Source of the DNA: Escherichia phage GoldenSnicker | Length of the DNA stretch: 64,000 nucleotides | Sequence record: OR896832.1 | Reading direction: 5' to 3' (one strand) | Part shown: positions 1 through 64,000 of the stretch, piece by piece | How the letters are laid out: every line of letters starts with the position of its first letter | How positions within the stretch are numbered: position 1 is the first letter of the stretch | Translations under genes and position numbers: made by a program | The notes under the pieces: model-generated | Database searches by the model: none | What the model was told of the DNA's origin: nothing | The model's input: only the letters and a program-made list of their open reading frames with translations

Positions 1-9
1 TTTTTAAAA

Positions 10-291
10 TTATTCGTGATTAGTTTCGATGTTGTACATTTTGCACCAGTTCAGCCAATCGCCCAGATCTTGATAGTTGATGCTTTTATCTGCTGCCATC
101 GTTTTTGTCTTGATACCCATATGTGCGTTATGAGTAAGCATTTTTACAGTGAACTCGATTTTATCGCCTTTAGCTTTAACATCAACCAGTTTTGTCCACT
201 GGCTACCAGCACCGCGAATGTTCATACCAACGATGTTTCCGATGTATGCTTCTTTGTTTTTCAGGATTTCGGTTGCTTTGATGAATTTCAT
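10..291 (-). CDS. hypothetical small early protein
   Basis: 93-aa ORF on minus strand in early-gene block; no recognisable motif. Confidence 0.4.
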   Translation of the reverse strand: MKFIKATEILKNKEAYIGNIVGMNIRGAGSQWTKLVDVKAKGDKIEFTVKMLTHNAHMGIKTKTMAADKSINYQDLGDWLNWCKMYNIETNHE

Positions 292-361
292 TTTTGATTC
301 TCCAGTTCGTTTCGGTATGGGTGTATTATGCTATGTTCTTACTTTGGTGTCAACAACTTTT

Positions 362-631
362 TTAGATATTTTCAGAAATAAATTTTAAAACTTGACGTAA
401 ATGTTTCTCATCTTTGATAGTCGCCGGAAGTTCTTCTTTTACTTCCTGTGCAAGATAGATATTTCCGTTCCAAGTGAAAGATCCGTCTTCGTTTACGCGA
501 TAGCTGAACATCCACTCGCAATCATTTTCGATTTCATATACACACAGAAGGGTGTAATCGTTAAAGCTATTGATTTCAAGGTCGAAGCCGTGACGTTTTG
601 CAAAGTTGGTAGTGGTTTTAGTCAGCACCAT
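362..631 (-). CDS. hypothetical small early protein
   Basis: 89-aa ORF; AGGAGA SD and early promoter cassette (672-700) immediately upstream. Confidence 0.5.
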   Translation of the reverse strand: MVLTKTTTNFAKRHGFDLEINSFNDYTLLCVYEIENDCEWMFSYRVNEDGSFTWNGNIYLAQEVKEELPATIKDEKHLRQVLKFISENI

Positions 632-671
632 TGTTTGATTCTCCTAAGTGGTATCTCGTTTCGATGGGTGT

Positions 672-700
672 ATTATGCTATAGGCGTGATCTGGTGTCAA
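672..700 (-). promoter_or_regulatory. sigma70-type early promoter (PeSL-like cassette)
   Basis: minus strand TTGACA (700..695), 17-bp spacer, CATAAT (677..672); near-identical copy at 1173-1201. Confidence 0.6.
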
Positions 701-720
701 CAACTTTTTTAAATTTTTGG

Positions 721-747
721 AAATAAAAAGCCGACACTAAGGTCGGC
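721..747 (-). terminator. rho-independent terminator
   Basis: hairpin gccgac/gtcggc followed by U-run on minus strand, directly downstream of ORF 752-1012. Confidence 0.6.
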
Positions 748-751
748 ACAT

Positions 752-1012
752 TTAAAAATTCTTGCTATATATGCAAGCCTCATAATCTAGAGGATGACCG
801 CCAATCCTACCAGGCTTAATATTCCAACCGCATCGATATTTGCTGACCATGCTAACCGTTTCGGTTCTTAGAGCATTTCTTTGCAAATCATACCCCCTAA
901 ATTCTTGTCTATAAGGACAGTCCGCTTTGCAAGTTGGTGGTTCTACGTCATTTAGCGGGTCAGAAGCAGTTGGCTTTATTATCAATTCTTTGTTTGCAAT
1001 AATCATAAGCAC
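752..1012 (-). CDS. hypothetical protein (start uncertain)
   Basis: 86-aa ORF, Cys-rich; overlaps 960-1154, so true start is probably internal. Confidence 0.3.
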   Translation of the reverse strand: MLMIIANKELIIKPTASDPLNDVEPPTCKADCPYRQEFRGYDLQRNALRTETVSMVSKYRCGWNIKPGRIGGHPLDYEACIYSKNF

Positions 1013-1154
1013 ATCTCATTGAAGGCAATTTAACATCTTCGCAATAAGTGTTGAATCCGTCAAATACAATCACTTCATATTTGACTCCATCGGCGATAGC
1101 TTTTACTTTATACCATCCATGCTTGTATAAAATCTTCATCTTCATTTCCCTCAA
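960..1154 (-). CDS. hypothetical small early protein
   Basis: 64-aa ORF downstream of promoter cassette 1173-1201; overlaps ORF 752-1012 in another frame. Confidence 0.4.
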   Translation of the reverse strand: MREMKMKILYKHGWYKVKAIADGVKYEVIVFDGFNTYCEDVKLPSMRCAYDYCKQRIDNKANCF

Positions 1155-1172
1155 TCTCGTTTCGATGTGTGT

Positions 1173-1201
1173 ATTATGCTATAGGCGTGATCTGGTGTCA
1201 A
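1173..1201 (-). promoter_or_regulatory. sigma70-type early promoter (PeSL-like cassette)
   Basis: TTGACA (1201..1196), 17 bp, CATAAT (1178..1173); part of a ~95-bp promoter+terminator repeat shared with 640-750. Confidence 0.6.
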
Positions 1202-1224
1202 TGCCTTTTTTAAAATTTTATGAA

Positions 1225-1250
1225 ATAAAAAAGCCGACACTAAGGTCGGC
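1225..1250 (-). terminator. rho-independent terminator
   Basis: same gccgac/gtcggc hairpin plus U-run as at 721-747, downstream of ORF 1259-1567. Confidence 0.6.
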
Positions 1251-1258
1251 TAATAAAA

Positions 1259-1567
1259 TCATTTAGACAAATAATCATTCTGTGCAATCCGGTCAGCATG
1301 TTCCGGCGTTACGTCAATTGCAATCACTTTAACGCGTGCTTTCTTGCGACCTGGGTTTTCTCGTAACCAGTGCTCATGACCGTGAACATTTTTATACTGC
1401 GATGCTTCTTCGAAGGTACGGATCGGACCTGGGTAATCAGCGTAAAGGATCTCTAGATCTTCAGTGATGTAAAAATATACATCGTAATTGCTGTTCTCTA
1501 GCTTAAGCAGAGACTTTCGGAACATTGGGAGATTTTCGCGGGTAAATTCAAAGATATTATCTTTCAT
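1259..1567 (-). CDS. hypothetical protein, member of HxHW/AxDV paralog family
   Basis: 102 aa; shares YxYI(T/D)EDL, HGHEHW and VIAIDV motifs with five neighbouring ORFs. Confidence 0.55.
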   Translation of the reverse strand: MKDNIFEFTRENLPMFRKSLLKLENSNYDVYFYITEDLEILYADYPGPIRTFEEASQYKNVHGHEHWLRENPGRKKARVKVIAIDVTPEHADRIAQNDYLSK

Positions 1568-1618
1568 AGTATTATCCTCAATAGTTGGATGAAAAGGGGG
1601 GGCTTAATGCCCCGTATA

Positions 1619-1906
1619 TTAAAACAGTCCTTCCTGTACACCGTAGTAGAGTTCATCGCTGATAATTTCATTAATGCGACGGTGTGCATATTCCTGATTT
1701 GCGAAGTTATCAGCAAGTTCTACTTTAGTTTCGCCGTCATGAGTCCATTTAGTGATAACTTTACCATCTGCAAATTTGAAGTTGAACTCTTTAGCTACTG
1801 CATCGCGTACCAGACGTGCGAACTTGTTGTTACGGATTGCATTATCGGTTTCGTGTGCAGCGTGAGCGAATTTGTTAACTTTCAGAGTGATAGTAATGTA
1901 TGCCAT
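1619..1906 (-). CDS. hypothetical small early protein
   Basis: 95-aa ORF; promoter cassette 1953-1981 upstream. Confidence 0.45.
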   Translation of the reverse strand: MAYITITLKVNKFAHAAHETDNAIRNNKFARLVRDAVAKEFNFKFADGKVITKWTHDGETKVELADNFANQEYAHRRINEIISDELYYGVQEGLF

Positions 1907-1952
1907 AATTTGATTCTCCTAGTTAGAAAGTGTATCTCGTTTCGATGGGTGT

Positions 1953-1981
1953 ATTATGCTATACACCCGATCTTATGTCAA
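1953..1981 (-). promoter_or_regulatory. sigma70-type early promoter (PeSL-like cassette)
   Basis: TTGACA (1981..1976), 17 bp, CATAAT (1958..1953). Confidence 0.55.
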
Positions 1982-1987
1982 CACTTT

Positions 1988-2281
1988 TTATAAAATAATT
2001 TTTTGATATTTTTCTATGATGTTCGTGTAAGTCACATCAACCGCTAGCACCGTTGCTTCGAATCCACCGTTTAGCCAATGGCTATGGTCATGGTCGTGAA
2101 AGAAACCAAGACCAGTACGAAGACCTTCTTTATATTCGGCGCGTACATTTAGATCATCATCGATAAACAGATAAAACCATGAATTTTTACTAGGATTGAT
2201 GATACAACCTTTCAGATTAGGGAGAATATCACGACTAAGAATAAACTTATCACCTACTTTGAACATAATATTAGTCCTCAC
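1988..2281 (-). CDS. hypothetical protein, HxHW/AxDV paralog family
   Basis: 97 aa; HDHDHSHW and VLAVDV motifs. Confidence 0.55.
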   Translation of the reverse strand: MRTNIMFKVGDKFILSRDILPNLKGCIINPSKNSWFYLFIDDDLNVRAEYKEGLRTGLGFFHDHDHSHWLNGGFEATVLAVDVTYTNIIEKYQKIIL

Positions 2282-2591
2282 TTATAAGGTCAAACCAATT
2301 GTTTTTCGCATAATGCTTAATGCGTGCTTGATCTGCTTCCGATGGTGATAGATTCCATGCAACCACTACAACTTCTGACGCATCGTCATCCGTTTCTGAT
2401 ACCCAATGATTGTGATTCATACAGTTATTTGCTATCGAGTGAGCAAATGATTTCATCACTGGAGACGTATAATCGTAGTAACGGATTTTCAGATTTTCAT
2501 CAACGTACAAATAGATCGTATAAGGTTTATATTCAGTAACCAGTAACAGACAGTTACGCAATTCTGGGAAAATCTTTTTAGTTAATTTCAT
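2271..2591 (-). CDS. hypothetical protein, HxHW/AxDV paralog family (start trimmed to internal Met)
   Basis: YLYVDENL and NHNHW motifs; listed ORF extends to 2672 but overlaps the next gene, so an internal start is preferred. Confidence 0.45.
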   Translation of the reverse strand: MKLTKKIFPELRNCLLLVTEYKPYTIYLYVDENLKIRYYDYTSPVMKSFAHSIANNCMNHNHWVSETDDDASEVVVVAWNLSPSEADQARIKHYAKNNWFDLISED

Positions 2592-2592
2592 T

Positions 2593-2832
2593 TTATAATC
2601 CTCGGTCTCGGCTATAGTACACGGTACGCCATACAATTTCATGTTTCGTGTCGCTCCAGCACACGATCTCATTTACTCTTAAATCTTTGTTATCAACAAA
2701 AGATGAACATTGTGACGCTTCTTTCATCATTTTATCTGCTGTTTTCTCATCAAATACAGCACAGATTTCTTTATACACTCGATAATCTTTGAATTGACTC
2801 TGGATACCCATAATTAACACCATTCCAACCAA
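2593..2832 (-). CDS. hypothetical protein, second small paralog pair
   Basis: 79 aa; SQFKDYRVYKEI...KMMKEASQC resembles neighbour 2771-3028 (SKFKDYKAYQQI...KMMEDASKC). Confidence 0.45.
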   Translation of the reverse strand: MVGMVLIMGIQSQFKDYRVYKEICAVFDEKTADKMMKEASQCSSFVDNKDLRVNEIVCWSDTKHEIVWRTVYYSRDRGL

Positions 2833-3028
2833 TTGTTTTTGAGAAAACGTTTATCCACTGTTGAGTGTAGCATGTTTCTTTCCATGATACAATACGAGTA
2901 GAATAATGGTTTTTGTTTCCAGAAAAGGACGGACATTTTGATGCATCTTCCATCATCTTTTCGGCGAACTCTGGTGCGTATACTCGCAGGATCTGTTGAT
3001 ATGCTTTATAATCTTTAAATTTGCTCAT
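2771..3028 (-). CDS. hypothetical protein, second small paralog pair
   Basis: 85 aa; paralog of 2593-2832. Confidence 0.45.
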   Translation of the reverse strand: MSKFKDYKAYQQILRVYAPEFAEKMMEDASKCPSFSGNKNHYSTRIVSWKETCYTQQWINVFSKTIGWNGVNYGYPESIQRLSSV

Positions 3029-3293
3029 AATTGTTAACTACCTTATCAGCTTCTTTTATTGTTTTTACATCAACTGCGATAATCCGTAAAGGTTCGTCGA
3101 AGGTCCACCAATGATCGTGATTATCAGCTTGTGATTTATCACCAAAGGAATCACGAATATCATTTTTACATTTATAGCTAATGTGACCGTCATAGTCAAT
3201 ATAAAGGTAATTATCGAAAATCGGCGTTTTTAAGATCATACCGAAAAATCTTTCTTTGTGTGTCTTATCCAGCGTTGCAGTAATTCGCATCAT
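3015..3293 (-). CDS. hypothetical protein, HxHW/AxDV paralog family
   Basis: 92 aa; YLYIDYDG, DNHDHWW, IIAVDV motifs. Confidence 0.55.
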   Translation of the reverse strand: MMRITATLDKTHKERFFGMILKTPIFDNYLYIDYDGHISYKCKNDIRDSFGDKSQADNHDHWWTFDEPLRIIAVDVKTIKEADKVVNNYEQI

Positions 3294-3517
3294 AATATAT
3301 TCCTCTTAGAAAGGGATGGTCATTTCTTGAGCTTGTACATTTTCGTTAGGATTAAACTTCATCCAACCGATATTGTCTACCAGTATATGCACATTTTTAT
3401 CATATCCTACGTGGGTAGTCAATACTGTATGTGCTTTACCTTCAATGATGAGTTCCATGTACTTCTGAACTTCGATAGCTTTCATTTTGATTCTCCGTTT
3501 GTTGTCTTGATGGGAGT

Positions 3518-3546
3518 ATCTTACTACTCCCTTTAATCATTGTCAA
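3518..3546 (-). promoter_or_regulatory. sigma70-type early promoter with inverted repeat
   Basis: TTGACA (3546..3541), 17 bp, TAAGAT; inverted repeat gggagta/tactccc spans the -10. Confidence 0.45.
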
Positions 3547-3549
3547 CTA

Positions 3550-3753
3550 TTATTTGTTAATTTCCGGTGCGTTGCTTGGATAGTAACCTTCTTTAACACC
3601 CAGATATTTTGCAACCATTCCGGTGATCTTCTGTGCTACTACGATATCGAATTTCAGGTAGTCTTCACCGTGGTTTGCTACAATGTATGCTTCGCATTCT
3701 GCTTTAGTCTGGAACATTTTTGATTCTCCTATATCTCGTTGGTATGTGTGCAT
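3550..3753 (-). CDS. hypothetical small early protein
   Basis: 67-aa ORF with promoter 3752-3781 upstream. Confidence 0.45.
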   Translation of the reverse strand: MHTYQRDIGESKMFQTKAECEAYIVANHGEDYLKFDIVVAQKITGMVAKYLGVKEGYYPSNAPEINK

Positions 3754-3781
3754 TATAGGGGATCACCGATCCCCTGTCAAC
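3752..3781 (-). promoter_or_regulatory. sigma70-type early promoter with palindromic spacer
   Basis: TTGACA (3781..3776), spacer containing ggggatcaccgatcccc inverted repeat, TATAAT (3757..3752). Confidence 0.55.
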
Positions 3782-3785
3782 AACT

Positions 3786-4136
3786 TTATAATGCTTTATA
3801 TGCGTATTTCATAAATTTGTCTGCCACTTCATTGGCATGTTCAGATTCTACGCCTGATTCGAGAACAATAGCTAGGTCGGTTTCGTCATTCCCGCCGTAC
3901 CAATGATTTGATGTTCGATTTTTTTCAATTGGAAATTGGTCACTTTTATCTGTGCGACAAAATACATCTAAATGCTCGTCGATGTAAAAGATCCAATCTT
4001 CATAAAGAATAACGGTATTAGCCAGATTTTTATTGCCTTCAACGAAAGGTTCGGCTACAAACAAATTAGTATGTTCCATAGTATTTTCCTCAAAATTATA
4101 CAGCTTCGTAAACTTCCCAATGTCCAACACCAGCAC
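3786..4136 (-). CDS. hypothetical protein, HxHW/AxDV paralog family (divergent)
   Basis: 116 aa; IFYIDEHL, SNHW, AIVLESGV motifs. Confidence 0.45.
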   Translation of the reverse strand: MLVLDIGKFTKLYNFEENTMEHTNLFVAEPFVEGNKNLANTVILYEDWIFYIDEHLDVFCRTDKSDQFPIEKNRTSNHWYGGNDETDLAIVLESGVESEHANEVADKFMKYAYKAL

Positions 4137-4287
4137 GCTTAACGAAAAGGTTTTCTTTTATGTTATTCATAAACGTCTGGATGGATTTAATGCGGTTTGA
4201 AGGTTTCCATTCTTCGTTGGCATTGCGTCGATACATCATAACATTACCAGTTCGCTTATATTCAGCAACCATTTTAAGACCACACAT
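4096..4287 (-). CDS. hypothetical small protein
   Basis: 63-aa ORF; overlaps 3786-4136 by about 40 nt. Confidence 0.35.
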   Translation of the reverse strand: MCGLKMVAEYKRTGNVMMYRRNANEEWKPSNRIKSIQTFMNNIKENLFVKRAGVGHWEVYEAV

Positions 4288-4343
4288 AATATTATCCTCA
4301 ATTTGTGGGAGAGTATTACCCTCCCGATTATTGTTATACTACA

Positions 4344-4646
4344 TTACGCAAAATTGCGTGTCAATGCTTCTTTTGCTGTTCCGCTAAGATTCTCGATCTC
4401 TCCTGGCATAACATCAACCGCAAGAACTTCTACAACATCCTCTGATCCTAACCAGTGAGTATGACCTTTGTAGAACTTGATATCCCATTTAACGCTATCG
4501 CTAGCCCACCACACATCACCGTCGATAAAGTTGATGTAAAGCACACTACGCCACATTGAATTAATTACTTTCAATACTGCGCCTTTCATCTCTTCCACGG
4601 TGTGGTCTTCCATTTTGAAGACCTCGCCTACCTTAACTTTTGCCAT
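4344..4646 (-). CDS. hypothetical protein, HxHW/AxDV paralog family
   Basis: 100 aa; YINFIDGD, KGHTHW, VLAVDV motifs. Confidence 0.55.
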   Translation of the reverse strand: MAKVKVGEVFKMEDHTVEEMKGAVLKVINSMWRSVLYINFIDGDVWWASDSVKWDIKFYKGHTHWLGSEDVVEVLAVDVMPGEIENLSGTAKEALTRNFA

Positions 4647-4663
4647 TTAGTCACCTCTCTTTA

Positions 4664-4843
4664 TTACATAACAATCACGCCAGCCGTTGAAAGTTGATGT
4701 TTCAACTGAGCATTTTCTGCTACCGTCAAATCAATGATTTCTTGTGACGCTGCAATCATATAGCCATTGGTGATATTGTTTTGCATCAGTTCAATGGTCT
4801 CTTCGTTGTAGCGGATTTTAGCGATGATTTCGTTGAAGTTCAT
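4664..4843 (-). CDS. hypothetical small protein (start at internal ATG)
   Basis: listed ORF 4664-4909 begins by reading through the promoter cassette; ATG at 4843..4841 follows a GGAGA SD. Confidence 0.45.
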   Translation of the reverse strand: MNFNEIIAKIRYNEETIELMQNNITNGYMIAASQEIIDLTVAENAQLKHQLSTAGVIVM

Positions 4844-4877
4844 AATTGATTCTCCTAGTTCGTTTCGGTATGTGTGT

Positions 4878-4906
4878 AGTATAGGGGATCGGTGATCCCC
4901 TGTCAA
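4878..4906 (-). promoter_or_regulatory. sigma70-type early promoter with palindromic spacer
   Basis: TTGACA (4906..4901), 17-bp spacer ggggatcggtgatcccc, TATACT (4883..4878). Confidence 0.55.
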
Positions 4907-4919
4907 CAACTTTTTTGAA

Positions 4920-5264
4920 TTATTTTTTCATGAGCTTAATGGCTTCTTCCATAGCCAACACATTTCGATAGTTAGGGTATCTTGTTAGATCGTCATACAT
5001 TCGCTTAAGGGTGGAAACTTCCTCAAACTCTGGGTTTTCAAGATACAATTGAACGAATTGTTTCTCTACCATCTCTGCTTTTAGCTTGTCTGCTTGTTCC
5101 TGTTCATATGATTTAGTTGGACCCAACACCAACAAAATGATAAAGGTGATCAACGGGCTAATGATCAACGATAGGAGAACATAACCGATAACGCTACGGT
5201 TTAAACGGCTTGCGTACATGCCTACCAGGAAAACAAAAAGGATATAGATAAACAGAAAGAACAT
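4920..5264 (-). CDS. small membrane protein
   Basis: 114 aa with two N-terminal hydrophobic segments and a charged C-terminal tail. Confidence 0.5.
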   Translation of the reverse strand: MFFLFIYILFVFLVGMYASRLNRSVIGYVLLSLIISPLITFIILLVLGPTKSYEQEQADKLKAEMVEKQFVQLYLENPEFEEVSTLKRMYDDLTRYPNYRNVLAMEEAIKLMKK

Positions 5265-5271
5265 ATAATGG

Positions 5272-5745
5272 TTACTCCTTATTTTCGCGCTCGTACTTTT
5301 CGAAATAAAATTCTACTGGCTGGTCGTGGATTGACAGCAAGCCAAAGCGTTTAGCCGCTCGCAACCCCATATTGCGCTGAATGTACTTCTGGAAGTTCTC
5401 TCGTATACACTTACGCCAGTATTCTAAGCCCATACAGCTTTTATAAAGATTGCATTGCACACACGACGGATTCATGTTATCAAGTATATCATGTTCCGGT
5501 TTATGCATTCCTACAACCTTATACTTCCACGATCCATCATCATTACGGGCAATTCGTCCCTTTTCATCATAGACTACTTTTGAGCGTCGCAATACTGGTT
5601 TGATGTGGTCTGCGTGCCAGCGATCCCCTAGTTCCTCGCCACAATAGGCACAACGTCCACCGTATTTCATTTTCAGGATCTGGCGTTGCTCTTTCTTTGA
5701 CAATTTTTTAGGTTTAGGGGCTTTCGCCCCTTCATTATCACACAT
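5272..5745 (-). CDS. HNH endonuclease (free-standing, homing-type)
   Basis: CAYCGEEL...HADHIKP...CVQCN HNH motif; overlaps 3' end of the ligase gene by 8 nt. Confidence 0.65.
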   Translation of the reverse strand: MCDNEGAKAPKPKKLSKKEQRQILKMKYGGRCAYCGEELGDRWHADHIKPVLRRSKVVYDEKGRIARNDDGSWKYKVVGMHKPEHDILDNMNPSCVQCNLYKSCMGLEYWRKCIRENFQKYIQRNMGLRAAKRFGLLSIHDQPVEFYFEKYERENKE

Positions 5746-7234
5746 CGAATACCTCTTTTACTGTATTTGCAGTGGTCTTGTCGTAGCGAATACGTTTGAT
5801 GATCGGGAGAAATAAAGAGAACTCCGGTTCATCTTCTTTACGTGATTTGCTGCGGATATACCCGTTGCATGTCATCTCAATGACTTTTCCAATCAGGTTA
5901 TGACGGTCAGCCCATAACATTTCTCGGTCAAGTTCATTTCGACGATCGAACGGAATTACACGTTCGATACCATCATCACCTTTTTCGGTTGTAGTGTCGG
6001 TTAATCCCGATCCGGTGTTAGTCATCATTCGTCCACACGCACTACGGACAGTAAAACCGCCTACCTTATTGGGGTCTTTACTATGCGGATATACATCAAC
6101 AATTTCCGCGTCGAAGTCAATCACTTCTTTAAATTTAACCTGATCTTTACTACGGCGATCTTCAAATACACCATGCAGATTTTTAAGGATAATACCTTCT
6201 AAGCCCATGTTTACATAGCGATGATATACTTCGCGAGCTTCATCGATATTGTTAACTACAGTATTTTCGATTATCTGAACACGAGGATCGTTAAGTTCTT
6301 CAACAATCTGTTTTAGTTCTTCGAATCGATCTTTATATTGCTTCGTTGCTTTCTCGTTTCCGTAATACACATCACGGTCGATAACATCCCAGACAGTGTA
6401 AACAATACATTGGGCTTCTTCTTTTGGAATAGTTCCTTTCAGTGATTTGTTGAGGATACCATTTCCGGTCTGACGATCCGCAACAACGGATTCTTTTACT
6501 GCTTCCGCTACTGGCGTTAATGGTATTTCCTCTTCTTCAAATATCCATGACAGAGTACCATCATAAACGCTCTCAACGAAGTTCTGCGCTGGTGTTTGCG
6601 AAAGGGTAGGCATATATACCAATTCGCCATCTAGAACAATTCCACGGCCTCGTAGACGCTCTAAAACAGAAAACAAATCATCCAGCCACTGGTAGGTATT
6701 ACCTGAACGGGTATAGATTGCTAATGTTTCCCCGTCAATATCAGCCATACCACGAGCGCCATCACTTTTAAGCTGTGCATATGCCGGATATTTGATATTA
6801 GCAATAGCCTTATCAGAATATGACGATGCAAGGTGGCATGGTTGCTGGGGGATCAGTTTCTTCCATACCTTGTTTGCAGTGGTAGCGGAACAACCGCATT
6901 CCAGATCACGATTCAGGACCATCATTGCAACTTTAGCATCATCTTCTGACAAGCAAGTCAGAGTATCGGTAACTAGCTGTAATGCTGCATTACCAGTTAC
7001 TTGACGCGTGGCAAGTTTATTTTTAAAGACCTGCAATGCACCGGATAAAGACAATACAGACGAATAGCGCGATGGTTTATCGTATTTCTTTACGCCAAAC
7101 GTAACCTGTTTGCAATATGCCAGATAAAAGCATTCTTTCAGCGTTTCATTGCTTGCAGATTCTTTCAGAATCTTTTCTTTCAGCGATGTTTTGTCTGTTG
7201 CTGCAAGCTGATTAATGATATTAAGAATTGACAT
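5738..7234 (-). CDS. 30: ATP-dependent DNA ligase
   Basis: colinear with T4 ligase as recalled (KLTGNAA, RDLECG, AQLKADGAR lysine motif, DGELVY). Confidence 0.85.
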   Translation of the reverse strand: MSILNIINQLAATDKTSLKEKILKESASNETLKECFYLAYCKQVTFGVKKYDKPSRYSSVLSLSGALQVFKNKLATRQVTGNAALQLVTDTLTCLSEDDAKVAMMVLNRDLECGCSATTANKVWKKLIPQQPCHLASSYSDKAIANIKYPAYAQLKSDGARGMADIDGETLAIYTRSGNTYQWLDDLFSVLERLRGRGIVLDGELVYMPTLSQTPAQNFVESVYDGTLSWIFEEEEIPLTPVAEAVKESVVADRQTGNGILNKSLKGTIPKEEAQCIVYTVWDVIDRDVYYGNEKATKQYKDRFEELKQIVEELNDPRVQIIENTVVNNIDEAREVYHRYVNMGLEGIILKNLHGVFEDRRSKDQVKFKEVIDFDAEIVDVYPHSKDPNKVGGFTVRSACGRMMTNTGSGLTDTTTEKGDDGIERVIPFDRRNELDREMLWADRHNLIGKVIEMTCNGYIRSKSRKEDEPEFSLFLPIIKRIRYDKTTANTVKEVFDV

Positions 7235-7700
7235 TTTCACCTCGTTTTGTTAAACGTTCACGAATATCATTGAGGATACTACAAAATTCCGATTCAGTCA
7301 ATATAGTCTTTAACGGATCGGTTCCACCTATACTATGACGTAATTTCTTATTTCCGGTAGAGAGTAATGCTTTACAAAATGCTGGGTTATTCCGTGCCAT
7401 CGTAACAAATGCCAGATGTACCAGTCTGTAATAATGCTCACTCATTCGATGAATCGGGCGACCCTGAAAATATAACATGTGATTCTCAATCTTTTCAGTT
7501 CTTCCGGTTCTTTTTGCTTTGCCACCGTGCATCAAAAAGATTTCTCTTTGTCTCTGAGGGTTCTTAAATCTTAGCCCCTGTAAAAATCCTTCTGTGCTGT
7601 TAATATCGCAACCAAATAGACGGAATGGTCTTTTATTGAAATTACTCAATTCACCCGATGGATAAGGTCCACCCGCATAGATATCAATTTCAGAAGTCAT
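7221..7700 (-). CDS. NADAR (DUF1768/YbiA-like) domain protein
   Basis: YAGGPY...LSNF...PF...F.S.EGFLQGLRF pattern resembling YbiA/NADAR. Confidence 0.5.
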   Translation of the reverse strand: MTSEIDIYAGGPYPSGELSNFNKRPFRLFGCDINSTEGFLQGLRFKNPQRQREIFLMHGGKAKRTGRTEKIENHMLYFQGRPIHRMSEHYYRLVHLAFVTMARNNPAFCKALLSTGNKKLRHSIGGTDPLKTILTESEFCSILNDIRERLTKRGENVNS

Positions 7701-7872
7701 TGAAACTAATCTCGCTAATCAGAGAGAACGGATCATAATCGTCATTAGGAATATCGATAGTAATCGAATGAGGATTTACCCATACACCAAACTGGTCTTC
7801 TTCGGTGAATACTTCGGTATGGATTTCGTGGATGTTTACATTCATAGTTTTCATAATAAAATTCCTTAACAA
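7690..7872 (-). CDS. hypothetical small protein
   Basis: 60-aa acidic ORF upstream of the NADAR gene. Confidence 0.35.
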   Translation of the reverse strand: MLRNFIMKTMNVNIHEIHTEVFTEEDQFGVWVNPHSITIDIPNDDYDPFSLISEISFNDF

Positions 7873-7899
7873 TCAATAACTTACAAAATCATATAGCCA

Positions 7900-7930
7900 A
7901 AATATAGGCGGGATTATTTCCCGCCGTTTA
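7900..7930 (-). terminator. rho-independent terminator
   Basis: hairpin ggcggga-ttatt-tcccgcc with U-rich flank on minus strand, downstream of gene 31. Confidence 0.55.
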
Positions 7931-7936
7931 AAATCA

Positions 7937-8260
7937 TTAACCGTAAACTACCACAATATTCTGTTTGTGCGTTACAGTCCATTTCAGGTCGATCTCTTCT
8001 TCCTTCTTAACGCCGTTAATAACGTCTGGATGAGGAACTTTATTCATCTTGCCATGTGGCAGTAAAACAGTTTTACCCAGCAATTCTTTATCTACCGTTT
8101 CACCGATATCAATAATCTTACCTACCAGCGGAATCTCGCCCATAGTGCGCTTTTGCTCAATAATGATCCCCATAGAGCTTTTTACTTCTGTCCCTGCGCT
8201 TTCTGCTTTAGCTTCAATGATCACATAGTCACCAAGTGCTTTAGGAGTTTTAACGGTCAT
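7937..8260 (-). CDS. 31: co-chaperonin GroES-like
   Basis: 107 aa; GDYVII, VPHPDV and size/position match T4 gp31. Confidence 0.7.
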   Translation of the reverse strand: MTVKTPKALGDYVIIEAKAESAGTEVKSSMGIIIEQKRTMGEIPLVGKIIDIGETVDKELLGKTVLLPHGKMNKVPHPDVINGVKKEEEIDLKWTVTHKQNIVVVYG

Positions 8261-8301
8261 AATTTTATTACCTCTTCAAATCAATACAGTTTAATGATGA
8301 A

Positions 8302-8622
8302 TTATTTATAAATTTCGACGATCTGCGCTGGAGTCAGCCCGTCTACATTAATCAGACTATCAAGCCCAAAACTACGGAAACCTTCAACTGCAATTTCATA
8401 TACTGGCAAAGATGTTTCTGATTCTTTACGCGGTTTTTCAACATTAGGAACTAACCACTTTTCGTATGTTTCGAAAGGCATCAGTGCCGGATCTCGCGTG
8501 GCGATCATCTCACGGACAGCACCATCTTTCTTAGTAAACTGCAAAGAGTGAGTACCGACCGAAAACATTTTCTTTAGTGCTTCACGAAGTGCGATATTAT
8601 CAACTTGTTCAGTCATTATCAA
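8302..8622 (-). CDS. hypothetical protein
   Basis: 106-aa ORF between gp31 and cd. Confidence 0.4.
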   Translation of the reverse strand: MIMTEQVDNIALREALKKMFSVGTHSLQFTKKDGAVREMIATRDPALMPFETYEKWLVPNVEKPRKESETSLPVYEIAVEGFRSFGLDSLINVDGLTPAQIVEIYK

Positions 8623-9115
8623 TACCCTTCAAATCAGTCAATAATGCTTTTGGAATACGCGTGATTGTAATATCTGCATTATTCAGAATATCAGCCCAAT
8701 CACGCCCACCATTTCGATCATATGTGTCGCAATAGTATAGATGTTTAATACCACTGTTTGCAATTGCTTTAGCGCAATCTGGACACGGTGAAGCAGTACA
8801 CCACATACTAGCGCCTTCAATCGATACACCGCTACGGGCAGCAAACAAAATAGCATTTAATTCAGCATGGATCTCGTTTTTCTGTGACCATGCACTATGC
8901 TCTGGTCGTTTTTCTGGGATCATTTTGCCGTCATCATCCAGCCAACCGTTTTTATGTGCATGACAGCTACAATTTACTTGCCCTGCTGGAGTTCCGTTAA
9001 ATCCAGTAGAAATGATTCGCCCGTCTTTTTCGATCAGTGCGCCTACCTTCCACGAAACACATTTAGAGTTCTTTGCGATCAGATAGGCGATCTGCATGTA
9101 AGTTTGTGACAACAT
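8609..9115 (-). CDS. cd: dCMP deaminase
   Basis: HAELNAI and PCPDCA zinc-binding deaminase motifs; 168 aa. Confidence 0.85.
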   Translation of the reverse strand: MLSQTYMQIAYLIAKNSKCVSWKVGALIEKDGRIISTGFNGTPAGQVNCSCHAHKNGWLDDDGKMIPEKRPEHSAWSQKNEIHAELNAILFAARSGVSIEGASMWCTASPCPDCAKAIANSGIKHLYYCDTYDRNGGRDWADILNNADITITRIPKALLTDLKGIDND

Positions 9116-9136
9116 AATATAATCCTCACATAGTAA

Positions 9137-9340
9137 TTAACCGTATACGCGAAAGTATTCTACTGATCCGTCGCTATACTGTTTTACATTGAATGTATTC
9201 ACACCATGATTATTTCTCATGATGACATATACACTGCGACGTTCATCGCTAAACGGCATAACTGGCGCTGGTTCAATATCAACACTAAAACCACGTTTAG
9301 CAAGTGCTTCGCCTAATTGCTTGAGTTTATCGGTAAACAT
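9137..9340 (-). CDS. hypothetical small protein
   Basis: 67-aa ORF. Confidence 0.4.
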   Translation of the reverse strand: MFTDKLKQLGEALAKRGFSVDIEPAPVMPFSDERRSVYVIMRNNHGVNTFNVKQYSDGSVEYFRVYG

Positions 9341-10218
9341 TAAAAGTCTCCGTAGTTAACCTGAAAACATTCTACACCAATTGAGCGGTACATGTCAACC
9401 ACTTGATCACGGTCATCTACTGCCAAAACAACATGATAACGCGGTGCAATTTCAGAGAAGAAAATCTCTTTCTTTACTTCATGATCGGGACGACGATCAT
9501 TAGTTTCACGTTGAAAGTGATCACTAGGTTCAATACCCTGTTCACGCAGCCATTGCAGAGTATCTTCTTCGCAAACATCCTCACGCCCTGAGCATGTAAT
9601 GATACGATAGCCATTATCACGATACAGTTTAAGCATTTCGATCACTTGCGGACGAGGTTTATCTTCTTTGACCTTTGTCCAGTCAAACGGATGACGACCG
9701 CCCTTATCCGCTAATGTCCCATCAATATCAAAGATCACTGCCTTTGGCAGCATGGTATTCGGTTTGTATACTTCTTGACCCATATATTCCTGCATCAGAT
9801 AAAATTGGTTGCGCAAATGAGAAAGTGGAATTGCTTTCTCGCCGCGATAGAAATTACGTTTCTTTAGTGTCTCAAATGATTCATTGAACACTTGTTCAGT
9901 ATACACCGCGTTAAATTCTTTTGCAAGTTCTTTGTAGAATACACGATGTTTTTCTTTCAGGTTGGTATCAGAGATAATGATACTCAATCCGCGTGATAGA
10001 GTCTCACGAGCAATCATTCTCTGAATAGACTCTACCAGCTTTTCTTTTTCCTTAGTATACTTGTATTTCAAATGCGAGTCAACACCAAACAACATAAGAC
10101 GAAGATCATCACGATTCACATTACGATAATTGCTAAACCGTTTACATGTTTCCATCGCCCATGTAGTTTTACCAGACCCAGAACAACCAACGGTTAAAAT
10201 CACTTCACATTTCGGCAT
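9340..10218 (-). CDS. pseT: polynucleotide 5'-kinase/3'-phosphatase
   Basis: P-loop GCSGSGKTTWA, HAD motif FDIDGTLA, C-terminal VECFQV...GDF as in T4 PseT; start at ATG overlapping the o-spanin stop (TAATG). Confidence 0.85.
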   Translation of the reverse strand: MPKCEVILTVGCSGSGKTTWAMETCKRFSNYRNVNRDDLRLMLFGVDSHLKYKYTKEKEKLVESIQRMIARETLSRGLSIIISDTNLKEKHRVFYKELAKEFNAVYTEQVFNESFETLKKRNFYRGEKAIPLSHLRNQFYLMQEYMGQEVYKPNTMLPKAVIFDIDGTLADKGGRHPFDWTKVKEDKPRPQVIEMLKLYRDNGYRIITCSGREDVCEEDTLQWLREQGIEPSDHFQRETNDRRPDHEVKKEIFFSEIAPRYHVVLAVDDRDQVVDMYRSIGVECFQVNYGDF

Positions 10219-10550
10219 TATTTCTCCTTCGGTTTGCACCGTTCCTCATTAAGTTCTTTTCGATAATAACACATGATCAACTTACTTTCAAGTGTATATC
10301 TCTTAATATCCGCAAGCCAGACTCTGAATTTTTGGGAGTCCTCCCACGACATAGAAACTCTAGGTTTACCGTCTATTGTATCCACTTTCAGGTCAATGTC
10401 AACTTTTTCTATTGGTGCTGGTAGTGGAGGATGTAATTTCGGTTCCTGTGAATAATGGTCCATTGTACACGAAGAAAGCGCAAATACAATAGGCAAAGCG
10501 AAGACATGGATTATGGAGGTGTGAAAATTCTTATGTGCTTTCTTAAACAT
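10218..10550 (-). CDS. o-spanin (outer-membrane lipoprotein lysis protein)
   Basis: signal peptide with lipobox LSSC, Pro-rich mature region; adjacent to the i-spanin and pseT as for T4 pseT.2. Confidence 0.55.
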   Translation of the reverse strand: MFKKAHKNFHTSIIHVFALPIVFALSSCTMDHYSQEPKLHPPLPAPIEKVDIDLKVDTIDGKPRVSMSWEDSQKFRVWLADIKRYTLESKLIMCYYRKELNEERCKPKEK

Positions 10551-10666
10551 CCAGTGTATCACGAAAATTGAAAACACCATCAGGATAATAATGCTTGCAC
10601 CTATCCACAGATAATCAACCAGATTAAAATTGCTTATCTGCTCTTGTGTAGGCAATATTTCTATGC

Positions 10667-10990
10667 TCATTTAGTAGCCTCCTTTAATTCTTCGGTAAAC
10701 TCCTTAAATGAGTCATTAAGCTGTTTCTCTACCAACTTGGGTTTTTGTGCTACTACATAGCCTCGTGTAGCGTCTTTCATTGCTTTGTTTTGTTCTTCTG
10801 CAAACTTAGTTCTTATTCCGTACATCTCCTTTTGTAGTGAGTCTACGACCTTCATCTTTTCATCGGTCTTTTTCTTATACTCTGTAAATTCCCGATTCAG
10901 TCGATCTACCTCCTTTTTATTTTCCCACCACATATTGCCACCTACCCCTAGCAACACAGAGATGATAACAATGTATATCAGCTTTGACAT
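10667..10990 (-). CDS. i-spanin (Rz-like)
   Basis: N-terminal TM helix, coiled-coil-like charged remainder; GGGGGG SD before ATG; listed ORF start at 11008 is a TTG. Confidence 0.55.
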   Translation of the reverse strand: MSKLIYIVIISVLLGVGGNMWWENKKEVDRLNREFTEYKKKTDEKMKVVDSLQKEMYGIRTKFAEEQNKAMKDATRGYVVAQKPKLVEKQLNDSFKEFTEELKEATK

Positions 10991-11011
10991 ATTACCCCCC
11001 AACGACAAAAG

Positions 11012-11035
11012 GCGGGGAACTAGCCCCGCTTATTA
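11012..11035 (-). terminator. rho-independent terminator
   Basis: hairpin gcgggg-aactag-ccccgc plus U-run on minus strand, downstream of rnlA. Confidence 0.55.
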
Positions 11036-12205
11036 TTACCAATCAATCTTATCAGCCGGAATCAGTTTCTTATAATTCCGTAGATAGTAAGTTTTCATTG
11101 AATCCAGAATACGGTCATAATCAAGACCATCAAATGCAATCATCAGACACATGAAAATATATGCTTGTGCATCACCATGTTTACGTGATTCGATAGTCGC
11201 ATTTGATGCATATGTCTTTCTGTCTTCTCCCGCGTGTGCGTTATAAAATTCTGTTGCTGTCGTGAAGGCATTGCGAAGAATAGACCTGAATGCTTCCTCG
11301 AATAGCTCGATTCGTTCCAGTGCTTCCGGTTCGCCTTCATATGCAGCACGCAAATCATCGGTTTCGCTTTCTACGACATAGTAGATCAGGTTATTAGGAA
11401 ACATCGATGTGTTTTTAATGTTATGCACACCAATATACCATTCACTCTTCACCTTGAACATTTGACCGTCTTTAGTGCGTGCAACAATTCCTTCGATACC
11501 TTCTGCGATCCGAACTTCATCAAGAATATTGCTAAAACGCGCTGAATCAACCTGTAACGCATTTACCAGATGAGGACGTAGGATTGCGTCAGAAAATAGC
11601 ATTTGATGCGGTACGTACTCTCCTGTGACGTTATGGCGTACATTCAGAAGTGTTAGCGACGGTTCAGAATATTCTACAACAATTCGGTTGCTGGGCGCTG
11701 TATATTCAAAGTTGAAAGTATAATCAGACCCAATATCAGCAATCTTAGCGCGTAGATCCGCATACTTCTCTGAATACAGAAGACCGTTTGCTCTCTCTGC
11801 CTGGCTTGAGTACAAGGCCGCTTTAGACTTCAACTGAACATAGCCATTATCAATGTATGTGCTTACTAGACTACCGTCCATTTTGTCCATGACCATTTCC
11901 ACATCTTCCGGCTTAAAGCGAGCGCGATCATTCTCGCCTAAATTAAAAAACTTCTCCATAGGACGAGATGCAATGCGGACCGGACGACCTTTATCGTCAA
12001 TTTCAAACATGATCCCGCGACACTCTAACGCATCTGGTTTATTCCACATTTCCGGTTTGCTCAAGTACAGATAACTAAAAATGCGCATACGGGTTTGCAT
12101 CGCCGTAATTTCATCTTTGTAATAGAACGTATCAGATCCGTCACATAGTGCCATCAGATTTTTGAACAATGCTAAAACTTTTTTGTTGTTTTCTTTTGTT
12201 GACAT
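11036..12205 (-). CDS. rnlA: RNA ligase 1
   Basis: PDALECRGIMFE, ASRPMEKFFNLGEN, KMDGSLVSTY (active-site Lys), KDRKTYA as in T4 Rnl1 (gene 63). Confidence 0.85.
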   Translation of the reverse strand: MSTKENNKKVLALFKNLMALCDGSDTFYYKDEITAMQTRMRIFSYLYLSKPEMWNKPDALECRGIMFEIDDKGRPVRIASRPMEKFFNLGENDRARFKPEDVEMVMDKMDGSLVSTYIDNGYVQLKSKAALYSSQAERANGLLYSEKYADLRAKIADIGSDYTFNFEYTAPSNRIVVEYSEPSLTLLNVRHNVTGEYVPHQMLFSDAILRPHLVNALQVDSARFSNILDEVRIAEGIEGIVARTKDGQMFKVKSEWYIGVHNIKNTSMFPNNLIYYVVESETDDLRAAYEGEPEALERIELFEEAFRSILRNAFTTATEFYNAHAGEDRKTYASNATIESRKHGDAQAYIFMCLMIAFDGLDYDRILDSMKTYYLRNYKKLIPADKIDW

Positions 12206-12602
12206 AATTTGTGTTCCATTCTGGTTTAAATTTGGTGATCAAAACAGGTTCTTCGATATCGGCAGTGCTTATAATATCTTTACCCGTTGGATTCTCGATG
12301 TACAACTCAAAACACTGGCGGTAATAGAATGTTACTGTCTTACCTTCCTCTAGCGCCTTATGAATATTCTTACTCTTGCGAGTATCCGCTGTTGGTGTTT
12401 GTCTGTTAATGCTAGTCCGGTAATAATTGATCCGCTTTCTGAGATTAACAGTCTGACCAATGTATACCAGTTCATCATCAACCACAATAGCGTAAAGAAC
12501 ATTTAAACGGTTTTTCTGAGGCGGTAGAATCACATCACCATCTTTACACTCTAAACATGAATATTTAACGAATCCATAGTTTTCTATTAGCTCATTAATC
12601 AT
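12141..12602 (-). CDS. denA: GIY-YIG nuclease, endonuclease II-like
   Basis: VLYAI...VYIGQT...RKRINYYR GIY-YIG core; sits between rnlA and nrdB like T4 denA; could instead be a Seg-type homing enzyme. Confidence 0.55.
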   Translation of the reverse strand: MINELIENYGFVKYSCLECKDGDVILPPQKNRLNVLYAIVVDDELVYIGQTVNLRKRINYYRTSINRQTPTADTRKSKNIHKALEEGKTVTFYYRQCFELYIENPTGKDIISTADIEEPVLITKFKPEWNTNYVNKRKQQKSFSIVQKSDGTM

Positions 12603-12626
12603 TATCCTTTCCTCACGTCACAACAA

Positions 12627-12650
12627 AGGCGGGATTTCTCCCGCCCACCT
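12627..12650 (-). terminator. rho-independent terminator
   Basis: hairpin ggcggga-tttc-tcccgcc plus U-run on minus strand. Confidence 0.5.
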
Positions 12651-12652
12651 TA

Positions 12653-13051
12653 TTAACTTTCCAGAATATCGCGAGCTTCGTTACGCTCCTTGATGATTTT
12701 CAGGACAAATTCCAGTTTTTCTTTGTTCAGCGTTCCATTTTCCATTGCTTCTTTGACGGTAAACACTCCGCCACCTTGCCCGTATACAGTGACAGTGATT
12801 TCACCTAACATCGTGGTATGAAAACCGCCAATTTTCGGTGATTCGAAAGAAACAATTACCTCGCGAACAGTATTACCGTCGTTGATTTCTGAGAGGGTAA
12901 TGTCGTTTTTGTAGGCGGTTGCTTTAACCATACGGATCAGCATAGTCTGATCTGGGGAGATGGTCATTTTGTCCATTGCATGTTGCAATGCAGCGTAACC
13001 GAAAACTTTAACGAAGTCCAGAACATCTTTGCGAGTTTGAAATTTAATCAT
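12653..13051 (-). CDS. hypothetical protein
   Basis: 132-aa ORF. Confidence 0.45.
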   Translation of the reverse strand: MIKFQTRKDVLDFVKVFGYAALQHAMDKMTISPDQTMLIRMVKATAYKNDITLSEINDGNTVREVIVSFESPKIGGFHTTMLGEITVTVYGQGGGVFTVKEAMENGTLNKEKLEFVLKIIKERNEARDILES

Positions 13052-13084
13052 CTTGATACTCCTTAGTTGTTTTGGTATGGGAGT

Positions 13085-13114
13085 ATCTTACTACTCCCGT
13101 GATATGCTGTCAAC
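13085..13114 (-). promoter_or_regulatory. early promoter cassette
   Basis: TTGACA (13114..13109) and TAAGAT with gggagta/tactccc inverted repeat. Confidence 0.45.
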
Positions 13115-13310
13115 TGCTTTTTTATGCAACCGCAAACATCAACATTTGAACATTCTTGGCTGTCTGGCTTTCAAAGTTCTGACATTCTTTGATAATGTCC
13201 TCTACTTTCTCGCCGGAGATCTCCGCGTAAGTTTCGATTGCCATTTTCAGTACCGCGTCAAAGTTGTTCATTTGATTCTCCTTAAAGTGTATTTCGTTTC
13301 GATGGGGGTA

Positions 13311-13339
13311 TATTACTACCCCCGTTTCATGCTGTCAAC
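13311..13339 (-). promoter_or_regulatory. early promoter cassette
   Basis: TTGACA (13339..13334), 17 bp, TAATAT; inverted repeat gggggta/tacccc(c). Confidence 0.5.
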
Positions 13340-13557
13340 TACTTTTTAATGACAAGTTCGAATTTTGCTACCTTGCGTCCTCGTTTATTGAAAGCAACCC
13401 ACGGACGGTTTTCAATGTAGAACAATTCTTCACCAATAATGAATACTGGCTGATTGTAAAGGCAACCCATCAGGTCACGCTGGCGAATGGTAGTAGATTC
13501 GTATACTTCGCCTACTACAAAGTGTTTGCTGATAGAGTCGGTGCAAGTAAATTTCAT
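13339..13557 (-). CDS. hypothetical small protein (internal start)
   Basis: listed ORF reads through a promoter; Met at MKFTCTD is the likely start. Confidence 0.4.
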   Translation of the reverse strand: MKFTCTDSISKHFVVGEVYESTTIRQRDLMGCLYNQPVFIIGEELFYIENRPWVAFNKRGRKVAKFELVIKK

Positions 13558-13624
13558 TTTGATTCTCCTTTGTTTTCTTGATGGGAGTATCTTACTACCC
13601 CCGTTATTCAGTGTCAACTACTTT

Positions 13625-13843
13625 TTACTTGTTGTATTCATTCCACCACTGGGTGAGCTTATCAATTATTTTTGTGTTTCTATCCAACTTCTCCCACCGT
13701 TTTCTAGGGTTTATCAACCGGAATAGGTAAGGTGTACTTGTTAAGTGAACTCGGTCAATGTAGTGATTGATGTACTGCTTTTCGATTCTAAGTTTCATCT
13801 TTTTACGATGAAAATATGCAATGACTTGTTCTTCTGTTTCCAT
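13625..13843 (-). CDS. hypothetical small protein
   Basis: 72-aa basic ORF with promoter 13868-13896 upstream. Confidence 0.4.
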   Translation of the reverse strand: METEEQVIAYFHRKKMKLRIEKQYINHYIDRVHLTSTPYLFRLINPRKRWEKLDRNTKIIDKLTQWWNEYNK

Positions 13844-13867
13844 ATGTTCCTCCGTTTCGATGGGTGC

Positions 13868-13896
13868 ATTATGCTATACCCCGATCCGATTGTCAA
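13868..13896 (-). promoter_or_regulatory. sigma70-type early promoter
   Basis: TTGACA (13896..13891), 17 bp, CATAAT (13873..13868). Confidence 0.55.
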
Positions 13897-13902
13897 CACC
13901 CA

Positions 13903-13928
13903 ATAACAAAAAAGTCGCCACTATGGGC
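13903..13928 (-). terminator. rho-independent terminator
   Basis: hairpin gtcgcc-catagt-ggcgac plus U-run on minus strand. Confidence 0.55.
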
Positions 13929-13943
13929 GACTTTGAACAAACA

Positions 13944-14420
13944 TTAATCATGACCGTGATTTGCAATATCCGCTCGCGTCTTATCTTTGTGATTTCCTAC
14001 GTCAAAGACACGATAACCATTTTCACGCAAAACTTTAATCACTTCTGGGTTATCCTCAAAGACTCCGACAACTTCATCTTTATCAAAGGATTTAATTACC
14101 TCTAATTTTATGTGATAGTCTTTACGGGAATCGGTACGGCCTCTCATAAAGATTTTATCAAAACACACCCCGTTAGAAATTAACCAATCAATTGTTTCCA
14201 TGTAAGCATGTGAACTTCGTCCGGTGAGGATGTAAATCAAATGCCCGTTGTCGGAAAGAGCATTAATAACACGAATTACATCGTAAATGGGGGAATCACC
14301 CCCACATGCCTTGTTATATTCGATCCATGACTCGACTTTATCAAGATTTTCAGTTGGCATCTTTGCTAGTCGATGCGTTGGATCTGTGATCGTAAAATCT
14401 AAATCGACAAAATATATCAT
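13944..14420 (-). CDS. HAD-family phosphatase (PseT phosphatase-domain-like)
   Basis: N-terminal DLDFTIT (DxDxT), TGR, K and DN motifs of HAD fold; 158 aa. Confidence 0.6.
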   Translation of the reverse strand: MIYFVDLDFTITDPTHRLAKMPTENLDKVESWIEYNKACGGDSPIYDVIRVINALSDNGHLIYILTGRSSHAYMETIDWLISNGVCFDKIFMRGRTDSRKDYHIKLEVIKSFDKDEVVGVFEDNPEVIKVLRENGYRVFDVGNHKDKTRADIANHGHD

Positions 14421-15577
14421 AGATATTTCCCGAATCGGTTGTAGTCATCGTCTGTTAAATCGGTATTAACCTGAGATACCAGATACATAATCTCTACTTC
14501 TTGCGCCGCGTTTTGAACTTCGTCAGAGTTCAACCATTTACGCATCCACGGTAACGGATGACGACGAACACTAAACGGGCTTTTCAGTCCGGCAGCGCGC
14601 ATACGGGAATCTGCCAGGTATTCTACATAGGTTTTCAGAATTTCCGGTGACAGGTTAGGAATTGCCCCCATTGCGAATAGGTGGTCTACCCATTCTTTTT
14701 CTTGCTCGACAACATCCAGAAAGATTTTCGTTGCTTCGCCTTCAAGTTCTTCCGCAATCTGTTTCCACTCATCACCATCAACCCCCGTTTGCCATTGACG
14801 AATAATGTATTGTGTTCCTTTTAAGTGAAGTTGTTCATCACGCGCAATAAATTTCATGATCTTCGCGTTACCTTCCAGTAAACCACGTTCGGCAAAGCTG
14901 AAAGTACATGCAAAGGACACATAAAAACGGATTGCTTCCAGTGCATTTACGCAGTGTGCACACAGATAAATCGAAGCCATCAGATCTCGTTTTGTATCTT
15001 CAAAAAATCTTCTTGCATCATCTAATGCTGTCTGGTCGTCTCGTTCTTCCCAATAGCGGAGATCTTCTTTTGCATTCTCATACTTACGAATCCAATAAAG
15101 AACATCATCATAATATTTCCCGATAGATTCCGCTCGCTTCATGATAGCAGGGTTATCGATGATCTGGTCGAACTCACTAGCCGGATCAATGAAACAGTTA
15201 CGCATAATGTGTGTATAGCTTCGGCTATGAATTGTTTCGCTGAATGTCCATGTTTGCAACCATGTATCGAGAGTTGGATCAGATACAATTGGACCAAATG
15301 CTGCGGACGGTGCGCGACCTTGAATAGAATCAAGTAATGTCTGATACTTCAAGTTTTCAGTAAAGAAACGCTTTTCAACGTCACCCATATTAAGATATTG
15401 AATACGGTCGGTTGCAAGTGAAATTTCTTCGGGTCGCCAAAAAAATGACAATTGCTTTTCGATCAGTTCTTCAAATACTTGATGACGCTGAATATCATAG
15501 CGAGCGATACCCAACCCACTACCCAGAAACATTGGTTCGTTCATAATATCAACATGTTCGCGGTTAAATACGCTCAT
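14417..15577 (-). CDS. nrdB: ribonucleotide reductase small subunit
   Basis: 386-aa uninterrupted ORF with class Ia R2 features, position and size as T4 NrdB. Confidence 0.85.
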   Translation of the reverse strand: MSVFNREHVDIMNEPMFLGSGLGIARYDIQRHQVFEELIEKQLSFFWRPEEISLATDRIQYLNMGDVEKRFFTENLKYQTLLDSIQGRAPSAAFGPIVSDPTLDTWLQTWTFSETIHSRSYTHIMRNCFIDPASEFDQIIDNPAIMKRAESIGKYYDDVLYWIRKYENAKEDLRYWEERDDQTALDDARRFFEDTKRDLMASIYLCAHCVNALEAIRFYVSFACTFSFAERGLLEGNAKIMKFIARDEQLHLKGTQYIIRQWQTGVDGDEWKQIAEELEGEATKIFLDVVEQEKEWVDHLFAMGAIPNLSPEILKTYVEYLADSRMRAAGLKSPFSVRRHPLPWMRKWLNSDEVQNAAQEVEIMYLVSQVNTDLTDDDYNRFGKYL

Positions 15578-15592
15578 TAATTCACCTCACTA

Positions 15593-15760
15593 TCACTTTT
15601 TAACACAAAAGAACTTAGTATTTCTGTTTATTTCGCTATCCTGCTGCAATTCCTGCACAGCTTCAAAACAATTTTGATATGATGAAAACTCTACGCTGGT
15701 AACAGTTCCTTTATTATATACGCCTACGCTAACGGAAAGCAATAACCATAATGTAGCCAT
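15593..15760 (-). CDS. small hypothetical protein, nrdA-nrdB intergenic paralog 1
   Basis: 55 aa, translated codon by codon: MATLWLLLSVSVGVYNKG...FFCVKK; start overlaps upstream stop (TAATG). Confidence 0.45.
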   Translation of the reverse strand: MATLWLLLSVSVGVYNKGTVTSVEFSSYQNCFEAVQELQQDSEINRNTKFFCVKK

Positions 15761-15933
15761 TAGTTCACCTTTTGTTTTTCAACGCAATATAGATTCATAA
15801 AGCGTTTATTGTCTTCGCGGATAATCTCGCGAACTTTAACGCAATCCTGCTTTGTTGCAAACTCAATGCTTGACATATTTCCGTAATTATACATTGAATT
15901 GCTGATTGCAATCAATAACCATACAGTAGCCAT
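15760..15933 (-). CDS. small hypothetical protein, nrdA-nrdB intergenic paralog 2
   Basis: 57 aa: MATVWLLIAISNSMYNYG...LYCVEKQKVN; TAATG coupling at both ends. Confidence 0.45.
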   Translation of the reverse strand: MATVWLLIAISNSMYNYGNMSSIEFATKQDCVKVREIIREDNKRFMNLYCVEKQKVN

Positions 15934-16100
15934 TATCCTACAACCTCAAAACATTTATCATCAGGAAGAATCGCCCATTCTACACCGTATTCATCCTCGA
16001 CGTAGTAGCAAGTCCCATCATGTCGAGCATCATATTCATCACCAACAACAAAGCTATCAGCTAGCTCAAAATCTACAGCAACACATTTTAATTTGGTCAT
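15933..16100 (-). CDS. small hypothetical acidic protein
   Basis: 55 aa from internal ATG after GAGGA SD; listed ORF start reads through the promoter. Confidence 0.4.
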   Translation of the reverse strand: MTKLKCVAVDFELADSFVVGDEYDARHDGTCYYVEDEYGVEWAILPDDKCFEVVG

Positions 16101-16131
16101 AATAAAATCCTCACTTGTTTTTGATGGTTGT

Positions 16132-16160
16132 ATTATAGCGGGGATTTCTCCCCGCGTCAA
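16132..16160 (-). promoter_or_regulatory. sigma70-type early promoter
   Basis: TTGACG (16160..16155), 17 bp, TATAAT (16137..16132); inverted repeat ggggagaaatcccc nearby. Confidence 0.5.
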
Positions 16161-16168
16161 CACTTATT

Positions 16169-18412
16169 TTACAGCTTGCAAGATGAGCACTCGCTAGCGT
16201 CTTCCGTACCATCAGCACCGTCGCGAACGTTCGCATAATACAGGGTTTTCAGACCGTAATATTGAGCAAACAACATATCATCTAACACATCAGCAATATC
16301 GACTTTACCAGTCTTATAAGTGCTTGGATCGTAGGATGTGTTGGAACTAATCGCCTGATCCACAAACTTCTGCATGATCGCTGCCAGTGTCAGATAAGGC
16401 TTGTTACCTTTCTTGATCAGTGTCCAAAGCAGGTCAATAACATCAGCATTATTCTCTACGTTCGGAATAACCTGATTAAATTGCCCTTCTTTCGATCCTT
16501 TAACCGATACAATCCCGCGAGGCGGTTCAATACCATTTGTGCTGTTAGACACCTGAGAGGACGACTCACAAGGCATCAGCGCCGACAGTGTACTGTTACG
16601 AATGCCATATTTTTTCAGGTCTTCGCGCAGTTCTTCCCAATCCATCTCATACACCGGATCAACCAGTTCATCTACTGTCTTTTTGTACCAGTCGATAGGA
16701 AGTTCACCGCGACCATAGCGTGTTTCGTGCATCAGTTCGCAAGCACCCTTCTCTTTAGCCAGTTGCACACTAGCCTTAATCAGAGCATATTGCAAGCGTT
16801 CAAACGTTTTATGCGTAAACTCGTTAGCGTCTTCATATGTGAAGAAATTATCTGCTAGATATGATGCAAAGTTAGTCACACCAACACCCAGAGAGCGACG
16901 TTTTTTGGCTGTCAGAGCTTGTTCTACAGGATAATCCTGATAATCTAACAGGTTGTCAAGTGCACGCACCATAACCATAGCAATGCGTTCTACTTCTTCC
17001 ATATTTTCGATATCGAAATTACCTAAAACATATGCTGCCAAAGTACATAGGCTAATTTCTGAATCATCACGACCCATCGGTTTTGTAGGCAGAGCAATTT
17101 CACAACACAGGTTAGATTGTTTAATCGGTGCTACATTACGAATAAACGCCCCGTGATTGTTCATGTTGTCTGTGAACGCTGGGTAGATTCGACCAGTGTT
17201 AAAACGTTCAATTGCCACCGCTAAAAACAGGTCTTCGGCTTTAACACGAGTTTTACGAACACTCGGATCTTTTTCCAGTTTTTCGTAAAGCTGGCGGAAA
17301 CCTTCCTCATCTCGGAAGTATAGATCCCACAACAAGCCACCCGCAACATCTGGACTAAACAGAGTAATGTAATCCCGTTTAAGGAATCGCTCTACCATCA
17401 GGTTATTAATCTGTACGCCGTAATCAAGATGACGAATGCGGTTATCTTCCACCCCCTTATTGTTCTTTAACACAATCAGACTTTCAAACTCTAAATGCCA
17501 CATTGGGTAATAGAGAGTCGCTGCCCCGCCACGAATACCGCCTTGTGAGCATGACTTAACGGCAGTCTGAAAATGTTTCCAGAATGGGATAACGCCAGTA
17601 TGACGAACTTCACCATGCCCGATCTTAGACCCTTCCGCGCGAATCATGCCAGCGTTGATACCGATACCAGCACGCTTGCTAATATACTTAATGATTGCAT
17701 TTGCGGTTTCATTAATACCCTGCAATGAGTCATCACTTTCAATCACCACACACGAACTAAATTGGCGTGTTGGGGTACGCACACCTGCCATAATCGGAGT
17801 AGGCAGAGAGATTTGCTTATTCGCAACAGCATTATAAAAATCAATCACATGTTCAAGTCGATTTTCTGTCTCTTCTTGATGCAAGCACATACCGATCAGC
17901 ATATACGCAAATTGCGGTGTTTCGATGATTTTCTTAGTGCTGCGATCCTGAACAAGATATTTCTCTTTTAACTGCATCGCACCAGCATAGGTCATTTTAA
18001 AATCAAGTTTATGGTCGATGAATTTCTCCAGATATTCCACTTCTTCACGGGAATACTTTTGTAGAATTTCGCGATCATATTTTCCGGTTGCAATATTACG
18101 CTCAATATGGCTATAAAAATCAATAGGTTGGAATTGACCGTATACTGATTTACGAAGCGCGAACATTGCAAGGTTACTTGCTACATATTGATAATCAGGC
18201 GTTTCTACAGTGATGTTATCTGCGGCGACCTTAATCAATACTTTCTGGATATCATTGGTAGACATACCTTCTGTCAGAAGTGGTTCAACCATATCAAACA
18301 ATTCATATGGATCAACGTTATGACCTTCGGCTGCCGCTTCCAGAATTTTCATTACTTTTTCTTTTTCAAACGGAACAGTCAGACCGGAAGACTTAACAAC
18401 ATTTTTAATCAT
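16169..18412 (-). CDS. nrdA: ribonucleotide reductase large subunit
   Basis: 747 aa; near-colinear with T4/E. coli NrdA (PTRQFSSCVVIE, NLCCEIA, SALMPCESSSQVSNSTNG, C-terminal CSSCKL). Confidence 0.9.
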   Translation of the reverse strand: MIKNVVKSSGLTVPFEKEKVMKILEAAAEGHNVDPYELFDMVEPLLTEGMSTNDIQKVLIKVAADNITVETPDYQYVASNLAMFALRKSVYGQFQPIDFYSHIERNIATGKYDREILQKYSREEVEYLEKFIDHKLDFKMTYAGAMQLKEKYLVQDRSTKKIIETPQFAYMLIGMCLHQEETENRLEHVIDFYNAVANKQISLPTPIMAGVRTPTRQFSSCVVIESDDSLQGINETANAIIKYISKRAGIGINAGMIRAEGSKIGHGEVRHTGVIPFWKHFQTAVKSCSQGGIRGGAATLYYPMWHLEFESLIVLKNNKGVEDNRIRHLDYGVQINNLMVERFLKRDYITLFSPDVAGGLLWDLYFRDEEGFRQLYEKLEKDPSVRKTRVKAEDLFLAVAIERFNTGRIYPAFTDNMNNHGAFIRNVAPIKQSNLCCEIALPTKPMGRDDSEISLCTLAAYVLGNFDIENMEEVERIAMVMVRALDNLLDYQDYPVEQALTAKKRRSLGVGVTNFASYLADNFFTYEDANEFTHKTFERLQYALIKASVQLAKEKGACELMHETRYGRGELPIDWYKKTVDELVDPVYEMDWEELREDLKKYGIRNSTLSALMPCESSSQVSNSTNGIEPPRGIVSVKGSKEGQFNQVIPNVENNADVIDLLWTLIKKGNKPYLTLAAIMQKFVDQAISSNTSYDPSTYKTGKVDIADVLDDMLFAQYYGLKTLYYANVRDGADGTEDASECSSCKL

Positions 18413-18479
18413 ATTACCTCACTTCATATTTTAGCAGGAACAAGTTTATCCTCCATATTGGGGGCTTTCGCCCCCTTTG

Positions 18480-19700
18480 TTATACTGCCATTTGAGCGGT
18501 GATCGCTGGATGGCTTTGATAGTTGTGAATTTTAAAATCTTTCGGAGTCTTTGTCAATACCTCATCTAAAGATTTAAATTCCGGCAACTCAATTGTTGGT
18601 TTATCAAACGGAACACGGCTTAACTGTTCCATAACTTGATCAAAATGGTTTTTATAAATGTGAGTATCTCCACCAGAGAAAATCAGTTCTCCTACCTCAA
18701 GATCACACATTTTCGCTATGATGTGAGTTAACAGCGCATAGCTGGCGACGTTAAAGGGCAAGCCTAAAAAGCTGTCTACGCTTCGCTGAAACCACATACA
18801 AGACAGTTTACCTTCATTGACGTAGAATTGCACGAAAGGATGACATACACCTAACACAGCATTATGCGTTTCCTGTACGTTCCATGAATCAATGATAATA
18901 CGACGACTATATGGATCATTCTTGATCATGTCAATAACTTTTTGTAACTGGTCTTCCCAAATCTTCGGGCGATAGACATATTCTTCATCGTCTTTAGTGC
19001 TTGATGTGTCTACGTCCATACTAACAAACATCGTGGTATCCGGTGCTATAATATCCCCACCCAGATAATCACTATCAAGCAGATAACCGAAATAACCATC
19101 ATCTACCCATTCCTGGAATCCCCACAAGCAATATGCATCATTAACAAAATTAGATTGAGTCTTCCAGTGGTCTGCTACCAGAATATAATCAAACTCTTCA
19201 TAACGCATACCACGCCAGATAGCACATAAACGGTCTTCTGTTTCATTGGTTGGCGTAAAGTCTTCTACCCACGGGTGTTTAAATGTATGTGTATATTTGC
19301 TCTTAACGCGCTTAATTTTGATTTCACCGTGTGGATGAATCGGTTTGCGTCGCCACGCCATACCATACATATTGCCGACATTATAACCATTGAATCGCAA
19401 AGGATTCTTTTCTTTCATATCAAGGCAGTTTCCGCGCCAAATATCAAAGGCTTCCTCGTCAAACTTGCCGCGTGTAATTTCCTGTAAGCGACGGCGGTCA
19501 AGTGACCCCTCCATAAACCATAGCAACTCGCCAATTATAGAGGCTGTAGCCATCTTTTTAGTGGTCAGTAATGGAAAACCCTTACTTAAATCAATTCGCA
19601 TCTCTGCGCCGAATTTAGAGAGCGTACCTACCCCAGTTCGGTCTTCACGAGGCCAGCCATTATCAAGAACATCACGCAACAGTTTCAAATATTCTTTCAT
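18480..19700 (-). CDS. td: thymidylate synthase with ~110-aa internal insertion
   Basis: ThyA motifs (DRTGTG-like, DSWNV, CHPFVQFY, FLGLPFNVASYALL, GDTHIY); extra segment between the GxxWR and DPxSRR motifs; no intron. Confidence 0.85.
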   Translation of the reverse strand: MKEYLKLLRDVLDNGWPREDRTGVGTLSKFGAEMRIDLSKGFPLLTTKKMATASIIGELLWFMEGSLDRRRLQEITRGKFDEEAFDIWRGNCLDMKEKNPLRFNGYNVGNMYGMAWRRKPIHPHGEIKIKRVKSKYTHTFKHPWVEDFTPTNETEDRLCAIWRGMRYEEFDYILVADHWKTQSNFVNDAYCLWGFQEWVDDGYFGYLLDSDYLGGDIIAPDTTMFVSMDVDTSSTKDDEEYVYRPKIWEDQLQKVIDMIKNDPYSRRIIIDSWNVQETHNAVLGVCHPFVQFYVNEGKLSCMWFQRSVDSFLGLPFNVASYALLTHIIAKMCDLEVGELIFSGGDTHIYKNHFDQVMEQLSRVPFDKPTIELPEFKSLDEVLTKTPKDFKIHNYQSHPAITAQMAV

Positions 19701-19935
19701 CCCACTTCCCCTTTTTCTTTGCTTTCTTACGCAGTTTTGCTACTGTCTCGCTAATGTTAATAAAAATATCGTCTGGACCGAATACAGTAACAGGTCTTGA
19801 TATATCGCTATTTTCTTGTACAGGAAACCATGACGCTTTCGATTCATCATAGAGATATTGCAACCCGTAAAGATCTTCTGCTACTGCGTAGTTTTCATTG
19901 GTTGCCGACCATAATCGAATAATACTGATTTTCAT
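19672..19935 (-). CDS. hypothetical protein
   Basis: 87 aa from ATG overlapping the upstream stop; Lys-rich C-terminus. Confidence 0.4.
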   Translation of the reverse strand: MKISIIRLWSATNENYAVAEDLYGLQYLYDESKASWFPVQENSDISRPVTVFGPDDIFINISETVAKLRKKAKKKGKWDERIFETVA

Positions 19936-20027
19936 TATTGTTCCCGTCCGCAGTGTAAACACCGACTACCAACAAACATCAAAGATTCACCGCAATGTTT
20001 GCACTCATAATCTGTCAGAATTTTCAT
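19935..20027 (-). CDS. 30-aa zinc-ribbon peptide
   Basis: MKILTDYECKHCGESLMFVGSRCLHCGREQ, two CxxC pairs, translated by hand; below the ORF-track size cutoff. Confidence 0.4.
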   Translation of the reverse strand: MKILTDYECKHCGESLMFVGSRCLHCGREQ

Positions 20028-20028
20028 G

Positions 20029-20610
20029 TTACGCCTTCTTACGTTCTAAAATTTGCTCACTGATCAGGTAATTATCAAGGAAGTAATTATGTTCTTCTTT
20101 TGCTGCAAAGTCAAAATATAATTCCTGAATCATTTCCTTAGATATACCAACATCATATTCGAACGGATCATTAATTCCTGCTCGTTGAACATACGTTAAC
20201 ACAATACGGTCCGCAAAGTCAACCGCTTTTTCAATCAGGGAAGGTCCGCCAATAACGCTTACCAAACCTTGCAATTTCTCTATGACTTCTAATAATTCCT
20301 TCAATCCACCATCATTAGTAATCGCGGTATACACATCTGGTTGGTCGCCGTTTTTTGCTTTCGGTGCTGGCTTACTGGTATCGGTGCTAACAACCACATT
20401 CACACGACCTTCCAGTGCTTTAGGGAGACTTTCAAAGGTATTACGTCCCATTACAACCGCCGCAAGTTCAACATCTCCCATAGTGCGCATTTTAAAGTTT
20501 TCCATGTCCTTTTTAATTGGACGCCCCCAGGGTAAACCGCCTTTAAAACCAAAAGCCCAATTTTCATCTGACATTTTAGTGTCACCAATAGCAAATACAC
20601 ATTGAATCAT
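20029..20610 (-). CDS. frd: dihydrofolate reductase
   Basis: AFGxxGGLPWGRPIKKDMENFK and VIGGP motifs; size and position as T4 frd. Confidence 0.8.
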   Translation of the reverse strand: MIQCVFAIGDTKMSDENWAFGFKGGLPWGRPIKKDMENFKMRTMGDVELAAVVMGRNTFESLPKALEGRVNVVVSTDTSKPAPKAKNGDQPDVYTAITNDGGLKELLEVIEKLQGLVSVIGGPSLIEKAVDFADRIVLTYVQRAGINDPFEYDVGISKEMIQELYFDFAAKEEHNYFLDNYLISEQILERKKA

Positions 20611-20625
20611 AATATAAATCTCCCA

Positions 20626-20955
20626 TCAAATCAGTTTGAAATAGTTTTCGTTTACATTTTCTTCTGTGATTGCTGTCTTAAATTCTTGACCGTTATCCGG
20701 TGTGATGAAATAACGGTCAGAATAATCACGAAAACGTTTTAAGTGAGATACCCCAACATTAACACCATTTTCCCAAAAACGAAAGGTAATCATTTTTGGT
20801 TCATATCGATAGTCGCTGGTTAACACAGTACCATCCCCGCGACGGGCTTCATAAACCGTAATACATTCACGATTAGCGGCTTTAAGGCATTCTTCAATAG
20901 TGCCGCACGAGATAATACTTACTTTTTCATCTACGATTTGTTCTACAGTCCACAT
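20626..20955 (-). CDS. hypothetical protein
   Basis: about 110 aa from the internal Met. Confidence 0.4.
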   Translation of the reverse strand: MWTVEQIVDEKVSIISCGTIEECLKAANRECITVYEARRGDGTVLTSDYRYEPKMITFRFWENGVNVGVSHLKRFRDYSDRYFITPDNGQEFKTAITEENVNENYFKLI

Positions 20956-21002
20956 AATATAATCCTCTCTTTGTTTCGATATGTGCATTATACACTATTG
21001 CG

Positions 21003-22181
21003 TTACGCTGTCAACTCTTTTTCAAAAGATTTTACGATATACATGATGGTGCTCAATTCGGACGGCGCTACTGTCTCTGTGTAGCCATCCGGCATATCTT
21101 CTTTCGAGATATAGGAAGTTTTACCTTTCATTACTTCCTTGATTTTGTTCTCTAATTCTAAGATCTTTTGACCGTCTTGTAAAGTCAATTCATAAAAGAT
21201 CTCATGATCGAACTTTGAAACACGAGATTGGTTTCTCATGCGCTCATGTGTTTCTTTGTTTGTTATTCCAAATTTCACGCCAACAAAGGAATCATTGTTG
21301 GTTAATTTCTGTATATAAAGAGTTCCTGTCTTTAATGCCTGATAACCATGCTTAGAACACAACGGGCAGCGTGTTCCGCGATTAACAAAATTATCAATAG
21401 TTACATCCCATTCATGGTTACGTTCGCATGTCAGAAGTATTCTTGTTAATGCACCTTTCCACTTTCCTGAAATCCCAATAAATTTTAGTCTGTTGGTTTC
21501 GCATATTTTTTCAATTTGTTTTAATCGGTCACTTTTTGTTATTGGTGCTGTTCCGCTACATTTGCGACACCGACGACCTAGTTTGAACTTATCATAACTT
21601 TGTTCGTAAATGTGATTATTAGGACACTCAAATTTAAGTTTAGTTTTTGTTCCTCTCCATTCCCCAATTATACCCAAAAATTTATAATCTCCTTTATTTT
21701 CATTTATATAAGATAAGGAATCTTCTTTATCATGCATCTTGCCCCCGTTACATAAAGGACATCTTGTTTTTTGATGAATGAAATCTGTATATGTTGGTTG
21801 GTATGTGTGTCCGTTTGTACAGTTCATAATGAGTCTTGTTCTGCTATTTTTATACTCCCCACCAACAAAACCAACAAATACATCGTTTGTTTCTTGTTTT
21901 ATTCTTTCTATCACATTGTTTGGGTTTAATCTTTGAGAATCAACCACACATTTCTTACACGAAACGTTTTTCCTGATATTTGCTAGAGTTGATGTGTATT
22001 CATGCTTGTTATTACATAATATAAGAGCTTTTGTTTTGAGACCAGACCATTCTCCAACAAACCCCATGAAAGAATAACCAACTTCCAAACATGAATTTTT
22101 TACAACATTTTCCCAATAGAAGGGAGTTTTCGTGTTTCCTTTTATTTCTATACTAATCTCATGTGCTTGACGTACTAACAT
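21003..22181 (-). CDS. protein with four tandem C-H-C-C zinc-ribbon repeats and a GIY-YIG-like C-terminal domain
   Basis: four ~66-aa repeats (F[VI]GxxGxWxGxxT...C..NxH...F...RCxxC); C-terminus LYIQKL...GVKFGIT...R resembles the T5orf172/GIY-YIG family. Confidence 0.6.
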   Translation of the reverse strand: MLVRQAHEISIEIKGNTKTPFYWENVVKNSCLEVGYSFMGFVGEWSGLKTKALILCNNKHEYTSTLANIRKNVSCKKCVVDSQRLNPNNVIERIKQETNDVFVGFVGGEYKNSRTRLIMNCTNGHTYQPTYTDFIHQKTRCPLCNGGKMHDKEDSLSYINENKGDYKFLGIIGEWRGTKTKLKFECPNNHIYEQSYDKFKLGRRCRKCSGTAPITKSDRLKQIEKICETNRLKFIGISGKWKGALTRILLTCERNHEWDVTIDNFVNRGTRCPLCSKHGYQALKTGTLYIQKLTNNDSFVGVKFGITNKETHERMRNQSRVSKFDHEIFYELTLQDGQKILELENKIKEVMKGKTSYISKEDMPDGYTETVAPSELSTIMYIVKSFEKELTA

Positions 22182-22213
22182 ATTTTTATCCTCCGTTGTT
22201 TCGATGATTGTGT

Positions 22214-22241
22214 ATTATACATTACCACATCAGCATGTCAA
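22214..22241 (-). promoter_or_regulatory. sigma70-type early promoter
   Basis: TTGACA (22241..22236), 16 bp, TATAAT (22219..22214). Confidence 0.5.
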
Positions 22242-22271
22242 TACATTTTCATAAAATTTTAGGCAATAAAA

Positions 22272-22295
22272 AAAGCCTTCCCGAAGGAAGGCTTT
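22272..22295 (-). terminator. rho-independent terminator
   Basis: hairpin gccttcc-cgaa-ggaaggc flanked by A-run and T-run, downstream of gene 32. Confidence 0.65.
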
Positions 22296-22303
22296 AAAAT
22301 TCA

Positions 22304-23272
22304 TTACATCCCTAACAGAGCGTCAAGATCATCCAGATCAGAAGCGGAGGAAGTACCGCCACCCAGGTCCAGAGATGCCATCAGGTCATCAGCGGAAGAA
22401 TCTAACGCCGTGCTAGCTGCGTTAATACCAACTACAGTGCTAGCTGCGGTAGTACCAGCGTCGAATGCATTCATCTGTGCGTCAAAATCATCAAGCTGGC
22501 TGTTAATCGCTGCCGCAGCACTGGAAGCCGCAGCACCAGCTACCATAGAAACGCCCATAGTTTTCTTAAATTTGGTTTCCAGTTCATCGAACGGTTTAAA
22601 CTGGCTAGGAGCTACAATCTCACTCAGATCAACCATGTTTTCCATCAGATATTTCTGATATTCTTCGTCTTCAATTTTCGGAAGCTGTGATTGCTGCATG
22701 AAACGAGAATCATCATAGTTCTGGTGTTTATCAACCTTCTTAGCTTTCAGGAGGAAGTTAGCACCGGAGAACACACAAGTTACATCTACCGGAACTTCGC
22801 CCATGTCGGTATTCACGTTCACCATTGCAACGATCTTATCATAAATTTTCTGACCGAATCGGAATTTGAATACCTTACCTTCATTTTCTGGTGCTTGAGG
22901 ATCTTTCAGTACCAGAATATTTGCGTAGTAAGAGGCTTTACGCTTAATCAGTTGCCATTCTGTTTTATCGGTATTGTACAGATCTTTTTCGTTAATATAT
23001 TTGCACACAGGACAAGAATCAAAATCACCGTGGGTGCTGGAGCAGTTTTCCCAATACCATTTGCCATTAACTTTGAAGGAATGGTTTACCAGTTTCACAA
23101 TCGGCAGACCGTCTTCTGTCTTAGACGGCAGGAAGCGAATCAGGGCTTCACCGTTACCTGCTGCATCAGTCTTAATCTTCCACTCTTTCGGATCTTCTTT
23201 GGAGAAACCGTTGCCACCTTTCAGTGCGGCCAGTTGAGCTTGAAGTTTGGAAGAATCTTGGCGTTTAAACAT
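22304..23272 (-). CDS. 32: single-stranded DNA-binding protein
   Basis: strong colinearity with T4 gp32 (MFKR, FLPSK, NHxFKxNGKWY, [30 protein letters not shown]). Confidence 0.9.
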
Positions 23273-23332
23273 ATTCACTATTCCTTCTTTTGATTGATTT
23301 ACTAGACTATTATACAGATTTAAGTTTACTTG

Positions 23333-24013
23333 TCAACTATTTGTTTCTGCTTTTAATTGAGATATTTCTTTACACTCTTTAACTACTTTAACAAATAATG
23401 CTCTTGCTTTTGCGGCGTCAATAACAAGTAGTTTCTTGTACGCCTTCATTTTAACACTATAAGTTTGCCAAATCAAGTCTTTGGCTACCTTGTCGTGTTC
23501 GTCGATTATATTTAGAAAGCTATCTAACAACATAAACGACTCAAACGATATAATCCGATTTTGCAGTAGTTTAAAAATACCGCTTGTTTCGGTTGCGGGA
23601 TTATATGTAATTAGCTCTTTAAGAGTAACCCCGCGTTTCTCTGAGAAGTATACAAGACTTTTAATGTCATCGTCAAATCTTGTTGCTGCATCGGTTATCT
23701 TTCCTATGTATTCCATATAAAAGCCGTATGCGTCAACATCAGTGATTTCACCTACCCATGCATCGGTATTAGCTACCAGATTGCTTAGGAATAGGAAGTA
23801 TAATTCTCTTAGATTGTACTTTTCCGCTAATTTTGCGAAATAATACTTATCTCTGCGTTTATTGAATGCGGCATCAGACAACCGCATCCTCCAATTGTAT
23901 TTTACGCAATCATAACGCCCGTTCATGTGAGCTTTCATCATGCAATATAACATATACACAGATTTAGCATTAATTCGCATATCTGGATCTGGAGGAAGAC
24001 GGTTTCTGATCAT
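23333..24013 (-). CDS. 59: helicase loader gp59
   Basis: GKSVYMLY...HMNGRYD...KYNW...RRDKYYF...LVANTDAW match T4 gp59. Confidence 0.85.
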   Translation of the reverse strand: MIRNRLPPDPDMRINAKSVYMLYCMMKAHMNGRYDCVKYNWRMRLSDAAFNKRRDKYYFAKLAEKYNLRELYFLFLSNLVANTDAWVGEITDVDAYGFYMEYIGKITDAATRFDDDIKSLVYFSEKRGVTLKELITYNPATETSGIFKLLQNRIISFESFMLLDSFLNIIDEHDKVAKDLIWQTYSVKMKAYKKLLVIDAAKARALFVKVVKECKEISQLKAETNS

Positions 24014-24022
24014 ACATACCCC

Positions 24023-24292
24023 TTAAATATCGAGAGTGTTGGTCGGTTCGTCGATCACTCCCTTCCTGAGCGTTCTATTTACTATACATTCTTGTGTGAT
24101 CTTGTCAATAATGGACACCGGAATATACTTCTGATAGTGACCATATTCGATAGAGTTTTCCTCTACAAACTGCGTTGTCGCTTCAAGATAAGTCAATCCC
24201 TCTTCAACAACCAGTTTTTCGATTGCAAGACCGTTTGCTGTTTTATTCGCGGCTTTTACCGCATGTTCATTAAGCATTGAACACCCGATCAT
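24023..24292 (-). CDS. 33: late transcription co-activator gp33-like
   Basis: 89-aa acidic protein in the T4 gene 33 position; assigned by synteny only. Confidence 0.45.
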   Translation of the reverse strand: MIGCSMLNEHAVKAANKTANGLAIEKLVVEEGLTYLEATTQFVEENSIEYGHYQKYIPVSIIDKITQECIVNRTLRKGVIDEPTNTLDI

Positions 24293-24545
24293 AGAGTTCT
24301 ACCGCTTCGTCGCGTTCTGCTTCGAAGGTTTCGCGCTGTTGCTGGTGATACAGTTTAAACAGAATGCCCCACATTTTACCATCTACGCCTAATTCTTCTT
24401 TAGCACGCTGTTTGATCTCTTTGATCTTATCGCCATATGCTTCTTGAATGGTTTTCTGATCGCTGGCTTCTTTAATCAGTTGTGCCAGGGTATTTCCGTG
24501 TACATTTTCATCGAATACTACTTTTTCTTTTTTCTGTTCAGTCAT
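24270..24545 (-). CDS. dsbA: dsDNA-binding protein DsbA-like
   Basis: 91-aa charged protein in the T4 dsbA position; synteny only. Confidence 0.45.
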   Translation of the reverse strand: MTEQKKEKVVFDENVHGNTLAQLIKEASDQKTIQEAYGDKIKEIKQRAKEELGVDGKMWGILFKLYHQQQRETFEAERDEAVELYDRVFNA

Positions 24546-24550
24546 AATAT

Positions 24551-25150
24551 TTAACCCTCTTTCGTCATTAATTGAAAACCACGTTCAGCTTTTGAAATTT
24601 CGCTAGGACTTAAATCGTCACCAACATATTCTAGCATCATTTCTCGGATAATGTCAAGTGCTTTTTCATCACCTGATTTTAACTCGAACTCAAGTTCATA
24701 ATGAGCAGTGTTTCCCAATCCTTCGCCTACTTTGCCATAATAGAAAGTGTCTTTGCACATTTCCACTATACCACAACCCATATCTAGAGTCAATGACTTG
24801 CGATATGTCATTACTTGCATTATTGCAGTGATATAGTCGGAGTTTACCCCTAGACTATCAATAAAATGGACGAACTCATCCCAATTTGAAAATGTCATTT
24901 CCTCGCGGTTGAATAGTCCAGATTCATTATCACCCATTTTGACCATGATCTCTGATTTTCTACAGTCAAGTCGTGCATAAATTCCTTTTTGACGTAGCGC
25001 ATGATCTTCGGTATCATAATAAAATTCGTGTTTTAATATGTTATCTCGGTCTAAGAGATTGTACCCGTCATACATTGCCACCCACAAATCACAGATGGTT
25101 TCGACGCCAATTTGTGAGTGTGCATAGTATTTTAATTCAAGTTCTTTCAT
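24551..25150 (-). CDS. CYTH-domain (triphosphate tunnel metalloenzyme / class IV adenylate cyclase-like) protein
   Basis: N-terminal ELELKYY (ExExK) and C-terminal YELEFELK acidic strands typical of the CYTH fold; 199 aa. Confidence 0.5.
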   Translation of the reverse strand: MKELELKYYAHSQIGVETICDLWVAMYDGYNLLDRDNILKHEFYYDTEDHALRQKGIYARLDCRKSEIMVKMGDNESGLFNREEMTFSNWDEFVHFIDSLGVNSDYITAIMQVMTYRKSLTLDMGCGIVEMCKDTFYYGKVGEGLGNTAHYELEFELKSGDEKALDIIREMMLEYVGDDLSPSEISKAERGFQLMTKEG

Positions 25151-25160
25151 GTGTCAACCC

Positions 25161-26108
25161 TTAGAACTCACCAATTTTCTGTAACATTTTAACTAACGCA
25201 TTTGTTACAAAATAGTTATAAATTTTACCGCGTGGTGCTGGTTTAGATTTTTCCCATGCTAACAAAATTTCATATTCGATGTTATCAGGAATAAATTCAA
25301 AATCAATAAGTTCGCGGTTTTCGTCAAAGCGTCGTGCTTCTTCCTCTGTCATCAAAGACTTTGGATCTTCGGCATCGAAAATTTGCTCTAACCATTTGGT
25401 TGCAATTGGTTTAGCTCGTTCTCCTTCCAGTCGTGAGATAATGAAATCACTACGGCACTTGATAGAAGCTACACCGTCTTTTGCGTCACCCTTAACACAT
25501 TTTACCATAAGGTCTTTGTAAGGGCTACCATATTTGCATTTCTTCCACGCTTTCTGTACTGGCGACCACTGTTTCACGTTTTTGTATTTGTGCAACTGTG
25601 TGTAGTCACCATCGCCTGAGTTGATCAGCACCTGGCGACCTTCGACAGAAAACTTTTTAGTTAACACAGCGATTATATCATCCGCTTCAACTTTGTCAAC
25701 CTTAATAACGTGATAAGGCATGTTCTCTTTAAACTCTTCGGTGATCTTATTGATCGCAGCAAAGATCATCTCCCAATCACGCGGATCTGCGTCTCGTTTT
25801 TCCTTACGGTTGCGTTTATAGTAAGGGGCGATATCACGTCGCCAGTAACCTTTACTTGAATCAAAGGCAAGTACCGTAATTGGGTATTGCTCTTTGAATT
25901 TTGTCATATTATAACGCATGGTGTCAAGAATAAGATGACGAATCATGCCTTCATTAATAGGATCTTCCGGTTTAAAGGTATGCGAGATAGTAGCAATCAT
26001 AAGCTGCGACATATCAATCAAATGCACACCTTCCGGCAGTTTATCTTCTGGATCATCGAAGAAATCATTAAGTGTAGCGGTAGTTTTTGTAAACGGGTTA
26101 TACGTCAT
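25161..26108 (-). CDS. rnh: RNase H / 5'-3' flap exonuclease
   Basis: close match to T4 RNase H (KGYWRRD, YYKRNR, DKVEADDIIAVL, NSGDGDYTQLHKY, NVKQWSP, PRGKIY). Confidence 0.9.
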   Translation of the reverse strand: MTYNPFTKTTATLNDFFDDPEDKLPEGVHLIDMSQLMIATISHTFKPEDPINEGMIRHLILDTMRYNMTKFKEQYPITVLAFDSSKGYWRRDIAPYYKRNRKEKRDADPRDWEMIFAAINKITEEFKENMPYHVIKVDKVEADDIIAVLTKKFSVEGRQVLINSGDGDYTQLHKYKNVKQWSPVQKAWKKCKYGSPYKDLMVKCVKGDAKDGVASIKCRSDFIISRLEGERAKPIATKWLEQIFDAEDPKSLMTEEEARRFDENRELIDFEFIPDNIEYEILLAWEKSKPAPRGKIYNYFVTNALVKMLQKIGEF

Positions 26109-26110
26109 AA

Positions 26111-26296
26111 TTAAGTTCTCTCCACTCTCACAACAACATATTCGCCAAACGAGTTAGATACTTCACGATCATACCCGTATTTCTCCATAACTCGCAGAAT
26201 TGCATTGTTTAATTCGGCACGGAAATAATTGTAATCCTTATCAGGGATTCTGTCAACTACCCATTTTGCACCTTCTGACAAATCAACTTTAACCAT
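26111..26296 (-). CDS. hypothetical small protein
   Basis: 61-aa ORF abutting the rnh start. Confidence 0.35.
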   Translation of the reverse strand: MVKVDLSEGAKWVVDRIPDKDYNYFRAELNNAILRVMEKYGYDREVSNSFGEYVVVRVERT

Positions 26297-26324
26297 AATA
26301 TATCATCCTCTTTTGTTTCTATCA

Positions 26325-26332
26325 AGCCTTAT
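26325..26332 (+). promoter_or_regulatory. T4-type late promoter
   Basis: exact TATAAATA followed by AAGGAGA SD and ATG of gene 34. Confidence 0.65.
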
Positions 26333-26370
26333 TTTATAAATATGAACATACTATAAAAGGAGACCCAATA

Positions 26371-29300
26371 ATGGCAGATTTTTCTCAACATTTCAAGGCC
26401 ACATTTGGCTTTGACGCTGGTAATGAAAAGGTCGTCAATGTAGCATTGGCTGATAAGAATGTCAACACCGATGCGGTCAACGTTGAATTTTTCAATTACC
26501 ATAATGGTATTACTCAGTATGACACAACTCGCGGTTATGATCAATACGGAACTACAATCTATCAAAACCGTCCGTATTATGCAAAAGAAGATATCACAAA
26601 GCCAGCAGGTGATTTTGACCCGACTAAATGGCAAGCACTGCGCACGGACCCACGTTGGGATTATATTGCAGCAACTTCCGGTGATACTCCTTTAAAGTCT
26701 GGTGATTATATCGCAGCAGATGGTCAATTTGCAAACTTGACTTTCTCTATGCCAACTAAACCAGCAGAGGGAGACACTATAACAGTAAAAGATATCGGTG
26801 GCAAGTGTGGTGTTAACGAATTATCGTTCTTGAGTACAGGACATGAGTTTTACCATAATGGTAATGTATATAACAGAAAATGGTATTGCACTACCCCGTA
26901 TGCAATGAACTATTTCATCTTTGTTCGGAATCGTTGGCATGTTTATCAGACAGGAACAGAGCCACGCGGTGTGTACGCACAGCCAGCGATTGATGCTATT
27001 CAAATGCAGAATGGTGATCAGGTATTTCGTCGTAGTTCGTTGGGTAATATTACCTTAGTGCTTCCTAAGTTTGCCAACAATGGCGACATGATCCAGACTA
27101 CAGACCTTGACGGATTAACCGCAACCAACCACGTTACGGTTAAAGTTCATGAGCACGCAGAAGAACAATCAATTGGCACGTCCGGTCTAAAAGAGATTAT
27201 CGGTAAGCGTAGCGGTCATGGTGTATTCATCTTTGACAAGACGGAAAACTTATGGCGTTTGTGGGATGGTGATCAGTCTGTTCGTCTTAAACCGATCATC
27301 AATGACACTCGCTTGCAACCTAATAGCTATGTTGCTGTATTTGGTGGTCGTGATGTTACTCTGACGCTGCCGACCAATGTCGAGCTGGGTGATCGTATTC
27401 AAGTTTCTATGCAGTATATGCACGGAAACCAGACTTGCCGAATCATTACCTCAGAAGAGGATACAAAAATCCTTATGCAGAAAAACATGGTTCAGTTTCC
27501 TAAGCGTAGCGAGTACCCATTCAATGGGACCGATACATGGACTGGAGTGTCTGAATTGTCTTTCAACGCTGCAAATGATTATGTACCTTATCTGGAGTTC
27601 TCTTATTCAGAAGGTGATGATGGTAAGAAATACTGGTTGGTGGCACATGCTCACCCGATTGTAGAACGAGTAGATCCGACTCGTAAAGATCGTGTTGGTG
27701 TAATTGCACTGGCTACCCAGACTGAAACGAATAAAAACCATGAAGAGAATCCTAGCGACGAAGTTGCTGTAACACCAAAAATGCTGGCTAATAAAACAGC
27801 CAACGAAACTCGACGCGGTATTGCTCGCATTGCGACTCAAGCGGAAACGCATCAAGATACTGGTTCCAACTTCCTGGATGATGTTATCGTTACACCCAAA
27901 AAGTTAAATGACTGTGTTGCTACCGAAGCCCGTCGTGGTGTGATGGAAATTGCAACCCAGCACGAAACCAATGAAGGTTTAGACGATACCCGCGCTATTA
28001 CTCCTAAGAAATTAGAAGAACGTCGCGCTTCCGAAGATCTAGCTGGTATTGCTGAAATTGTTCAGGCTGGCGGTAGTGCTGCCGCTCGACGTGGCGAAGC
28101 TGGTACAGGGATCTATAACATCAACGACCATGCTAAAATTGTTACGCCACAAAACATCAACGAAGTCAAGGCGACCGAAACTTCCCGTGGTGTTGGCTAT
28201 CTGGCAACTGACGCGGAAGTGCAAGGGGCTACAGAATCAACCCCGCAAGATGCTTTACTAATCACGACTCGCACGCTAACGAAACGTACTGCTACCGAAT
28301 CTCGCACTGGTATCGCTGAAATTGCAACTCAGGAAGAAACAAACTTAGGTCAAAGTGATAACCATATCATCACGCCTAAAAAGCTGCATACTCGCCGCGC
28401 AACGGAAACTTTACACGGTTTAGCAGAAATTGCAACTCAGTCGGAATTTGACGCAGGTCTTGACGATGCTCGCATTTCTACCCCATTGAAGATTAAAACC
28501 TTCTTTGAGAATGCACAGCGTTTGAAAGTAGATCCGACTCAGGGGCTTAACCTTACTGGTGATTTGTGGCAAGGTATCATGATCAGCGGTCTGGATGCAA
28601 CCGAAGACACAAAAGGTGTCTCTAAAGTTGCTACTACTCAGCTTACGGATGCTGGTCAAGATGATACTACAATCATCACGCCTAAAAAGCTGCAAGGCAA
28701 AAAAGCCACCGAAGGTAAAGAAGGTATTATCCGCGTTGGTACTCAAGCCGAAACCGTGGCTGGTACACTGGCTAATGTAGCAATTTCTCCGAAGAACTTC
28801 AAATATGTTGTTCAGACAGAGGATACATGGAAAGCAACCGAAGCGCGTCGTGGATTCTTGAAAGTTGCTACTCAGGAAAACTGTTTTGTTGGTGATAATC
28901 TGCAAGGTTCTACTCAAGAACTAGGAAACTACCAGCATGACGGAATTGCTGTTACCCCTAAAGGATTAAACTACGCACTTGCTAATTTCTTACCTAAGAT
29001 GGCAACCGCTCAGAATAGTTTGAAATTGGGTAACGTAGAGGCCGCTAAATGGGCGCGTAGAGACATTGACCAGACCATAGAGAGCAATTACACGTTTAAT
29101 AAAAACGTTAACGTGAAGGGCGATTTAGAGTGCTTAAAATCAGGTTCCTTTGAAACTCTGTCTGTGACTAAGAACTCGACCGATGTTCCGAGTAATGGTC
29201 ATCTGGTGTTGGGTGAGCGTGGAGTTGACGGTCACACCGGAATTACTCTGCATGGCACAACCGCATCGGAAGGCATGAAAAACTCGTGGTCTATTATCGT

Positions 29301-30111
29301 TGGTGGTACTGGAACAGCGCAAGTTGTTGATAGTGATGCTATCGCTTTCGGTAAAATCAATGATGGTGGAGTCGTTGAGCATTACGCCTTTGCTATGAAA
29401 CACAATGGCGACGCGACAGCATATAGAGACTTTATTGCAGGTCGTAACCTGTATGCGAAACAAGGCGGTTTATACATTGTTGACCAGTCTAATCCGGCAA
29501 TGACTCGTTCCCCAGATGGTATGCTGAATATCGGTCACGGTGGAAGTGTTAACATCAAGGCAGGTCATCAAACGTTAACTACAGAGATCGCCGGACAGAA
29601 ATATCAGATCGTACACGCAGGAAACGCTGACGAAGTTCTTAACCGTCAGTTTGTTAAGAATGCTGGCGATACAATGGTCGGTAAGCTGACTATGGATAAT
29701 GCGCCTATTGTTTCTGTTAAGCATGAAGCTAGCGCGGCAACCGCTCCGGCAATCGGTAACATCGGTTTCTGGAATATGCGAGTTACTACCCAGAACATCA
29801 AAGAAACTTATCCAGAGAAGAAAAACGGTACTCTGATGCAATGGGGTACTGACGCGGACGGGCTTACCCAGCTTTGGTCCCCTGATGGTACTCATAAACA
29901 TTATATCCGTTCCGGTACTGGTGGTCAATGGACCGCATGGGGTGAAATTTACACCAAACAGAATAAGCCTACCGCTCAGGAAATCGGGGCAGTAGTTGCA
30001 GAAGGTGGTTTAATGAACTCTATGACGGTTCGTGATTGGATCAAAGTTGGTAATGTTAAAATCATCGCCAATAATCTGACTCGTACCGTAGACTTTATCT
30101 GGGAAGACTAA
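26371..30111 (+). CDS. 34: long tail fibre proximal subunit
   Basis: 1246 aa; MAD N-terminus shared with 36/37; about ten internal TE.RRG.A.IATQ.E...ITPKKL repeats; position after rnh. Confidence 0.85.
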   Translation: MADFSQHFKATFGFDAGNEKVVNVALADKNVNTDAVNVEFFNYHNGITQYDTTRGYDQYGTTIYQNRPYYAKEDITKPAGDFDPTKWQALRTDPRWDYIAATSGDTPLKSGDYIAADGQFANLTFSMPTKPAEGDTITVKDIGGKCGVNELSFLSTGHEFYHNGNVYNRKWYCTTPYAMNYFIFVRNRWHVYQTGTEPRGVYAQPAIDAIQMQNGDQVFRRSSLGNITLVLPKFANNGDMIQTTDLDGLTATNHVTVKVHEHAEEQSIGTSGLKEIIGKRSGHGVFIFDKTENLWRLWDGDQSVRLKPIINDTRLQPNSYVAVFGGRDVTLTLPTNVELGDRIQVSMQYMHGNQTCRIITSEEDTKILMQKNMVQFPKRSEYPFNGTDTWTGVSELSFNAANDYVPYLEFSYSEGDDGKKYWLVAHAHPIVERVDPTRKDRVGVIALATQTETNKNHEENPSDEVAVTPKMLANKTANETRRGIARIATQAETHQDTGSNFLDDVIVTPKKLNDCVATEARRGVMEIATQHETNEGLDDTRAITPKKLEERRASEDLAGIAEIVQAGGSAAARRGEAGTGIYNINDHAKIVTPQNINEVKATETSRGVGYLATDAEVQGATESTPQDALLITTRTLTKRTATESRTGIAEIATQEETNLGQSDNHIITPKKLHTRRATETLHGLAEIATQSEFDAGLDDARISTPLKIKTFFENAQRLKVDPTQGLNLTGDLWQGIMISGLDATEDTKGVSKVATTQLTDAGQDDTTIITPKKLQGKKATEGKEGIIRVGTQAETVAGTLANVAISPKNFKYVVQTEDTWKATEARRGFLKVATQENCFVGDNLQGSTQELGNYQHDGIAVTPKGLNYALANFLPKMATAQNSLKLGNVEAAKWARRDIDQTIESNYTFNKNVNVKGDLECLKSGSFETLSVTKNSTDVPSNGHLVLGERGVDGHTGITLHGTTASEGMKNSWSIIVGGTGTAQVVDSDAIAFGKINDGGVVEHYAFAMKHNGDATAYRDFIAGRNLYAKQGGLYIVDQSNPAMTRSPDGMLNIGHGGSVNIKAGHQTLTTEIAGQKYQIVHAGNADEVLNRQFVKNAGDTMVGKLTMDNAPIVSVKHEASAATAPAIGNIGFWNMRVTTQNIKETYPEKKNGTLMQWGTDADGLTQLWSPDGTHKHYIRSGTGGQWTAWGEIYTKQNKPTAQEIGAVVAEGGLMNSMTVRDWIKVGNVKIIANNLTRTVDFIWED
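27690..28975 (+). repeat. tandem ~40-codon coding repeats inside gene 34
   Basis: repeated peptide module ATExRRGxAEIATQxE...DDxxIITPKKL seen about ten times. Confidence 0.6.
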
Positions 30112-30116
30112 TTAAA

Positions 30117-30132
30117 GGGGGCGAAAGCCCCC
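30117..30132 (+). other. GNRA-tetraloop RNA hairpin GGGGGC-GAAA-GCCCCC
   Basis: perfect 6-bp GC stem with GAAA loop between genes 34 and 35; identical sense-strand hairpin at 18460-18475. Confidence 0.5.
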
Positions 30133-30144
30133 TATGGGGTTATT

Positions 30145-31284
30145 ATGACACAAGATATAGAATTACGCAACACTGGAATTAGGTTTGCGCATTTCGACGA
30201 AGACTCTGCGACATTTACCAGCATTTCAGAAAATAACTCTGTGATGTATAAGCTGGAAGTGCGCGGATCTAATGCGGATTCTACCAAACCAGCAAGGATT
30301 AGATTTAATGGAGTGGAGATCGTTGGCACTGGCTATGAAAATGGCCTAAATTTTAAAGTTCTTACTCCAACTGGACAACTACACGAAGAAAAGGTATTCT
30401 ATGGTCGCGGTGCTGTTTTGGCAATGCGTGATTATCTTTCTTTGCTGAAAGGTGACTATATCATTGCGATGGCAACGCATGGAGAGTTGTTTGCAGACCC
30501 GATAAGTGATGTTGTATTTTCTAAGATGGGATCTGTATCATTCCCGAATCACATTTTGCTACAGCAAATGCCTCGTGTATCCTATGCAGCAATTTATTCT
30601 ACTAAAATGGGTAAAATTGTGTGCGAAGGGATGCAAGCGTCCAACGGGGAAGGACAAGATTCATCTATACAAATTGAGAAGGTTTATGATACTATAGATG
30701 ATCTTGCTATAACAGGAACACCACAACGATTTTTAGATTATCCGGTTGAGTATGTTAGCGAAGATGCCGAACATTTCGAGCTAATACAATGGCCTCATGA
30801 TGAGACCAGCGCCCCACTTGAGGATTTTAACATAAAGGCAGGTGACAAACTATCAATATCCTTTGAATTGTTCCGTGATAGTGCCGCAGCCGCAGCCAAC
30901 GTAACAGCGCGTTTCTATCACAACTACTTCACCGATGGACAATATCAAACTGGTGTTCGATACAATGCCAGCAAAAAAGACCAATGGGAAAAGTTTGAAG
31001 CCGTCTATACCGTACCGGAAGGAGTTGATAGTGTAGTAACTGGTTGTATCAGATATCCAACCAACTCCAATGAAGGTATTGTTAAAATTAGAAACATACT
31101 AATAACGCCGATCAGTGGAGTCGTCAAAACTACTGGTCCTACTTCATTTGGTGTTAATGGTGTTAGAACAACTCATATTCAGGATAACGGTGATTTTACT
31201 AACCCTGTAATGAGTCTTCTTAAACTACCCAGAGATAATAAACACATCACATCCAACAACTTTAAAGAGTTCGATGTTGATTAA
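30145..31284 (+). CDS. 35: long tail fibre hinge protein
   Basis: ENNSVMYKLEVRGS, VSYAAIYST, RFYHNY, FGVNGVR resemble T4 gp35. Confidence 0.8.
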   Translation: MTQDIELRNTGIRFAHFDEDSATFTSISENNSVMYKLEVRGSNADSTKPARIRFNGVEIVGTGYENGLNFKVLTPTGQLHEEKVFYGRGAVLAMRDYLSLLKGDYIIAMATHGELFADPISDVVFSKMGSVSFPNHILLQQMPRVSYAAIYSTKMGKIVCEGMQASNGEGQDSSIQIEKVYDTIDDLAITGTPQRFLDYPVEYVSEDAEHFELIQWPHDETSAPLEDFNIKAGDKLSISFELFRDSAAAAANVTARFYHNYFTDGQYQTGVRYNASKKDQWEKFEAVYTVPEGVDSVVTGCIRYPTNSNEGIVKIRNILITPISGVVKTTGPTSFGVNGVRTTHIQDNGDFTNPVMSLLKLPRDNKHITSNNFKEFDVD

Positions 31285-31290
31285 CATTTT

Positions 31291-31315
31291 TAACAAGCCG
31301 ATCCATGTGGTCGGC
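31291..31315 (+). terminator. rho-independent terminator
   Basis: hairpin gccga-tccatgtgg-tcggc followed by TTTATTTTT after gene 35. Confidence 0.6.
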
Positions 31316-31445
31316 TTTATTTTTATACAGTTGGTTAAATTGTAACCAAAACGAAGAAAGATCTTTAGAATAATAGAAAATTTGTTTCGGTTAAAAATTA
31401 GTCAGTGCCTACGGCACGTCGCGAAGCGATATTTTGTTAACATTC

Positions 31446-31453
31446 TATAAATA
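31446..31453 (+). promoter_or_regulatory. T4-type late promoter
   Basis: exact TATAAATA about 33 nt upstream of the gene 36 ATG. Confidence 0.65.
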
Positions 31454-31486
31454 CTCGGAACTATAACTAATTTTTGAGGTTACTTT

Positions 31487-32977
31487 ATGGCAGATTTGAA
31501 ATATGGATCTACTGTAGGCGGATCTCCCATTTGGACGCAAGGAAACTTGACGATCCAGCCAGCGGGGGATCAGCTTTTCTACAAAGGTCATAAAATCTAT
31601 ACCGCTTTTGATAGACCTTCGGCTACCGATTTTGATGCTGTTAGCGCATCCGAAGGTGGCACATTTCAAAAGCAAGTTCATTTCGAGGAAGGTTTAAGCG
31701 TAGGTAGCGCATCGGCTGGAGAAACCAAAAAGAATGGTATCTTTAAAGGTCAGAGCGACGCTGCTAATTTTGACGGCGTAAGCTGGGGTTTGCATTCATG
31801 GAAGTCAATAGGCTTTGTTAATGCCCGTGATGGCGTTATTATGGCGTATATTGACACCACAACGGGCGAATTTAAGTCTAAAGGGACTATCGAAGGGACA
31901 ACCATTAAAGACACAGGTCAACGCGTCTATAGCCCTGTTAATAAACCAACGAATAATGATTTAGATTTGGTGTCTCGTCGCGGTGATACTCTCACAGGAA
32001 CATATAATTTAAACACTGTCACTGTTAAACTATCGGTTGATTCGAAATTAATTGCAAGGGAACGTGATTTAATTAATTTTGATGCGACTAAGATCTATTA
32101 TGGTAACGTTCTTGATACGTTGGTCTTCCGAAGTAAAGATGAGCCTACCATTTTTGTTAATGGCAGAGAAGGTCGTTTTTATCACACCAACAATAAACCA
32201 ACTAAAGCCGATGTTGGACTAGGTAATGTCACCAATGATGCGCAGGTTAAACGTGCTGGTGATATTATGGAAGGTAACTTGCAAGCGCCTAGAATGTTGG
32301 CGACAAACGATCCTGCTGGTCCTAATGAATTGGTTCGTTTGAGCTACTTTGAGAGAAAATCAATGGTAGCAAATCCAACCATCATTGGAAACGTTGATTG
32401 GAACACTCTTATTAATCGCGGTATCTATCGTGTGGAAAATGCTGGGTCGGGTACTAATAAACCGTCTGATAGCTATTATAACGGCGTTTTGATGGTATAT
32501 CGCCCAGAAGATGCGGTCGGTACTCGTCGAATTGTTCAGGTGTATTATCCTGAATCTATTGACCATCCGATGTGCTGGCGTTCGTGTTCTAATGAATCAT
32601 GGACTGCATGGAACTATGTAGATCACCGTAAATTGGCTGATATTCGCTATGTTAACGTAACTGGCGATACCATGACAGGACCGTTAACTGTTCCGGCTGC
32701 AAATGGCGTTAGAACAGCTAAAACTAACTATAACGGGGATAACTGTTATGCGGCGTTAAGCGGTGCTGATGGTACTGCTATGATTCACCGCATTAGTGAT
32801 ATTAAAGGGACCGAAAAGCTGGGGATCACCCACGACTCAAAGGTCGTGTTTTTCCGTTCTAGAAACAATACTCAAACCGTGGACCGCTATCAGCTTTATC
32901 ATGAAGGTAATAAACCTACTCCGGCTGATGTTGGCGCGGTTCCACTTAATGCGGTGATTGATTTTGGTACTTTCTAA
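31487..32977 (+). CDS. 36: long tail fibre distal connector
   Basis: N-terminus MADLKYGSTVGGSPIWTQGN matches T4 gp36; 496 aa versus 221 in T4, with repeated NKPTxADVG and GDTMTGxL modules. Confidence 0.8.
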   Translation: MADLKYGSTVGGSPIWTQGNLTIQPAGDQLFYKGHKIYTAFDRPSATDFDAVSASEGGTFQKQVHFEEGLSVGSASAGETKKNGIFKGQSDAANFDGVSWGLHSWKSIGFVNARDGVIMAYIDTTTGEFKSKGTIEGTTIKDTGQRVYSPVNKPTNNDLDLVSRRGDTLTGTYNLNTVTVKLSVDSKLIARERDLINFDATKIYYGNVLDTLVFRSKDEPTIFVNGREGRFYHTNNKPTKADVGLGNVTNDAQVKRAGDIMEGNLQAPRMLATNDPAGPNELVRLSYFERKSMVANPTIIGNVDWNTLINRGIYRVENAGSGTNKPSDSYYNGVLMVYRPEDAVGTRRIVQVYYPESIDHPMCWRSCSNESWTAWNYVDHRKLADIRYVNVTGDTMTGPLTVPAANGVRTAKTNYNGDNCYAALSGADGTAMIHRISDIKGTEKLGITHDSKVVFFRSRNNTQTVDRYQLYHEGNKPTPADVGAVPLNAVIDFGTF

Positions 32978-32982
32978 TTTTA

Positions 32983-33004
32983 GCGGGGATTATCTCCCCG
33001 CTTT
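32983..33004 (+). terminator. rho-independent terminator (weak)
   Basis: hairpin gcgggga-ttat-ctccccgc followed by TTTTC after gene 36. Confidence 0.45.
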
Positions 33005-33047
33005 TCTAAATAATATTATTCTAATAACCGTTTAAGGATTTTATAAA

Positions 33048-35951
33048 ATGGCAGATTTAAGCAGAATCCAATTTAAACGTACTAGCACTAAAGGCCGTCG
33101 ACCTGATGCTGGTACGATGAATCCGGGGGAATTGGCAATCAACCTTGCGGATCAATATCTTCTTACTAAAAATGATTCCGGTGCTATTATCAATTTAAGT
33201 TGTCCTCCGGTTTATGACAGCGATGTTACAATGGCGGGTAAGGTTAAAGGAAATAATTATATTTTAAGTAAAACCGCTAATTATTTTGAAGACCAAACCG
33301 CGCGAGATCTTAATTATTTTGGTGCGTTTCGACCGAATAATGCTGATGGTTGGTCTAACTTGATTCTGAACATTCCTCATCCCAGCGGTAAAGCACACGG
33401 TCGCGGGTTTGAATTTGAATATGGTTCTAGTTCCTCTCAGGTTAAAACCTATGGCTTTGATAAGGATGGTAACAAGAGATTCAGCTTTCGCATGTATCAC
33501 GAAGGTGATAAACCTACTCCCTCAGAATTGAACGTCTATAGCAAACAAGAAATTGACCGTATGTTTGTTAAGAACGTTAAAATGTCCACTCCTTCCGGTG
33601 AAGCAACCCGTGGTTATTTTAAAATTGCATCCGCAATGATCCCGCAGAGTGGTCGGATGGCGTTTCTGCGAATCTATGGTGGGAACGGATTTAATGTTAA
33701 CTCCTACGATCAGGTGGATTTCCTTGAAATTGTGATTCGTAGTGGTAATAATAACCCTAAAGGCGTTAGTATTGCTGCATATCGTCGAAATTCTTTGAAC
33801 GTCCATGAAGTATTTGCAATTAATACTTCCGGTGATAACTATGACATTTATGTTAACTATGGTCGCTTCACCGATAACGTTATTGTAGAGTTTGGAAAAA
33901 CTGTTGATGTTGCATTGACTGTTCACGATGTTCCTGAATTTTCGGCGACTAAACCAGAAACCGGAACTAAATTTGATGCTCGTGTTATTACCATGTTCAA
34001 CACCGAAAACAAAGCAGGAACGTTGATGTTTGATAATAACTCACAAGCAACCTATGATATTGTGAGCCTTAGCAATGCACCTGATAATAGCCGAAATTAT
34101 CTGCGTAAATTCCGTAGCAAAGCGAATGAAACAATATGGCATGAAACTGTTCAAGGTGATGTGTATCGTTTGGCTACTGGTTCCACCGACCAAAAAGAAG
34201 TATTAAAAATTGTTGGTAGTGATGGTTTATTTGTCAATAGACTTCATCTGCAAGGCAATAACGCGATTCGTATGTGGCGTCCTACTGGTTGTAGTAACTA
34301 TTTTGAATATATGGATCAGCGAGACGGGGCTAATAAACGTCAAGGGTGGTTTGGTTTTGGTTCTACAGAAACCAACGATTTTCAATGGTATAGTGACGAA
34401 GGTAAAAACTTTGTTAAGCTAGAAGCAAGTGGTCAAGTATCTTTAAGCGCAGGTGCAACCAAAATTGTATACACTAATGGTCAATATGTAGCTGCCAATT
34501 CTGATGCATACCGTATGATCTTTGGTAATTATGGTGCATTCTGGCGTAATGACGGCACTAAAGTTTATCTTATGTCTACTGCCGAAAATGATAGATTTGG
34601 TGGCTGGAATGCCTATCGTCCATTCATTTATGATTTAACTTCCGGTAACGTTCAATTAGGCGGTGATGGTAACGAAGATGCATTAACGTTAGAAAGTGCT
34701 TCTCGTGCCGCTCGCTTTAGTAATGACGTTTACATTAAGAAAGGGCTTTTGACTTTCGACGCTGGACGATTAGGATCTCGTGATTTCTTTAAAATCAACC
34801 ATTGGGGTGATAGCAATAACGCCCGTGATAACATTTTGCAGTTTGAAGACAGTCAGGGCGCACATTTTACCACTGAACGTGCTATGGGTACTGGTAACAT
34901 AACAGCACGTTTTAAAGGCTTTGTTCGTGTAGAATCTGGCGAAATTGCATTTGATGCTAATCGGGGGTCGCAGTCTCAATTTACCTTACACACATGGGGT
35001 AACGAGCAACGCAAACAGGTTTTTGAATGTAAGGATGCTACAAGTTATCACTGGTATACTGAACGTACTCAGGGTGGCACTGGACCTATTCTGTTCTGTA
35101 TGGCTGGTAGTCTAAACGTTGGTAGCAATATCACAACAACTGGTGCTGATATTACGTTTAAACGCGCTGGCAATAAGCACATCTGGTTTAGAGATCCAGA
35201 CGGTTTAGAGTTGGGCTTGATGTATTGCGATGACGCTGGTGTTATTCGCTTCCGTGGTCAGAAACAAGCCCAGGCGTGGAAATTTGCAGATAAAATGATC
35301 CAGTTGGAATCTGGTACTGTATCTGGTGGCGGTAATGGCCTGATTCGTGGTGAAGTTGCTGGCGGTAGTTGGGCTAGCTGGCGTGACCGTGCTGCTGGCC
35401 TTATGGTTGGGTGTCCTCAATCAACCGATTCCGCTCATAACATCTGGAAAGCTACTCATTGGGGTAAATATCACATCGCAGCAATGGGTGTACACGTTCC
35501 TAGCGGTACTATCGGTAATGCTATAGCTCGCCTAAACGTTCATGACGCCAACTTTGAATTTAGCGCCTCCGGTGACATGTCGGCAGGGCGTAACGGTTCG
35601 TTTAACGATGTTTATATTCGTTCTGATACTCGCCTTAAAATCAATAAGGAAGAGTATAAGGAGAATGCCACCGATAAAGTTAATCGCTTGACGGTATACA
35701 CCTATGACAAGGTTAAATCTTTAACCGACCGTACTGTCATTGCTCATGAAGTTGGTATTATTGCTCAGGATCTTGAAAAAGAATTGCCGGAAGCCGTAAC
35801 AACTTCTAAGATCGGCGATCCTGATAAGCCAGAAGAGATCTTAACAATTTCTAACTCTGCTGTCAACGCTCTTTTAATTAAGGCGTTTCAGGAAATGAGC
35901 GAAGAACTTAAAGCCGTTAAAGCTGAACTAGCGGAACTTAAAAAGAATTAA
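33048..35951 (+). CDS. 37: long tail fibre distal subunit with C-terminal intramolecular chaperone domain
   Basis: N-terminus MADLSRIQFKRTSTKGRRPDAG...GELAINL matches T4 gp37; C-terminal ~110 aa begin with SDTRLK and end in a coiled-coil-like tail. Confidence 0.85.
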   Translation: MADLSRIQFKRTSTKGRRPDAGTMNPGELAINLADQYLLTKNDSGAIINLSCPPVYDSDVTMAGKVKGNNYILSKTANYFEDQTARDLNYFGAFRPNNADGWSNLILNIPHPSGKAHGRGFEFEYGSSSSQVKTYGFDKDGNKRFSFRMYHEGDKPTPSELNVYSKQEIDRMFVKNVKMSTPSGEATRGYFKIASAMIPQSGRMAFLRIYGGNGFNVNSYDQVDFLEIVIRSGNNNPKGVSIAAYRRNSLNVHEVFAINTSGDNYDIYVNYGRFTDNVIVEFGKTVDVALTVHDVPEFSATKPETGTKFDARVITMFNTENKAGTLMFDNNSQATYDIVSLSNAPDNSRNYLRKFRSKANETIWHETVQGDVYRLATGSTDQKEVLKIVGSDGLFVNRLHLQGNNAIRMWRPTGCSNYFEYMDQRDGANKRQGWFGFGSTETNDFQWYSDEGKNFVKLEASGQVSLSAGATKIVYTNGQYVAANSDAYRMIFGNYGAFWRNDGTKVYLMSTAENDRFGGWNAYRPFIYDLTSGNVQLGGDGNEDALTLESASRAARFSNDVYIKKGLLTFDAGRLGSRDFFKINHWGDSNNARDNILQFEDSQGAHFTTERAMGTGNITARFKGFVRVESGEIAFDANRGSQSQFTLHTWGNEQRKQVFECKDATSYHWYTERTQGGTGPILFCMAGSLNVGSNITTTGADITFKRAGNKHIWFRDPDGLELGLMYCDDAGVIRFRGQKQAQAWKFADKMIQLESGTVSGGGNGLIRGEVAGGSWASWRDRAAGLMVGCPQSTDSAHNIWKATHWGKYHIAAMGVHVPSGTIGNAIARLNVHDANFEFSASGDMSAGRNGSFNDVYIRSDTRLKINKEEYKENATDKVNRLTVYTYDKVKSLTDRTVIAHEVGIIAQDLEKELPEAVTTSKIGDPDKPEEILTISNSAVNALLIKAFQEMSEELKAVKAELAELKKN

Positions 35952-35992
35952 GGAAACTCCCAGGGAAGGGGAACTACTAAGGAGAAACGGCT

Positions 35993-36232
35993 ATGGTCTA
36001 TAATATCGTCATTGGTGCTTTGTCTAATTTCGGAATGAAATTATTGTCAAAGTTAATTAGTGAAAAGATGCTCACTAAAATTTTCTTCTATTGCGCTCGT
36101 CGTCTTGCGGCTTATACCAATACGCCAATTGATGATCGTTTTGTGGAAGAACTTTATAAGGAGTTTAATAAAGATCAGTCAGAAGATAGTAACGAGCAAG
36201 ATAAACCTAGTGATAGTCAACTACCTAAATAA
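35993..36232 (+). CDS. hypothetical small protein
   Basis: 79 aa, amphipathic N-terminus and acidic tail; occupies the slot where T4 has gene 38. Confidence 0.4.
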   Translation: MVYNIVIGALSNFGMKLLSKLISEKMLTKIFFYCARRLAAYTNTPIDDRFVEELYKEFNKDQSEDSNEQDKPSDSQLPK

Positions 36233-36265
36233 GAGTACACTGTCATAGTTATCTTAGGGCATTAT

Positions 36266-36922
36266 ATGCAAGTTTCTGAAAAAGGGAAAGACTTTGCTAT
36301 CTCAAATGTCCTGCGCGCTATTTTCACAACTAAAAGCACGGAGTTGCTCGTACTTCGTGTTTTTGCTGCCGTCGTGTTGTCCATATTGGCATTTGTCGTT
36401 TATAGTAAAAACGAGTTATTTGCGCTTTATAAAGAGACTCGTTATGAGACTTATGCTCACATTCTCCAGGTAGAGAAAGACCGCAATTTTGATAATGCAG
36501 CACAGGAGCAGTTACAGATAGTTCATGTGTCGGCTGATGCCGATTTTTCTGCTGTTTTTAGTTTTCGTCCGAAAAACCTAAACTATTTTGTTGATTTGGT
36601 GGCATATGAAGGAAAGCTACCACACACAATCGATGAAAAAAATTTAGGCGGATTCCCTATCAATAAAACGAGTGAAGAATATCGTAGGCATCTTTTAGGT
36701 AAATCATATTTTACCGATAAAGATTTCCAGTATATTCCATCAAGAGAAAAGAAATTAGAGAATATCGATATAGGTTTCATGTATTCTTGTCCTATATTCA
36801 ATCTCGATAATGTCTATTCTGGTAGTATCGCCATTTCATGGAAGAATAAACCGGATATTGACATTGAGAATTTAGATACTCTTTGCAATCAATCTGCCAG
36901 AATCCTCGGAAGGATTAGATAA
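36266..36922 (+). CDS. t: holin
   Basis: 218 aa, same length as T4 T; LQIVHVSADADFSAVFSFRPKNLNYFVDLVAYEGKLP and MYSCPIFNLDNVYSG match. Confidence 0.85.
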   Translation: MQVSEKGKDFAISNVLRAIFTTKSTELLVLRVFAAVVLSILAFVVYSKNELFALYKETRYETYAHILQVEKDRNFDNAAQEQLQIVHVSADADFSAVFSFRPKNLNYFVDLVAYEGKLPHTIDEKNLGGFPINKTSEEYRRHLLGKSYFTDKDFQYIPSREKKLENIDIGFMYSCPIFNLDNVYSGSIAISWKNKPDIDIENLDTLCNQSARILGRIR

Positions 36923-36925
36923 CTT

Positions 36926-36956
36926 AAAGGGGAAGCCTTTCGGCCTCCCCTTCTTT
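36926..36956 (+). terminator. terminator hairpin
   Basis: ggggaagcc-tttc-ggcctcccc followed by TTCTTTTT at the convergent t / minus-strand gene junction. Confidence 0.5.
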
Positions 36957-37205
36957 TTATTGGCGCATAGACGCGCCTGAATCGCATTTTGACGCTGTAT
37001 GATGAAAACAGGTAGCGTACCAGTCATTGGCTTGTTTGTCTTCGTCAGAAAACGCGTAATTGCGTTGTATGCCGTTTTCTACTTTGACCAGTGCAATAGC
37101 TGTTTCTGGAAGATCAATCAATCGGACAAAATCACCATCTTCCCACTCTACACGAGCAATATCATAGCCCATCTCAAAGTATACAATCGCTTGTTCTAAT
37201 TTCAT
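36957..37205 (-). CDS. hypothetical protein
   Basis: 82-aa ORF. Confidence 0.4.
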   Translation of the reverse strand: MKLEQAIVYFEMGYDIARVEWEDGDFVRLIDLPETAIALVKVENGIQRNYAFSDEDKQANDWYATCFHHTASKCDSGASMRQ

Positions 37206-37531
37206 TCTGGAAACTTCCCGTAAACATTCTCTGCCAGCTTACGTGCATCTTTTACAATATCTTTCATGTAATGACTATAATTTTTAGCTAGATCAATGAT
37301 GCAGTCAACAAAGAAGTAATAGCGTCGCAGTGCTACCAGCTCAACATCTTCAAGATGACCATTTTCTCCAATCGCTGAAATATGTTTAAATTCCTTTTGG
37401 ATCGCGTCCATCGCTACATTAACTTCTTTTATAATATCTTTCGTATTATATGCACCTCGACTAATCAAAATTTTGGTTAGGTCTTCTGCTTTTTCGTGAA
37501 AGTTGTCAATTTCAAACTCGATCATAATCAC
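37202..37531 (-). CDS. hypothetical protein, paralog pair A
   Basis: 109 aa; C-terminus ...ARKLAENVYGKFPE resembles the neighbour's ...ARIMTENIFGKF. Confidence 0.45.
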   Translation of the reverse strand: MIMIEFEIDNFHEKAEDLTKILISRGAYNTKDIIKEVNVAMDAIQKEFKHISAIGENGHLEDVELVALRRYYFFVDCIIDLAKNYSHYMKDIVKDARKLAENVYGKFPE

Positions 37532-37639
37532 CTCTCATAATTTCACGCTGTTGTTTCAACATTTTTTCGTGGTTTGCTAATTCTATACCTTGTAATAGCA
37601 TAACCAGTGCAATTTTCAATGATTCATCATCTTTCATAA

Positions 37640-37972
37640 TCAAAATTTACCGAAAATATTCTCTGTCATAATTCTTGCTTCGTCGATTATTTTCGTCATG
37701 TTCATGGTGTAGTTATGATCATTTAGTGCCTTAATGACAACGAGCAAGGAATCTAAAAACACTCGATACCGGGTATATTCTACGCTATTTGTGAATACCG
37801 ATGTTTTCTCTACTTTATCGATCAGATAGCCTAAAACCGATAGCGCCTCGTTTACTTCCCTTGTTACTTTATCTGCGCTAAACAACACCGGATAAAGACG
37901 CGGTGTGATTAACCGCGCTGCCTCTTTCAATTCTGTCGCTTTCCATGATTCATATTTGTCATAGTTAAACAT
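37640..37972 (-). CDS. hypothetical protein, paralog pair A
   Basis: 110 aa; paralog of 37202-37531. Confidence 0.45.
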   Translation of the reverse strand: MFNYDKYESWKATELKEAARLITPRLYPVLFSADKVTREVNEALSVLGYLIDKVEKTSVFTNSVEYTRYRVFLDSLLVVIKALNDHNYTMNMTKIIDEARIMTENIFGKF

Positions 37973-37984
37973 TGTATAATCTCC

Positions 37985-38317
37985 TTACAGATGAAAACCT
38001 GTTACGATCACCGCATCGATCATACCGCTAGGAATAAACGGTTCACCCTCTTTTATTTCAACTTTGAATTGATGCCATTTCGCTAATACTTCTTCCGGTA
38101 CACCCAGCGATTCGGCGTCTGCTTTAGTTTCATCCATAATCCAACTAGGCTGCATGAGAGCATAGTTTACATAGTCCATTTCTGGGGTCATGTCATCAAT
38201 GTTAATATATTTGCAGTTGACGCGTTTCAGAATTTCAAATTCTTTATTGTCAACCTGTACCATGTATAATTCAGTAGTTTCTGGAATCAGTTCCCACACA
38301 ATCAGTACATTTTTCAT
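37985..38317 (-). CDS. hypothetical protein
   Basis: 110-aa ORF. Confidence 0.4.
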   Translation of the reverse strand: MKNVLIVWELIPETTELYMVQVDNKEFEILKRVNCKYINIDDMTPEMDYVNYALMQPSWIMDETKADAESLGVPEEVLAKWHQFKVEIKEGEPFIPSGMIDAVIVTGFHL

Positions 38318-38325
38318 AGTTCACC

Positions 38326-38694
38326 TCACTTAACAAAGATTTTCTTTAATGCTTTCAGGATCGTTGCTTCCGGCGCTTCTTCCGGTGGAGGAAGCAATTC
38401 TACCACTTCCTCTTCCAACTCGATATAGTCTACCAGATATTCTACATAGAATGCAAGTGCTTCCATGAAATTAAATGCTACATCCGATTCACCACAAGCG
38501 CCTACATGCATTGTATAAACATCACTGCGATCAAGTTTGTGGATGCTTCCCAGATAGTTCCGGTTATACCAGACTTCCCACACTTTCAGCTTTCCGGTTT
38601 TGGTTGCTGTTTTATAATCGGTTTCGTAATGATGCAATTGACGTTGCAGATCATTGATAATAACACATTTTTCGTAATTATTTTGAATTTCCAT
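38326..38694 (-). CDS. hypothetical protein
   Basis: 122-aa ORF with acidic C-terminus. Confidence 0.4.
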   Translation of the reverse strand: MEIQNNYEKCVIINDLQRQLHHYETDYKTATKTGKLKVWEVWYNRNYLGSIHKLDRSDVYTMHVGACGESDVAFNFMEALAFYVEYLVDYIELEEEVVELLPPPEEAPEATILKALKKIFVK

Positions 38695-38704
38695 GATGTA
38701 ATCC

Positions 38705-38896
38705 TCACTTATCGTTAAGAAGTTCTAAAACTTTCTGTCGTACTTTGTCAATATTAGTTGATTCAAAAACTGTACGGTATCCCCAGCTTTGACCGTATGA
38801 GCGGTTGCAATCTCCATATCCCCATTGTTCAACCTGATAGTATTCAAGGAATGGGTGCTGCCGAACTATGATACCATCGCGATTAAAAATTACCAT
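38705..38896 (-). CDS. hypothetical small protein
   Basis: 63-aa ORF. Confidence 0.35.
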   Translation of the reverse strand: MVIFNRDGIIVRQHPFLEYYQVEQWGYGDCNRSYGQSWGYRTVFESTNIDKVRQKVLELLNDK

Positions 38897-38919
38897 AATA
38901 TAATCCTCACGTCAACAAC

Positions 38920-39207
38920 TTATTTTCGGTTGTGGTCGCGATATGTTTTAAAATATCCCTCGTACCACGGTAAAATATCTGGATTTTTACCACTATACAG
39001 ACCTTTAACCATCATGTCAATAAGGCCATCTGGTGTTTGATAGTTTCCAGCTTTTATAAGCTCTCTGATTAAAATCTCTCTGTATATGTCTTTCGGATCT
39101 TCGTAATCAACTTGTATTGTGGTTGTGGTCTCATTCAATTTGGTTTCTGGAGTATCTCGCATTGCATCCCACCAATCTTTTGTGACCTTCATGTTATTGA
39201 ATTGCAT
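38920..39207 (-). CDS. hypothetical protein
   Basis: 95-aa ORF. Confidence 0.4.
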   Translation of the reverse strand: MQFNNMKVTKDWWDAMRDTPETKLNETTTTIQVDYEDPKDIYREILIRELIKAGNYQTPDGLIDMMVKGLYSGKNPDILPWYEGYFKTYRDHNRK

Positions 39208-39218
39208 AATTTAACCTC

Positions 39219-39977
39219 TTACTTGCAAACGTATTGATCTACATCAATTGCGCCACCGAATGTAGGGTGACGTTTTTCAAATCGAATAGTTCCGTCGTTT
39301 GGTTCGAAAACGGAGTATTCATATAGATCTTTCTTGCCAACATTCTTATAAAACCCGCCTTTAGTCATAACGGTTTCTTGTACGTTTGCTTTGTGTACGT
39401 TGTATTCATCAATGTATACAAAATCAACCATCTTCCCATTTTTAATGGTTACTTTAAGATCCCCTGGCTTGTTTCCATATTTTGCATACAGTGGAGCTTC
39501 TTTAATTTTGGTGGAAATTCCATCTTTCATACTCCACTCATAACGAACGGTGCATTGATAGGTAAAAGTTTCGACCTTCTGTTCTTCCACCATTTTTTCT
39601 TCCTGTTTCGGTTGTTCTTCGTCAACCTTCACAGAAGTCTCTGAATCGCTTTCTGACGCGGTTTCTTCTTTAGGTAATACATTCATCAAGTTTTGGATTT
39701 GAGCGTTGTATACAGCCTCCAGTGGCTGAATCTGCCCGATATTGATCATTGTATCACGAACAGTTTTATTCCAGTTGCGTTGCTCTTGTTTCAGAGACGG
39801 ATCAATCTTAACAGCCTTAACATATACTTCATGAAGTTTAGAATCCAGTGCGGAGATTGACTCATTAGCACAAATAAACTTCTCTGATTTTGTAGTGGCT
39901 TTAGCGCAATCAAAGGACGCAGCATTAGCACCGAAAGCAGTAGCGGAAAGAACGATAGCAGCGATAATGTTTTTCAT
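39219..39977 (-). CDS. secreted protein with DUF1311/LprI-like N-domain and Cys-bracketed C-domain (possible lysozyme inhibitor)
   Basis: signal peptide MKNIIAAIVLSATAFGANA; DCAKATTKSEKFIC...LD..LHEVY...QRNWNKTVRD pattern; acidic linker; C-domain with TKG motif and terminal Cys. Confidence 0.5.
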   Translation of the reverse strand: MKNIIAAIVLSATAFGANAASFDCAKATTKSEKFICANESISALDSKLHEVYVKAVKIDPSLKQEQRNWNKTVRDTMINIGQIQPLEAVYNAQIQNLMNVLPKEETASESDSETSVKVDEEQPKQEEKMVEEQKVETFTYQCTVRYEWSMKDGISTKIKEAPLYAKYGNKPGDLKVTIKNGKMVDFVYIDEYNVHKANVQETVMTKGGFYKNVGKKDLYEYSVFEPNDGTIRFEKRHPTFGGAIDVDQYVCK

Positions 39978-40049
39978 AATATATTCCTCAGTGTTTTTTG
40001 TCTTGATGGGAGTATCTTACTACTCCCTTAATCCGGTGTCAACTACTTT

Positions 40050-40205
40050 TTAAATTTCTTCTACAGTAAAGTCTTCAATGTTGTTGTGCTCGGAGAACGT
40101 TGCCAGACCAGCATTCCATGCATCATCCTCAGAGAAGAATACACCGTAACGTTCATATCCTTTAGCGCCTTCAAATTTAATCATTAATTTGTGAGTATGT
40201 TTCAT
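40050..40205 (-). CDS. hypothetical small protein (internal start)
   Basis: 51 aa from ATG after the promoter cassette. Confidence 0.35.
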   Translation of the reverse strand: MKHTHKLMIKFEGAKGYERYGVFFSEDDAWNAGLATFSEHNNIEDFTVEEI

Positions 40206-40236
40206 TTTGATTCTCCTTCGTTGTCTTGATGGGTTT

Positions 40237-40265
40237 AGTATAGGGGATCGCCGATCCCCTGTCAA
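40237..40265 (-). promoter_or_regulatory. sigma70-type early promoter with palindromic spacer
   Basis: TTGACA (40265..40260), spacer ggggatcggcgatcccc, TATACT (40242..40237). Confidence 0.55.
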
Positions 40266-40275
40266 CAACTATTTT

Positions 40276-40488
40276 TTAATTTTTACCCGCTCGTGCATTA
40301 ATACGCATTTTCTGCATAGCCATGATCTGGCTTACTGCTTCTTCTTTACGTTCTTGCGTGATAACGTGACCAGATTCCGCAAACTCTCCCGCAACTTCTT
40401 CTACGATCTCGCGAACTTGAGAACGTCCAAAGATGCGGTTTCCTTCGTAGCTCATAAATTCAGTCACTACTTGCTCAATAGATTTCAT
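40276..40488 (-). CDS. hypothetical small protein
   Basis: 70-aa ORF. Confidence 0.4.
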   Translation of the reverse strand: MKSIEQVVTEFMSYEGNRIFGRSQVREIVEEVAGEFAESGHVITQERKEEAVSQIMAMQKMRINARAGKN

Positions 40489-40549
40489 GTGATTCTCCTT
40501 TCGTTTGGTATGGGAGTATGTTACTACTCCCTTATCTTTACGTCAACAA

Positions 40550-40711
40550 CTATTTTAAATTATTTTCGACCTTCACCCATTCCGCGTATTCTTGCGCGGC
40601 TACTTTCGGATTTAGTCCGTCTTCGTACATTGCATCAAGTAATTCTTTGTCGGTGGGCTTATACCCTAGATAAGCCTCCACCTGATTTTTCCAAATTTTA
40701 TACCAGTTCAT
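40550..40711 (-). CDS. hypothetical small protein (internal start)
   Basis: about 53 aa from MNWYKIW. Confidence 0.35.
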   Translation of the reverse strand: MNWYKIWKNQVEAYLGYKPTDKELLDAMYEDGLNPKVAAQEYAEWVKVENNLK

Positions 40712-40715
40712 ATTA

Positions 40716-40988
40716 TCACCAGTCAAGAGCGCGTGTCTCTGCGTCTTCCCATGCTTGATCCATAACAGCCTTGAAAACATATTCTAGAGTATCATCTTTA
40801 GAGAATCCGAAGACTTTAGACGGAATATCTTCGATTGCTACTCCCGCAACTTCTGCATTACGCGCTTGGCAATAATGCAACTCTAAGTTATCGAGATAGC
40901 GACCGCCTAATTTCTCCATATCATCCCAACATTTCCAGTAACCTACTTTATCTGCAATTGCCAACACTTTGCTGTTTTCGTTGTTCAT
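40716..40988 (-). CDS. hypothetical protein (internal start)
   Basis: about 90 aa from MNNENSK; promoter 41020-41049 upstream. Confidence 0.4.
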   Translation of the reverse strand: MNNENSKVLAIADKVGYWKCWDDMEKLGGRYLDNLELHYCQARNAEVAGVAIEDIPSKVFGFSKDDTLEYVFKAVMDQAWEDAETRALDW

Positions 40989-41019
40989 CTTTGATTCTCC
41001 TTTTGTTTGGTATGGGTGT

Positions 41020-41049
41020 ATTATGCAATGCTGGATTATGGAAGTCAAA
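41020..41049 (-). promoter_or_regulatory. sigma70-type early promoter
   Basis: TTGACT (41049..41044), 18 bp, CATAAT (41025..41020). Confidence 0.5.
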
Positions 41050-41065
41050 CAACTTTTCAAATAAA

Positions 41066-41090
41066 AAAAGCCGACCACAAGGATCGGCTT
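41066..41090 (-). terminator. rho-independent terminator
   Basis: hairpin agccga-...-tcggct plus U-run on minus strand. Confidence 0.5.
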
Positions 41091-41099
41091 AATAGTCAG

Positions 41100-41495
41100 T
41101 TACTTACTAAATTTCTTTTTGGCTTCGTCTACTGCATGAGATGCCAGCACCGCTGCCGCATGTGCACTTTTATCTGTGTTGCATAGAACACCCAGATAAA
41201 CATCACGCCAAAGTTTAATCATCTCGTAGATCATATCAATATCATTTTCTTGTTTGTTGGCGATGCTATTCGTCGTTATCTGGTAAGGCAACGGCTTGAT
41301 CTGTACTGGTTCCGCCATCGGGCTAATCGGTTTCGGATCAGTCATAATAGGTGCTGTTGTTGGTGGTGTTTTCCATACATCATTATTCCACGGTTTAATC
41401 GTTGTATCGTAAAGTTTATAAGGATTTTTGTCTGGATTAACCATCCAGGCATGATGAGTACCCAAACCATTTGAAGTAATGCGTCGTTCAGTCAT
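41100..41495 (-). CDS. hypothetical Pro-rich protein
   Basis: 131-aa ORF. Confidence 0.4.
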   Translation of the reverse strand: MTERRITSNGLGTHHAWMVNPDKNPYKLYDTTIKPWNNDVWKTPPTTAPIMTDPKPISPMAEPVQIKPLPYQITTNSIANKQENDIDMIYEMIKLWRDVYLGVLCNTDKSAHAAAVLASHAVDEAKKKFSK

Positions 41496-41697
41496 ACTTT
41501 CCCTCCAAAAATTCTTTCATCAAATAGTCTATCGTTGCTCTGTGTTCTGGTGTGTTTGTTATCTCTGCTAACTTGTTCAGAGATTCAATAGTGATCCGGT
41601 TGGCTTCTTCCATAGTCTCAAAGACCATCGGTACAATCTTTTTATTGTTGTACACGAAAGCCACATAACCGCCTTCTGGATATTCTTTCATAATCAA
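41488..41697 (-). CDS. hypothetical small protein
   Basis: 69-aa ORF between gene 52 and downstream genes. Confidence 0.4.
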   Translation of the reverse strand: MIMKEYPEGGYVAFVYNNKKIVPMVFETMEEANRITIESLNKLAEITNTPEHRATIDYLMKEFLEGKYD

Positions 41698-43055
41698 CCC
41701 TTCTTAAGTTCTTTAAGATCTTTCTTATATTCCTTCATTGCGGTCGTCTTTGTCCAATACTCATATTCACTATGATGTTTATCGGCATCTTTGACCAGTC
41801 GATCATACTCTTCTTGAGTAACGCTATACAATGGCATAGAAACTAGCTTATCGGCGTATGGACGCAGTTTTTCATGTCCATTGATGGATTGCATTACCTC
41901 GGCCTTTTTCTTTCCCTGTAGCTCGATTTCTCCCTTAATTACGCGATCGATAAATTCGGCTTTAGCCATTGCATAATTGTATGCTTCCAGCGTTTCCGCT
42001 TGCATCAATTCAATGCGTTTATCGACATACCCTAAGCGAATTTCGACGAATCGACGGATCAGATCGCTCGCTTTCTCGAATACTTCAACTAAACCACGTT
42101 CATTAACCACTACGATATTCTGGGCTACTAACTGCGTTAGTTTAAAATCCTTCATGATTTGCTCATGTCGAGCGGATTCATCTTCACTTTTGAAATAATC
42201 GCGTTTCAGTGTTACTTCAAATCTGAATCCATCCTTAGAGCAACGGTCATTATATGAGACAATCAGATCTTTTTCTTCCAGTGCATCCAGTACCGCTACA
42301 TATTCTTCACGGTCGAACTTATAAGGAACTTCTGATATTGTCAGTTTAGTCTTGCCGTTTAGTTCATATGTACCCTCAAGAATCACACCATCGCGATCAT
42401 CTCGCGGGATAACTTTACCCGTGAATTTCGGGAATTGAACACTAGGTTCTTTATCCAGTTTTCCGGCAAGTGCTAGCTCTGTGCATTCAATAAGGCTTTC
42501 CAGTGAATGCGGTAAAATGTCAGTTTTATACCCTGTAGCAATACCACTAATACCATTAGCCAATACCATTGGCACAACTGGCAAGTAGAACGCTGGCGGG
42601 ATGTGTTCCAGATCTTCGTGCTTGGGTGCGCAATTCATATCTTTATAGATTTTAAAGAAGTTTTCATGCACGCGAGCAAAGATATAACGTGCCGCACCTG
42701 CTTTCTGGACTAAACGCGATCCGAAGTTACCTTGACCGTCAAGCAGTGGAGTATTATTGCTCCATGTATTCGCCATGAGTGATCCGGCTTCTACGGCATT
42801 AGTTTCCCCGTGGTGATAACCCAACTCAGCAACACCAGATCCAATATCTGCCATCTTACGGAATTTCTTACGGTCGCCTTTACTCTTTTGTAAAGCACAT
42901 TCCATAACAAAGCGTTGCACTGGTTTAAGCCCATCCACTAATTGAGGAATCCCGCGTTCCTCGGCAGAATAGATCGCATATTCCTTAGCTTCATTATGTA
43001 CAATGCTTTCAAGGCTGCGGTAAGTAACTGATTTATTCATCTTCACCTCATACAC
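41694..43055 (-). CDS. 52: DNA topoisomerase II medium subunit (GyrA-like)
   Basis: 453 aa; GLKPVQRFVM, active-site region ARYIFAR; size and position as T4 gp52. Confidence 0.85.
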   Translation of the reverse strand: MYEVKMNKSVTYRSLESIVHNEAKEYAIYSAEERGIPQLVDGLKPVQRFVMECALQKSKGDRKKFRKMADIGSGVAELGYHHGETNAVEAGSLMANTWSNNTPLLDGQGNFGSRLVQKAGAARYIFARVHENFFKIYKDMNCAPKHEDLEHIPPAFYLPVVPMVLANGISGIATGYKTDILPHSLESLIECTELALAGKLDKEPSVQFPKFTGKVIPRDDRDGVILEGTYELNGKTKLTISEVPYKFDREEYVAVLDALEEKDLIVSYNDRCSKDGFRFEVTLKRDYFKSEDESARHEQIMKDFKLTQLVAQNIVVVNERGLVEVFEKASDLIRRFVEIRLGYVDKRIELMQAETLEAYNYAMAKAEFIDRVIKGEIELQGKKKAEVMQSINGHEKLRPYADKLVSMPLYSVTQEEYDRLVKDADKHHSEYEYWTKTTAMKEYKKDLKELKKG

Positions 43056-43410
43056 GCTTACAAATCACATTCTTTACTTTATCAGATTTATCAGCCCAAT
43101 CCAATAGCCATTTTAACGGAAGGATTGACACAATAAACGGGGCAGCAATCAAAGCAAACATGATACACCTGATAATCAGGAAAACGCAAGTGACAAAACT
43201 AGCGATAGTGATCCCGACAAAACAAAATACCATAGAAAACAGAGTAATGATATAGAAAGGCCAGAATACCCACTCCCGCATCTTAACGCCTTTGTATTCT
43301 CTGAATTGCTTAAAATCTACAAACAACTCTCGGATAGACGCGTACAGGACCGAAAAATCATCTTTCATTGCTCTGAATGAGCAATCTTCTATTTTAGAAT
43401 GACCTAGCAT
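43048..43410 (-). CDS. membrane protein
   Basis: 120 aa with two or three hydrophobic helices. Confidence 0.45.
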   Translation of the reverse strand: MLGHSKIEDCSFRAMKDDFSVLYASIRELFVDFKQFREYKGVKMREWVFWPFYIITLFSMVFCFVGITIASFVTCVFLIIRCIMFALIAAPFIVSILPLKWLLDWADKSDKVKNVICKRV

Positions 43411-43412
43411 TA

Positions 43413-43706
43413 TTAACCGCCTTTCATCATTGATACTGGAATTGTTTTCTGATTTGTGTATAACTGGCCTACTTCAATTTTTTCTTGAATCAACACGACG
43501 TTACAATATCCACTGTCTTTAAGTTTTCTGATAATGACTCGCTTTTGTTCGTCGGTGATAGGATTGACTGTTCTCACCAATTCACCGCAAATAATAGCAC
43601 CATCTTTACAATTGCCAGTAACTTTCATGCTACGACCGTGAACAACAACCACATCACCGTAAATCACATTTTCGTCGTCGTATTTGGTAATAACCGTGAC
43701 CGTCAT
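43413..43706 (-). CDS. hypothetical protein
   Basis: 97-aa ORF. Confidence 0.4.
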   Translation of the reverse strand: MTVTVITKYDDENVIYGDVVVVHGRSMKVTGNCKDGAIICGELVRTVNPITDEQKRVIIRKLKDSGYCNVVLIQEKIEVGQLYTNQKTIPVSMMKGG

Positions 43707-43726
43707 AATGTATTCCCTCTAAGAAA

Positions 43727-43748
43727 GGCCGCGCAAAGCGGCCTATGT
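43727..43748 (-). terminator. hairpin terminator
   Basis: ggccgc-tttgc-gcggcc followed by a U-rich stretch on minus strand. Confidence 0.45.
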
Positions 43749-43751
43749 TTA

Positions 43752-44078
43752 TTATTGTTCTACAGTATAACTGTTGTTTTCAAGCCATGCAATAACAATC
43801 TTTTCGCCAATTTCATCGAGCATTTCATCAGAGCCATATTCTTTGATGAAAATCGATGGATCGTTATTGCTTACTACGTGCTGGATCACAACATGTTCAG
43901 GAATTGCGTCTAGCAGTTCGCTATGATCATACTCATTAACGATATCTTCAACACTAACATTATTAACCAAATCAACATCATCCATAGTCACAGTAACGCG
44001 ACCGGACGGACGCAATGAATATTGGCTACTTTCAACTTCAACATGTGCACTTTCGCAAGTAACTTTCATATCAACCAT
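43752..44078 (-). CDS. hypothetical acidic protein
   Basis: 108-aa ORF. Confidence 0.4.
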   Translation of the reverse strand: MVDMKVTCESAHVEVESSQYSLRPSGRVTVTMDDVDLVNNVSVEDIVNEYDHSELLDAIPEHVVIQHVVSNNDPSIFIKEYGSDEMLDEIGEKIVIAWLENNSYTVEQ

Positions 44079-44092
44079 AATTAATTCCTCTG

Positions 44093-45094
44093 TTAGTAAT
44101 GGCTAAAACCTTCGGTTACATCTTCAACCACATAGTAACGATGACAGCGCATTTTGGCATTCGCATAATCTTTCGGGATACTTACAACGTGACGCGGATC
44201 AACTTTACATTTAATGATTCGGCCTCGTCCACCGCCATAGTGCGGAATATAGTGTTTCGCTGCAACGTGGAGGCCATTAGAGCAAGTGCGATCATCATCT
44301 GGGTCCACGTCTTTACGCTTCATTTTAACCGTGCGCCCTGGGCTATTATCAAACGTATGCGTAAAGAAATCTTTATAATCAACATCAACACGTTTCCATG
44401 CATAGAAGCAACCATCTTCCCCGATCTCAATGTCGTTGTGCTCTAAGAAGTCAAATAGACGATCTACGGCCTTACGGCTAGGGTTTTTCTTGCACTTCTC
44501 AAAGAAGTTCAGATAGTGCGTATATGGCTTATTCTCTTTAATCGACTCCACAACTCGACGAGTCAGATTATTATCAAGAACAATATTATGATAATACACA
44601 ATACCATTTTCGATACGGAAAGCGCCGTGATAATATACTTCAACCGCTTTCTTAATGTCAATCAGCGTAATTGCTTTAATAAAATCATTCTGCTTAACTG
44701 CTTCCAGTGCTTCATTAAAGTTAACATGTGATGGATCAGCAGTATAAACAATGTCACCACATGTAATAGTAATAAACTTAGTTGAGGCTATGGCTACGAT
44801 TTTTGAGGAAGTAGTCACGGGCTTTTTTGCGCGTTCACCGCCTTTTCCTTTACTGGTTTTACGGCGTGCTTTACGTTTTTCTAGTGCCTTGCGGCCTTCC
44901 GCTACTGCGTCTTTCTGAATCAGTAATACACGGGAAGCAGTGCGACGAGATACACCAAATGCTGCCGCAAGTGCTTCGCGGGTAGTAAACTTACCTTCAC
45001 CCCACTGTTTAGCCAGTTTGATTTGTTTCGCAGAATCCAGGCATTGAACGTTACGGTCAGAGACGGTGATTTTTGCTTTAGTCATAGTATTCAT
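44093..45094 (-). CDS. rIIB: rIIB protein
   Basis: 333 aa adjacent to rIIA; N-terminal HTH-like segment; assigned by size and synteny. Confidence 0.6.
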   Translation of the reverse strand: MNTMTKAKITVSDRNVQCLDSAKQIKLAKQWGEGKFTTREALAAAFGVSRRTASRVLLIQKDAVAEGRKALEKRKARRKTSKGKGGERAKKPVTTSSKIVAIASTKFITITCGDIVYTADPSHVNFNEALEAVKQNDFIKAITLIDIKKAVEVYYHGAFRIENGIVYYHNIVLDNNLTRRVVESIKENKPYTHYLNFFEKCKKNPSRKAVDRLFDFLEHNDIEIGEDGCFYAWKRVDVDYKDFFTHTFDNSPGRTVKMKRKDVDPDDDRTCSNGLHVAAKHYIPHYGGGRGRIIKCKVDPRHVVSIPKDYANAKMRCHRYYVVEDVTEGFSHY

Positions 45095-45147
45095 TCCTCT
45101 ATTAGTTGGGCGACTCTCGCCGCCCGATTCACATCATTATACCAGAA

Positions 45148-45279
45148 TTATTTTGCTTCTACAACCTTGCGGATTGTGCGGTCTGATACATTATAGATTC
45201 GTGCCAGTTCGCCTTTAGTCAAGCCGCGAGCGTATTGTTTACGGATGGTTTCTTTCTGGATATCGGTCAGTTTAGTCAT
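45148..45279 (-). CDS. 43-aa helix-turn-helix peptide
   Basis: hand translation MTKLTDIQKETIRKQYARGLTKGELARIYNVSDRTIRKVVEAK with AGGTGA SD; HTH-like LTKGELARIYNVSDRTIRK. Confidence 0.45.
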   Translation of the reverse strand: MTKLTDIQKETIRKQYARGLTKGELARIYNVSDRTIRKVVEAK

Positions 45280-45290
45280 AATATCACCTC

Positions 45291-47399
45291 TTAAAATTTA
45301 ACATTCTTAACCAGTTTCATAAAGTCTTGTGCGCGTTTGTCATTATGCAGAATACGATACCAGTTATCTACAATATCATACAGTAACGGGCTATTCTCTT
45401 TAAACTTCGCACAAACTGCTTTAATTCGTTCGTTTGCTGCCGTGAATTTTTCATCACAGATCTTTTTAGTTTCTTCGTCCATAATCCAACGAGTACGAAG
45501 GAGTAACTTGGAAACCTCTTTATTATAATGACGACCGTACAGTCTGTCAATAAATTCTGGAACACAGCGTTCTAGTTCATCGTCATGAAACAACATAGTG
45601 ATCACACCAAGATATTCGCCATACCCCAGATGATTGGTCTTAACCTTCTTAGCCAGACCAGCCAGCTTACCGCGAACAAATTCTAGCGCACATTCCAATT
45701 GTTCGTCAACGAGATATTTTTGTGTCTCGTTACGAGTAATAATATACTTTGTTACCCCGAAGTAGTCAAGCGCCGTGTGTAATGTATTTTCACTATGGAT
45801 CGATTTACGACTACGGCTTTCGAATGCATCACCTACGCGGAACATGTGCAAGCCTGATAACTCGCGAATCTCTGCCGCTTTCATGTGATGGCTGGTTTTA
45901 TGCCAACTGTCACCAATCTTTTCCATGATATACACGTTAGGCAGCTTAGGAGTCGCTTCACGTTGTGTACGCTCGGTCTTCTCCGGTTTAACTGCTTTAG
46001 CACGCAGATCATCGGCCTCAGACACTTTAATCACGGTCATTTCAGAATCATCATAATACTGTTTGATGTACTCGAAAGTCTCCATATGTTTTTCGTTGCG
46101 CTGACGGAACACAAGTACCTTTTTATTGATGCCGTATTCCTGGACCATGCCGTTAAGAGTCAGTGCACGCAGTTTCGGTTTATCGGTATCATCAATAAGA
46201 CACGTAATATCTTCTTTATGCATCCATACAAAATGCGTAATGTTGTATTGACTGCTAACGAAAGCAGGGCGCAATTTACTTATTGTGTGACGAGTACGAT
46301 ACAGAGTATACACCTGACCTTCTACGTCATTAGGCGAATCTTTACCCGCATTCACAAACTTATTATAGATTGCTACCGGATCATCCCACTTCCCGATCTT
46401 ACCCATCTTGCTAATAATATTGCGTTGAGTCGATGAATACTCGCTCATAAATTGCGCAAGTTTACGCTCTGTTTTAATGTTGGCGATCTTCTCTTTAACC
46501 TTTTCCAACATCATTTCATTGATTTCTGCAATGCGTTTTTCGATGTTCGCTTTAGTCTCAATTGACAAGTGAACTTCTTCACGCGATGGCATCAGGTCCA
46601 GATCACCCAACTCAAAATTAATGTAAATGGTCTGGTGCTGGCGGTTTACAGCTTCTAACCATGTTCCGCGAACATATTCATACGGGATCGGATACTGGAT
46701 CTTACCCATGATTGCATATACTACATAGGAATCGTTATCACGCCCATTACAAACATAATAATTATCAAAGCTAGGGAAATAATTAATTTCGATTGCATTG
46801 ATATTAGGTTTGTGTTCCCCAAAATGACGCAGTACAAATTGCGCTTCTCGATGCCATGTCTGAATATCTTTTTCTTTCACTGGAATAGTGATTTTCAGAC
46901 CATTGTCTTCATCAGTCGGTTCGTCGAAAATCTGCACCATTTTCGGCATCGAGTTTTGCACAAATGCCGTAAAGCCATAAGCGCGACCATTGTAATAGTT
47001 TACGATTGTAAAGGTGTCGGTATAGCTATAAGCAGACTTCGCACCCAAACCAAAAGACCCGATATAGTCATTAGTCTGGTCTTTTGTTGATTCAAAGTAA
47101 ACCGTAAACAGTTGTTCTAATTCTTTCTTAGACGGAATACCAGTACCATAATCACGCACAGAAAAATACGGTTCGATTGCAGTCGGTAAATGAATATCAA
47201 ACGGACGATCTAAGGTTCCGGCTTCTTTGTGAGTGTCGGTAGCATTGCACGAATACTCACGGACGCAAGCACGCTCACAATATTGATAAGTGTTCTTAGA
47301 AAGCACCATAAAAGCCTTGCTACTTGCTTTCAGTGAAAAATCAACCGCACCGCTCAAGTCACTGCCAAATACTTCTTCATTATCAATATGCATTTTCAT
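45291..47399 (-). CDS. rIIA: rIIA protein
   Basis: 702 aa; N-terminal GHKL-ATPase-like region (DYGTGIP, GSFGLGAKSAY); size and position as T4 rIIA. Confidence 0.7.
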   Translation of the reverse strand: MKMHIDNEEVFGSDLSGAVDFSLKASSKAFMVLSKNTYQYCERACVREYSCNATDTHKEAGTLDRPFDIHLPTAIEPYFSVRDYGTGIPSKKELEQLFTVYFESTKDQTNDYIGSFGLGAKSAYSYTDTFTIVNYYNGRAYGFTAFVQNSMPKMVQIFDEPTDEDNGLKITIPVKEKDIQTWHREAQFVLRHFGEHKPNINAIEINYFPSFDNYYVCNGRDNDSYVVYAIMGKIQYPIPYEYVRGTWLEAVNRQHQTIYINFELGDLDLMPSREEVHLSIETKANIEKRIAEINEMMLEKVKEKIANIKTERKLAQFMSEYSSTQRNIISKMGKIGKWDDPVAIYNKFVNAGKDSPNDVEGQVYTLYRTRHTISKLRPAFVSSQYNITHFVWMHKEDITCLIDDTDKPKLRALTLNGMVQEYGINKKVLVFRQRNEKHMETFEYIKQYYDDSEMTVIKVSEADDLRAKAVKPEKTERTQREATPKLPNVYIMEKIGDSWHKTSHHMKAAEIRELSGLHMFRVGDAFESRSRKSIHSENTLHTALDYFGVTKYIITRNETQKYLVDEQLECALEFVRGKLAGLAKKVKTNHLGYGEYLGVITMLFHDDELERCVPEFIDRLYGRHYNKEVSKLLLRTRWIMDEETKKICDEKFTAANERIKAVCAKFKENSPLLYDIVDNWYRILHNDKRAQDFMKLVKNVKF

Positions 47400-47413
47400 A
47401 ATATAATCCTCAC

Positions 47414-47671
47414 TTAATTAAAATCTTCTTTGTCCATCTCTGCGTAGATTACATCCCACGCCCATAAATCAATAAACGCATTATATGTCACGGTGCAATC
47501 GTTGTCAATCACTTCTTTCGCATATTTCTTGATGTTTTCGTAGGAAACTTGCGGGTCAATTTTGTGTTTACGAAGGTGCGCATATTCATATCTCAGACAT
47601 TTCATAAATAGGTCCATCGATTTCTTTTCTCGATGACACTTGGCGATCATAAAATCAAAACTTCGACTCAT
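47414..47671 (-). CDS. hypothetical protein
   Basis: 85-aa ORF downstream of rIIA. Confidence 0.4.
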   Translation of the reverse strand: MSRSFDFMIAKCHREKKSMDLFMKCLRYEYAHLRKHKIDPQVSYENIKKYAKEVIDNDCTVTYNAFIDLWAWDVIYAEMDKEDFN

Positions 47672-47682
47672 TTTTCTACTCC

Positions 47683-47877
47683 TTATACATTTTCAATTAC
47701 CCATTGCAGATGGGCTTCTGCGTCAACCAGTTCAGCGCGGCTTTTCTCTAAGCACTTGCTGTATTCTTTACGTTCCCACTCGGCAATTTCGTTTTTCAGG
47801 ACTTCTTCATAGTAAGCAATTACGCCTTTCAGGTCTGAAACTTTACGGCTTGCCAATTCGATGTAATGGTTACGCAT
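47683..47877 (-). CDS. hypothetical small protein
   Basis: 64-aa ORF. Confidence 0.35.
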   Translation of the reverse strand: MRNHYIELASRKVSDLKGVIAYYEEVLKNEIAEWERKEYSKCLEKSRAELVDAEAHLQWVIENV

Positions 47878-48073
47878 TTTGATTCTCCTTTGTTACTAGA
47901 TAACGAATTTGGTCTTGCATTGCGATCAGTTCCCAGCGTGCTACTTTCATCATGGAAACTGACTCTTTGAACATAATATTAGCTTTTTCCTTATCCCCTG
48001 TCAAGTAGATTTCTGCAATTTTTTCACAAAATTTTTGAGTTTCTTCATTCTTAAACGGTTTCATATAAGTCAA
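47870..48073 (-). CDS. hypothetical small protein
   Basis: 67-aa ORF with promoter 48095-48123 upstream. Confidence 0.4.
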   Translation of the reverse strand: MTYMKPFKNEETQKFCEKIAEIYLTGDKEKANIMFKESVSMMKVARWELIAMQDQIRYLVTKENQNA

Positions 48074-48094
48074 CCTTTTGTTTTCTATGGGGAT

Positions 48095-48123
48095 ATTATG
48101 ATATATCCCCGATCCAGTGTCAA
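48095..48123 (-). promoter_or_regulatory. sigma70-type early promoter with stem-loop
   Basis: TTGACA (48123..48118), 17 bp, CATAAT (48100..48095); inverted repeat ggggatat/atatcccc spans the -10. Confidence 0.55.
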
Positions 48124-48131
48124 CGGATTTT

Positions 48132-48431
48132 TTAATCTTTTTTCAGTGCATCCATTACTCGCTCTGCGATCAGTTCTCTTAAGCACTGATAACCATGATA
48201 TTTGATGGCAATGTCACGCAGATCATTAACCAGTTCCCGTACTTCATGGTCTTTCAGATCGTCTCTGTATTTCGATTTAATCGTATCTTTAGGTGGATTG
48301 CGGATAACCTGAAAACCTTGTTCTGCAATCACTGCGGCTTCGCGCTGGCGTTCATGTTGTACTGTATTTTTGATCAGGTCTGCTTCCATGAACTTTGCCA
48401 TACTCATCATCATGTTATTCTTTTTGCTCAT
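48132..48431 (-). CDS. hypothetical protein (internal start)
   Basis: about 99 aa from MSKKNN; promoter 48466-48494 upstream. Confidence 0.4.
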   Translation of the reverse strand: MSKKNNMMMSMAKFMEADLIKNTVQHERQREAAVIAEQGFQVIRNPPKDTIKSKYRDDLKDHEVRELVNDLRDIAIKYHGYQCLRELIAERVMDALKKD

Positions 48432-48465
48432 TATTAAATCCTCATAAAAGAAAAGGGAGACTCCC

Positions 48466-48494
48466 ATTATAGAGAATCTCCCTTGTATGTCAAG
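48466..48494 (-). promoter_or_regulatory. sigma70-type early promoter
   Basis: TTGACA (48494..48489), 17 bp, TATAAT (48471..48466). Confidence 0.5.
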
Positions 48495-48496
48495 TG

Positions 48497-50320
48497 TTAT
48501 GATTGCATCCAAATTTTGCGCTGATCTGCATCTTCACTATAGAGCAAATCGAATAGCTCTTTATAGTTTTCCGGTAACGTGATGATCTCCATGACAGGAT
48601 CGTTGATCACGCGATGATAGTCTGATTCTGTGAGCGATGCTAAACCTTTTATATATCGAATGTTGTAACCTTTGATATTATCTCGGTCGTTCTCGAAATC
48701 TTCTAGGTCATAATACCATCGAACATCATCACCTTTCTTTGGTTCAGCAATGATAATAGGTGTTTTGATAAACCGGATTCGTCCATCTTCGAACAATTCA
48801 GGCCAACGTGCAAAGAAAGAGATCAGACTAGGCTTAATAGACCCGATCCCGTCGGTATCAGCGTCTGTCATAATCGCAATATTTTTGTATTGCATAACTT
48901 CCAATGCATCAACACCAAATTGCAAACCAGTGATCGCCATGATGTTAAAAATTTCGGCGTTCTTAACGATCTTTGCCTCTGGTTGCTCCCACGTTGTAAG
49001 AGTTTTACCTCGCAACGGGAAACCTCCATGTAAATCTTGATCACGTACAGAGATCAGATAGTTGATCGCGGAATCACCTTCCGTCAAAAACAGGGTAGTT
49101 TCTGCGTCAGTTCCAATAAGGTTAGCTTTAACGTGTTTTGCTACCTTAGCCCGTTTTGCTGCCTTTGCTGCCTTAGTCGCTGCCGCTTTATCTGCTGCCT
49201 CTTTGCGTGCCAGGACTACAGCAATAATAGGCATGATAATGTTTTCTTTCTTCGCAATGACTTTAGCCAGTTTTTTAAAGTCCAGATCAATGTGTCGCTT
49301 GATATCACCAGTTGGATTAGTCAAGCGTTCTTTTGTCTGTGAATCAAAGCGCAAGTTAGGCAATTCACGAACAATAAGAATACAGGTCAATCCAGACTTA
49401 ACCGCAGCTTTAGTAACATCAACCTTATATTCTTTCTTGATTCGTTTTACAATCTCTTCACAAAGATCATCTGTCACGTAGTCTACGTGTGTTCCCCCGT
49501 TTTTGGTAAACAGACCATTAGCAAAGGATACTGATTTAAAACCTTCTCCCTCGACCGCCGGAACTAGAGCAAGTGAAAAGTTTTTATCTTCAATGACAAA
49601 CGGATCATCATTGTATAGTTTAGCATAATCCTTGAACTTACTAACAATACGTTTACCATTAAACTTAAACGTGATCTTAGGAAAGATTACGCTCAATGAT
49701 TGCAGACGATCATGAACAATATCTAAAACAGAGTTGTCCATCATATAACCTTCGAAGTGGTCGAAGTCTGGGCAAAATGTAACCTTTGTTCCCTTCAATT
49801 TTGATGGTTTTGACGACCATGTGATATTTTCAGCGCCGTTTGTGCACTGTACGGTCATTTCTGTTTCGCCGTCACATGTTACACCAGTAAACCAATCGCT
49901 AAAGAAATTTGACAACGACGACCCCACACCGTTCATCCCTTGCGTTAATCGATTGGTATCATCAAAGTTAGACCCTGCTTTTGTTCGTGTCCATGCGGCT
50001 ACAGGTTGCGGAATCTGCGTACCCTCTGGGGTAGTAACCATATGTTGAGGAATACCGCGACCATTGTCTGTTACCGTAACAATATTGTTTTGGATATCGA
50101 CGCTAATCACATTGGCAAATTCAAAGTTAGTGCGGATCGCCTCGTCTACAGAGTTGTCGATGATCTCATCAATGATTTTAACCAGTCCAGGAACATATGA
50201 AATTTTTGTCCACTTACCGAACAGGAAACGTTGATGTTCTTCGTAAGTTGTTGATCCTATATACATTCCTGCACGCTTAAGGACATGTTCACGATCAGAT
50301 AAAATGCGAAACTCACTCAT
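48497..50320 (-). CDS. 39: DNA topoisomerase II large subunit (GyrB-like), fused 39+60 type
   Basis: 607 aa single ORF; N-terminal ATPase region LKRAGMYIGS; length equals gp39 plus gp60 of T4. Confidence 0.85.
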   Translation of the reverse strand: MSEFRILSDREHVLKRAGMYIGSTTYEEHQRFLFGKWTKISYVPGLVKIIDEIIDNSVDEAIRTNFEFANVISVDIQNNIVTVTDNGRGIPQHMVTTPEGTQIPQPVAAWTRTKAGSNFDDTNRLTQGMNGVGSSLSNFFSDWFTGVTCDGETEMTVQCTNGAENITWSSKPSKLKGTKVTFCPDFDHFEGYMMDNSVLDIVHDRLQSLSVIFPKITFKFNGKRIVSKFKDYAKLYNDDPFVIEDKNFSLALVPAVEGEGFKSVSFANGLFTKNGGTHVDYVTDDLCEEIVKRIKKEYKVDVTKAAVKSGLTCILIVRELPNLRFDSQTKERLTNPTGDIKRHIDLDFKKLAKVIAKKENIIMPIIAVVLARKEAADKAAATKAAKAAKRAKVAKHVKANLIGTDAETTLFLTEGDSAINYLISVRDQDLHGGFPLRGKTLTTWEQPEAKIVKNAEIFNIMAITGLQFGVDALEVMQYKNIAIMTDADTDGIGSIKPSLISFFARWPELFEDGRIRFIKTPIIIAEPKKGDDVRWYYDLEDFENDRDNIKGYNIRYIKGLASLTESDYHRVINDPVMEIITLPENYKELFDLLYSEDADQRKIWMQS

Positions 50321-50419
50321 TATTAAACCTCTTCATAACATAACCATAACTTACTGCAACCGCCACAAAGACGGCTGCAACAATCATATTAAAAATTGAG
50401 TGATTGTCAAGTATATGAC

Positions 50420-50593
50420 TCATGACACGCGCACATTTTTATCGTAATACCCGCCATTAATCCCGCGCGGGGCAGTCAATCCCTGTTTGCATTCTTTACC
50501 GCATTCAGGGCATTCTGCCTTTTCACGCTCGGAAATTTTGCGGATTTTCTGAAATTGACCGTGTTCTTCACAAGAATAATCGTATAATGGCAT
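50420..50593 (-). CDS. FmdB-like zinc-ribbon protein
   Basis: MPLYDYSCEEHG...CPECG; about 57 aa from the internal ATG. Confidence 0.5.
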   Translation of the reverse strand: MPLYDYSCEEHGQFQKIRKISEREKAECPECGKECKQGLTAPRGINGGYYDKNVRVS

Positions 50594-50594
50594 A

Positions 50595-51263
50595 TTATCC
50601 CCTTTGTTTCTTAACTGAATTTGGATCTGGATTTTCTGGTAGGTCTTCCAGACCCATAGCATAACGTTGTGCATAGATTAGCATAAGAATATCGCGAGCG
50701 CAATCATGAATTGCATCATGTGCGATAAAACCATCTAGCGTACCCATTGGTAACGGACACTCACACATCCCGCGATGCATCAATGTACGCTCAATGGCGG
50801 TGCGAACATCTCGGATATTCCAGAATCGCACAGGTTCAAGGCTGAACGTCTCTCGTGTATTGTGTGCACGGCGGATCATATCAACTAGTAACGGAATATC
50901 AAACGCATTACCGCGTGACCACAATACGGATTTAACCGGATCTACTCCTACGGCTTCACAGAATGCGTTAAAACGCGCTAAACCTTCTTTAGTTGATACT
51001 TCCGTACCATTTGTGATTAATTGCTTTCTCATGCCTTCTGAGGCGGTATTCTTCCACCATTCAACCACACCATGATCAAACACCCTTACACCTTTCTGGG
51101 AAGGAATATCAAATTTTACCAGAAAGGAATTGTCAACCAGTTCTTTAAATGTAGGTGGATTGTGCGGATCTTCTTTAAATCCGATTGCCGCCATATTGAT
51201 AACCGCCCCATCAGGCGGATAACCTAAACTTTCAAAGTCAATCATTAAATCCACTGGAAGCAT
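50595..51263 (-). CDS. dexA: 3'-5' exonuclease, DexA-like (DnaQ fold)
   Basis: Exo I motif MIDFESLG and Exo III motif HDAIHD; 222 aa; sits before dda as in T4. Confidence 0.7.
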   Translation of the reverse strand: MLPVDLMIDFESLGYPPDGAVINMAAIGFKEDPHNPPTFKELVDNSFLVKFDIPSQKGVRVFDHGVVEWWKNTASEGMRKQLITNGTEVSTKEGLARFNAFCEAVGVDPVKSVLWSRGNAFDIPLLVDMIRRAHNTRETFSLEPVRFWNIRDVRTAIERTLMHRGMCECPLPMGTLDGFIAHDAIHDCARDILMLIYAQRYAMGLEDLPENPDPNSVKKQRG

Positions 51264-51264
51264 T

Positions 51265-51504
51265 TTAAATATCCTCCGCGATATGCCGGAACAACTCCAG
51301 ATCGTTTTTATCTAACACTAGATTGCATTTGGTTGACCGATAATTGCAAACATTAATCAGTAAACTTTCCATCGCCTGTACCGACTGTACTTTATGTCGA
51401 AAAGACATTACATGTTGTGCATAATCAGCGTGAATTTTATCACGATGGAATGTTACGATGGCATCTAAACATAACAGTTTATCAAGTTCATCAATAATCA
51501 TCAT
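51265..51504 (-). CDS. hypothetical protein
   Basis: 79-aa ORF. Confidence 0.4.
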   Translation of the reverse strand: MMIIDELDKLLCLDAIVTFHRDKIHADYAQHVMSFRHKVQSVQAMESLLINVCNYRSTKCNLVLDKNDLELFRHIAEDI

Positions 51505-51505
51505 A

Positions 51506-51688
51506 TCAGTAACCCCGCTTAGTGAAGTGATCTATCATGGAATTAATACAATCGGCCTCGCTGATTCCAGATATACCCCATCCGTAGTTACCCCACCTGA
51601 AATGCATGTATACACATTCGCCATGATACGATACTTTCACTTCGTCAAATTCTGGGATACTTCGCATAATCATAATAATATTCCTCAA
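51506..51688 (-). CDS. hypothetical small protein
   Basis: 60-aa ORF. Confidence 0.35.
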   Translation of the reverse strand: MRNIIMIMRSIPEFDEVKVSYHGECVYMHFRWGNYGWGISGISEADCINSMIDHFTKRGY

Positions 51689-53076
51689 ATATAGTCTACA
51701 CGATACCGTGCACGGGTAACACCCACATATAATAACTGCATTGCCAATTCAAAGTCAACATTATCTGTACACATGCAAGGGGTATACAGGAACACGCGGT
51801 CTACGCTGATTCCTTGTGACTTATGAATAGTGCAAGCTGGTAATGCTTTTACATTCAAGAACATACGCTTCATCGTCCAGAAAGAATCCCAATCCGGTTT
51901 AAATTTTGGATTCTCTTTCTTCATTTCGCGATATTGTCCGGCGACCGTATTCAGATAGATAGAGAAAATGTTCTTCTGACGTTGTTCTGTCAGAATGTTG
52001 ATTTCTACTAAATCTGGTTTATCTGTAGTGATTCCGACTGCATCTAACCCTACTTTCTGATTTAGGATTTCTTTGTCTTCGTCATCATCGACGCTTTCCA
52101 CTTTCAGAGTATATCCTAAAACTGGTTGCGGATCTACCCCCGTGCAACGTAATGTAAATTCACGCGGGATGACCTCTTTAACTCGGATCATCTCACCATT
52201 GTTAAAAATAACATTGGGAATCTTCTTCCCGCGTTCATCTCGCAGATATTCGATCAATGGTTCCTGAGTAACCAGAATTTCATCTACAATCACTGGTTCA
52301 TCGGTGTTATAAACGCGCTTACGTACAATTTCATTGAGTTTTTCGACGCTCTTGTTAGTGTAAGCCAGAATACGGTTTTCTAGAAGGTCTTCCGGCGTTT
52401 TAACGGTTTCGAAATAATGCTTCATAAACTCCGGCAGAGTTGAGCTATGGAATACACCCTCGTTACCGCACTGCTTTTCGAATACCCATTTACCATTACG
52501 GACAGCGGTTGCAACGTCAATTATTGGTGCATTGGACCGTTTAATCTCTGTGAGTTCTACATTCTGGAAATTTTCATCCGTGAAGAAAGGAGAGATCGAC
52601 GTTGCACCGCTCGGATCAACTGGTCGTAACTGGTGAGGATCGCCAACTGCAATAACAACAATTCGACCGTTGATACTCTTCATGAGAATATCAAATAGTT
52701 TCTTATCGACCATACTCGCTTCATCAACAATGATGATCTGAACATCATCTAGCTTAGGAGTATCTTTTTGCTCAAATACTTGAGTATCTTCATAGTTGGT
52801 CGGGTTAAGACGCAATAAAGCATGTAAAGTAAATGCTTGACGACCTACCGCTTTACTCAAAACTTTTTTAGCCTGGTGGGTAGGCGTTGCCAAAACCACA
52901 CCAGTTACACCACGGCGGACCATTTCCTGAACAATGAATTTCATCATTGCGGTTTTACCAGTACCCGCCGCACCACGGACAGTTGTATGCTTCTTTTGTT
53001 CAATGCGTTTCATTAGAACATCAAAAGCATGTTTTTGCCCGTCTGTTAACATATCGAAAGTTAATACTCTGCTCAT
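51685..53076 (-). CDS. dda: SF1 DNA helicase Dda
   Basis: Walker A GAAGTGKT, FDxLTDGQKHAF N-terminus, C-terminal YVGVTRAR; colinear with T4 Dda. Confidence 0.85.
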   Translation of the reverse strand: MSRVLTFDMLTDGQKHAFDVLMKRIEQKKHTTVRGAAGTGKTAMMKFIVQEMVRRGVTGVVLATPTHQAKKVLSKAVGRQAFTLHALLRLNPTNYEDTQVFEQKDTPKLDDVQIIIVDEASMVDKKLFDILMKSINGRIVVIAVGDPHQLRPVDPSGATSISPFFTDENFQNVELTEIKRSNAPIIDVATAVRNGKWVFEKQCGNEGVFHSSTLPEFMKHYFETVKTPEDLLENRILAYTNKSVEKLNEIVRKRVYNTDEPVIVDEILVTQEPLIEYLRDERGKKIPNVIFNNGEMIRVKEVIPREFTLRCTGVDPQPVLGYTLKVESVDDDEDKEILNQKVGLDAVGITTDKPDLVEINILTEQRQKNIFSIYLNTVAGQYREMKKENPKFKPDWDSFWTMKRMFLNVKALPACTIHKSQGISVDRVFLYTPCMCTDNVDFELAMQLLYVGVTRARYRVDYI

Positions 53077-53390
53077 TATCCTAAAATCCTCACCTTGCGA
53101 ACACAGATAGTATTGAGTTCTCGCCGTACCCGTTCTTTCTCATATTCAGGAATTTTGTATTCTATACCATCCCGAACAATTTCAGAAGACCGGATTATAC
53201 CAAATTTTCGTTTAGGCACAACCTTGTATTTCGGTTCACCTGCCAATAGACTCTCACAATAATCTATCTGATCACACATTGACGCTAACGCAGCATCATG
53301 TGTTTCGCAAGTTAGGACGCGACCCTTCGCGTCCACTGAGTATTGAAAGAATCCGTCTTTATCACGATAACATACAGCAAATACATGCAT
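53076..53390 (-). CDS. hypothetical protein
   Basis: 104-aa ORF. Confidence 0.4.
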   Translation of the reverse strand: MHVFAVCYRDKDGFFQYSVDAKGRVLTCETHDAALASMCDQIDYCESLLAGEPKYKVVPKRKFGIIRSSEIVRDGIEYKIPEYEKERVRRELNTICVRKVRILG

Positions 53391-54145
53391 TATAAACCTA
53401 CCTTCGCTTTCATCAATTCAATCCACGACGCATCAATCGGAAGCCCGTATTTCACGCGTTCTTTTTGTGCTGGCGTTAAGTTCTCATACTTAGAAAGAGA
53501 TTCAATCAAAACGCTGGTATATTTTAGCACGATTTCGGTATTGTTTGCAATAGCCTTAAGTTTTTCTTCTTTCTTGTTGATTTCGCTAAGGGCTTGCTTG
53601 AGATCTGCAATTTTCTGATAACGTTCTTCCATACGGAAGAGAGTATTTTTAATCGCTCGCTCGGCTGCCTCTGCTTTCTCCGGTTCGTTGTGCTTTTTGT
53701 GGCGCTCGATTGCTAATTTCTTTTCTTCGATTGCCATTTCCTGATTTTTGATGCGATTCTCGTTAAGTTCGATCCACTCGATGTACTTCGCACGTAGGGC
53801 AATTTCATCATCAGAAAGTTTACCGTTAGTTCCTAGTTCCTGGATCTCTTTAAGAGATTCGATAGTGTGATTGCCACGGAAAGAATTGTATTTCAGTTTA
53901 ACCGGAATTACATTGCCATCAACATATCCCAGATTGCAATCAATGCGCTCTAAGGAGAGTCCGTCATCACCTTCACCGAAAGCCTCACCTGAATAGGCAC
54001 AATGAGTCTGGCGGTAAATGTTACGAACAGTGACTAAGCTCATAGAGAAGTCTTTGTTGCGACGTGAAGCACCAGCCATGATAGAGTTCAGCCGGAAAAC
54101 AACCAGCGCCAATTCTTCGTTAGATTTAAAAGCAAACAGTTTCAT
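53390..54145 (-). CDS. hypothetical protein with coiled-coil C-terminal half
   Basis: 251 aa; N-terminal Cys/His-containing region then a long charged helical region; no confident family assignment. Confidence 0.4.
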   Translation of the reverse strand: MKLFAFKSNEELALVVFRLNSIMAGASRRNKDFSMSLVTVRNIYRQTHCAYSGEAFGEGDDGLSLERIDCNLGYVDGNVIPVKLKYNSFRGNHTIESLKEIQELGTNGKLSDDEIALRAKYIEWIELNENRIKNQEMAIEEKKLAIERHKKHNEPEKAEAAERAIKNTLFRMEERYQKIADLKQALSEINKKEEKLKAIANNTEIVLKYTSVLIESLSKYENLTPAQKERVKYGLPIDASWIELMKAKVGL

Positions 54146-54206
54146 AATTGATTCTCCTTAGTTGGCATGTGTGTATTATTGTCTATCTGGTTTGTGCTGT
54201 CAACAC

Positions 54207-54710
54207 TTAAATTAAAGAAAATTTGTAAATCTCTATCAGATCGCCGTTACACGCGTAAACTTCCTCGATCTCATCAAGGATCATGGTCGTCCCTGTCTTG
54301 TATATGCACTCGCGCTCATCTGCCAACATAGCATACAAAGACAGTCGAGTAGTCGGATTGTCATACTCTTTAGACACCACTCGGTCAATAGCATGTTCGT
54401 AATAATTCATGCAAGGCTTGGTAGGTTTTATTGCAATAATCTTTCCTGTTGCATAAACATCGGTTGCAAAGTCCTCTGCTGTTGATTGTAGTGGCGTAAA
54501 GCTCATAGGACGCTCTACAACGAAAGAATCACCCACAATTAAGGTATCCAGCTTACGGCCTTCTCTTTTGCTCACACCGCGATACAAGGCTTCATGATGC
54601 ACTAACCGTTCAGTCTTTTCGATCAATCCATTAAGGATCGACATATCGATATTTTCTTTAGAGTTCATCACTTCATCAATGATGTTAAGTTCTTCTGGTG
54701 TAAATTGCAT
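54207..54710 (-). CDS. ADP-ribosyltransferase, ModA/ModB-like
   Basis: candidate R-S-E triad: YRG, STAED, ERE; start at ATG after GGAGG SD (listed ORF start lies inside the promoter). Confidence 0.5.
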   Translation of the reverse strand: MQFTPEELNIIDEVMNSKENIDMSILNGLIEKTERLVHHEALYRGVSKREGRKLDTLIVGDSFVVERPMSFTPLQSTAEDFATDVYATGKIIAIKPTKPCMNYYEHAIDRVVSKEYDNPTTRLSLYAMLADERECIYKTGTTMILDEIEEVYACNGDLIEIYKFSLI

Positions 54711-54742
54711 AATAAAAAGCCTCCAATCTTTCGACGGGAGGC

Positions 54743-54771
54743 ATAATAAAACCATTATAGAGTAGTGTCAA
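54743..54771 (-). promoter_or_regulatory. sigma70-type early promoter
   Basis: TTGACA (54771..54766), 17 bp, TATTAT (54748..54743). Confidence 0.5.
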
Positions 54772-54778
54772 CTAATTT

Positions 54779-55303
54779 TTAGTAGCCGCGTTCTTGACGG
54801 GCGAAGTTTTCAGCATTTTTCAGATAGTACAGAATAAAGAGTTCTTGAGCGTCAATACCCAGCGGGATCATCTTTGACAGAATGAAGTGGATCGCGTCCA
54901 CAAATTCAAATTTCACTTCAAGCTGATCTTCTGGTGACAGTTCAGAGAATTTACGCGCTCGCGCTTCCCCGTGGTTCTTTTTCCACATTTTCCAGATTGC
55001 ACTTGCATCTTTACCATTGGACATTCCACCCAGCGATGTGTAAAGCTCTCGTGTTTCGTCTGCGATAGCGTCATCCATCCGTTGCATCCAATCCAGCATT
55101 TCACCGCAAGTCTCTAGCTTAGTTGGATTTGGGACCCAATCAAATTTTTCGGATAATGCAACCTGCAAACCAGTTTGCATTTCGAGCATCACCTGAAACG
55201 GATCTTTACCTTCTGCAATAGCGTGATGATATGCGGCGATAGCCGCGTTAATATCTTTTTCGTTAACCAGACCAGCACAAGAATTAAATTCTGACATATT
55301 CAC
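54779..55303 (-). CDS. 56: dCTP pyrophosphatase (dCTPase/dUTPase)
   Basis: 174 aa; position before gene 61 and size as T4 gp56. Confidence 0.7.
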   Translation of the reverse strand: MNMSEFNSCAGLVNEKDINAAIAAYHHAIAEGKDPFQVMLEMQTGLQVALSEKFDWVPNPTKLETCGEMLDWMQRMDDAIADETRELYTSLGGMSNGKDASAIWKMWKKNHGEARARKFSELSPEDQLEVKFEFVDAIHFILSKMIPLGIDAQELFILYYLKNAENFARQERGY

Positions 55304-55311
55304 CTCATTAA

Positions 55312-56340
55312 TTAAAATTTACAATATTTCATAAACCGCATTTTAGCCATCAGACCTTGTACGGTGTTCTCTTTGATGTATTCCATGATCTGGTCGCGTG
55401 TAGCGCCCTCGTCCTGAATCATGGCGTTAACGTCTTTAGAATGCCACGGGCAGCGATCCCACAAAACAATCTTTTCCCCTGCATTGATAAACTTTTCCAG
55501 TCGGTGCATTGTATCGGCAGACCGTGGTTCCGCATCAAGTACAAACACTCGCTGATCAGGGAAAGGAATTTCATCTAATCCCAAAGTACCGCCAGTAATT
55601 GCACACCCGTTATCAATAAACAATGAATCGATCGGACCTTCTAAGAAATACACTGGCCTACTCGGATCGGCGCGTTCAAGACCATAGACCTTACTCGCTA
55701 ACTCATGAGTTTTAATCGTCATATATTTGGTCTTTCCGTAATCCTTTCTCAATGCTCGCCCCTGAATGGATTCTATCTTGTTCTCGCGGTTAAAGATAGG
55801 AATCACTAAACGCGGTTCAGGTTGTGGATTCTTGAAAGTATCAGCCTTAATGTGATTTGCTACCTTTTGCCATTCTCTCGTGAAATACAGAAGATCCCAT
55901 TTATCGTGGGGAATGCAACGATCACTGACATACTTTATTATAGGATGATTAGCCGGAAGAGTATCTAATCTCTCGCAGAAAGGCAATGTTTGCACTTTCT
56001 TAATCTCCGGCTTTTCTACCTTTTTCAGTGGCTTGAACGTGGTGTTCTTGTGGTCGCCTTGTTCCTTCCGTCGTTCCATAAGCCATTCCCTGAATAGGTC
56101 CGGCTTATATTGTTTAAGAAATTCACCTAACGGCTGATTGTAGTTACAGTTGAAACAACCACAACGCAAACTATCCTTATAGGTATAGATACGGAATCGC
56201 GCTTGAGTATGATTTTTCTTTGAGTCACCGCAGATCGGACAACTACAGACCAGCGTAAATGAGCTAGTATGCAACCGTTTAAAATTTCGTTCGCCGTATA
56301 TGGCTTTTTCCGCTATTTCATAATCTGCGTAGTAAATCAT
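55312..56340 (-). CDS. 61: DNA primase
   Basis: 342 aa, same as T4 gp61; zinc-binding CPICGDS...CFNCN and TOPRIM-like region. Confidence 0.85.
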   Translation of the reverse strand: MIYYADYEIAEKAIYGERNFKRLHTSSFTLVCSCPICGDSKKNHTQARFRIYTYKDSLRCGCFNCNYNQPLGEFLKQYKPDLFREWLMERRKEQGDHKNTTFKPLKKVEKPEIKKVQTLPFCERLDTLPANHPIIKYVSDRCIPHDKWDLLYFTREWQKVANHIKADTFKNPQPEPRLVIPIFNRENKIESIQGRALRKDYGKTKYMTIKTHELASKVYGLERADPSRPVYFLEGPIDSLFIDNGCAITGGTLGLDEIPFPDQRVFVLDAEPRSADTMHRLEKFINAGEKIVLWDRCPWHSKDVNAMIQDEGATRDQIMEYIKENTVQGLMAKMRFMKYCKF

Positions 56341-56349
56341 AATAACCTC

Positions 56350-56553
56350 TTATAGCTCAAATTTCATGAAAGTTCCTACACTTTCATTTTCATTCTCTCC
56401 GTTTTCATCTAAGCCAAATTTATAGACACTACCATCTGGCGATGTGTAAGAGAATACACGAAAACGGCCTACCGGGTCAAGTTCTGTAAATTCATATTCT
56501 TTTCCGGCTTCAAAAAGTGCATATGTGCTTTTAAGACATTTCATCGTAATCAT
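56350..56553 (-). CDS. hypothetical small protein
   Basis: 67-aa ORF; start overlaps upstream stop (ATGA). Confidence 0.4.
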   Translation of the reverse strand: MITMKCLKSTYALFEAGKEYEFTELDPVGRFRVFSYTSPDGSVYKFGLDENGENENESVGTFMKFEL

Positions 56554-56693
56554 TTAAGTGCCACCGACAACAGAATGAGAACTACACCAACATACATTGT
56601 GATCTCGGATAACTTTTCTGTTTTTGTTTTGTGTCCAGATAATCCGAAAACAACAACACCGACAATAGCGGACAGCAAGCCAACGATAAACAT
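56550..56693 (-). CDS. small two-helix membrane protein
   Basis: hand translation MFIVGLLSAIVGVVVFGLSGHKTKTEKLSEITMYVGVVLILLSVALK (47 aa); possible GTG start at 56708. Confidence 0.45.
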   Translation of the reverse strand: MFIVGLLSAIVGVVVFGLSGHKTKTEKLSEITMYVGVVLILLSVALK

Positions 56694-56700
56694 GATGATA

Positions 56701-56877
56701 CTAAGCACCGTCTTTCTCCTTTTTGCGTTTTTCTTTACCCGCTACACTAGGTCCACGATTGGTAATAGATCCGCTCGTTTCACCTGCTGCGATCTTCTCA
56801 GGATTGCCGCCAGCATCGCCAGCGGTCATATCTTCTTTGAGTTTATTTTCTTCAACAAACTGTTTAAATCCAATCAT
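56701..56877 (-). CDS. hypothetical small protein
   Basis: 58 aa, hand translated, Gly/Lys-rich; start overlaps upstream stop (ATGA). Confidence 0.4.
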   Translation of the reverse strand: MIGFKQFVEENKLKEDMTAGDAGGNPEKIAAGETSGSITNRGPSVAGKEKRKKEKDGA

Positions 56878-57251
56878 AGAATAATCTCTTTCAGTAAGTC
56901 AACAATCTGGTCTTTCGTCAGTTTATCCTGATTCTCTACAATCTTGATAACACAAGCGTTAACATCTTTGCGAGTCACTCGGGAGATCGTTTTAATACGA
57001 TGAAACGGTTCGTAGAAATATACTGCTTCATTATAGAGCGCAGCAATTTTTCGACGCATTTGATCTTTATCTGACAAGAAAACAAGTGCTGTTTTATGAC
57101 CTTCTACACCCGCCACGTTATATAGTTCAGCAACACCCCAGCGACCTTCCGGTTCAATCATTCCGGCGTGTTTACCGTCGATAAAAATAAGAATATCTCC
57201 GTTGAATGCGGTTTTGAATGCTACATCTTCCGGCGTAATCATATTTTTCAT
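56874..57251 (-). CDS. hypothetical protein
   Basis: 125-aa ORF. Confidence 0.45.
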   Translation of the reverse strand: MKNMITPEDVAFKTAFNGDILIFIDGKHAGMIEPEGRWGVAELYNVAGVEGHKTALVFLSDKDQMRRKIAALYNEAVYFYEPFHRIKTISRVTRKDVNACVIKIVENQDKLTKDQIVDLLKEIIL

Positions 57252-57281
57252 AATATCGTCTCCTTAGAGTTTCATTATAGA

Positions 57282-57917
57282 TCAAGCGAATGTAGAAAGC
57301 AAACGTTTTGTTTCTTTCAGTTGTCGTTCAAGATCTTTGCGTTTCTCTTTAAGTTGCATTTTAGCATTATTTCGCTGTTTTTCAACATCTTTATCAATGC
57401 TCTTATTCCAGTTATCAATATCAGAATAAGTTGGTATACCCAATTCTAGACCTAATGCGGTTGGATACAGGGTAACAGTCCATAAACCGCTAATCTTCTT
57501 AAATAGGTCGGGGTGTAGTGTACTATCTACATCTTCCGGTGTCAACTCTTTTTCTTCTTTCAGTGGTGGGATCTCGTCATATGGTTCCAGTGCATTTACT
57601 TTAATATCAGATACCTCATCAAAGAATCCGCGTACATCCGCAGGAAATACACAAGCAATTTCCCAACCGTGATCACGCAGAGAAGTAATATTTTTCACTC
57701 CCCCACCATGTGTGATGATTGATGTGACATTGCCATCAAGGTCCACCGAATTTACGAGAAATGGCTTATCGTCTGTCAGATCATTATAAAACTGTGCTTC
57801 GGCTGTAGTCATCTCCAGAAACAGATCTCGGATCGGACGACCATCAGGTGCGTTACCTTCCTTGAGAGTATAAAAGCGACTTACGATCCATTTTGGCGGT
57901 AAAGCATTAGCGATCAT
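57282..57917 (-). CDS. hypothetical protein
   Basis: 211-aa ORF between genes 61 and 41; similar in size to T4 61.2. Confidence 0.45.
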   Translation of the reverse strand: MIANALPPKWIVSRFYTLKEGNAPDGRPIRDLFLEMTTAEAQFYNDLTDDKPFLVNSVDLDGNVTSIITHGGGVKNITSLRDHGWEIACVFPADVRGFFDEVSDIKVNALEPYDEIPPLKEEKELTPEDVDSTLHPDLFKKISGLWTVTLYPTALGLELGIPTYSDIDNWNKSIDKDVEKQRNNAKMQLKEKRKDLERQLKETKRLLSTFA

Positions 57918-57967
57918 GTTATATCTCCTATCAAATCATTCACCAGCGCCCCGCAGGGCGCATTTTA

Positions 57968-59380
57968 TTAGAAAGTCATGTTATTTGCTAGCTCGTCGAG
58001 TTTTTCTCGTTTCTCGGCTTGCTGTGCGCTTTGTGGTTTAACTTGTGCATTCTCCTGATCTGCGATCTGGTTTGGTACTTCATACCAACGCTGATTGCCT
58101 TTTTTCACACCAACGTTAAACCGTGAATAATAGTTCTTATCACCGTAACGAGACTTGATCTGCTTCATGAGTTGGACGCCCATTTTAGCCAGGTCTTCGG
58201 TTTCGATAACACCCAACATAAAGTCGGCAGTAGCCGGAAGACCTGCTGATTCAGCGGTATCACTCATGTTAAGGTCGGAAGCATCCCAACCCGCGCGGGT
58301 AGTCTGTGCCGCAGTCCAACCAACAACATCCCACTTAACAAAAAATCCTCGCAGTTCTTCCGCAATCGCCTTAACTAGTGTGTAACTATTTTCAGAGTAT
58401 ACACGCAAGCGAGACGATGCGCAAATCCCCAGATAGTCAACAATCACAACATCAGGTTTAAACTGTTTCTTGAGTCGCAATTCATTCATTAACGCCTCAA
58501 AGTGATTGGAGTTCGCGCCACCAGTCGGATACTGCTTGATCATCAATTTTCCAACCGGACGATCTCCGATCTTCTTATTCTTAACACGCTTCATACGTGC
58601 GGAATATTCCGCAAAAGAAACATTACCATTATCCAATTCATCTAATGTAATGTCAAGCAAGTTTGCGTCGATACGTTTGGCTACGACATGCTCTGCCATC
58701 TCCATTGAGATATACAATACATCATAACCACATTCCATATAATCCGCAGCAAGAGAACATAATCCAAGCGATTTACCAACATTTACACCAGCAAGCAACA
58801 CATTTAGCGTTTTTCTTTCCGCACCTCCTTTCGTGATTTTATTCAACATCGGCAGCTTAAACGGGATCTTATTCGCCTTAGTCTGATATAGCAAGAATCG
58901 TTTTTCAAAGTCATTAAACCAGTCATGACCTACATCAGAATCAAACGTAATGGATAGTGCTTCCTGCATGATCTCAGGAATAGCACCCTCACTCGGCAAT
59001 TTCTTATTCTGTTTCTCTTTTGGTAGTTGTGCGTTCGCCTGAATCTCTAGCGCCCGTGACATTGCATTATACATGGCACGGTCACGAATAAATTTTTCGG
59101 TTTCCTTCATTAACCAATCAAGGTCTTCCGGTGTATTCTCAAGCGAATCAAGAAGAGTTTTAGCCCCTTCATATGTTGTCTGATTGCCTCTCTCCTTGTC
59201 TAAAGCAATCTGTAATGCAGTTGGCGTAGGAATGTTGGAATATTCGTCTACGTGCTTTTTAATCAGCTTATAAATCAGTTTTTCTTCGTCTTCGGTGAAG
59301 TAGTCCGCTTTAAGGTGAGGCCATACATTCGTAAAGAATGCGCCATTGTAAATCAACTGTGAAAAGATAGTTTTAATCAT
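57968..59380 (-). CDS. 41: replicative DNA helicase (DnaB-like)
   Basis: 470 aa; Walker A GVNVGKS; position and size as T4 gp41. Confidence 0.85.
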   Translation of the reverse strand: MIKTIFSQLIYNGAFFTNVWPHLKADYFTEDEEKLIYKLIKKHVDEYSNIPTPTALQIALDKERGNQTTYEGAKTLLDSLENTPEDLDWLMKETEKFIRDRAMYNAMSRALEIQANAQLPKEKQNKKLPSEGAIPEIMQEALSITFDSDVGHDWFNDFEKRFLLYQTKANKIPFKLPMLNKITKGGAERKTLNVLLAGVNVGKSLGLCSLAADYMECGYDVLYISMEMAEHVVAKRIDANLLDITLDELDNGNVSFAEYSARMKRVKNKKIGDRPVGKLMIKQYPTGGANSNHFEALMNELRLKKQFKPDVVIVDYLGICASSRLRVYSENSYTLVKAIAEELRGFFVKWDVVGWTAAQTTRAGWDASDLNMSDTAESAGLPATADFMLGVIETEDLAKMGVQLMKQIKSRYGDKNYYSRFNVGVKKGNQRWYEVPNQIADQENAQVKPQSAQQAEKREKLDELANNMTF

Positions 59381-59694
59381 ACATAGCCCCCAACTACACG
59401 CATAACAAAGGTCTTGAGTTTATACCAGAAAGTTTCTTTTTTCAACTTTTCTTCTGCTTCTTTGATCTGCGCGGTTAACGCCTTAATGACGTGTGGATAT
59501 ACCACATCACGATCTGACGGCGTGGAGTAGTCGACCACAATACCTTTAGTGTCTGGATCGTATTCAACATTATGAATATAGACAATATGATGCTCTCCCT
59601 CTTCATCAACAATTATCAATTCCTGAATAACTGTCTTCATTGCTTCTTGAATCAAGCCGTGTGCTTCTTCTAAACTTGTTGGTTTCTTATCCAT
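59377..59694 (-). CDS. gp40-like protein (head vertex assembly chaperone)
   Basis: 105 aa between 41 and uvsX; hydrophobic C-terminus; assigned by synteny. Confidence 0.4.
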   Translation of the reverse strand: MDKKPTSLEEAHGLIQEAMKTVIQELIIVDEEGEHHIVYIHNVEYDPDTKGIVVDYSTPSDRDVVYPHVIKALTAQIKEAEEKLKKETFWYKLKTFVMRVVGGYV

Positions 59695-59718
59695 AATATA
59701 ATCCTCTCTAGATATGAA

Positions 59719-59745
59719 AAAGGGGCACGTAGCCCCTTTACTACC
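59719..59745 (-). terminator. rho-independent terminator
   Basis: hairpin ggggc-tacgt-gcccc followed by UUUUU on minus strand, after uvsX. Confidence 0.55.
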
Positions 59746-59749
59746 ATTG

Positions 59750-60820
59750 TTATGCTAACATATCTTCGATTTCTTTGTCAACTGCTTCGTCGCTGATCAC
59801 TTGCCCCAGCTTATAATGATCGTTGATTGCTTCGTTAAACTTATCGTTTGTCAGAAGCGGTTTCCAGAACTCAATGCTATTGGTTTCTTTAGCACGGAAC
59901 TTGCGTTCTTCGGTTTCCATCTCTCCGGTCTCAGTATTCAGGATTGAACGAGAATACCAGCCGTTTGACGGTTTCACTACCCAACCTAACTCTACAGCCA
60001 ACTCCAGCAAACCGGAATAAGGATCGATGCCACCGCTAAATGTTACGCTAATCGGGAACTTAGATTTTTCTTTAACGGTTCGTGATTTTTCCGCATTCAG
60101 GATAAAATCATAACCAGTAATTTCGGTTCCTTCTTTCTGCTGACGACGACCAATAATGAAAACTTCATTGGCTGAATACATCGCGCCCGTACCGCCGGAC
60201 ATAACGGTCTTACTAAACATTTCTTGTGTTTCGTAAGTGTGGTTAATAGCGATGCACGGGATATCATTCATAGTCAGATATGGCGTCACCATACGGAACA
60301 AGCCTTTAAGTGCTTTAGCTCGCGTCATATCCTGTGCAGATTTCTCATTAATCGCGTCTTCAACTTCTTTTTTACTTGCTAAGTTACCGATTGAGTCAAT
60401 AAAGATGATCACTTTATCTTCACGGGTAATTTGCTCAAGCTGGTTCATGATTTCAAATTTAAGTTCTTCGATGTTCTTGATTGGAACATGCACCACGCGA
60501 TCAGGGTCTACACCCATAGACTCCAGATATGCGGAAGTAATACCAAACTCAGAATCAAAGAACAAGCACGCCGCATCAGGATTCTGTTTCATGTATGCAC
60601 TAACGCAAGTTAATCCCATGTTTGATTTAAAGTGCTTAGACGGACCAGCAAAGAAAATCAGACCAGATTGAAAGCCTTTTTTAAGATCACCTGAAAACGC
60701 AATATTCAGCATCGGGATCTTAGTGCGAGTATTTGTTTTTTCGTTAAAGAAGCTGGATTTAGACAGTACCGCAGTAGTTTTCAGGGTAGAGTTCTTTTTC
60801 AGTTTTTCCAGTACAGACAT
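59750..60820 (-). CDS. uvsX: RecA-like recombinase UvsX
   Basis: 356 aa; Walker A GPSKHFKS; colinear with T4 UvsX. Confidence 0.85.
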   Translation of the reverse strand: MSVLEKLKKNSTLKTTAVLSKSSFFNEKTNTRTKIPMLNIAFSGDLKKGFQSGLIFFAGPSKHFKSNMGLTCVSAYMKQNPDAACLFFDSEFGITSAYLESMGVDPDRVVHVPIKNIEELKFEIMNQLEQITREDKVIIFIDSIGNLASKKEVEDAINEKSAQDMTRAKALKGLFRMVTPYLTMNDIPCIAINHTYETQEMFSKTVMSGGTGAMYSANEVFIIGRRQQKEGTEITGYDFILNAEKSRTVKEKSKFPISVTFSGGIDPYSGLLELAVELGWVVKPSNGWYSRSILNTETGEMETEERKFRAKETNSIEFWKPLLTNDKFNEAINDHYKLGQVISDEAVDKEIEDMLA

Positions 60821-60831
60821 TATTAATACCT

Positions 60832-61020
60832 CTATTCAGTTAATCCGTAATACTTTAATTGCTTCATTGTTATTCGATCTTTGTAGTGCTCTTGAATTAA
60901 CTTTTTCATCGCATCAACATCGATCGTCACAAATACTTCGTTGCTGTGATTTCCGTGAACTTTCTTGAAATGCTCTATGCCTTCCTCACGTTCACGTTTA
61001 ATCTTTTCAATGTCTCTCAT
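60832..61020 (-). CDS. hypothetical small protein
   Basis: 62 aa from internal ATG; the only ORF between uvsX and gene 43. Confidence 0.4.
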   Translation of the reverse strand: MRDIEKIKREREEGIEHFKKVHGNHSNEVFVTIDVDAMKKLIQEHYKDRITMKQLKYYGLTE

Positions 61021-61081
61021 CGTATATTTCTCACGTTGGCGGGTATCGTCACCCAACACCCGCCATTATACACACTTTATC

Positions 61082-63760
61082 TTAAATGTCAAACAGGTCA
61101 GTCAGAGAAGCAACTTTCTCATATTGCAGCTTTGCAGCCGTGGTAATGTTCTCCAGTGGTTTGACGAAAGTCTTATTAAACAACAAAGGCCAGTCTAACC
61201 ACTTTAACACCTCTGATTCAATTTCTGGTGGAATACGAGTACCGGACAACCAACCAAAACAGATTTCTCCAAACGGATTTCGATCTTTCAGCGGTACAAT
61301 CATAACCTTCTCGCCCTCACGAATCGGATCTAGTCCAAATTTTCGAGCATTACGATTATAACACAATACACTCTTAACCGCATACGGACAACCCTTAATC
61401 GGATACCCGTTTGAATCGCTGTATTTCTGTAGGTTGTTTGCAGATGATACCGCAGCAACATCAAGATAGTCAAGTTTTCTAAATTCTTGCTCAAAAATAC
61501 CGTAGTATTCCTGCAATGACTCTTCCCCTTCCTGCAACATACGGCGAATACATTCTTTCAGTGATTTCTGACATGCTTTAGGGGTGGAGCTACGTTGCGT
61601 TTCCAAGCCCATGATTTTTAGCTTAGGTTCAGCAAAGCGCGTTCCTTCCATATCCCAAACATTAAGAGCATAACGTTTTTTGCCAGTCCAGAATCCACCG
61701 ATACCCGCAGATTTCAACGGAGGACCAGCAATTGCCTCGCGGTCCATAAACATCAAGTGCTCATAGTTGTTCATGTACTCGCATAACTCGCGATATCCCT
61801 TGTCGATAATAGGTTCCATTCGATGTTTACCGAAATTATCAAGGAAGTCAACAAGTTTTTCGGTATCGTCGAAACGGTCTTCCCCGCCAACCTTATCAAC
61901 AACATTGTTAACCAGCACATAAACGGAGTCAGTATCACAATAACGAACATATGCAAAATCGGTTGTTCCGCAAAGCTCGTTTAAGTATTCGTTAATCTTA
62001 CGCTCAATCCACTGAATTGCAAGCTGACCAAACAAGGTGATCGCACTAGCGTTACGGAGATCATAAAAACGGAATTTAGGATTCCCCAACGCACCATAAA
62101 GGGAGTTGATCAAAACTTTACGAGAAAGCTGGTTTGTATTGCACAAGATCGACTCGTCTTTACATTCTTCCAGCAATTTCTCTAAGGCATCTTTACTTAA
62201 TTCAGAAAGCATCGATTTAAACGCTTCATCAAAGTCGTGACGCACTTCAACGCTATAGCTAATGGTCCCCCCATAAACATGATTTTCATCGTGTAGAATC
62301 GCTTTACATAGTTCAGCATTGCGATCACATGCCAACATCATGTTTTTGTACTGCTTACGCTGATCGAATACCTTTTTAATCTCAATCGGTACGATACCAT
62401 GAATATCTTTTCGATACATCCATCCGTTAGGCGAGCAAGAATACTCATCACTCGGACGTGGTGCAGTTTTATTGATATACTCGTGCATCGGTGCAGCATC
62501 AAAAGATCCGGCGATTGTTTCCGGCGAAATATTAACCTGTCGAATAATAGATGGATACAGACTTGTTAAGTCAAAGCTCATCATCCAACGGTAAGCATTA
62601 GGTACTGGCTCTTTTACAAATGCGCCCGGATAAGTCTGCTTAGGCTGTATCTTGTTCTCCGGTACTACTTTACCCTCAGCTTTCAGAGATCCGAAAATAA
62701 TAGCATCCCATACTTTCATCGGGTTATAAACATGGTTAAATTTAATCTTTGCATAGAAACATAGACTATACACAAGATCGATAAATCCACGCTTTTTATC
62801 AATCGCCAGCACACGATCAACGTCGCCGATGTTATAATCGATGTAAAGTTGATGGTTATCATCACGCAATTTCTTTAACGGACCATCATAATCAACCTTA
62901 CCGATTCCTGTCTCATATTCAGCAACATAATCTAATGCATATGTTGGTTGAGTAGTAAAGCTAAATTTCTTGTACAGGTCAATATAATCAAGGCTTTCGA
63001 TCCCCATGATCGTAAATGCTTCACGCTCGTTGCCAAAATCATCCTGTGAGATTCGGGATTTAATCTTACCGCACGGGCTTAGACGGTTAGCGGTTCTACT
63101 TCCGAACTTATTGCTGATACGTTTAATGATATATGGAATATCGAATGTTTCTGTGTTCCAGCCAGTGAAACCAACTGGTCGGTTTTCCTCAAAGAATCGG
63201 ATGTATTCTAACAGCAATTCATCTTCTGTGTCATAGACGTTATAAACAACGCGCTCTACAATATCAGGTCGAAGAATAGACTTGCTTGCTTCCCAGATTT
63301 CACCGTTTTTTCCTTTCAAATCAAATACAAAGAAACGATCATGTACGGAATCATAATGCGTAATTGCATCGATAGGATATTTCGCTTCTTCTGGTTTAGG
63401 AAATTCCGGTGCAGTGACCTCGATATCAACCCATGCTACACGGATTTTATTTCGGTCATATCGAATCTCGCCTTTATATGTATCGGACAGATAGGAGATG
63501 ATAAAATCATCCATCCCTAGTGCCTCCTGCCCCATTTCTCCCATCTTTTTACGCCATTTGTTGGCCTCGTTCATAGATGGGAATTTTTTAGCAATGCAAG
63601 GCTTGCCGTAGATATCTTTATAATTCGTAACCATACCAGGCGCGGCATGATGAAATAAAGTTGGCGTATATTCAACGTAACGCTCTTGTTCTTGTCCAGC
63701 ATCATCAATATAACGCTCGTAGATCTTATCACCCACTCGCTCACATGACAGAAAATACAT
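61082..63760 (-). CDS. 43: DNA polymerase (family B)
   Basis: near-colinear with T4/RB69 gp43 (YGKPC, DAITHYDS exo motif, SLYPSII, YCDTDS); start set at MYFLSCE after GAAGGAG SD. Confidence 0.9.
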   Translation of the reverse strand: MYFLSCERVGDKIYERYIDDAGQEQERYVEYTPTLFHHAAPGMVTNYKDIYGKPCIAKKFPSMNEANKWRKKMGEMGQEALGMDDFIISYLSDTYKGEIRYDRNKIRVAWVDIEVTAPEFPKPEEAKYPIDAITHYDSVHDRFFVFDLKGKNGEIWEASKSILRPDIVERVVYNVYDTEDELLLEYIRFFEENRPVGFTGWNTETFDIPYIIKRISNKFGSRTANRLSPCGKIKSRISQDDFGNEREAFTIMGIESLDYIDLYKKFSFTTQPTYALDYVAEYETGIGKVDYDGPLKKLRDDNHQLYIDYNIGDVDRVLAIDKKRGFIDLVYSLCFYAKIKFNHVYNPMKVWDAIIFGSLKAEGKVVPENKIQPKQTYPGAFVKEPVPNAYRWMMSFDLTSLYPSIIRQVNISPETIAGSFDAAPMHEYINKTAPRPSDEYSCSPNGWMYRKDIHGIVPIEIKKVFDQRKQYKNMMLACDRNAELCKAILHDENHVYGGTISYSVEVRHDFDEAFKSMLSELSKDALEKLLEECKDESILCNTNQLSRKVLINSLYGALGNPKFRFYDLRNASAITLFGQLAIQWIERKINEYLNELCGTTDFAYVRYCDTDSVYVLVNNVVDKVGGEDRFDDTEKLVDFLDNFGKHRMEPIIDKGYRELCEYMNNYEHLMFMDREAIAGPPLKSAGIGGFWTGKKRYALNVWDMEGTRFAEPKLKIMGLETQRSSTPKACQKSLKECIRRMLQEGEESLQEYYGIFEQEFRKLDYLDVAAVSSANNLQKYSDSNGYPIKGCPYAVKSVLCYNRNARKFGLDPIREGEKVMIVPLKDRNPFGEICFGWLSGTRIPPEIESEVLKWLDWPLLFNKTFVKPLENITTAAKLQYEKVASLTDLFDI

Positions 63761-63842
63761 AATATAAACTCCTTCACTTACGAAAGACACTCATTATAGG
63801 GGAATCGACTTAGTTTGTCAATACCCCTATCCCATCAGTATC

Positions 63843-64000
63843 TTAGCGTCCGATCTGATATTTCTCGATCAGAGTCCACTCTTCTTTCTGTTTGAAAGAC
63901 AGTACACGGAAATTATTAACTTCGGTAGTTTCAAAATCACTATCAATCAGGGTACACAGATTCCACTGCGCCAGAAGTTTTGCAATGTTATTACGGCGTA
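63843..64000 (-). CDS. regA: translational repressor RegA, C-terminal part (5' end outside window)
   Basis: hand translation ends NNFRVLSFKQKEEWTLIEKYQIGR, matching the T4 RegA C-terminus NNFRVISFKQKHEWKLVPKYTIGN. Confidence 0.75.
   Translation of the reverse strand, partial: RRNNIAKLLAQWNLCTLIDSDFETTEVNNFRVLSFKQKEEWTLIEKYQIGR

Follow-up and report, generated by a model that had tools for sequence, protein, structure and literature searches.

DarTG1 halts phages through ADP-ribosylation of their DNA, and the guanine-N2-ADP-ribose made by DarT1 is hydrolysed by NADAR enzymes, the catalytic residues of which have been defined (Schuller et al., Mol Cell 2023, PMC11543638). The gp30.3 proteins were subsequently described as 'phage NADARs' with a His in the last strand, a position held by Glu in YbiA and by Asp in DarG1, and the T4 enzyme removed G-ADPr but not T-ADPr in vitro (Toxins 2024, PMC11125620). 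NADAR subfamilies are alike in their in-vitro activity but sharply different in their in-vivo specificity. Resistance of the T-even phages to DarTG1 was mapped to gene 30.3, which was renamed adfN (Johannesman et al., bioRxiv 2024, PMC11257639; Nat Commun 2025, PMC11825919). T4 AdfN is both necessary and sufficient for counter-defence and strips ADP-ribose from DNA, and the RB69 allele, which ends 15 residues early and has lost the C-terminal helix, is defective (PMC11257639; PMC11825919). T4 AdfN is fully effective only in T-even infection, and a T-even factor was proposed (Nat Commun 2025, PMC11825919). The preprint had tied this context dependence to hydroxymethylcytosine (hmC) DNA (bioRxiv 2024, PMC11257639); in T4-GT7, with unmodified cytosine, the AdfN-dependent protection persists and the hmC idea was withdrawn (PMC11825919).

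We analysed a window of 64,000 nucleotides from Escherichia phage GoldenSnicker (OR896832.1), which contains a 159-aa open reading frame (ORF) beside the DNA ligase gene. Based on sequence identity and predicted fold, its assignment as the orthologue of T4 gene 30.3/AdfN in Krischvirus (RB49-type) is essentially certain. What the literature reports on enzyme activity and on the role against DarTG1 concerns the T4 protein, and by orthology the same would hold for the RB49-type protein.

Gene 30.3 and its genomic surroundings

ORF calling on the window placed the gene on the minus strand, running from ATG to TAA, and the encoded protein starts with MTSEIDIYAGGPYPSGELSNFNKRPFRLFGCDINSTEGFLQGLRF (Table 1). 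Gene 30.3 lies directly upstream of the ligase gene in the same direction of transcription, within a T4-like gene order of rnlA, pseT, cd, 31.1, 31, 31.-1, 30.3, 30 and HNH. The ligase actually starts at ATG 7234, with GAGGTG ahead of it, and the last 14 nt of 30.3 overlap this start, an overlap that is also annotated in the RB49 record. At its other end, 30.3 has an 11-nt overlap between its start and the stop of ORF 31.-1, and ORF 31.-1 appears to be translationally coupled to 30.3. Genes 31.-1, 30.3, ligase and HNH form a tightly packed block of one direction with overlapping stop and start codons, and because of this arrangement 30.3 is probably co-expressed with the ligase. A GC-rich hairpin in the interval between gene 31 and ORF 31.-1 resembles a terminator and may delimit the 31.-1/30.3/30 block on its upstream side. 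A promoter and terminator scan of positions 5000-9300 gave counts not above those of shuffled sequence and was hence uninformative on expression timing.

Table 1. Features of the gene 30.3 region (positions in the window; minus strand throughout)
Feature	Position	Strand	Basis
Gene 30, ATP-dependent DNA ligase	5738..7234	-	DNA_ligase_A_M (Pfam) 1.5e-21; PHROG 114, 3.4e-142
Gene 30.3/adfN orthologue, 159-aa single-domain phage NADAR	7221..7700	-	ORF, PF08010, PHROG 652, identity to T4 gp30.3, AF2 model, NADAR fold
C-terminal alpha-helix, residues 136-157	7230..7295	-	DSSP H136-157 on the model; aligns with T4 TILTEAEFIDVLNLLRDSL
Codon CAT, His122, last beta-strand	7335..7337	-	Next to model strand 119-121
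Codon AGA, Arg44	7569..7571	-	Position of T4 K43, EcC7 K95 and Pn K50 in alignments
Codon GAA, Glu37	7590..7592	-	Equals T4 AdfN E36, E. coli C7 NADAR E88 and Phytophthora NADAR E43 in alignments
ORF 31.-1, 54 aa from ATG 7854	7690..7854	-	PHROG 15277; gp31.-1 in RB49 record AJ550428; RB49p215
GC-rich hairpin GGCGGGAAATAATCCCGCC, then T-rich tract, gene 31/ORF 31.-1 interval	7907..7925	-	7 pairs, 6 of them G-C; consensus match only

Two of the neighbours deserve a separate comment. ORF 31.-1 evolves fast, with 43% identity to the copy at L002, the locus of a 68%-identical 30.3 orthologue, and a dN/dS of 0.28 that is above those of the genes around it. The HNH endonuclease gene (5272-5745, minus strand; PHROG 2118, 5.8e-54) shares sequence with the 3' end of the ligase gene and occupies the place where T4 carries alt.1 and alt; its presence may be due to insertion of a mobile homing endonuclease.

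The region shares 97-98.5% DNA identity with RB49/JSE-type Escherichia phages of the genus Krischvirus (Straboviridae), and the window maps to RB49 from ~117,965 through the genome end and on from 1 to 18,711. All 59 Krischvirus records have an intact, full-length 30.3 with 96.9-99.4% identity. Its dN/dS in the comparison of the window with L002 is ~0.12, next to 0.11 for rnlA, 0.16 for pseT and 0.07 for cd among the neighbouring enzyme genes, all of these being rough ratios with dS near saturation; 30.3 is under purifying selection. In the phage collection, each of the 59 genomes labels the product 'hypothetical protein' or 'gp30.3', the same applies to nearly all listed T4-like records of other genera, and the RB49 records already use the name 30.3.

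Family assignment and predicted fold

The 159-aa protein scored 129.2 bits with Pfam PF08010 (Phage_30_3; cut-off 36, E = 1.3e-37) in an alignment that spans positions 2-138 of the 138-position profile, and it matched PHROG 652 at 1.4e-44; it is 38% identical to T4 gp30.3 over the full length (E = 3e-30). Since a search with the single sequence returned 7 matches, sampling of the family needed alignment-seeded and representative searches: the former gave more than 4,400 proteins, and 957 were obtained at E ≤ 0.001 when the 50%-identity representatives were searched exhaustively. The family was also found by tblastn in 1,509 phage records. Because of the PF08010 match, this distribution among phages and the dN/dS value, 30.3 is a genuine gene rather than an ORF occurring by chance.

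The first-pass annotation had called the ORF NADAR-like from the string IYAGGPYPSGELSNFNKRPFRLFGCDINSTEGFLQGLRF, which is indeed present in the protein, and a match to the NADAR Pfam model was to be expected from that claim. It was not obtained: the general NADAR model PF08719 scored 14.8 bits (E = 0.035), which is below its gathering score of 35.1, NCBIfam NF053876 (13.6 bits) and the PDB sequence profile (E = 0.23) were likewise sub-threshold, and PADLOC gave no match. Direct profile evidence for NADAR was therefore dropped. Among 25 members of the family, 19 matched PF08719 weakly, the best at 1.3e-4. With the NADAR profiles sub-threshold, structure comparison was needed. The AF2 model, built from a 25-sequence alignment, had a mean pLDDT of 90.1 and a pTM of 0.86 and displays a helical core flanked by two small beta-sheets, as in the NADAR (YbiA) fold. 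Foldseek against the PDB identified E. coli YbiA, 2B3W (E = 5e-6, TM 0.64), and the Phytophthora NADAR with ADP-ribose, 8BAU (probability 1.0), and all other matches were noise. The relationship to the NADAR superfamily is thus one of predicted fold and not of the PF08719 profile, and on that footing the NADAR-like designation has held up. The C-terminal helix, lost in the RB69 allele, is intact in the window protein.

Domain architecture varies within the family. Some members of ~290 aa have two tandem gp30.3 domains (P0110, P0112, P0183, P0220 and P0250), and in P0183 and P0220 one copy has Ala or Gln in place of the catalytic Glu together with Arg at the Lys position; this Glu-less copy may be a degenerate pseudo-enzyme. 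In very many proteins of ~322 aa (P0009-P0118), the gp30.3 domain is fused to an NT5C-type 5'(3')-deoxyribonucleotidase (PF06941). For a few of these fusions a source is named, and it is a metagenome bin of Muribaculaceae or Prevotellaceae. Vibrio phage VH7D has the two as individual genes that overlap, 30.3 on its own and one for a 5'(3')-deoxyribonucleotidase (locus L005, 2507-3458).

Active-site residues, proposed function and alternatives

Glu37 lies within the invariant SxEGFLQ motif, and its column contained Glu in 270 of the 278 aligned family rows. The equivalent catalytic Glu contacts the distal ribose (T4 E36, EcC7 E88, Pn E43). At the column of His122, 268 of 278 rows had His, the residue characteristic of the phage NADARs. 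The protein departs from the canonical active site at Arg44, seven residues after the catalytic Glu, where a natural Lys-to-Arg variant keeps the basic character in a non-canonical form. The 278 domain rows had Lys in 260 cases, Arg in 11 (~4%), Thr in two, Gln in two and Glu in one, with two gaps. The Lys at this position (T4 K43, EcC7 K95, Pn K50) coordinates the pyrophosphate and adenine, and a K95R substitution in E. coli C7 DarG1 kept hydrolysis of guanine-ADPr in vitro but lost rescue from DarT1 in vivo (PMC11543638). In T4, even K43A still rescued partially (PMC11825919).

The Arg is common to the Krischvirus cluster, the 68%-identical orthologue P0002/L002, an Acinetobacter T4-like phage and a few metagenomic lineages, and the Glu-Arg-His triad is intact in at least two to three separate groups. 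T4 has Lys, as do T4-like phages of Aeromonas, Vibrio, Klebsiella and Sinorhizobium. The phages of these four hosts are not known to contain hmC. The occurrence of Lys in them led us to reject the idea that Arg marks phages whose DNA is unmodified. Most likely, Arg44 stands in for the Lys in phosphate binding, and it may have a quantitative effect on activity. Membership of the family, as judged by homology, is unaffected by the change, and from sequence evidence we conclude that Krischvirus gp30.3 should be a functional protein.

The product of 30.3 is a NADAR enzyme reduced to a single domain and would be synthesised in the course of phage infection. Going by homology, this enzyme would bind the ADP-ribose that DarT1 places on guanine N2 in DNA and cleave the N-glycosidic bond, with Glu37 and His122 flanking the distal ribose and Arg44, instead of Lys, holding the pyrophosphate and adenine. 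The base would thereby be repaired to its normal form, allowing replication to proceed in DarTG1 hosts. Judged from orthology, anti-DarT1 de-ADP-ribosylation of DNA is the probable function of RB49-type gp30.3; we stop short of a firmer statement because the evidence comes from T4 and one active-site residue differs. The 38% identity to T4 AdfN and the sub-threshold scores with the NADAR profiles were also counted against a shared function. In current taxonomy Krischvirus lies outside the Tevenvirinae, so a T-even-type partner of AdfN may be absent. A literature search on Krischvirus and DarTG found nothing. The anti-defence role against DarT that had been suggested for this gene is supported by its orthology to T4 AdfN, a published anti-DarTG1 NADAR; the reading is correct, but it had been published before.

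DNA modification was considered as a possible dependence of the orthologue. RB49 DNA was reported to be unmodified, and gp42, alpha-gt and beta-gt were absent genome-wide when the window and RB49 were searched, the sole weak gp42 match being thymidylate synthase. Since T4-GT7, with its unmodified cytosine, is still protected by AdfN (PMC11825919), dependence on hmC was dropped, and the unmodified DNA of Krischvirus is no obstacle to the proposed function. The thymidylate synthase ORF itself (18480-19700, minus strand; 406 aa) matched its Pfam profile in two stretches, with residues 250-406 corresponding to profile positions 110-266, which suggests an in-frame insertion of ~140 aa relative to an ordinary ThyA. 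A homologue of the T4 gp56 dCTPase/dUTPase with 49% identity (54782-55297, minus strand) is encoded despite the lack of hydroxymethylase and glucosyltransferases, and presumably acts as a dUTPase.

The Arg44 version found in Krischvirus and the Acinetobacter phage might be weakened or re-tuned, i.e., a poor antagonist of DarT1 in vivo or an enzyme for another base or sequence context. This would agree with the predominance of Lys in the column, with the EcC7 K95R enzyme that hydrolyses in vitro without rescuing in vivo, and with the discrepancy between the in-vitro and in-vivo behaviour of NADAR subfamilies. We consider it unlikely, as the Arg allele has gone to fixation in Krischvirus (59 of 59 genomes, with the gene intact), has been retained over 32% protein divergence at a dN/dS of 0.12, and occurs alongside intact Glu and His in several lineages. 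Moreover, even T4 K43A partly rescues, so the effect of an Arg is expected to be milder. It is likewise doubtful that Arg44 marks a functionally distinct AdfN subtype, whether directed at another DarT-like toxin or ADP-ribosylated substrate, or needing no T-even co-factor.

A substrate other than DarT1-modified DNA, such as ADP-ribosylated RNA, soluble ADP-ribose-derived immune signals or Alt/ModB adducts, is very improbable. In its favor, all NADAR families, those of phages included, were reported to remove G-ADPr from RNA as well (PMC12945103); RB49 encodes Alt, an Alt-like ART and ModB; and the repeated occurrence of the domain fused to, or next to, a 5'(3')-deoxyribonucleotidase is a hint of chemistry at the nucleotide level. 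However, T4 genetics links gp30.3 directly to DarTG1 resistance and to the levels of ADP-ribose on DNA, for which the alternative substrates have no counterpart, and the summary table of PMC12945103 does not list phage NADARs among the families that remove C-ADPr. A side observation is that the RB49 Tk.4 protein (L010, 40-495, outside the window) is annotated with an A1pp phosphatase motif; Tk.4 may be a second ADP-ribose-processing enzyme of RB49 besides the NADAR.

That gp30.3 is a DNA-repair accessory working with the adjacent ligase can be given almost no credence: the 14-nt stop/start overlap, with probable co-translation, and the same order in RB49, L002 and an Acinetobacter phage would be in keeping with it, but T4 has 30.1 and 30.2 between 30.3 and the ligase, one gene intervenes in the Acinetobacter phage, 30.3 is found in a tRNA cluster in 44RR2.8t, beside the 5'(3')-deoxyribonucleotidase and gp47/46 in VH7D and among hypothetical genes in phiM12, and NADAR chemistry by its mechanism yields an intact base with no nick to seal (PMC11543638). 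Functional coupling was rejected when five other genera were compared and the adjacency was not kept. Of what the first-pass annotation had made of the ligase neighbour, the adjacency therefore stands, down to the overlap of the two genes, but the functional meaning does not; the neighbourhood is an inherited T4-type gene order.

With anti-DarT1 de-ADP-ribosylation as the preferred reading, the practical value of the assignment lies in correcting the annotation 'hypothetical protein', since the function of the family was published in 2023-2025. RB49-type candidates for phage therapy are predicted to be resistant to the defence of E. coli that carry DarTG1. A modest scientific point concerns the natural Arg variant, which may act as the engineered DarG1 K95R does or as the wild type.

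Comparison with known systems

The closest system is T4 AdfN, with which the window protein shares the single-domain NADAR core, the catalytic Glu, the last-strand His, the C-terminal helix and a location in the same T4-like genome region. It differs by Arg44 in place of Lys43 and by a 9-residue C-terminal extension. In contrast to T4, the gene abuts the ligase gene directly, with no homologues of 30.1 or 30.2. The ORF list contained no same-strand ORF of at least 40 aa inside 30.3; an internal, out-of-frame ORF like T4 30.3' was rejected on this basis and is a further difference from T4. The window phage also has unmodified cytosine and no AdfA: a homologue of AdfA (gp61.2, the other anti-DarT1 factor) was not found in the phage, though the flanking gp61.1 was.

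DarG1 of E. coli C7 and G. lovleyi (PDB 8BAT) is paired with a DarT1 gene, has a catalytic Asp in the last strand where the window protein has His122, and at ~230 aa includes an N-terminal DNA-channel extension that the 159-aa protein lacks. The window gene is an orphan NADAR, its neighbours being ORF 31.-1, gene 31, the ligase and the HNH gene; neither a DarT1 or DarT-like gene nor an ART domain was detected near 30.3 among the ORFs or by Pfam and PHROG, nor by PADLOC. T4 AdfN cannot replace DarG1 in uninfected cells. YbiA (PDB 2B3W) has Glu in the last strand instead of His122, is linked to N-glycosidase activity on a riboflavin intermediate and to a LexA operon, and is ~17-21% identical to the window protein, with the marginal profile match given above. 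AdfN-Bas32 and AdfN-Bas60, from T5-like phages and Vequintavirinae, are also phage-encoded orphan NADARs that counter DarTG1. They belong to other NADAR branches that were acquired independently and, unlike T4 AdfN, need no phage infection to neutralise DarT1. The window protein falls into the gp30.3 branch and not into these, and is an ordinary member of an already characterised anti-defence family, the AdfN/gp30.3 phage NADARs.

Follow-up and report, generated by a model that had tools for sequence, protein, structure and literature searches.

The genes for the two subunits of the class Ia ribonucleotide reductase (RNR) of Escherichia phage GoldenSnicker (GenBank accession number OR896832.1) are separated by three very short ORFs, which raises the question of whether these ORFs are genes and, if so, when they are expressed and what their products do. 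The DNA analyzed here is a 64,000-nucleotide stretch of this genome (the window), and its source is a Krischvirus, an RB49-like T4-type phage of the Straboviridae. The junction between nrdA and nrdB holds three minus-strand ORFs, designated ORF-A, ORF-B, and ORF-C, at the coordinates at which they were first noticed in an earlier note on this sequence. The features of the locus are as follows, in the direction of transcription.

16169 to 18412, minus strand: nrdA, encoding the large subunit of class Ia RNR (upstream flank)
16132 to 16160, minus strand: PeSL element, with a -35 hexamer TTGACG at 16160 to 16155, a 17-nt spacer, and a -10 hexamer TATAAT at 16137 to 16132
16100 to 15933, minus strand: ORF-A (RB49ORF233c of phage RB49), 55 amino acids (aa), three cysteines, phrog_16302
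15933 to 15760, minus strand: ORF-B (RB49ORF232c), 57 aa, beginning MATVWLL, phrog_5579
15760 to 15593, minus strand: ORF-C (RB49ORF231c), 55 aa, beginning MATLWLL, paralog of ORF-B, phrog_5579
15575 to 15592 (including the nrdB ATG), minus strand: the 15-nt ORF-C/nrdB spacer, AGTGAGGTGAATTAA, bearing the nrdB Shine-Dalgarno (SD) sequence
14417 to 15577, minus strand: nrdB, encoding the small subunit of class Ia RNR (downstream flank), with its ATG at 15577 to 15575

The coordinates, lengths, and motifs that the earlier note had given for the three ORFs all proved correct, including the acidic character of the 55-aa product that precedes the similar pair; ORF-A has 14 D/E against 4 K/R, a net charge of -10. 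Its claim that each start overlaps the previous stop was read directly at both junctions, which are TAATG on the minus strand with a one-base overlap of stop and start (plus-strand cat at 15931 to 15933 and tta at 15933 to 15935 for A/B, and cat at 15758 to 15760 and tta at 15760 to 15762 for B/C). Each ORF also has its own SD or SD-like site: ORF-A has GAGG at 16112 to 16109 with the ATG 8 nt further, ORF-B has GAGG approximately 10 nt upstream as well as AGGA, and ORF-C has AAGGTGA 4 nt upstream of its start. A longer, 76-aa version of ORF-A with a GTG start at 16163 was rejected because this start precedes the -10 box and lacks an SD sequence, whereas the ATG at 16100 has GAGG.

The three genes are already known and are annotated as hypothetical proteins in RB49 and in nearly all Krischvirus genomes. 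The 901-bp region shows 99.9% DNA identity to Escherichia phages vB_Eco_TB34 and vB_Eco_SAP and 98.4% to RB49, and it was matched in 58 phage records by megablast, those with taxonomy checked being Krischvirus (Straboviridae). The ORFs do fall below the length cutoff of the ORF list used for the earlier note, as was stated there, yet the RB49 record (GenBank accession number AY343333; proteins AAQ15455 to AAQ15457) and nearly all related records annotate them, and those of phages GEC-3S and Makalu also annotate a promoter, a terminator, and ribosome binding sites around them. The reading frames, whose conservation in relatives the earlier note had proposed as a check, are kept. Nei-Gojobori counts over the window and six to eight Krischvirus relatives (seven to nine genomes) gave pN/pS values of 0.10 for ORF-A, 0.06 for ORF-B, and 0.22 for ORF-C, with pS values of 0.12 to 0.19 that are comparable to those of the adjoining parts of nrdB (pN/pS, 0.04) and nrdA (pN/pS, 0.02). 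With pN/pS this low and pS like that of the flanks, purifying selection is acting on all three at the protein level. That they are merely intergenic filler open by chance, as could be argued from their very short length, the lack of any known domain, and the ORFan status of ORF-A, is extremely improbable; the conservation data effectively refute it, and the SD sites, together with the spread of the ORF-B/ORF-C family over unrelated phage taxa and its confident fold prediction, both described below, speak against it as well. The three ORFs are very probably real genes of an early cassette.

The promoter-hairpin element listed above lies in the 68-bp spacer between nrdA and ORF-A, with the nrdA stop codon 8 nt before its -35 hexamer. 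Its promoter, TTGACG-CGGGGAGAAATCCCCGC-TATAAT, agrees with the sigma-70 consensus at 11 of 12 positions, and nearly the whole of the 17-nt promoter spacer is filled by a hairpin with a 7-bp GC stem and a GAAA loop (GCGGGGA-GAAA-TCCCCGC; 16155 to 16138). As RNA, this hairpin has a folding energy of -19 kcal/mol (z = -6.3), and none of 200 shuffled sequences folds as well. In phages RB49 and phi1, one class of PeSLs (promoter-early stem-loops) has the stem-loop between the -35 and -10 hexamers (Arbiol et al. 2010, PMC2839356), and it was shown experimentally in these phages that PeSL promoters are very strong and that the stem-loops attenuate upstream transcription (PMC2839356). The element before ORF-A belongs to this published class, and by analogy with other PeSLs, it would act both as a promoter and as an attenuator. 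Searches of the main text of PMC2839356 by gene name and ORF number did not turn up this PeSL.

The 64-kb window has 19 near-consensus sigma-70 promoters (defined as TTGACN, 16 to 18 nt, and TANAAT); every one of them lies on the minus strand and the plus strand has none, as expected for an early region. Neither a promoter nor a terminator-like site was found in the ORF-C/nrdB spacer by reading of the sequence and a site scan, so the likely transcript runs from the PeSL through ORF-A, ORF-B, and ORF-C into nrdB, and nrdB is probably cotranscribed with the three ORFs. The early timing and the transcript structure of the cassette would follow from the published work on PeSLs.

Further promoters with hairpins are present in the window. 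At least two of them, GGGGATCGGTGATCCCC at approximately 3752 to 3780 and another at 63793 to 63821 (minus strand), carry GC-rich hairpins within or near the spacer and are probably further PeSLs. A perfect GC hairpin, GGGGGCGAAAGCCCCC (18460 to 18475, minus strand), lies between the stop of the thymidylate synthase gene (td) and the start of nrdA, and the 3' end of td contains a promoter matching 11 of 12 sigma-70 positions, TTGACA-17-TAAAAT (18529 to 18557, minus strand). The two resemble a split promoter/attenuator arrangement placed upstream of nrdA. The td ORF itself (18480 to 19700, minus strand) encodes 406 aa, and RB49 annotates a similar td of 410 aa. The Td protein of T4 has approximately 286 aa. 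The td product of the window is thus approximately 120 aa longer than that of T4, and the extra part is apparently an internal insertion at approximately residues 120 to 250.

The nrdA-nrdB junction also takes up other genes. In phage KMB43, an 852-bp DNA-cytosine methyltransferase gene lies between nrdA and ORF-A and is flanked by two identical copies of the PeSL that precedes ORF-A (901 to 958 and 1809 to 1868 of its locus). It was proposed that PeSLs serve as sites of recombination and thereby shuffle ORFan cassettes (PMC2839356), and the KMB43 arrangement fits this proposal, in which genes are gained or lost between the repeats; it appears to be a clear case, in nature, of a cassette inserted by way of PeSLs. 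Phages Delraymugoa, Aragogtheria, and LF73P4 show a split match of KMB43-like size at the same site, and the records of Delraymugoa and Aragogtheria list a DNA methyltransferase under it. At the other end of the cassette, phage PTE-Eco09 carries a homing endonuclease gene between ORF-C and nrdB (385 to 1032 of its locus). Judged by these gene contents and by that of T4, which is considered below, genes have evidently inserted at this junction repeatedly in T4-type phages.

ORF-B and ORF-C are paralogs, as the earlier note had proposed from a shared pattern of YNxG, S(V/I)EF, and two cysteines. Their products align over the full length with 36% identity and 73% positives (BLASTP E value, 4e-15), and each gives a full-length match to phrog_5579 (ORF-B, E = 1.7e-22, residues 2 to 53 against positions 1 to 52 of the 52-position profile; ORF-C, E = 5.7e-24). 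A family hidden Markov model (HMM), which ORF-B matches with an E value of 2.3e-24, found no other member elsewhere in the 64-kb window. An exhaustive HMMER profile search of 1.84 billion representative proteins recovered 72 clusters (representatives at 50% identity) at an E value of 1e-3 or lower, and nearly all of these proteins have 50 to 70 aa. Other searches reached less far: a word-indexed protein search with ORF-B and ORF-C returned close relatives only, with no name supplied by any source, a scan of IMG/VR returned two Krischvirus loci only, and a tblastn search with a divergent metagenomic member (P0028) matched only the Krischvirus ORF-B among cultured phages. Scans of all three junction proteins against Pfam, NCBIfam, and PADLOC gave nothing significant, the last of these including no defense-system match; the best Pfam-type match of ORF-C was TFA2_Winged_2 (E = 0.14, far below the curated cutoff), and a PDB sequence search with the family profile gave no match.

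Every context examined for a homolog of ORF-B and ORF-C was phage or phage-like. Members from cultured phages are present in the Drexlerviridae phage JeanPiccard (bas02_0072), the Koutsourovirus SDFMU_EhYP, and an Erwinia jumbo phage. The member of Enterobacter phage SDFMU_EhYP, a 56-aa protein (MNTVWLLIAISSGSYNRGNVSSVEF...) encoded at 2501 to 2671, is unannotated in GenBank and lies in a 1.1-kb "empty" gap between the AAA ATPase and DNA polymerase genes. Metagenomic homologs lie in arrays of small ORFs beside genes for GIY-YIG and HNH endonucleases, helicases, NinG, and NAD or nucleotide metabolism. The NinG gene on one contig is of the lambda type, and other contigs are about 42 and 46 kb long; among eight metagenomic contexts, no annotated neighbor recurs. 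As judged from these surroundings, the homologs always appear to lie among small accessory ORFs, in early or replication regions, and the phages concerned are unrelated. No RNR is annotated in JeanPiccard; the family thus has no fixed association with nrd genes. The family is single copy in the loci fetched outside Krischvirus, and Krischvirus alone was seen to carry the tandem pair. Phage FL20 (736 to 1068 of its locus) has a single hybrid with the N terminus of ORF-B (MATVWLL) and the rest of ORF-C, together with a frameshifted ORF-A, and a 44-aa metagenomic hybrid (P0017) lacks C31. Such hybrids suggest that the tandem paralogs have crossed over unequally, if they are not assembly artifacts; copy number thus varies in a manner that is consistent with unequal crossing-over.

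In an alignment of 67 family members, C31 and C52 are invariant (67/67) and are the only invariant residues, and 65 of the 67 proteins have exactly two cysteines. W5, L7, S11, G13, Y15, N16, G18, and F25 are each conserved in 49 to 65 members, and the N-terminal stretch is conserved residue by residue (W5 in 59/67, L7 in 65/67, S11 in 59/67, and G13 in 57/67). The AlphaFold2 model of ORF-C built on this alignment, which represents a lone monomer and takes no account of a membrane, predicts a compact beta-beta-alpha-alpha-beta domain (pLDDT, 95; pTM, 0.74) composed of a strand at residues 5 to 11 (WLLLSVS), a conserved loop at 12 to 19 (xGxYNxGT), a strand at 20 to 25, helices at 28 to 39 and 42 to 47, and a strand at 48 to 54. 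C31 belongs to the opening turn of helix 1, and the final strand carries C52. Dozens of uncharacterized phage proteins of approximately 50 to 70 aa in BFVD have the same fold, with TM scores of 0.7 to 0.9.

These data bear on the suggestion of the earlier note that the hydrophobic N termini mark small membrane or secreted peptides, which they do not support. On that reading, the N terminus would be a signal or an anchor, and a periplasmic disulfide made by DsbA, for which the invariant cysteine pair would be suited, might serve, e.g., superinfection exclusion or envelope modulation. However, the apolar N-terminal run averages only 6.8 residues over the 67 members, with a maximum of 9, and the best 19-residue Kyte-Doolittle window scores 1.07 for ORF-C and 0.61 for ORF-B, whereas the usual transmembrane threshold of 1.6 is reached by only 2 of the 67. 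Ahead of the hydrophobic stretch, 52 members have no charged residue, K/R occurs in 10, and D/E occurs in 7. By these statistics, the family has neither a positively charged n-region followed by an apolar h-region of at least 10 residues, as in a Sec signal, nor the transmembrane segment of at least approximately 18 residues of a single-pass protein. Conservation at the level of single residues, as seen in this stretch, is not typical of signal peptides or of a generic anchor, and the AlphaFold2 model (pLDDT of about 89 to 96 there) places the stretch in the sheet of the domain. The hydrophobic N terminus is thus predicted to be the core first beta strand of a globular domain. Export is disfavored, a membrane or secreted location is quite unlikely, and the ORF-B and ORF-C products are likely soluble globular proteins.

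ORF-A matches phrog_16302 over its whole length (E = 9e-42, residues 1 to 55 against positions 1 to 55 of the 55-position profile). Its homologs were found in Krischvirus only, both in the phage collection and in a search of 5.8 billion proteins, and it appears to be restricted to this genus. Its best Pfam match was DUF7244 (E = 0.023, far below the curated cutoff), and a PDB sequence search gave no match. ORF-A is frameshifted or truncated in several records that retain ORF-C, and this suggests that the gene is dispensable or that the sequence is prone to sequencing errors.

The explanation that best fits the locus, which we hold tentatively and at somewhat under an even chance, is an early, PeSL-driven cassette that encodes soluble binding proteins. 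The hairpin of the PeSL after nrdA would probably attenuate read-through from nrdA, and its promoter would start an early transcript that carries ORF-A, ORF-B, and ORF-C and continues into nrdB, with the three ORFs translated in series by means of the stop/start overlaps and their own SD sites. ORF-B and ORF-C are tandem duplicates of a phage-borne domain of approximately 55 aa with a G-x-Y-N-x-G loop and two invariant cysteines. Early in infection, their products would be cytoplasmic and would act on a host or host-defense protein as stoichiometric binders or as modulators; the two diverged copies may have two specificities, and the acidic, Krischvirus-only ORF-A may add a third factor of this accessory type. 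The binder or anti-host function itself, which is argued by analogy with other small early proteins of phages, is possible rather than probable. It is suggested by the small size of the proteins, the lack of catalytic features, the early promoter, and the patchy spread across unrelated phages in accessory arrays, as well as by tandem duplication with divergence (ORF-C evolves faster) and the dispensability of one copy. No specific literature was found on the expression or function of these ORFs or on Krischvirus early proteins.

A purely cytoplasmic binder would not usually have two invariant cysteines, a feature that the binder reading leaves unaccounted for and that hints at redox chemistry, a metal site, or a disulfide. 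In bacterial nrd operons, the genes yfaE, nrdH, and nrdI accompany the reductase genes, and by analogy, the position of ORF-B and ORF-C inside the nrdA-nrdB operon would be explained if their products were redox or metal-binding RNR accessory factors, possibly with a Cys4 site in a dimer, that serve as a reductant or as an iron or radical-cofactor helper for NrdA and NrdB. The location of the genes between nrdA and nrdB, their probable cotranscription with nrdB, and the presence of exactly two invariant cysteines, at the start of helix 1 and in the last strand of the model, are in keeping with such a role. On the other hand, homologs are carried in varied contexts by phages such as JeanPiccard in which no RNR is annotated, and given these carriers, a link to RNR appears unlikely. 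In addition, the proteins have no CxxC motif, thioredoxin fold, or Pfam match, one copy can be lost, as in FL20, and the junction accepts unrelated genes in KMB43, PTE-Eco09, and T4 as a general insertion hot spot. Two specific identities were considered and rejected. A thioredoxin or glutaredoxin type does not agree with the lack of Pfam and NCBIfam matches and the predicted beta-beta-alpha-alpha-beta fold, and a YfaE-type [2Fe-2S] ferredoxin has four cluster cysteines, whereas nearly all family members have exactly two and none of the junction proteins has a Pfam match. Overall, an accessory role for RNR is improbable. A broader alternative is that the ORF-B and ORF-C products are an unrecognized phage-borne two-cysteine mini-domain that acts by thiol chemistry, through a redox-active disulfide or a dimer-bridging metal or Fe-S site, and that the Krischvirus pair might act on RNR or on a host thiol-dependent target or defense system; this, too, is fairly unlikely. 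A different view is that the three products form one complex, in which acidic ORF-A pairs with or neutralizes the neutral-to-basic ORF-B and ORF-C products, like a toxin and antidote or a chaperone pair, and in which translational coupling would keep the stoichiometry. The tight TAATG coupling, the opposite net charges, and the co-occurrence of the three ORFs in nearly all Krischvirus records would suit such a complex and such a use of coupling, but the homologs of ORF-B and ORF-C in other phages stand alone with no relative of ORF-A, and ORF-A is broken in several records that keep ORF-C. Such a complex is very unlikely.

Since the genes were already annotated and the PeSL class is published, the locus adds little as a finding in itself. 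What is added is that the membrane or secreted idea is unlikely, that the ORF-B/ORF-C family spans several unrelated phage groups and combines a predicted compact fold with two invariant cysteines, and that the nrdA-nrdB junction appears to be a recurrent insertion site in T4-type phages. The sole lead worth noting is the phage-borne two-cysteine mini-domain in several unrelated phage groups; if it were a redox- or metal-dependent effector or an anti-defense protein, this would provide a function for a recurring piece of phage "dark matter," but it is a lead only.

Comparison with known systems places the proteins and their locus as follows. The full-length HMM matches to phrog_5579 and phrog_16302 add no mechanism, both being PHROGs of unknown function. 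The periplasmic domain of MzrA (PDB accession number 4pwu), ClpS, PII, PurS, and AcrIC8 are small alpha/beta sandwiches whose scores against the ORF-B/ORF-C model are in the range of generic fold resemblance, with 8 to 13% identity and no sequence-level relationship. Full-length MzrA has a transmembrane segment, whereas the model has none, and membership in the MzrA family was rejected for the lack of both sequence homology and a transmembrane anchor. Reductants of the thioredoxin and glutaredoxin type, such as NrdC and NrdH, have a CxxC motif in a thioredoxin fold, whereas the two cysteines of ORF-B and ORF-C are 21 residues apart. The nrdA-nrdB junction of T4 likewise holds facultative small genes and mobile elements (mobE and nrdB.1; 4717 to 5417 of its locus), but these are an HNH homing endonuclease gene, mobE, and the gene for an unrelated 83-aa protein, NrdB.1, which was rejected as a relative of ORF-B and ORF-C; a tblastn search with ORF-C at an E value of 1 or lower gave no match in T4 or other Tequatrovirus records. 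The closest counterparts are RB49ORF231c, -232c, and -233c, with orthologs in about 58 Krischvirus genomes. They occupy the same position between nrdA and nrdB, their proteins are identical for ORF-A and ORF-C and differ by one residue for ORF-B, and there is no substantive difference beyond this; they are annotated only as "hypothetical protein." As a unit, the locus resembles the PeSL ORFan cassettes of RB49 and phi1 (PMC2839356; Comeau et al. 2014, PMC4122927), which likewise consist of a promoter, a GC-rich stem-loop in its spacer, and then an SD sequence and small ORFs of unknown function. It differs from them in that no second PeSL follows ORF-C, and therefore the transcript would run on into the core gene nrdB.

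Follow-up and report, generated by a model that had tools for sequence, protein, structure and literature searches.

Why does one and the same 16-nt hairpin stand at two gene junctions of a T4-type phage, between td and nrdA and between genes 34 and 35, in gene pairs that are read from opposite strands? We examined this in a 64,000-nt stretch of the genome of Escherichia phage GoldenSnicker (OR896832.1), referred to here as the window, which derives from a Krischvirus (RB49-like T4-type coliphage) and shows 96-99% identity to ~58 GenBank phages. The window contains two exact copies of GGGGGCGAAAGCCCCC, at 18460-18475 on the minus strand (site 1) and at 30117-30132 on the plus strand (site 2), against a chance expectation of 0, and a third, shorter copy, AGGGGCGAAAGCCCCT, at 5716-5731 on the minus strand (site 3), which has two mismatches relative to the 16-mer. 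In 100 dinucleotide-preserving shuffles of the window, there were no matches to the 16-mer, even with two mismatches allowed. The first-pass annotation of this DNA had reported the identical pair and a shorter hairpin in an HNH gene, and had counted on more copies than chance would give. The exact copies, their strands and their gene context were confirmed, the shuffles bear out the excess over chance, and the shorter hairpin was found in codons 5-10 of the HNH gene, where it additionally lies 6 nt past the DNA ligase stop codon. That annotation had also proposed a genome-wide search for copies; across the whole RB49 reference genome, exact copies are confined to the orthologous td/nrdA and 34/35 sites, the same two junctions, and pattern searches found few looser copies elsewhere. 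Absent from it were the known stem-loop population, the occurrence of the 16-mer in unrelated phages and the cassette insertion at td/nrdA, all of which are described below.

The GAAA loop is on the mRNA-sense strand in all three copies, each of which begins 4-6 nt past a stop codon, namely that of td (site 1), gene 34 (site 2) and the DNA ligase gene (site 3). At all three sites, the sense strand has the GNRA tetraloop C(GAAA)G with a Watson-Crick closing pair. The 16-mer has a predicted RNA folding energy of -13.3 kcal/mol, its 7-bp form at site 2 one of -14.9 kcal/mol and the 14-mer at site 3 one of -10.0 kcal/mol, and the folding calculation that the first-pass annotation had suggested thus gives very stable hairpins throughout (-10.0 to -14.9 kcal/mol). 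The sense-strand tails are AAUAUGGA at site 1 (U at 2/8 positions), (U)AUGGGGUU at site 2 (3/8) and AAACCUAA at site 3; all are U-poor, as had been described, and none contains the U-tract of an intrinsic terminator. A "terminator" is already annotated at these sites in several GenBank records. The Rfam covariance models gave no match at the gathering score in the whole window, and membership in a known RNA family was rejected.

Table 1 Positions of the three hairpins, their neighboring genes and signals, and other stem-loops in the window (PeSL, promoter-early stem-loop)
Feature	Position	Strand	Remark
HNH endonuclease ORF	5272-5745	-	Pfam HNH
DNA ligase ORF	5738-7234	-	overlaps HNH ORF
Hairpin 3, A-GGGGC-GAAA-GCCCC-U	5716-5731	-	6 nt past DNA ligase stop (5738-5740)
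td ORF	18480-19700	-	ORFs and RB49 reference annotation
nrdA ORF	16169-18412	-	ORFs and RB49 reference annotation
σ70-like promoter TTGACA-17-TAAAAT, 11/12	18529-18557	-	in td 3' end, 54 nt upstream of hairpin 1
Hairpin 1, GGGGGC-GAAA-GCCCCC	18460-18475	-	4 nt past td stop (18480-18482), 47 nt before nrdA ATG (18412)
Spacer 3' of hairpin 1, AAUAUGGAGGAUAAAC-UUG...	18413-18459	-	read from sequence
Late promoter TATAAATA for gene 34-35 operon	26335-26342	+	motif
Gene 34 ORF	26371-30111	+	ORFs and RB49 reference annotation
Hairpin 2, A-GGGGGC-GAAA-GCCCCC-U, 7 bp	30116-30133	+	4-5 nt past gene 34 stop (30109-30111)
Gene 35 SD (GGGG) and start, UAUGGGGUUAUU-AUG	30133-30147	+	
Gene 35 ORF	30145-31284	+	ORFs and RB49 reference annotation
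Canonical intrinsic terminator, stem + UAUUUUUA	31295-31317	+	ends gene 34-35 operon
Next late promoter TATAAATA	31446-31453	+	before gene 36
Sister hairpin GGGCGGGA-GAAA-UCCCGCCU	12627-12646	-	U-rich tail, terminator-like; same design principle
Sister hairpin GCGGGGA-GAAA-UCCCCGC, true PeSL	16138-16155	-	between -35 TTGACG and -10 TATAAT
Canonical terminators with U-tract	22272-22295, 31295-31317, 41068, 13911		22272-22295: C(UUCG)G, after gene 32
PeSL-type, stem-loop between or over -35 and -10 of a near-consensus early promoter	3757, 4883, 16138, 40242, 3512, 13079, 48453		
"Naked" hairpins, without U-tract or promoter	sites 1 and 2, 45108, 57946		

The late-promoter motif TATAAATA was found at 26335 and at 31446 and nowhere else, which leaves none for gene 35 itself; the best σ70 match at site 2 (9/12, 41 nt upstream) is at chance level. 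Since the canonical terminator lies after gene 35, gene 35 has to be transcribed through hairpin 2, and this hairpin is therefore not an efficient sense-strand terminator. Hairpin 2 is located between two cistrons of one transcript, in the order gene 34, hairpin, gene 35, with a predicted stability of -13 to -15 kcal/mol, as expected of a stabilizing stem-loop. The gene 35 SD begins 3 nt after the end of the hairpin, and the gene 35 ATG (30145) follows the hairpin at 11-12 nt. In an alternative predicted structure, the 3' arm of hairpin 2 pairs with this SD (AGCCCC-CUAU-GGGGUU, 30126-30141, plus strand, -7.7 kcal/mol); this pairing and the main hairpin are mutually exclusive. Hairpin 2 is present, with its stem and GAAA loop, in all sampled Krischviruses (alignment A2) and is missing in T4 and in the Aeromonas phages 44RR and phiAS4, where the 34/35 gap is ~9 nt and the SD overlaps the gene 34 stop codon. 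Hairpin 2 is thus part of a ~25-nt lineage-specific insertion that has been retained. An apparent insertion at the 34/35 junction of Shigella phage Sf20 was rejected as a junction cassette, as the extra ~330 bp result from an internal duplication/frameshift of gene 34. It lies near the gene 34 3' end (locus 860-1345), where the annotated CDS ends at 922 and the normal C-terminus is encoded by another ORF, 907-1344.

At site 1, the best candidate promoter for nrdA sits upstream of hairpin 1. Given this and the absence of a promoter for gene 35 itself, efficient termination at sites 1 and 2 would silence nrdA and gene 35, whose T4 counterparts are essential or important. The td coding sequence contains two near-consensus σ70 promoters (11/12), at 18529-18557 and 18906-18934 on the minus strand, and all 12 of the σ70 matches of at least 11/12 within positions 1-20000 are on the gene-sense strand. 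The spacer between hairpin 1 and nrdA has a strong SD, GGAGGA, followed 5 nt on by a UUG, while the SD of nrdA itself is GAGGU. We also noticed that this UUG opens a possible 9-codon ORF (MFLLKYEVR), the UAA of which is 1 nt before the nrdA AUG, and which is kept in all RB49-type junctions of alignment A1. It is possible that this ORF encodes a leader peptide translationally coupled to nrdA; alternatively, it might be the leftover of a deleted ORF (ATG GAG GAT ... ATA TGA). The part of the spacer in common with the Makalu-type junction described below is the last ~20 nt only.

Alignment A1 shows the site 1 stem and an invariant C-GAAA-G loop in nine Krischviruses, while the lengths of the G and C runs drift: KFS-EC has G7/C6 and PHB13 G6, the C-run of ELT4 is duplicated, and one pair is lost in ECD7. 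Part of this drift may have arisen in sequencing, as GCGAAAGC is a notorious source of compressions (PMC13037366). In ECD7, the 3' arm is one base shorter (GGGGGCGAAAGCCCC) at both td/nrdA and 34/35; the arms have either changed in concert or been affected by a systematic sequencing artefact (compression or homopolymer). The td/nrdA junction of the Pseudotevenvirus RB16 reads ...GCAGTATAA-ACAAA-GGGGGCGAAAGCCCC-TTTCTTAAC, with the td end, the spacer and the hairpin as in the window. Unlike the window copy, the RB16 hairpin is followed by UUUCUU, a U-tract.

Hairpin 3 begins 12 nt past the HNH AUG and spans HNH codons 5-10. The ligase-HNH junction is unchanged in 58 of 58 Krischvirus records. 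We considered whether the HNH gene is a variable insertion bounded by the third hairpin copy and rejected this, as the junction is fixed in these 58 records and variability begins past the HNH stop codon.

The hairpins at these junctions are of a kind that is already known, the PeSL stem-loops and the stable tetraloop hairpins of T4 type. Intergenic DNA makes up 8.9% of the window, yet it holds 33 of the 54 strong sense-strand hairpins (ΔG <= -9 kcal/mol in this census). The strong intergenic hairpins typically lie 4-20 nt past a stop codon, most of them lack a U-tract, and the hairpins of the window fall into three groups, canonical terminators, PeSL-type and "naked" hairpins (Table 1). The PeSLs (promoter-early stem-loops) are known from RB49 and phi1 (Arbiol et al. 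2010, PMC2839356; Comeau et al. 2014, PMC4122927) and are proposed to be terminator/attenuators as well as recombination sites for modular shuffling; the consensus of the RB49/phi1 stem-loops (SLS) is Gn-loop-Cn (PMC4122927). According to Arbiol et al., the RB49 ORFan210 cassette forms mini-circles, the formation of which is mediated by the PeSL stem-loops, and PeSL211/210, the sole stem-loop assayed with a lacZ reporter, reduced expression about as much as rrnB T1 (PMC2839356). PeSL211/210 in RB49 is AGGGGAT-CACGT-ATCCCCT followed by ATACTACAC, with no U-tract. In the window, the true PeSLs at 3757, 4883, 16138 and 40242 show the expected promoter/stem-loop layout. Comparison of 4843-4920 with RB49 4819-5309 also shows that ORFan210 is missing in the window, which has a single PeSL (4883-4901) instead.

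As in PeSLs, the focal hairpins are stable intergenic Gn-loop-Cn stem-loops past an upstream stop codon, and at sites 1 and 2 the SD and the start codon of the downstream gene are at the 3' end. There is no adjoining near-consensus TTGACA-N17-TATAAT, the best matches being 9/12 at site 2 and, at site 1, 11/12 at a distance of 54 nt upstream. We therefore rejected full PeSL membership, because the promoter component is missing (site 2) or misplaced (site 1). In the PeSL paper (PMC2839356), there is no mention of nrdA or of the td/nrdA and 34/35 junctions.

Other hairpins in the census are worth recording. The most stable intergenic ones are 61037-61065 (minus strand, -21.4 kcal/mol), 16 nt past the gene 43 stop codon and without a U-tract, and 48453-48484 (minus strand, -20.7 kcal/mol), with a perfect TATAAT in the loop and TTGACA just upstream. 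Between holin gene t (plus strand) and the minus-strand early cluster, which converge, there is a long hairpin at 36926-36953, GAAGGGGAGGCC-GAAA-GGCUUCCCCUUU; with A and T runs flanking it on either side, it resembles a bidirectional terminator, and its GAAA loop is on the minus strand.

Gain, loss or replacement of an ORF was observed at site 1, in 011D4, Makalu_001, SFHK24, E26 and LF73P4, and, among 58 records, at neither site 2 nor site 3. In 011D4, a foreign N6_N4 DNA methylase cassette, split into two ORFs, is inserted at td/nrdA and is flanked on both sides by a TAA-(A)CAAA-hairpin-A unit, making this the only genome with a duplicated hairpin. No close copy of the methylase was found in 50,697 phage records, where the distant methylases (at most ~75% identity) belong to unrelated phages, nor was a donor of the cassette with the same hairpin found in these records. 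In Makalu_001, SFHK24, E26 and LF73P4, the junction contains a 100-aa DUF4326 ORF (Makalu_001 locus 456-758, SFHK24 locus 458-760; Pfam E = 6.5e-23) behind a different hairpin, GCGGGGA-G(G/A)AA-TCCCCGC. This replacement hairpin has a GNRA loop too (GGAA or GAAA) and in SFHK24 exactly matches the PeSL hairpin of the window at 16138. T4 has the small ORFs nrdA.1 and nrdA.2 at this junction. The breakpoints of the td/nrdA cassettes are at the hairpin edges, as in the PeSL shuffling model.

Outside Krischvirus, the exact 16-mer follows gene 32 in RB43 and uvsX in CfP1, in both cases without a U-tract. The flanks in CfP1 (AACAAC-16mer-AATAAGGTG) resemble those of site 1, with 93% identity over 29 nt. 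A search for td relatives in IMG/VR yielded six loci, two of which were useful. The bare 16-mer is present in at least 120 unrelated IMG/VR contigs, mostly just past a stop codon, and matches to the motif, some of them partial, were found in 370 GenBank phage records. Among the listed IMG/VR copies, 39 of 121, or about one third, have a T-rich tail (at least five T in the next eight positions), and many have an SD and an ATG directly after the 16-mer. Judging from this distribution, the 16-mer is a common, partly convergent solution, and since it is so common in unrelated phages, the two copies in the window may be identical without being related by descent. For the pseudo-T-even phages, the shared flanks suggest additional copying of a ~30-nt unit from place to place.

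On balance, we lean towards reading the 16-mer as a promoter-less Gn-loop-Cn punctuation mark that acts as a leaky attenuator and/or a 3'-exonuclease barrier and doubles as a recombination joint. The starting points for this reading are established: the sequence, position, strand and conservation of the hairpin, the read-through at 34/35 and the cassette polymorphism at td/nrdA. In the window and RB49 1-50 kb, moreover, the sense strand carries 7 GNRA and 4 UNCG loops among the strong GC tetraloop hairpins and the antisense strand carries none, in a count where the overlapping window and RB49 sequences included some sites twice and 11 special loops are unique. This asymmetry of 11 to 0 argues for selection on the folded mRNA. 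We infer folding in vivo, attenuation or stabilization, and a recombination mechanism as follows. The hairpin would be transcribed in the sense mRNA 4-6 nt past the td, gene 34 and ligase stop codons and adopt a very stable C(GAAA)G-capped fold. Most RNA polymerase would pass it because there is no U-tract, so that nrdA and gene 35 would still be expressed. The ratio of downstream to upstream expression would be lowered through leaky attenuation and/or through a block to 3'-to-5' exonucleases, in which case the mRNA of the upstream cistron would outlive the downstream part after endonucleolytic cleavage. Stem-loops can protect mRNA from exonuclease decay. This reading agrees with the location of the hairpin downstream of td, gene 34, gene 32 and uvsX, where the genes that follow would be required at lower levels. 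The T4 homologues of gene 32, uvsX and td are abundantly expressed, and in the T4 long tail fibre gp34 is a trimer and gp35 a monomer, a stoichiometry that fits lower gp35 expression. The action of the hairpin may depend on translation, because a terminating ribosome would cover its 5' arm. The repeated unit of ~20-30 nt (stop, ACAA, hairpin, AAU.., SD) would, as a side effect, provide short homology for cassette gain and loss.

A precedent for a role in the sense mRNA would be the U-less PeSL211/210, which lowered lacZ expression like rrnB T1 (PMC2839356); this precedent comes from a different stem-loop. Two further points count against the combination of an mRNA role with a joint, in that cassette polymorphism is seen only at site 1 and not at 34/35, and that the duplicated-hairpin state is seen in one genome only (011D4). 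In the literature searched, we found no transcript-end, half-life or expression data for any Krischvirus.

A bolder, and in our judgment rather unlikely, proposal is that the promoter-less units (stop, ACAA, GGGGGCGAAAGCCCCC, AAU.., SD) are portable recombination joints that work by a minimal PeSL mechanism. If so, even the conserved core of T4-like genomes would be open to foreign genes coming in and going out again. Template switching or exchange over short homology would be promoted by the sense-strand GCGAAAGC mini-hairpin, and at 34/35 the hairpin would be a 'solo' footprint that one such event left behind. An ORF with its 3' hairpin would then be loosely analogous to an integron ORF with attC, without the integrase.

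It is also conceivable, though unlikely, that the element works purely at the DNA level and plays no part in mRNA, either as a scar or joint of cassette recombination, the 'solo' stem-loop that stays behind when an inserted cassette is excised, or as a GCGAAAGC mini-hairpin that serves replication or recombination. The two hairpin copies around the 011D4 cassette, the indel hotspot at site 1, the ~25-nt insertion at site 2 relative to other T4-like phages and the mini-circles mediated by PeSL stem-loops (PMC2839356) would all be in line with this idea. The oligonucleotide d(GCGAAAGC), in addition, forms a DNA mini-hairpin of extraordinary stability, which makes polymerases stall and is resistant to SSB (Hirao and co-workers; review PMC13037366). 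However, the hairpin is intact at both sites in every sampled Krischvirus, where a useless scar would decay, its placement 4-6 nt past stop codons is consistent, and whenever a loop is GNRA or UNCG, it is so on the transcribed sense strand. As DNA, the hairpins of the two strands are predicted to differ in energy by only 0.4 kcal/mol, with parameters that may omit the mini-hairpin bonus.

The antisense strand reads hairpin + UUUGUUAU at site 1 and hairpin + UUUAAUUA at site 2, and a scan with a terminator consensus called both sites on this strand only. These T-tails explain why the "terminator" labels at least at site 1 of TB34, in Makalu_001 and in CfP1 include the antisense T-tail or sit on the antisense strand. 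The hairpins could accordingly be read as intrinsic terminators that keep antisense transcription out of td and gene 34, for which a 10/12 promoter-like site at 30424-30396 on the minus strand could provide the transcription into site 2. We consider this very doubtful, in view of the 11 to 0 preference of GNRA/UNCG loops for the sense strand and because the antisense U-tract is not conserved, the corresponding positions being GUUGUUUA in CfP1, GUUAAGCA in RB43 and UCAUUAUC at site 3. The A-richness upstream of the hairpins is accounted for by stop codons and AT-rich spacers. Antisense promoter-like matches are at chance level (23 vs 17.8 +/- 4.1), and the plus strand from ~11100 to site 1 has no promoter match of 10/12 or better.

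Equally improbable is a translational device, with the hairpin insulating the ribosome-binding site downstream of it or modulating its use. At site 2, the ribosome that terminates on gene 34 would melt the 5' arm, and the freed GCCCCC would pair with the gene 35 SD, so that translation of this gene would be uncoupled and lowered; at site 3, translation of the HNH endonuclease would be throttled by a hairpin that begins so soon after its AUG. The predicted alternative pairing with an SD only 3 nt past the hairpin is compatible with such a switch, as are the tight-coupling layout of T4 and the Aeromonas phages, with the SD overlapping the gene 34 stop codon, and the SD and AUG directly after the 16-mer in many unrelated phages. 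Against it, the alternative pairing is unavailable at site 1, in CfP1 and in RB43, and conservation of the GGGG is accounted for by its function as an SD.

That the hairpin is an efficient sense-strand terminator that divides both gene pairs, td/nrdA and 34/35, into separate transcription units is extremely improbable given the lack of a sense U-tract, the lack of a promoter of gene 35's own and the position of the best nrdA promoter candidate upstream of hairpin 1, even though automated annotations say terminator, the RB16 orthologue has a U-tract and a U-less RB49 stem-loop acted like rrnB T1 in a reporter (PMC2839356). The first-pass annotation had favored RNA stability or processing elements over terminators; read-through into gene 35 supports this preference, but the denial of termination was too strong in light of the UUUCUU tail in RB16 and the rrnB T1-like effect of PeSL211/210.

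What is modestly new is the presence of promoter-less copies in core gene blocks, a Krischvirus-specific copy at 34/35 that is read through, and a copy at td/nrdA that is common to RB16 (there with a U-tract) and marks a cassette point with a two-copy state in 011D4. The gain is mainly one of annotation, since existing labels say "terminator" while the evidence points to a sense-strand hairpin that is read through. The 011D4 and Makalu variants also extend PeSL modular shuffling to promoter-less stem-loops in core gene blocks. If the attenuator or stabilizer reading is true, it would explain unequal expression in tight T4-like operons, for example gp34:gp35, and would provide a compact, portable part for operon tuning.

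Among known systems, the PeSL stem-loop shares with the focal hairpins the phage group, the Gn-loop-Cn form, the location past a stop codon and before an SD/ATG, and a U-tract that is not needed; with site 1 it also shares insertion, deletion and replacement of ORFs, including a filled state flanked by two copies. In contrast to PeSLs, the focal hairpins have no adjoining σ70 promoter and are located in conserved core gene blocks rather than in hyperplastic regions, and site 2 belongs to a late operon. The canonical Rho-independent terminators of this genome likewise have a GC-rich stem with a special sense-strand tetraloop a few nt past a stop codon, whereas the focal sites lack the sense-strand U-tract and read-through is obligatory. 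Our literature search on intercistronic stabilizers of T4 found nothing specific. Extra-stable C(UUCG)G and GNRA tetraloop hairpins are reportedly found in T4 intergenic regions (Tuerk et al. 1988), and the E. coli REP at malE-malF is said to be an intercistronic stabilizer stem-loop (Newbury et al. 1987). As in these cases, the focal element is a stable hairpin in a polycistronic mRNA downstream of the higher-expressed cistron, and the proposed action, as a barrier to 3'-exonucleases after endonucleolytic cleavage, would be the same; its sequence is unrelated to REP. The general pathway of mRNA decay in E. coli is reviewed in PMC3997798. With the DNA mini-hairpin, all three copies share the exact 8-nt core GCGAAAGC at the tip, but while the mini-hairpin is associated with the origins of ssDNA phages and with priming, the focal element is embedded in intergenic dsDNA and its orientation tracks transcription.

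Follow-up and report, generated by a model that had tools for sequence, protein, structure and literature searches.

The td gene of Escherichia phage GoldenSnicker (OR896832.1) encodes a thymidylate synthase (TS) with a large additional segment in its middle, which raises the question of what this segment is, where it came from, and whether it stays in the enzyme after expression. The DNA analysed here (the window) is a 64,000-nucleotide stretch of this phage and belongs to a Krischvirus, i.e., an RB49-like relative of T4. The initial annotation had read the gene as a TS with a large in-frame insertion. This reading has held up, but the analogy it drew with the insert of Lactobacillus casei TS has not, and its estimate of the size was too low.

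The td Gene and the Integrity of the Thymidylate Synthase Core

The td gene occupies positions 18480..19700 on the minus strand as a single ORF of 406 aa, encoding a ThyA-type TS with a nested domain. The N-terminal part of the TS core (residues 1–117; 19350..19700, minus strand) was aligned with residues 1–99 of E. coli ThyA and closes with the GNMYGMAWR motif, and the C-terminal part (residues 250–406 plus the stop codon; 18480..18953, minus strand) bears the catalytic C286. Residues 1–82 and 110–264 of E. coli ThyA align to Td residues 1–82 and 250–406, respectively, the C-terminal match having an E-value of 1e-48. The TS family PF00303 scores 283.8 bits against Td (cut-off 24.3) in two stretches, one on each side of the insert; phrog_160 matches with E 9e-101, and TS sequences from the PDB with E 4e-70. 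The residues known for catalysis and binding in E. coli (R21, E58, Y94, R126/R127, C146, H147, R166, S167, D169, N177, H207, and Y209) were taken as reference positions in the alignment. All counterparts are present in Td, namely R21, E58, Y112, W116, and R117 in the first half and R266, R267, C286, H287, R306, S307, D309, N317, H347, and Y349 in the second. Asn317, in place of Asp, presumably fits a specificity for dUMP and not for dCMP. The predicted structure of Td has the TS fold, and by residue content the protein should be a catalytically complete ThyA-type TS. The earlier description of a 406-aa TS that aligns at both ends and in the core is thus borne out.

The long td gene is found in 58 of 58 related phage records at a nucleotide identity of 93–96%, and the same long ORF is contained in several metagenomic contigs; a scan of IMG/VR added just two further close loci. 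More widely, at least 178 phage records match Td over no less than 80% of its length.

Place, Size, and Architecture of the Insert

The insert comprises 132 residues (118–249; 18954..19349, minus strand) between R117 and D250, i.e., after the YGxxWR motif and before the DQ helix, and appears to be a reduced remnant of a homing-endonuclease-like module. At this site, T4-type Td (RB51) has a loop of only 5 residues (DFGGV in T4) and E. coli ThyA one of 10, so that the net gain is 122–127 aa. The insertion had been placed between the GxxWR and DPxSRR motifs with a length of about 110 aa: the place was correct, the length was not. Nor is the site that of the L. casei insert, as had been proposed. 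The latter, of 50 residues, is a lineage-specific in-frame expansion between the same broad landmarks (the IWDEW helix and the DQ helix), but it lies between IWDEW and GDLGxVYG (alignment columns 103–153), before GDLGxVYGxxWR, and is therefore upstream of the WR pair, while the Td insert is downstream of it. Moreover, the L. casei insert has no detectable similarity to that of Td and no relation to endonuclease-like proteins.

The segment is in frame and rich in tryptophan and acidic residues, as first described: the Trp content is 4.5%, the net charge is −10, and the pI is 4.85, falling to 4.05 for the globular part. Its GC content (40.9%) is close to that of the TS core (41.2%). Structure prediction gives a folded, stalked domain with a pLDDT of 95.7 for the insert and without any low-confidence segment. 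A two-stranded beta stalk is predicted to hold the domain off the enzyme core. Strand 1 (residues 118–130, RKPIHPHGEIKIK; 19311..19349, minus strand) is a predicted beta strand whose motif is common to the aligned TS inserts at the same loop (it is weaker in P0013–P0016) and is not present in the free-standing homologs discussed below. Strand 2 (residues 241–250, YVYRPKIWED; 18951..18980, minus strand) is predicted to pair with residues 118–130 and leads back into the TS core; its V/Y-x-R-P motif is kept in all TS inserts at this loop.

Between the two strands, three elements follow one another. The helical bundle (residues 153–200; 19101..19244, minus strand) has helices at 153–171, 177–180, 182–189, and 195–200 and corresponds in the alignment to the W..M..R / W.NF.NF / GFQEWVD helices of the intact module found in other phages; it lacks the RVYNPR loop, and an indel polymorphism of 4 aa is seen at the same spot. 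A degenerate beta hairpin (residues 206–227, YLLDSDYLGGDIIAPDTTMFVS; 19020..19085, minus strand) has strands at 206–209 and 224–227 and, judging from the alignment, is a relic of the D-K-D...Y-S...T-C-x-F signature described below. It is followed by an acidic coil (residues 228–240, MDVDTSSTKDDEE; 18981..19019, minus strand), with no helix predicted past the hairpin. The coil stands where the intact forms have an Asn-bearing helix and a C-terminal helix-turn-helix (HTH) module.

Tests for Splicing and for a Hidden Reading Frame

A gene of this kind in a T4 relative invites a search for an intron or an intein. An Rfam scan of positions 14000–21000 at E ≤ 1 detected no family, group I introns included, aside from one chance-level 5.8S match. 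Both td and nrdB (14417..15577, minus strand; 386 aa) are continuous single ORFs, and residues 32–337 of the nrdB product match PF00268 with E 1.3e-43. The earlier statement that neither gene is interrupted by a group I intron therefore stands, and the intron-free status of RB49-type genomes has already been published (PMC1524935). No Hint/intein Pfam domain was matched in Td. The junctions of the insert (W116-R117|R118-K-P and W248-E249|D250-Q) lack intein-type residues: the N-junction is without Cys/Ser/Thr, and the C-junction does not have His-Asn followed by Cys/Ser/Thr. The intron reading was rejected on the negative Rfam scan, and the intein reading on the missing Hint domain together with the unsuitable junction residues. 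From these signals, the insert would not be spliced out in vivo at either the RNA or the protein level, and no test gave support to the splicing that had been named as a possible refutation.

On the td strand, the longest alternate-frame ORF within the insert has 41 aa and is without nuclease features. A hidden endonuclease ORF of the ShiLan type (see below) was thus not found.

Relationship to a Family of Free-Standing Phage Proteins

A word-indexed protein search with the insert alone returned no match, and an exhaustive HMMER search was needed. With phmmer, the insert gave 16 matches only among 1.84e9 representative sequences, all of them TS proteins with inserts; its similarity to the long TS inserts ranges from E 3e-19 to 1e-10. 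The long inserts in turn match phrog_2081, annotated as "HNH endonuclease", with E 1e-16 to 5e-39, as well as phrog_953, phrog_374, and phrog_3377, which bear the same annotation. These belong to a large group of small phage proteins that are free-standing and carry annotations as HNH or homing endonucleases. Profile comparison with hhalign relates the long TS inserts to this family with a probability of 99.9% (E 2.8e-35) and the short ones with 77% (E 2e-5), while phrog_2081 against the Krischvirus insert alone gives E 0.09. By sequence, the link between the Krischvirus insert and the free-standing family is transitive and passes through the long inserts. A Foldseek search against viral models found 50 matches at E ≤ 1e-3, some of which are named homing endonucleases. 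Thus td, though intron-free, probably still carries a mobile-element fossil.

The family comprises at least 1,307 proteins, with g045 of Yersinia phage fPS-54-ocr and VPHD51_0030 of Vibrio phage D51 among its free-standing members, and has no Pfam model. Its signature is an invariant D-K-D...Y-S...T-C-x-F...N on a beta-beta-alpha unit, common to the free-standing members and the intact TS inserts. No usable family came out of sequence searches of Pfam, NCBIfam, and the PDB, whether with the inserts or with their free-standing homologs; the stray matches were to F-box, Spin-Ssty, and, at a borderline level, HTH_psq on the C-terminal module of insert P0022. Neither Td nor the long inserts nor the free-standing homologs matched a profile of the HNH type (PF01844, PF13392, PF13395, and similar) at E ≤ 1–10. 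In the 120 best family members, the precomputed domains likewise include no HNH family, and the accessory Pfam domains are of the AP2 and I-HmuI NUMOD-like kinds only. HNH catalytic domains are usually combined with DNA-binding domains of these two kinds. Where beta-1 ends, at the position of the canonical HNH histidine, all intact members have Lys and the Krischvirus insert has Ser, and there is no invariant His anywhere in the D-K-D family. The family thus differs from canonical HNH or beta-beta-alpha-Me enzymes (I-HmuI, HNH-AP2 homing endonucleases, PacI) in having neither an HNH profile match nor the catalytic His, and a group of this size deserves to be flagged. No biochemically characterised member was found in the literature. 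The name "endonuclease" rests on the PHROG annotation, the architecture, and the genomic context, on which grounds the intact relatives would be expected to be active.

The genomic contexts are those of mobile genes. In two T7-like phages, free-standing members split the gene for the large subunit of terminase, and others are located within a split DNA polymerase, between sbcD and sbcC, and within a tRNA cluster (one case each). In their genomic behaviour, the free-standing members are like homing endonuclease genes, and homing itself is presumed. In TS genes, the same module is carried at a second site (of the L. casei type) in Enterococcus phage A2 and Tenacibaculum phage PTm1. The TS cores of P0017 and P0018 are 83–84% identical to TS without an insert in syntenic phages, and the GC content of their inserts is 4–6 points lower than that of the core. 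In the pair with and without the insert, L025/L027 versus L026/L028, all four td genes are about 70–74% identical along their length, and a co-conversion tract at the insertion point was looked for and not seen. The pair, with a nucleotide identity of about 71%, is no recent one and, lacking such a tract, does not prove homing.

Intact and Reduced Forms of the Insert

In many phage TS genes, the same loop holds an intact insert of 245–285 aa built of three modules: an N-terminal beta module, a middle module with helices and the beta-beta-alpha unit, and a C-terminal HTH module. Long forms are carried, for example, by the ThyA of Klebsiella phage KP13-7 and of phiKp_21 and by the P0018 protein. 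According to the alignment, the Krischvirus insert is the reduced middle module of this long element. It retains 0 residues of the N-module, against 51–73 in the intact forms, and 6 of the C-module, against 39–57. The intact forms continue from the signature into a helix with a nearly invariant Asn (helix 183–189) and then the C-module, whereas the signature region of the Krischvirus insert reads L-D-S-D-Y and I-A-P-D-T-T-M-F without the Asn helix; D-K-D has changed to D-S-D, and Y-S to I-A.

Size and signature go together among the TS inserts. Those of at least 194 aa keep LDKD(Y/F), YS..T..F, and N..L, with the exception of P0122 (228 aa); in P0122 and in all inserts of 176 aa or less, the signature is lost together with the N- and C-modules. 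This combined loss is seen in at least four TS lineages. The charge differs as well: intact inserts and free-standing proteins have a pI of 8.3–9.6, except for P0022 (7.7), as against 4.85 in Krischvirus. A sister T4-like lineage keeps the insert with about 50% identity in this segment. Graded in-frame decay products of the nested element thus exist across lineages.

Selection on the Insert

Among 11 Krischvirus genes, pN/pS is 0.216 for the insert versus 0.095 for the TS core, with 0.026 for the N-terminal part of TS and 0.06 for residues 121–150 in the region of the stalk. In unsaturated pairs, dN/dS of the insert is 0.12–0.24. By these ratios, the insert is under purifying selection, i.e., translated and constrained, and such selection is equally compatible with a real function of its own. 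In some close pairs, the insert has diverged little at synonymous sites, which had suggested constraint at the nucleotide level or a recent sweep. Both were rejected: across 11 genomes, pS of the insert (0.145) is about that of the N-terminal core (0.157), so that the low values reflect pairwise mosaicism.

Origin and Fate of the Td Insert

The Td insert is probably the decayed remnant of a homing-endonuclease-like gene, in frame and never spliced, which now forms a folded passenger domain of the enzyme. According to this reading, such a gene would have entered td in an ancestor of Krischvirus and the sister T4-like phages at the surface hairpin loop that joins the YGxxWR motif to the DQ helix, and would have been translated as part of Td with no removal from RNA or protein. 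In the Krischvirus lineage, in-frame deletions would have taken away the Asn-bearing helix and the modules on either side, the residues of the signature would have mutated, and the domain would have become acidic. Because of the loss of modules, the mutated signature, and the acidic charge, the remnant most likely neither acts as a nuclease nor binds DNA any more. It may persist either because TS would suffer if the insert misfolded or were deleted imprecisely or because the domain has acquired a secondary role.

If the latter were its main reason for being kept, the insert would be an exapted accessory domain, of the same endonuclease-derived origin as the passenger remnant and differing from it in its present role. 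Its function might be acidic protein docking (to the T4-type dNTP-synthesising complex or replication proteins) or the regulation of TS. The constraint on the insert, and on the stalk in particular, agrees with this, as do its fixation in 58/58 Krischvirus records, the identity of about 50% retained in the sister lineage, the confident compact fold that is predicted, and the marked shift to an acidic surface. On the other hand, there is no evidence for a partner or an activity, and selection on the insert is about twofold more relaxed than that on the TS core. Any domain nested in an important enzyme is expected to show constraint, since misfolding or an out-of-frame deletion would inactivate TS. 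In addition, the different routes of reduction in other lineages look like decay and not like convergence on one useful form, and a 5-residue loop suffices at this site in T4-type Td. An exapted role is regarded as less likely than not.

The other explanations fare much worse. Gradual growth of a loop into an enlarged "small domain", with no mobile element involved, would be in line with the tolerance of TS for lineage-specific inserts in this general region, such as the 50 aa of L. casei; eukaryotic TS, too, has a short insert after the WR motif. It is very unlikely, being contradicted by the homology to discrete modules of free-standing phage proteins, by the different site of the L. casei insert, and by the related TS genes, which either bear the full three-module element or have none. 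Still less probable is an intein or intron whose removal would leave a mature Td of ordinary size. The td gene is a classic intron target in T4-type phages, Tequatrovirus records show it in several pieces together with a homing endonuclease, and TS inteins are discussed in the literature for other phages; nevertheless, besides the negative Rfam and Hint results and the unsuitable junctions (R118...E249|D250), the frame runs on without a break, synonymous changes are in excess at the codon level, and the segment is built into the structural model as a stalked domain at pLDDT > 90. To a similarly slight degree one may credit a nested homing endonuclease that is still active in Krischvirus itself: intact members of the same endonuclease-like family do sit at the same TS loop, but the N-terminal and HTH modules are missing from the Krischvirus insert, as are the invariant Lys, the Asn helix, and the pair of Tyr and Ser. 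The insert is also acidic and fully ameliorated in GC, and, since it is fixed in every Krischvirus record, no empty target is left within the genus. Finally, an artefact of sequencing, assembly, or annotation, such as a frameshift fusing two genes, may practically be dismissed. No supporting points were found for it, the same ORF is present in 58 independent genomes and several metagenomic contigs, and the TS motifs on either side of the insert share one frame, so that the frameshift considered earlier as a possible refutation has no support.

It is possible, and is put forward here tentatively, that the intact 245–285-aa inserts in other phage TS genes are active homing endonucleases that live permanently as unspliced nested TS domains, with Krischvirus as the end stage. 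Were this true, one polypeptide would combine TS and nuclease, and selfish endonucleases would have a further route of colonisation besides introns, inteins, and free-standing genes. The module would have occupied a second TS loop independently, the beta stalk would be an adaptation that makes the host protein tolerant, and the Krischvirus domain would be a fossil left without clean excision and perhaps put to new use.

Comparison with Known Systems

The ShiLan domain of actinobacteriophage DNA methylases has been interpreted as a homing element that the mature protein retains (Arsenault, Gosselin & Gogarten 2025; PMC11855218). Like the Td insert, it is a mobile-element-derived insertion with in-frame read-through of a phage gene, shows no features by which an intron or intein could be detected, and, by prediction, forms a stalked or looped projection from the host protein (PMC11855218). 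However, the HNH endonuclease of ShiLan sits in an alternate frame, the in-frame product being only a loop (PMC11855218), whereas in Td the endonuclease-like module is in the TS frame and belongs to the TS chain itself. The two also differ in host gene, endonuclease family, and phage group, and ShiLan is an actively spreading element, in contrast to the Krischvirus copy, which appears to be a decayed fossil.

Homing endonucleases that split genes, e.g., mobE in nrdA of Aeromonas phage Aeh1 (PMC3045599; reviewed in PMC2988022), are kindred selfish genes, and they also invade conserved nucleotide-metabolism or replication genes of T4-like phages. An insertion of the mobE type brings start and stop codons of its own, and the host gene then yields two polypeptides, while the Td insert has no internal start or stop codons, and host and element form one chain. 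The group I intron with I-TevI in T4 td and inteins likewise occupy conserved sites in essential genes and pass through a cycle of invasion, fixation, and decay. They remove themselves by splicing, for which no apparatus is detectable in the Td insert, and the site of the T4 td intron is presumably not that of the insert.

The literature searched, from which the RB49 genome paper (PMC135041) stood apart, holds no description of the Td insert, nor was one found of the recurrent arrangement in phage TS genes by which a homing-endonuclease-like gene, devoid of splicing machinery, is translated in frame with its host as a nested domain. In GenBank, the feature passes unremarked under the plain annotation "thymidylate synthase" in RB49 (AY343333) and other records; the proposed origin would explain it and would correct the impression that RB49-type td is free from mobile-element history. 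The system bears on how selfish endonucleases enter and persist, how enzymes tolerate domain insertions, and how new viral protein domains originate, and it is directly testable, with intact, decayed, and empty alleles in syntenic phages and free-standing relatives all available as sequences.

As to the surroundings of td, promoters and terminators were searched for in this region, and promoter-like sites are no commoner than in shuffled sequence. Directly downstream lies nrdA (16169..18412, minus strand), which is uninterrupted, encodes 747 aa, and carries this name in the records of related phages. In one relative of GoldenSnicker, nrdA is broken up by an I-HmuI-like ORF.

The insert in thymidylate synthase

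The td ORF (18480–19700, minus strand) encodes a 406-aa thymidylate synthase (TS) and lies in a T4-like gene order, gp32–(392-aa ORF)–frd–td–nrdA–nrdB. A search with 1.6 kb that span td recovers 58 phage records (93–96% identity), nearly all from Escherichia or Shigella phages classified as Krischvirus; the window is from a Krischvirus, an RB49-like member of the T4 group. Td matches Pfam PF00303 with 283.8 bits in two separate stretches, its residues 1–82 and 250–406 aligning to E. coli ThyA 1–82 and 110–264, and every catalytic or ligand-binding residue is kept, including C286, R306, D309, N317, H347, Y349, R21, and R266/R267. The WR of GNMYGMAWR is separated from the DQ at the start of the next TS helix by 132 residues, versus 5 in the T4-type Td of RB51 and 10 in E. 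coli. The observation of an insert in the initial annotation is real, with two corrections. The extra segment does lie between the WR motif and DPxSRR, but it comprises 122–127 aa rather than about 110, and its site is not that of the Lactobacillus casei insert, since the latter (50 aa) precedes the GDLGxVYG motif, whereas the insert of the window follows WR. The description of the segment as rich in tryptophan and acidic residues is borne out (Trp 4.5%, pI 4.85).

td, nrdA, and nrdB are all uninterrupted, and no intron-like RNA was detected at E ≤ 1 in the td/nrdA/nrdB region, in agreement with the annotation of td and nrdB as intron-free. The lack of group I introns in RB49 has already been published (PMC1524935); the intron-free status of td and nrdB is correct and previously known. 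T4-type td genes elsewhere in the phage collection do occur split, with a homing endonuclease annotated alongside. A sequencing frameshift or other artefact as the source of the segment is ruled out by the presence of the segment in 58 genomes and several metagenomic contigs. The continuous frame and the mostly synonymous substitutions make an intron very unlikely. An intein is likewise very unlikely, as no Hint domain was found and the junctions R117/R118-K-P and W-E249/D250-Q lack the required nucleophiles.

Relatives of the insert

An exhaustive HMMER search of 1.84 billion representatives with Td residues 101–250 yielded 16 proteins, each a TS in which this loop carries an insert. Indexed searches with full-length Td additionally returned 411–414-aa proteins from another T4-like lineage (60% identity) and 441–613-aa proteins, including one of Klebsiella phage phiKp_21, at about 40% identity. 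Alignment divides the long inserts (245–285 aa) into three modules: a β-rich N-module, a helical middle module ending in a ββα unit with an invariant D-K-D...Y-S...T-x-x-F...N signature, and a C-module of helix-turn-helix character. The Krischvirus insert is the counterpart of the middle module only, and a similarly reduced insert (about 50% identity) is kept in a sister T4-like lineage (P0003–P0005).

Among the PHROG families, those matched by the long inserts are annotated as HNH endonucleases, namely phrog_2081 (E 1e-16 to 5e-39) as well as phrog_953, 374, and 3377, and tblastn found relatives in 749 phage records. The free-standing relatives are 178–254-aa proteins at classic homing-endonuclease positions. 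Members of 178–201 aa split the terminase large-subunit gene in the T7-like Yersinia phage fPS-54-ocr (L003, 651–3190) and Edwardsiella phage WCT72P1 (L021, 282–2802); Bacillus phage BSP15 has a member inside a split DNA polymerase gene, Vibrio phage D51 one between sbcD and sbcC, and Bacteroides phage SJC03 one in a tRNA cluster. In profile–profile comparison with the free-standing family, the long inserts score 99.9% probability (E 2.8e-35) and the short Krischvirus-type inserts 77% (E 2e-5). A Foldseek search of viral predicted structures with a long-insert model (pLDDT 87.7) gave 50 matches at E ≤ 1e-3, the top one being another insert-bearing TS and several others named homing endonucleases. 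The family profile collects at least 1,307 proteins, whose core has no Pfam annotation; the sole accessory domains among them are AP2 and I-HmuI NUMOD-like. In known homing endonucleases, these domains accompany the HNH catalytic domain as its DNA-binding partners, so that the module takes the position that the nuclease domain would have.

Probable invasion and decay, and constraint

In two phages, an intact module is found at a second TS site, between IWDxW and GxxYGxQW (the L. casei insert position): Enterococcus phage vB_EfaM_A2 (L004, 1590–3065; 491 aa) and Tenacibaculum phage PTm1 (L006, 1599–3182; 527 aa). In PTm1 TS, a further large insertion of about 40 aa follows the CH motif. That the module occupies two sites implies in-frame insertion into TS on at least two independent occasions. 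The TS proteins P0017 and P0018 carry inserts of 281–284 aa in place of a 33-aa native loop, with GC content 4–6 points under that of the TS core. Their cores are 83–84% identical to insert-less TS, equally close to each other, and far more distant (57–66%) from other insert-bearing TS; the four genes of this comparison lie in syntenic phage contigs. All with/without td pairs share about 70–74% nucleotide identity, i.e., they are not recent, and no co-conversion tract is visible between them, so we can only infer from sequence that the insert would have spread by homing.

Decay can be followed in a graded series drawn from 31 insert-bearing TS proteins. In inserts of at least 194 aa, LDKD(Y/F), YS..T..F, and N..L are all kept, the exception being P0122, whose 228-aa insert has lost the signature; in inserts of 176 aa or less, the signature and the N- and C-modules are lost in every case. 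The relatedness of the TS cores indicates that short forms arose separately in at least four lineages. The free-standing proteins are all basic (pI 8.6–9.6), as are the intact inserts (pI 8.3–9.6) except that of P0022 (7.7); the Krischvirus insert, by contrast, is acidic. The insert of the window is among the most reduced: the N-module, the C-module, and the Asn helix are all missing, D-S-D replaces D-K-D, and I-A replaces Y-S. In GC content, insert and core are equal (40.9% vs. 41.2%).

dN/dS of the insert is 0.12–0.24 for unsaturated pairs, and among 11 Krischvirus td genes pN/pS is 0.216 in the insert, 0.095 in the core, and 0.06 in the region of the stalk, the predicted strands that join insert and core. 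A 4-aa indel polymorphism occurs among Krischvirus genomes at codons 171–175 (about 19175–19190), with D-(Y/C)-I-L in 406-aa and D-S-E-Y-N-(Q/L)-F-L in 410-aa proteins (including RB49), exactly at the deleted RVYNPR loop of the intact module. The remnant is thus translated and constrained, and is predicted to be folded.

Origin of the nested domain

Alignment and modelling show Td to be an intact TS with an acidic nested domain that is predicted to be folded and stalked. Sequence and profile comparison shows this domain to be homologous to the core module of the homing-endonuclease-like family, although the residues invariant in that family and the modules on either side are missing. The best explanation is that the insert, which sits in a surface loop of TS, is the decayed and unspliced fossil of a homing-endonuclease-like element. 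Quite probably, such an element inserted itself in frame into an ancestral td, in-frame deletions after fixation would have stripped its nuclease and DNA-binding parts, and the residue would persist because precise excision is improbable and misfolding costly. The constraint on the remnant may reflect either the mere need not to damage TS or a new role; that it now has a function of its own seems to us unlikely. The idea that the intact forms are active endonucleases working as permanent nested domains of TS is put forward tentatively. These intact relatives offer a testable case in which a selfish nuclease gene would have colonised an enzyme in frame and without splicing.

Of the precedents found, the ShiLan domain of actinophage methylases (PMC11855218) comes closest, being likewise an unspliced in-frame insertion; there, however, the HNH is encoded out of frame, while the td insert hides no alternate-frame ORF longer than 41 aa. 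Free-standing endonuclease genes splitting nrdA, terminase, or polymerase genes (PMC3045599, PMC2988022) are the same kind of element, but they cut the host gene into separate polypeptides, and introns and inteins, unlike the td insert, have splicing machinery. A full-text literature search returned no description of an endonuclease-derived nested TS domain or of the RB49 td insert.

Variable genes in the neighbourhood and in relatives

The 392-aa ORF (21003–22181, minus strand), between frd-proximal ORFs and gene 32, encodes four CapR homology domain repeats (PF21817, E 8e-29) and a treble-clef zinc finger (DUF4379). With a GC content of about 0.33, it lies markedly below its neighbours (about 0.40), and its length differs among relatives (340 aa in L013, 405 aa in L014). 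The gene may have been acquired or be mobile. A 153-aa ORF (12141–12602, minus strand), overlapping the start of a downstream 389-aa ORF (11036–12205) that looks like an RNA ligase, has a borderline GIY-YIG catalytic domain (22.5 bits vs. a cut-off of 22.6) and is possibly a small seg-like gene for a homing endonuclease.

In L015 (4689–7876), a metagenomic T4-like phage with the P0005 td, nrdA is in 476-aa and 324-aa pieces separated by an ORF of 237 aa, which gives a faint I-HmuI NUMOD-like match. This resembles the Aeh1 nrdA/mobE “genes in pieces” arrangement. The insert-less relative L026 has a 188-aa ORF (3490–4056) between DHFR and TS, absent from the insert-bearing L025 and L027; its product has a CxxC...CxxC motif at the N-terminus and hydrophobic segments at the C-terminus, and the ORF overlaps the start of td, which is N-terminally extended.

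Some close Krischvirus relatives carry one or two DNA methylase genes in the td–nrdA–nrdB region (e.g., L014, 7587–8426; likewise H15, phage vB_EcoM_011D4) and the window none, marking a variable spot beside conserved nucleotide-metabolism genes. The td start overlaps the 3′ end of the upstream 96-aa ORF (19672–19962) by 29 nt (19672–19700), and conservation of this overlap in L013 and L014 (3760–4029 vs. td 4001) suggests translational coupling. The 67-nt td–nrdA gap bears a perfect GC-rich palindromic hairpin, GGGGGC-TTTC-GCCCCC (18460–18475), at a site whose equivalent in phage vB_EcoM_G37-3 is annotated as a putative terminator.
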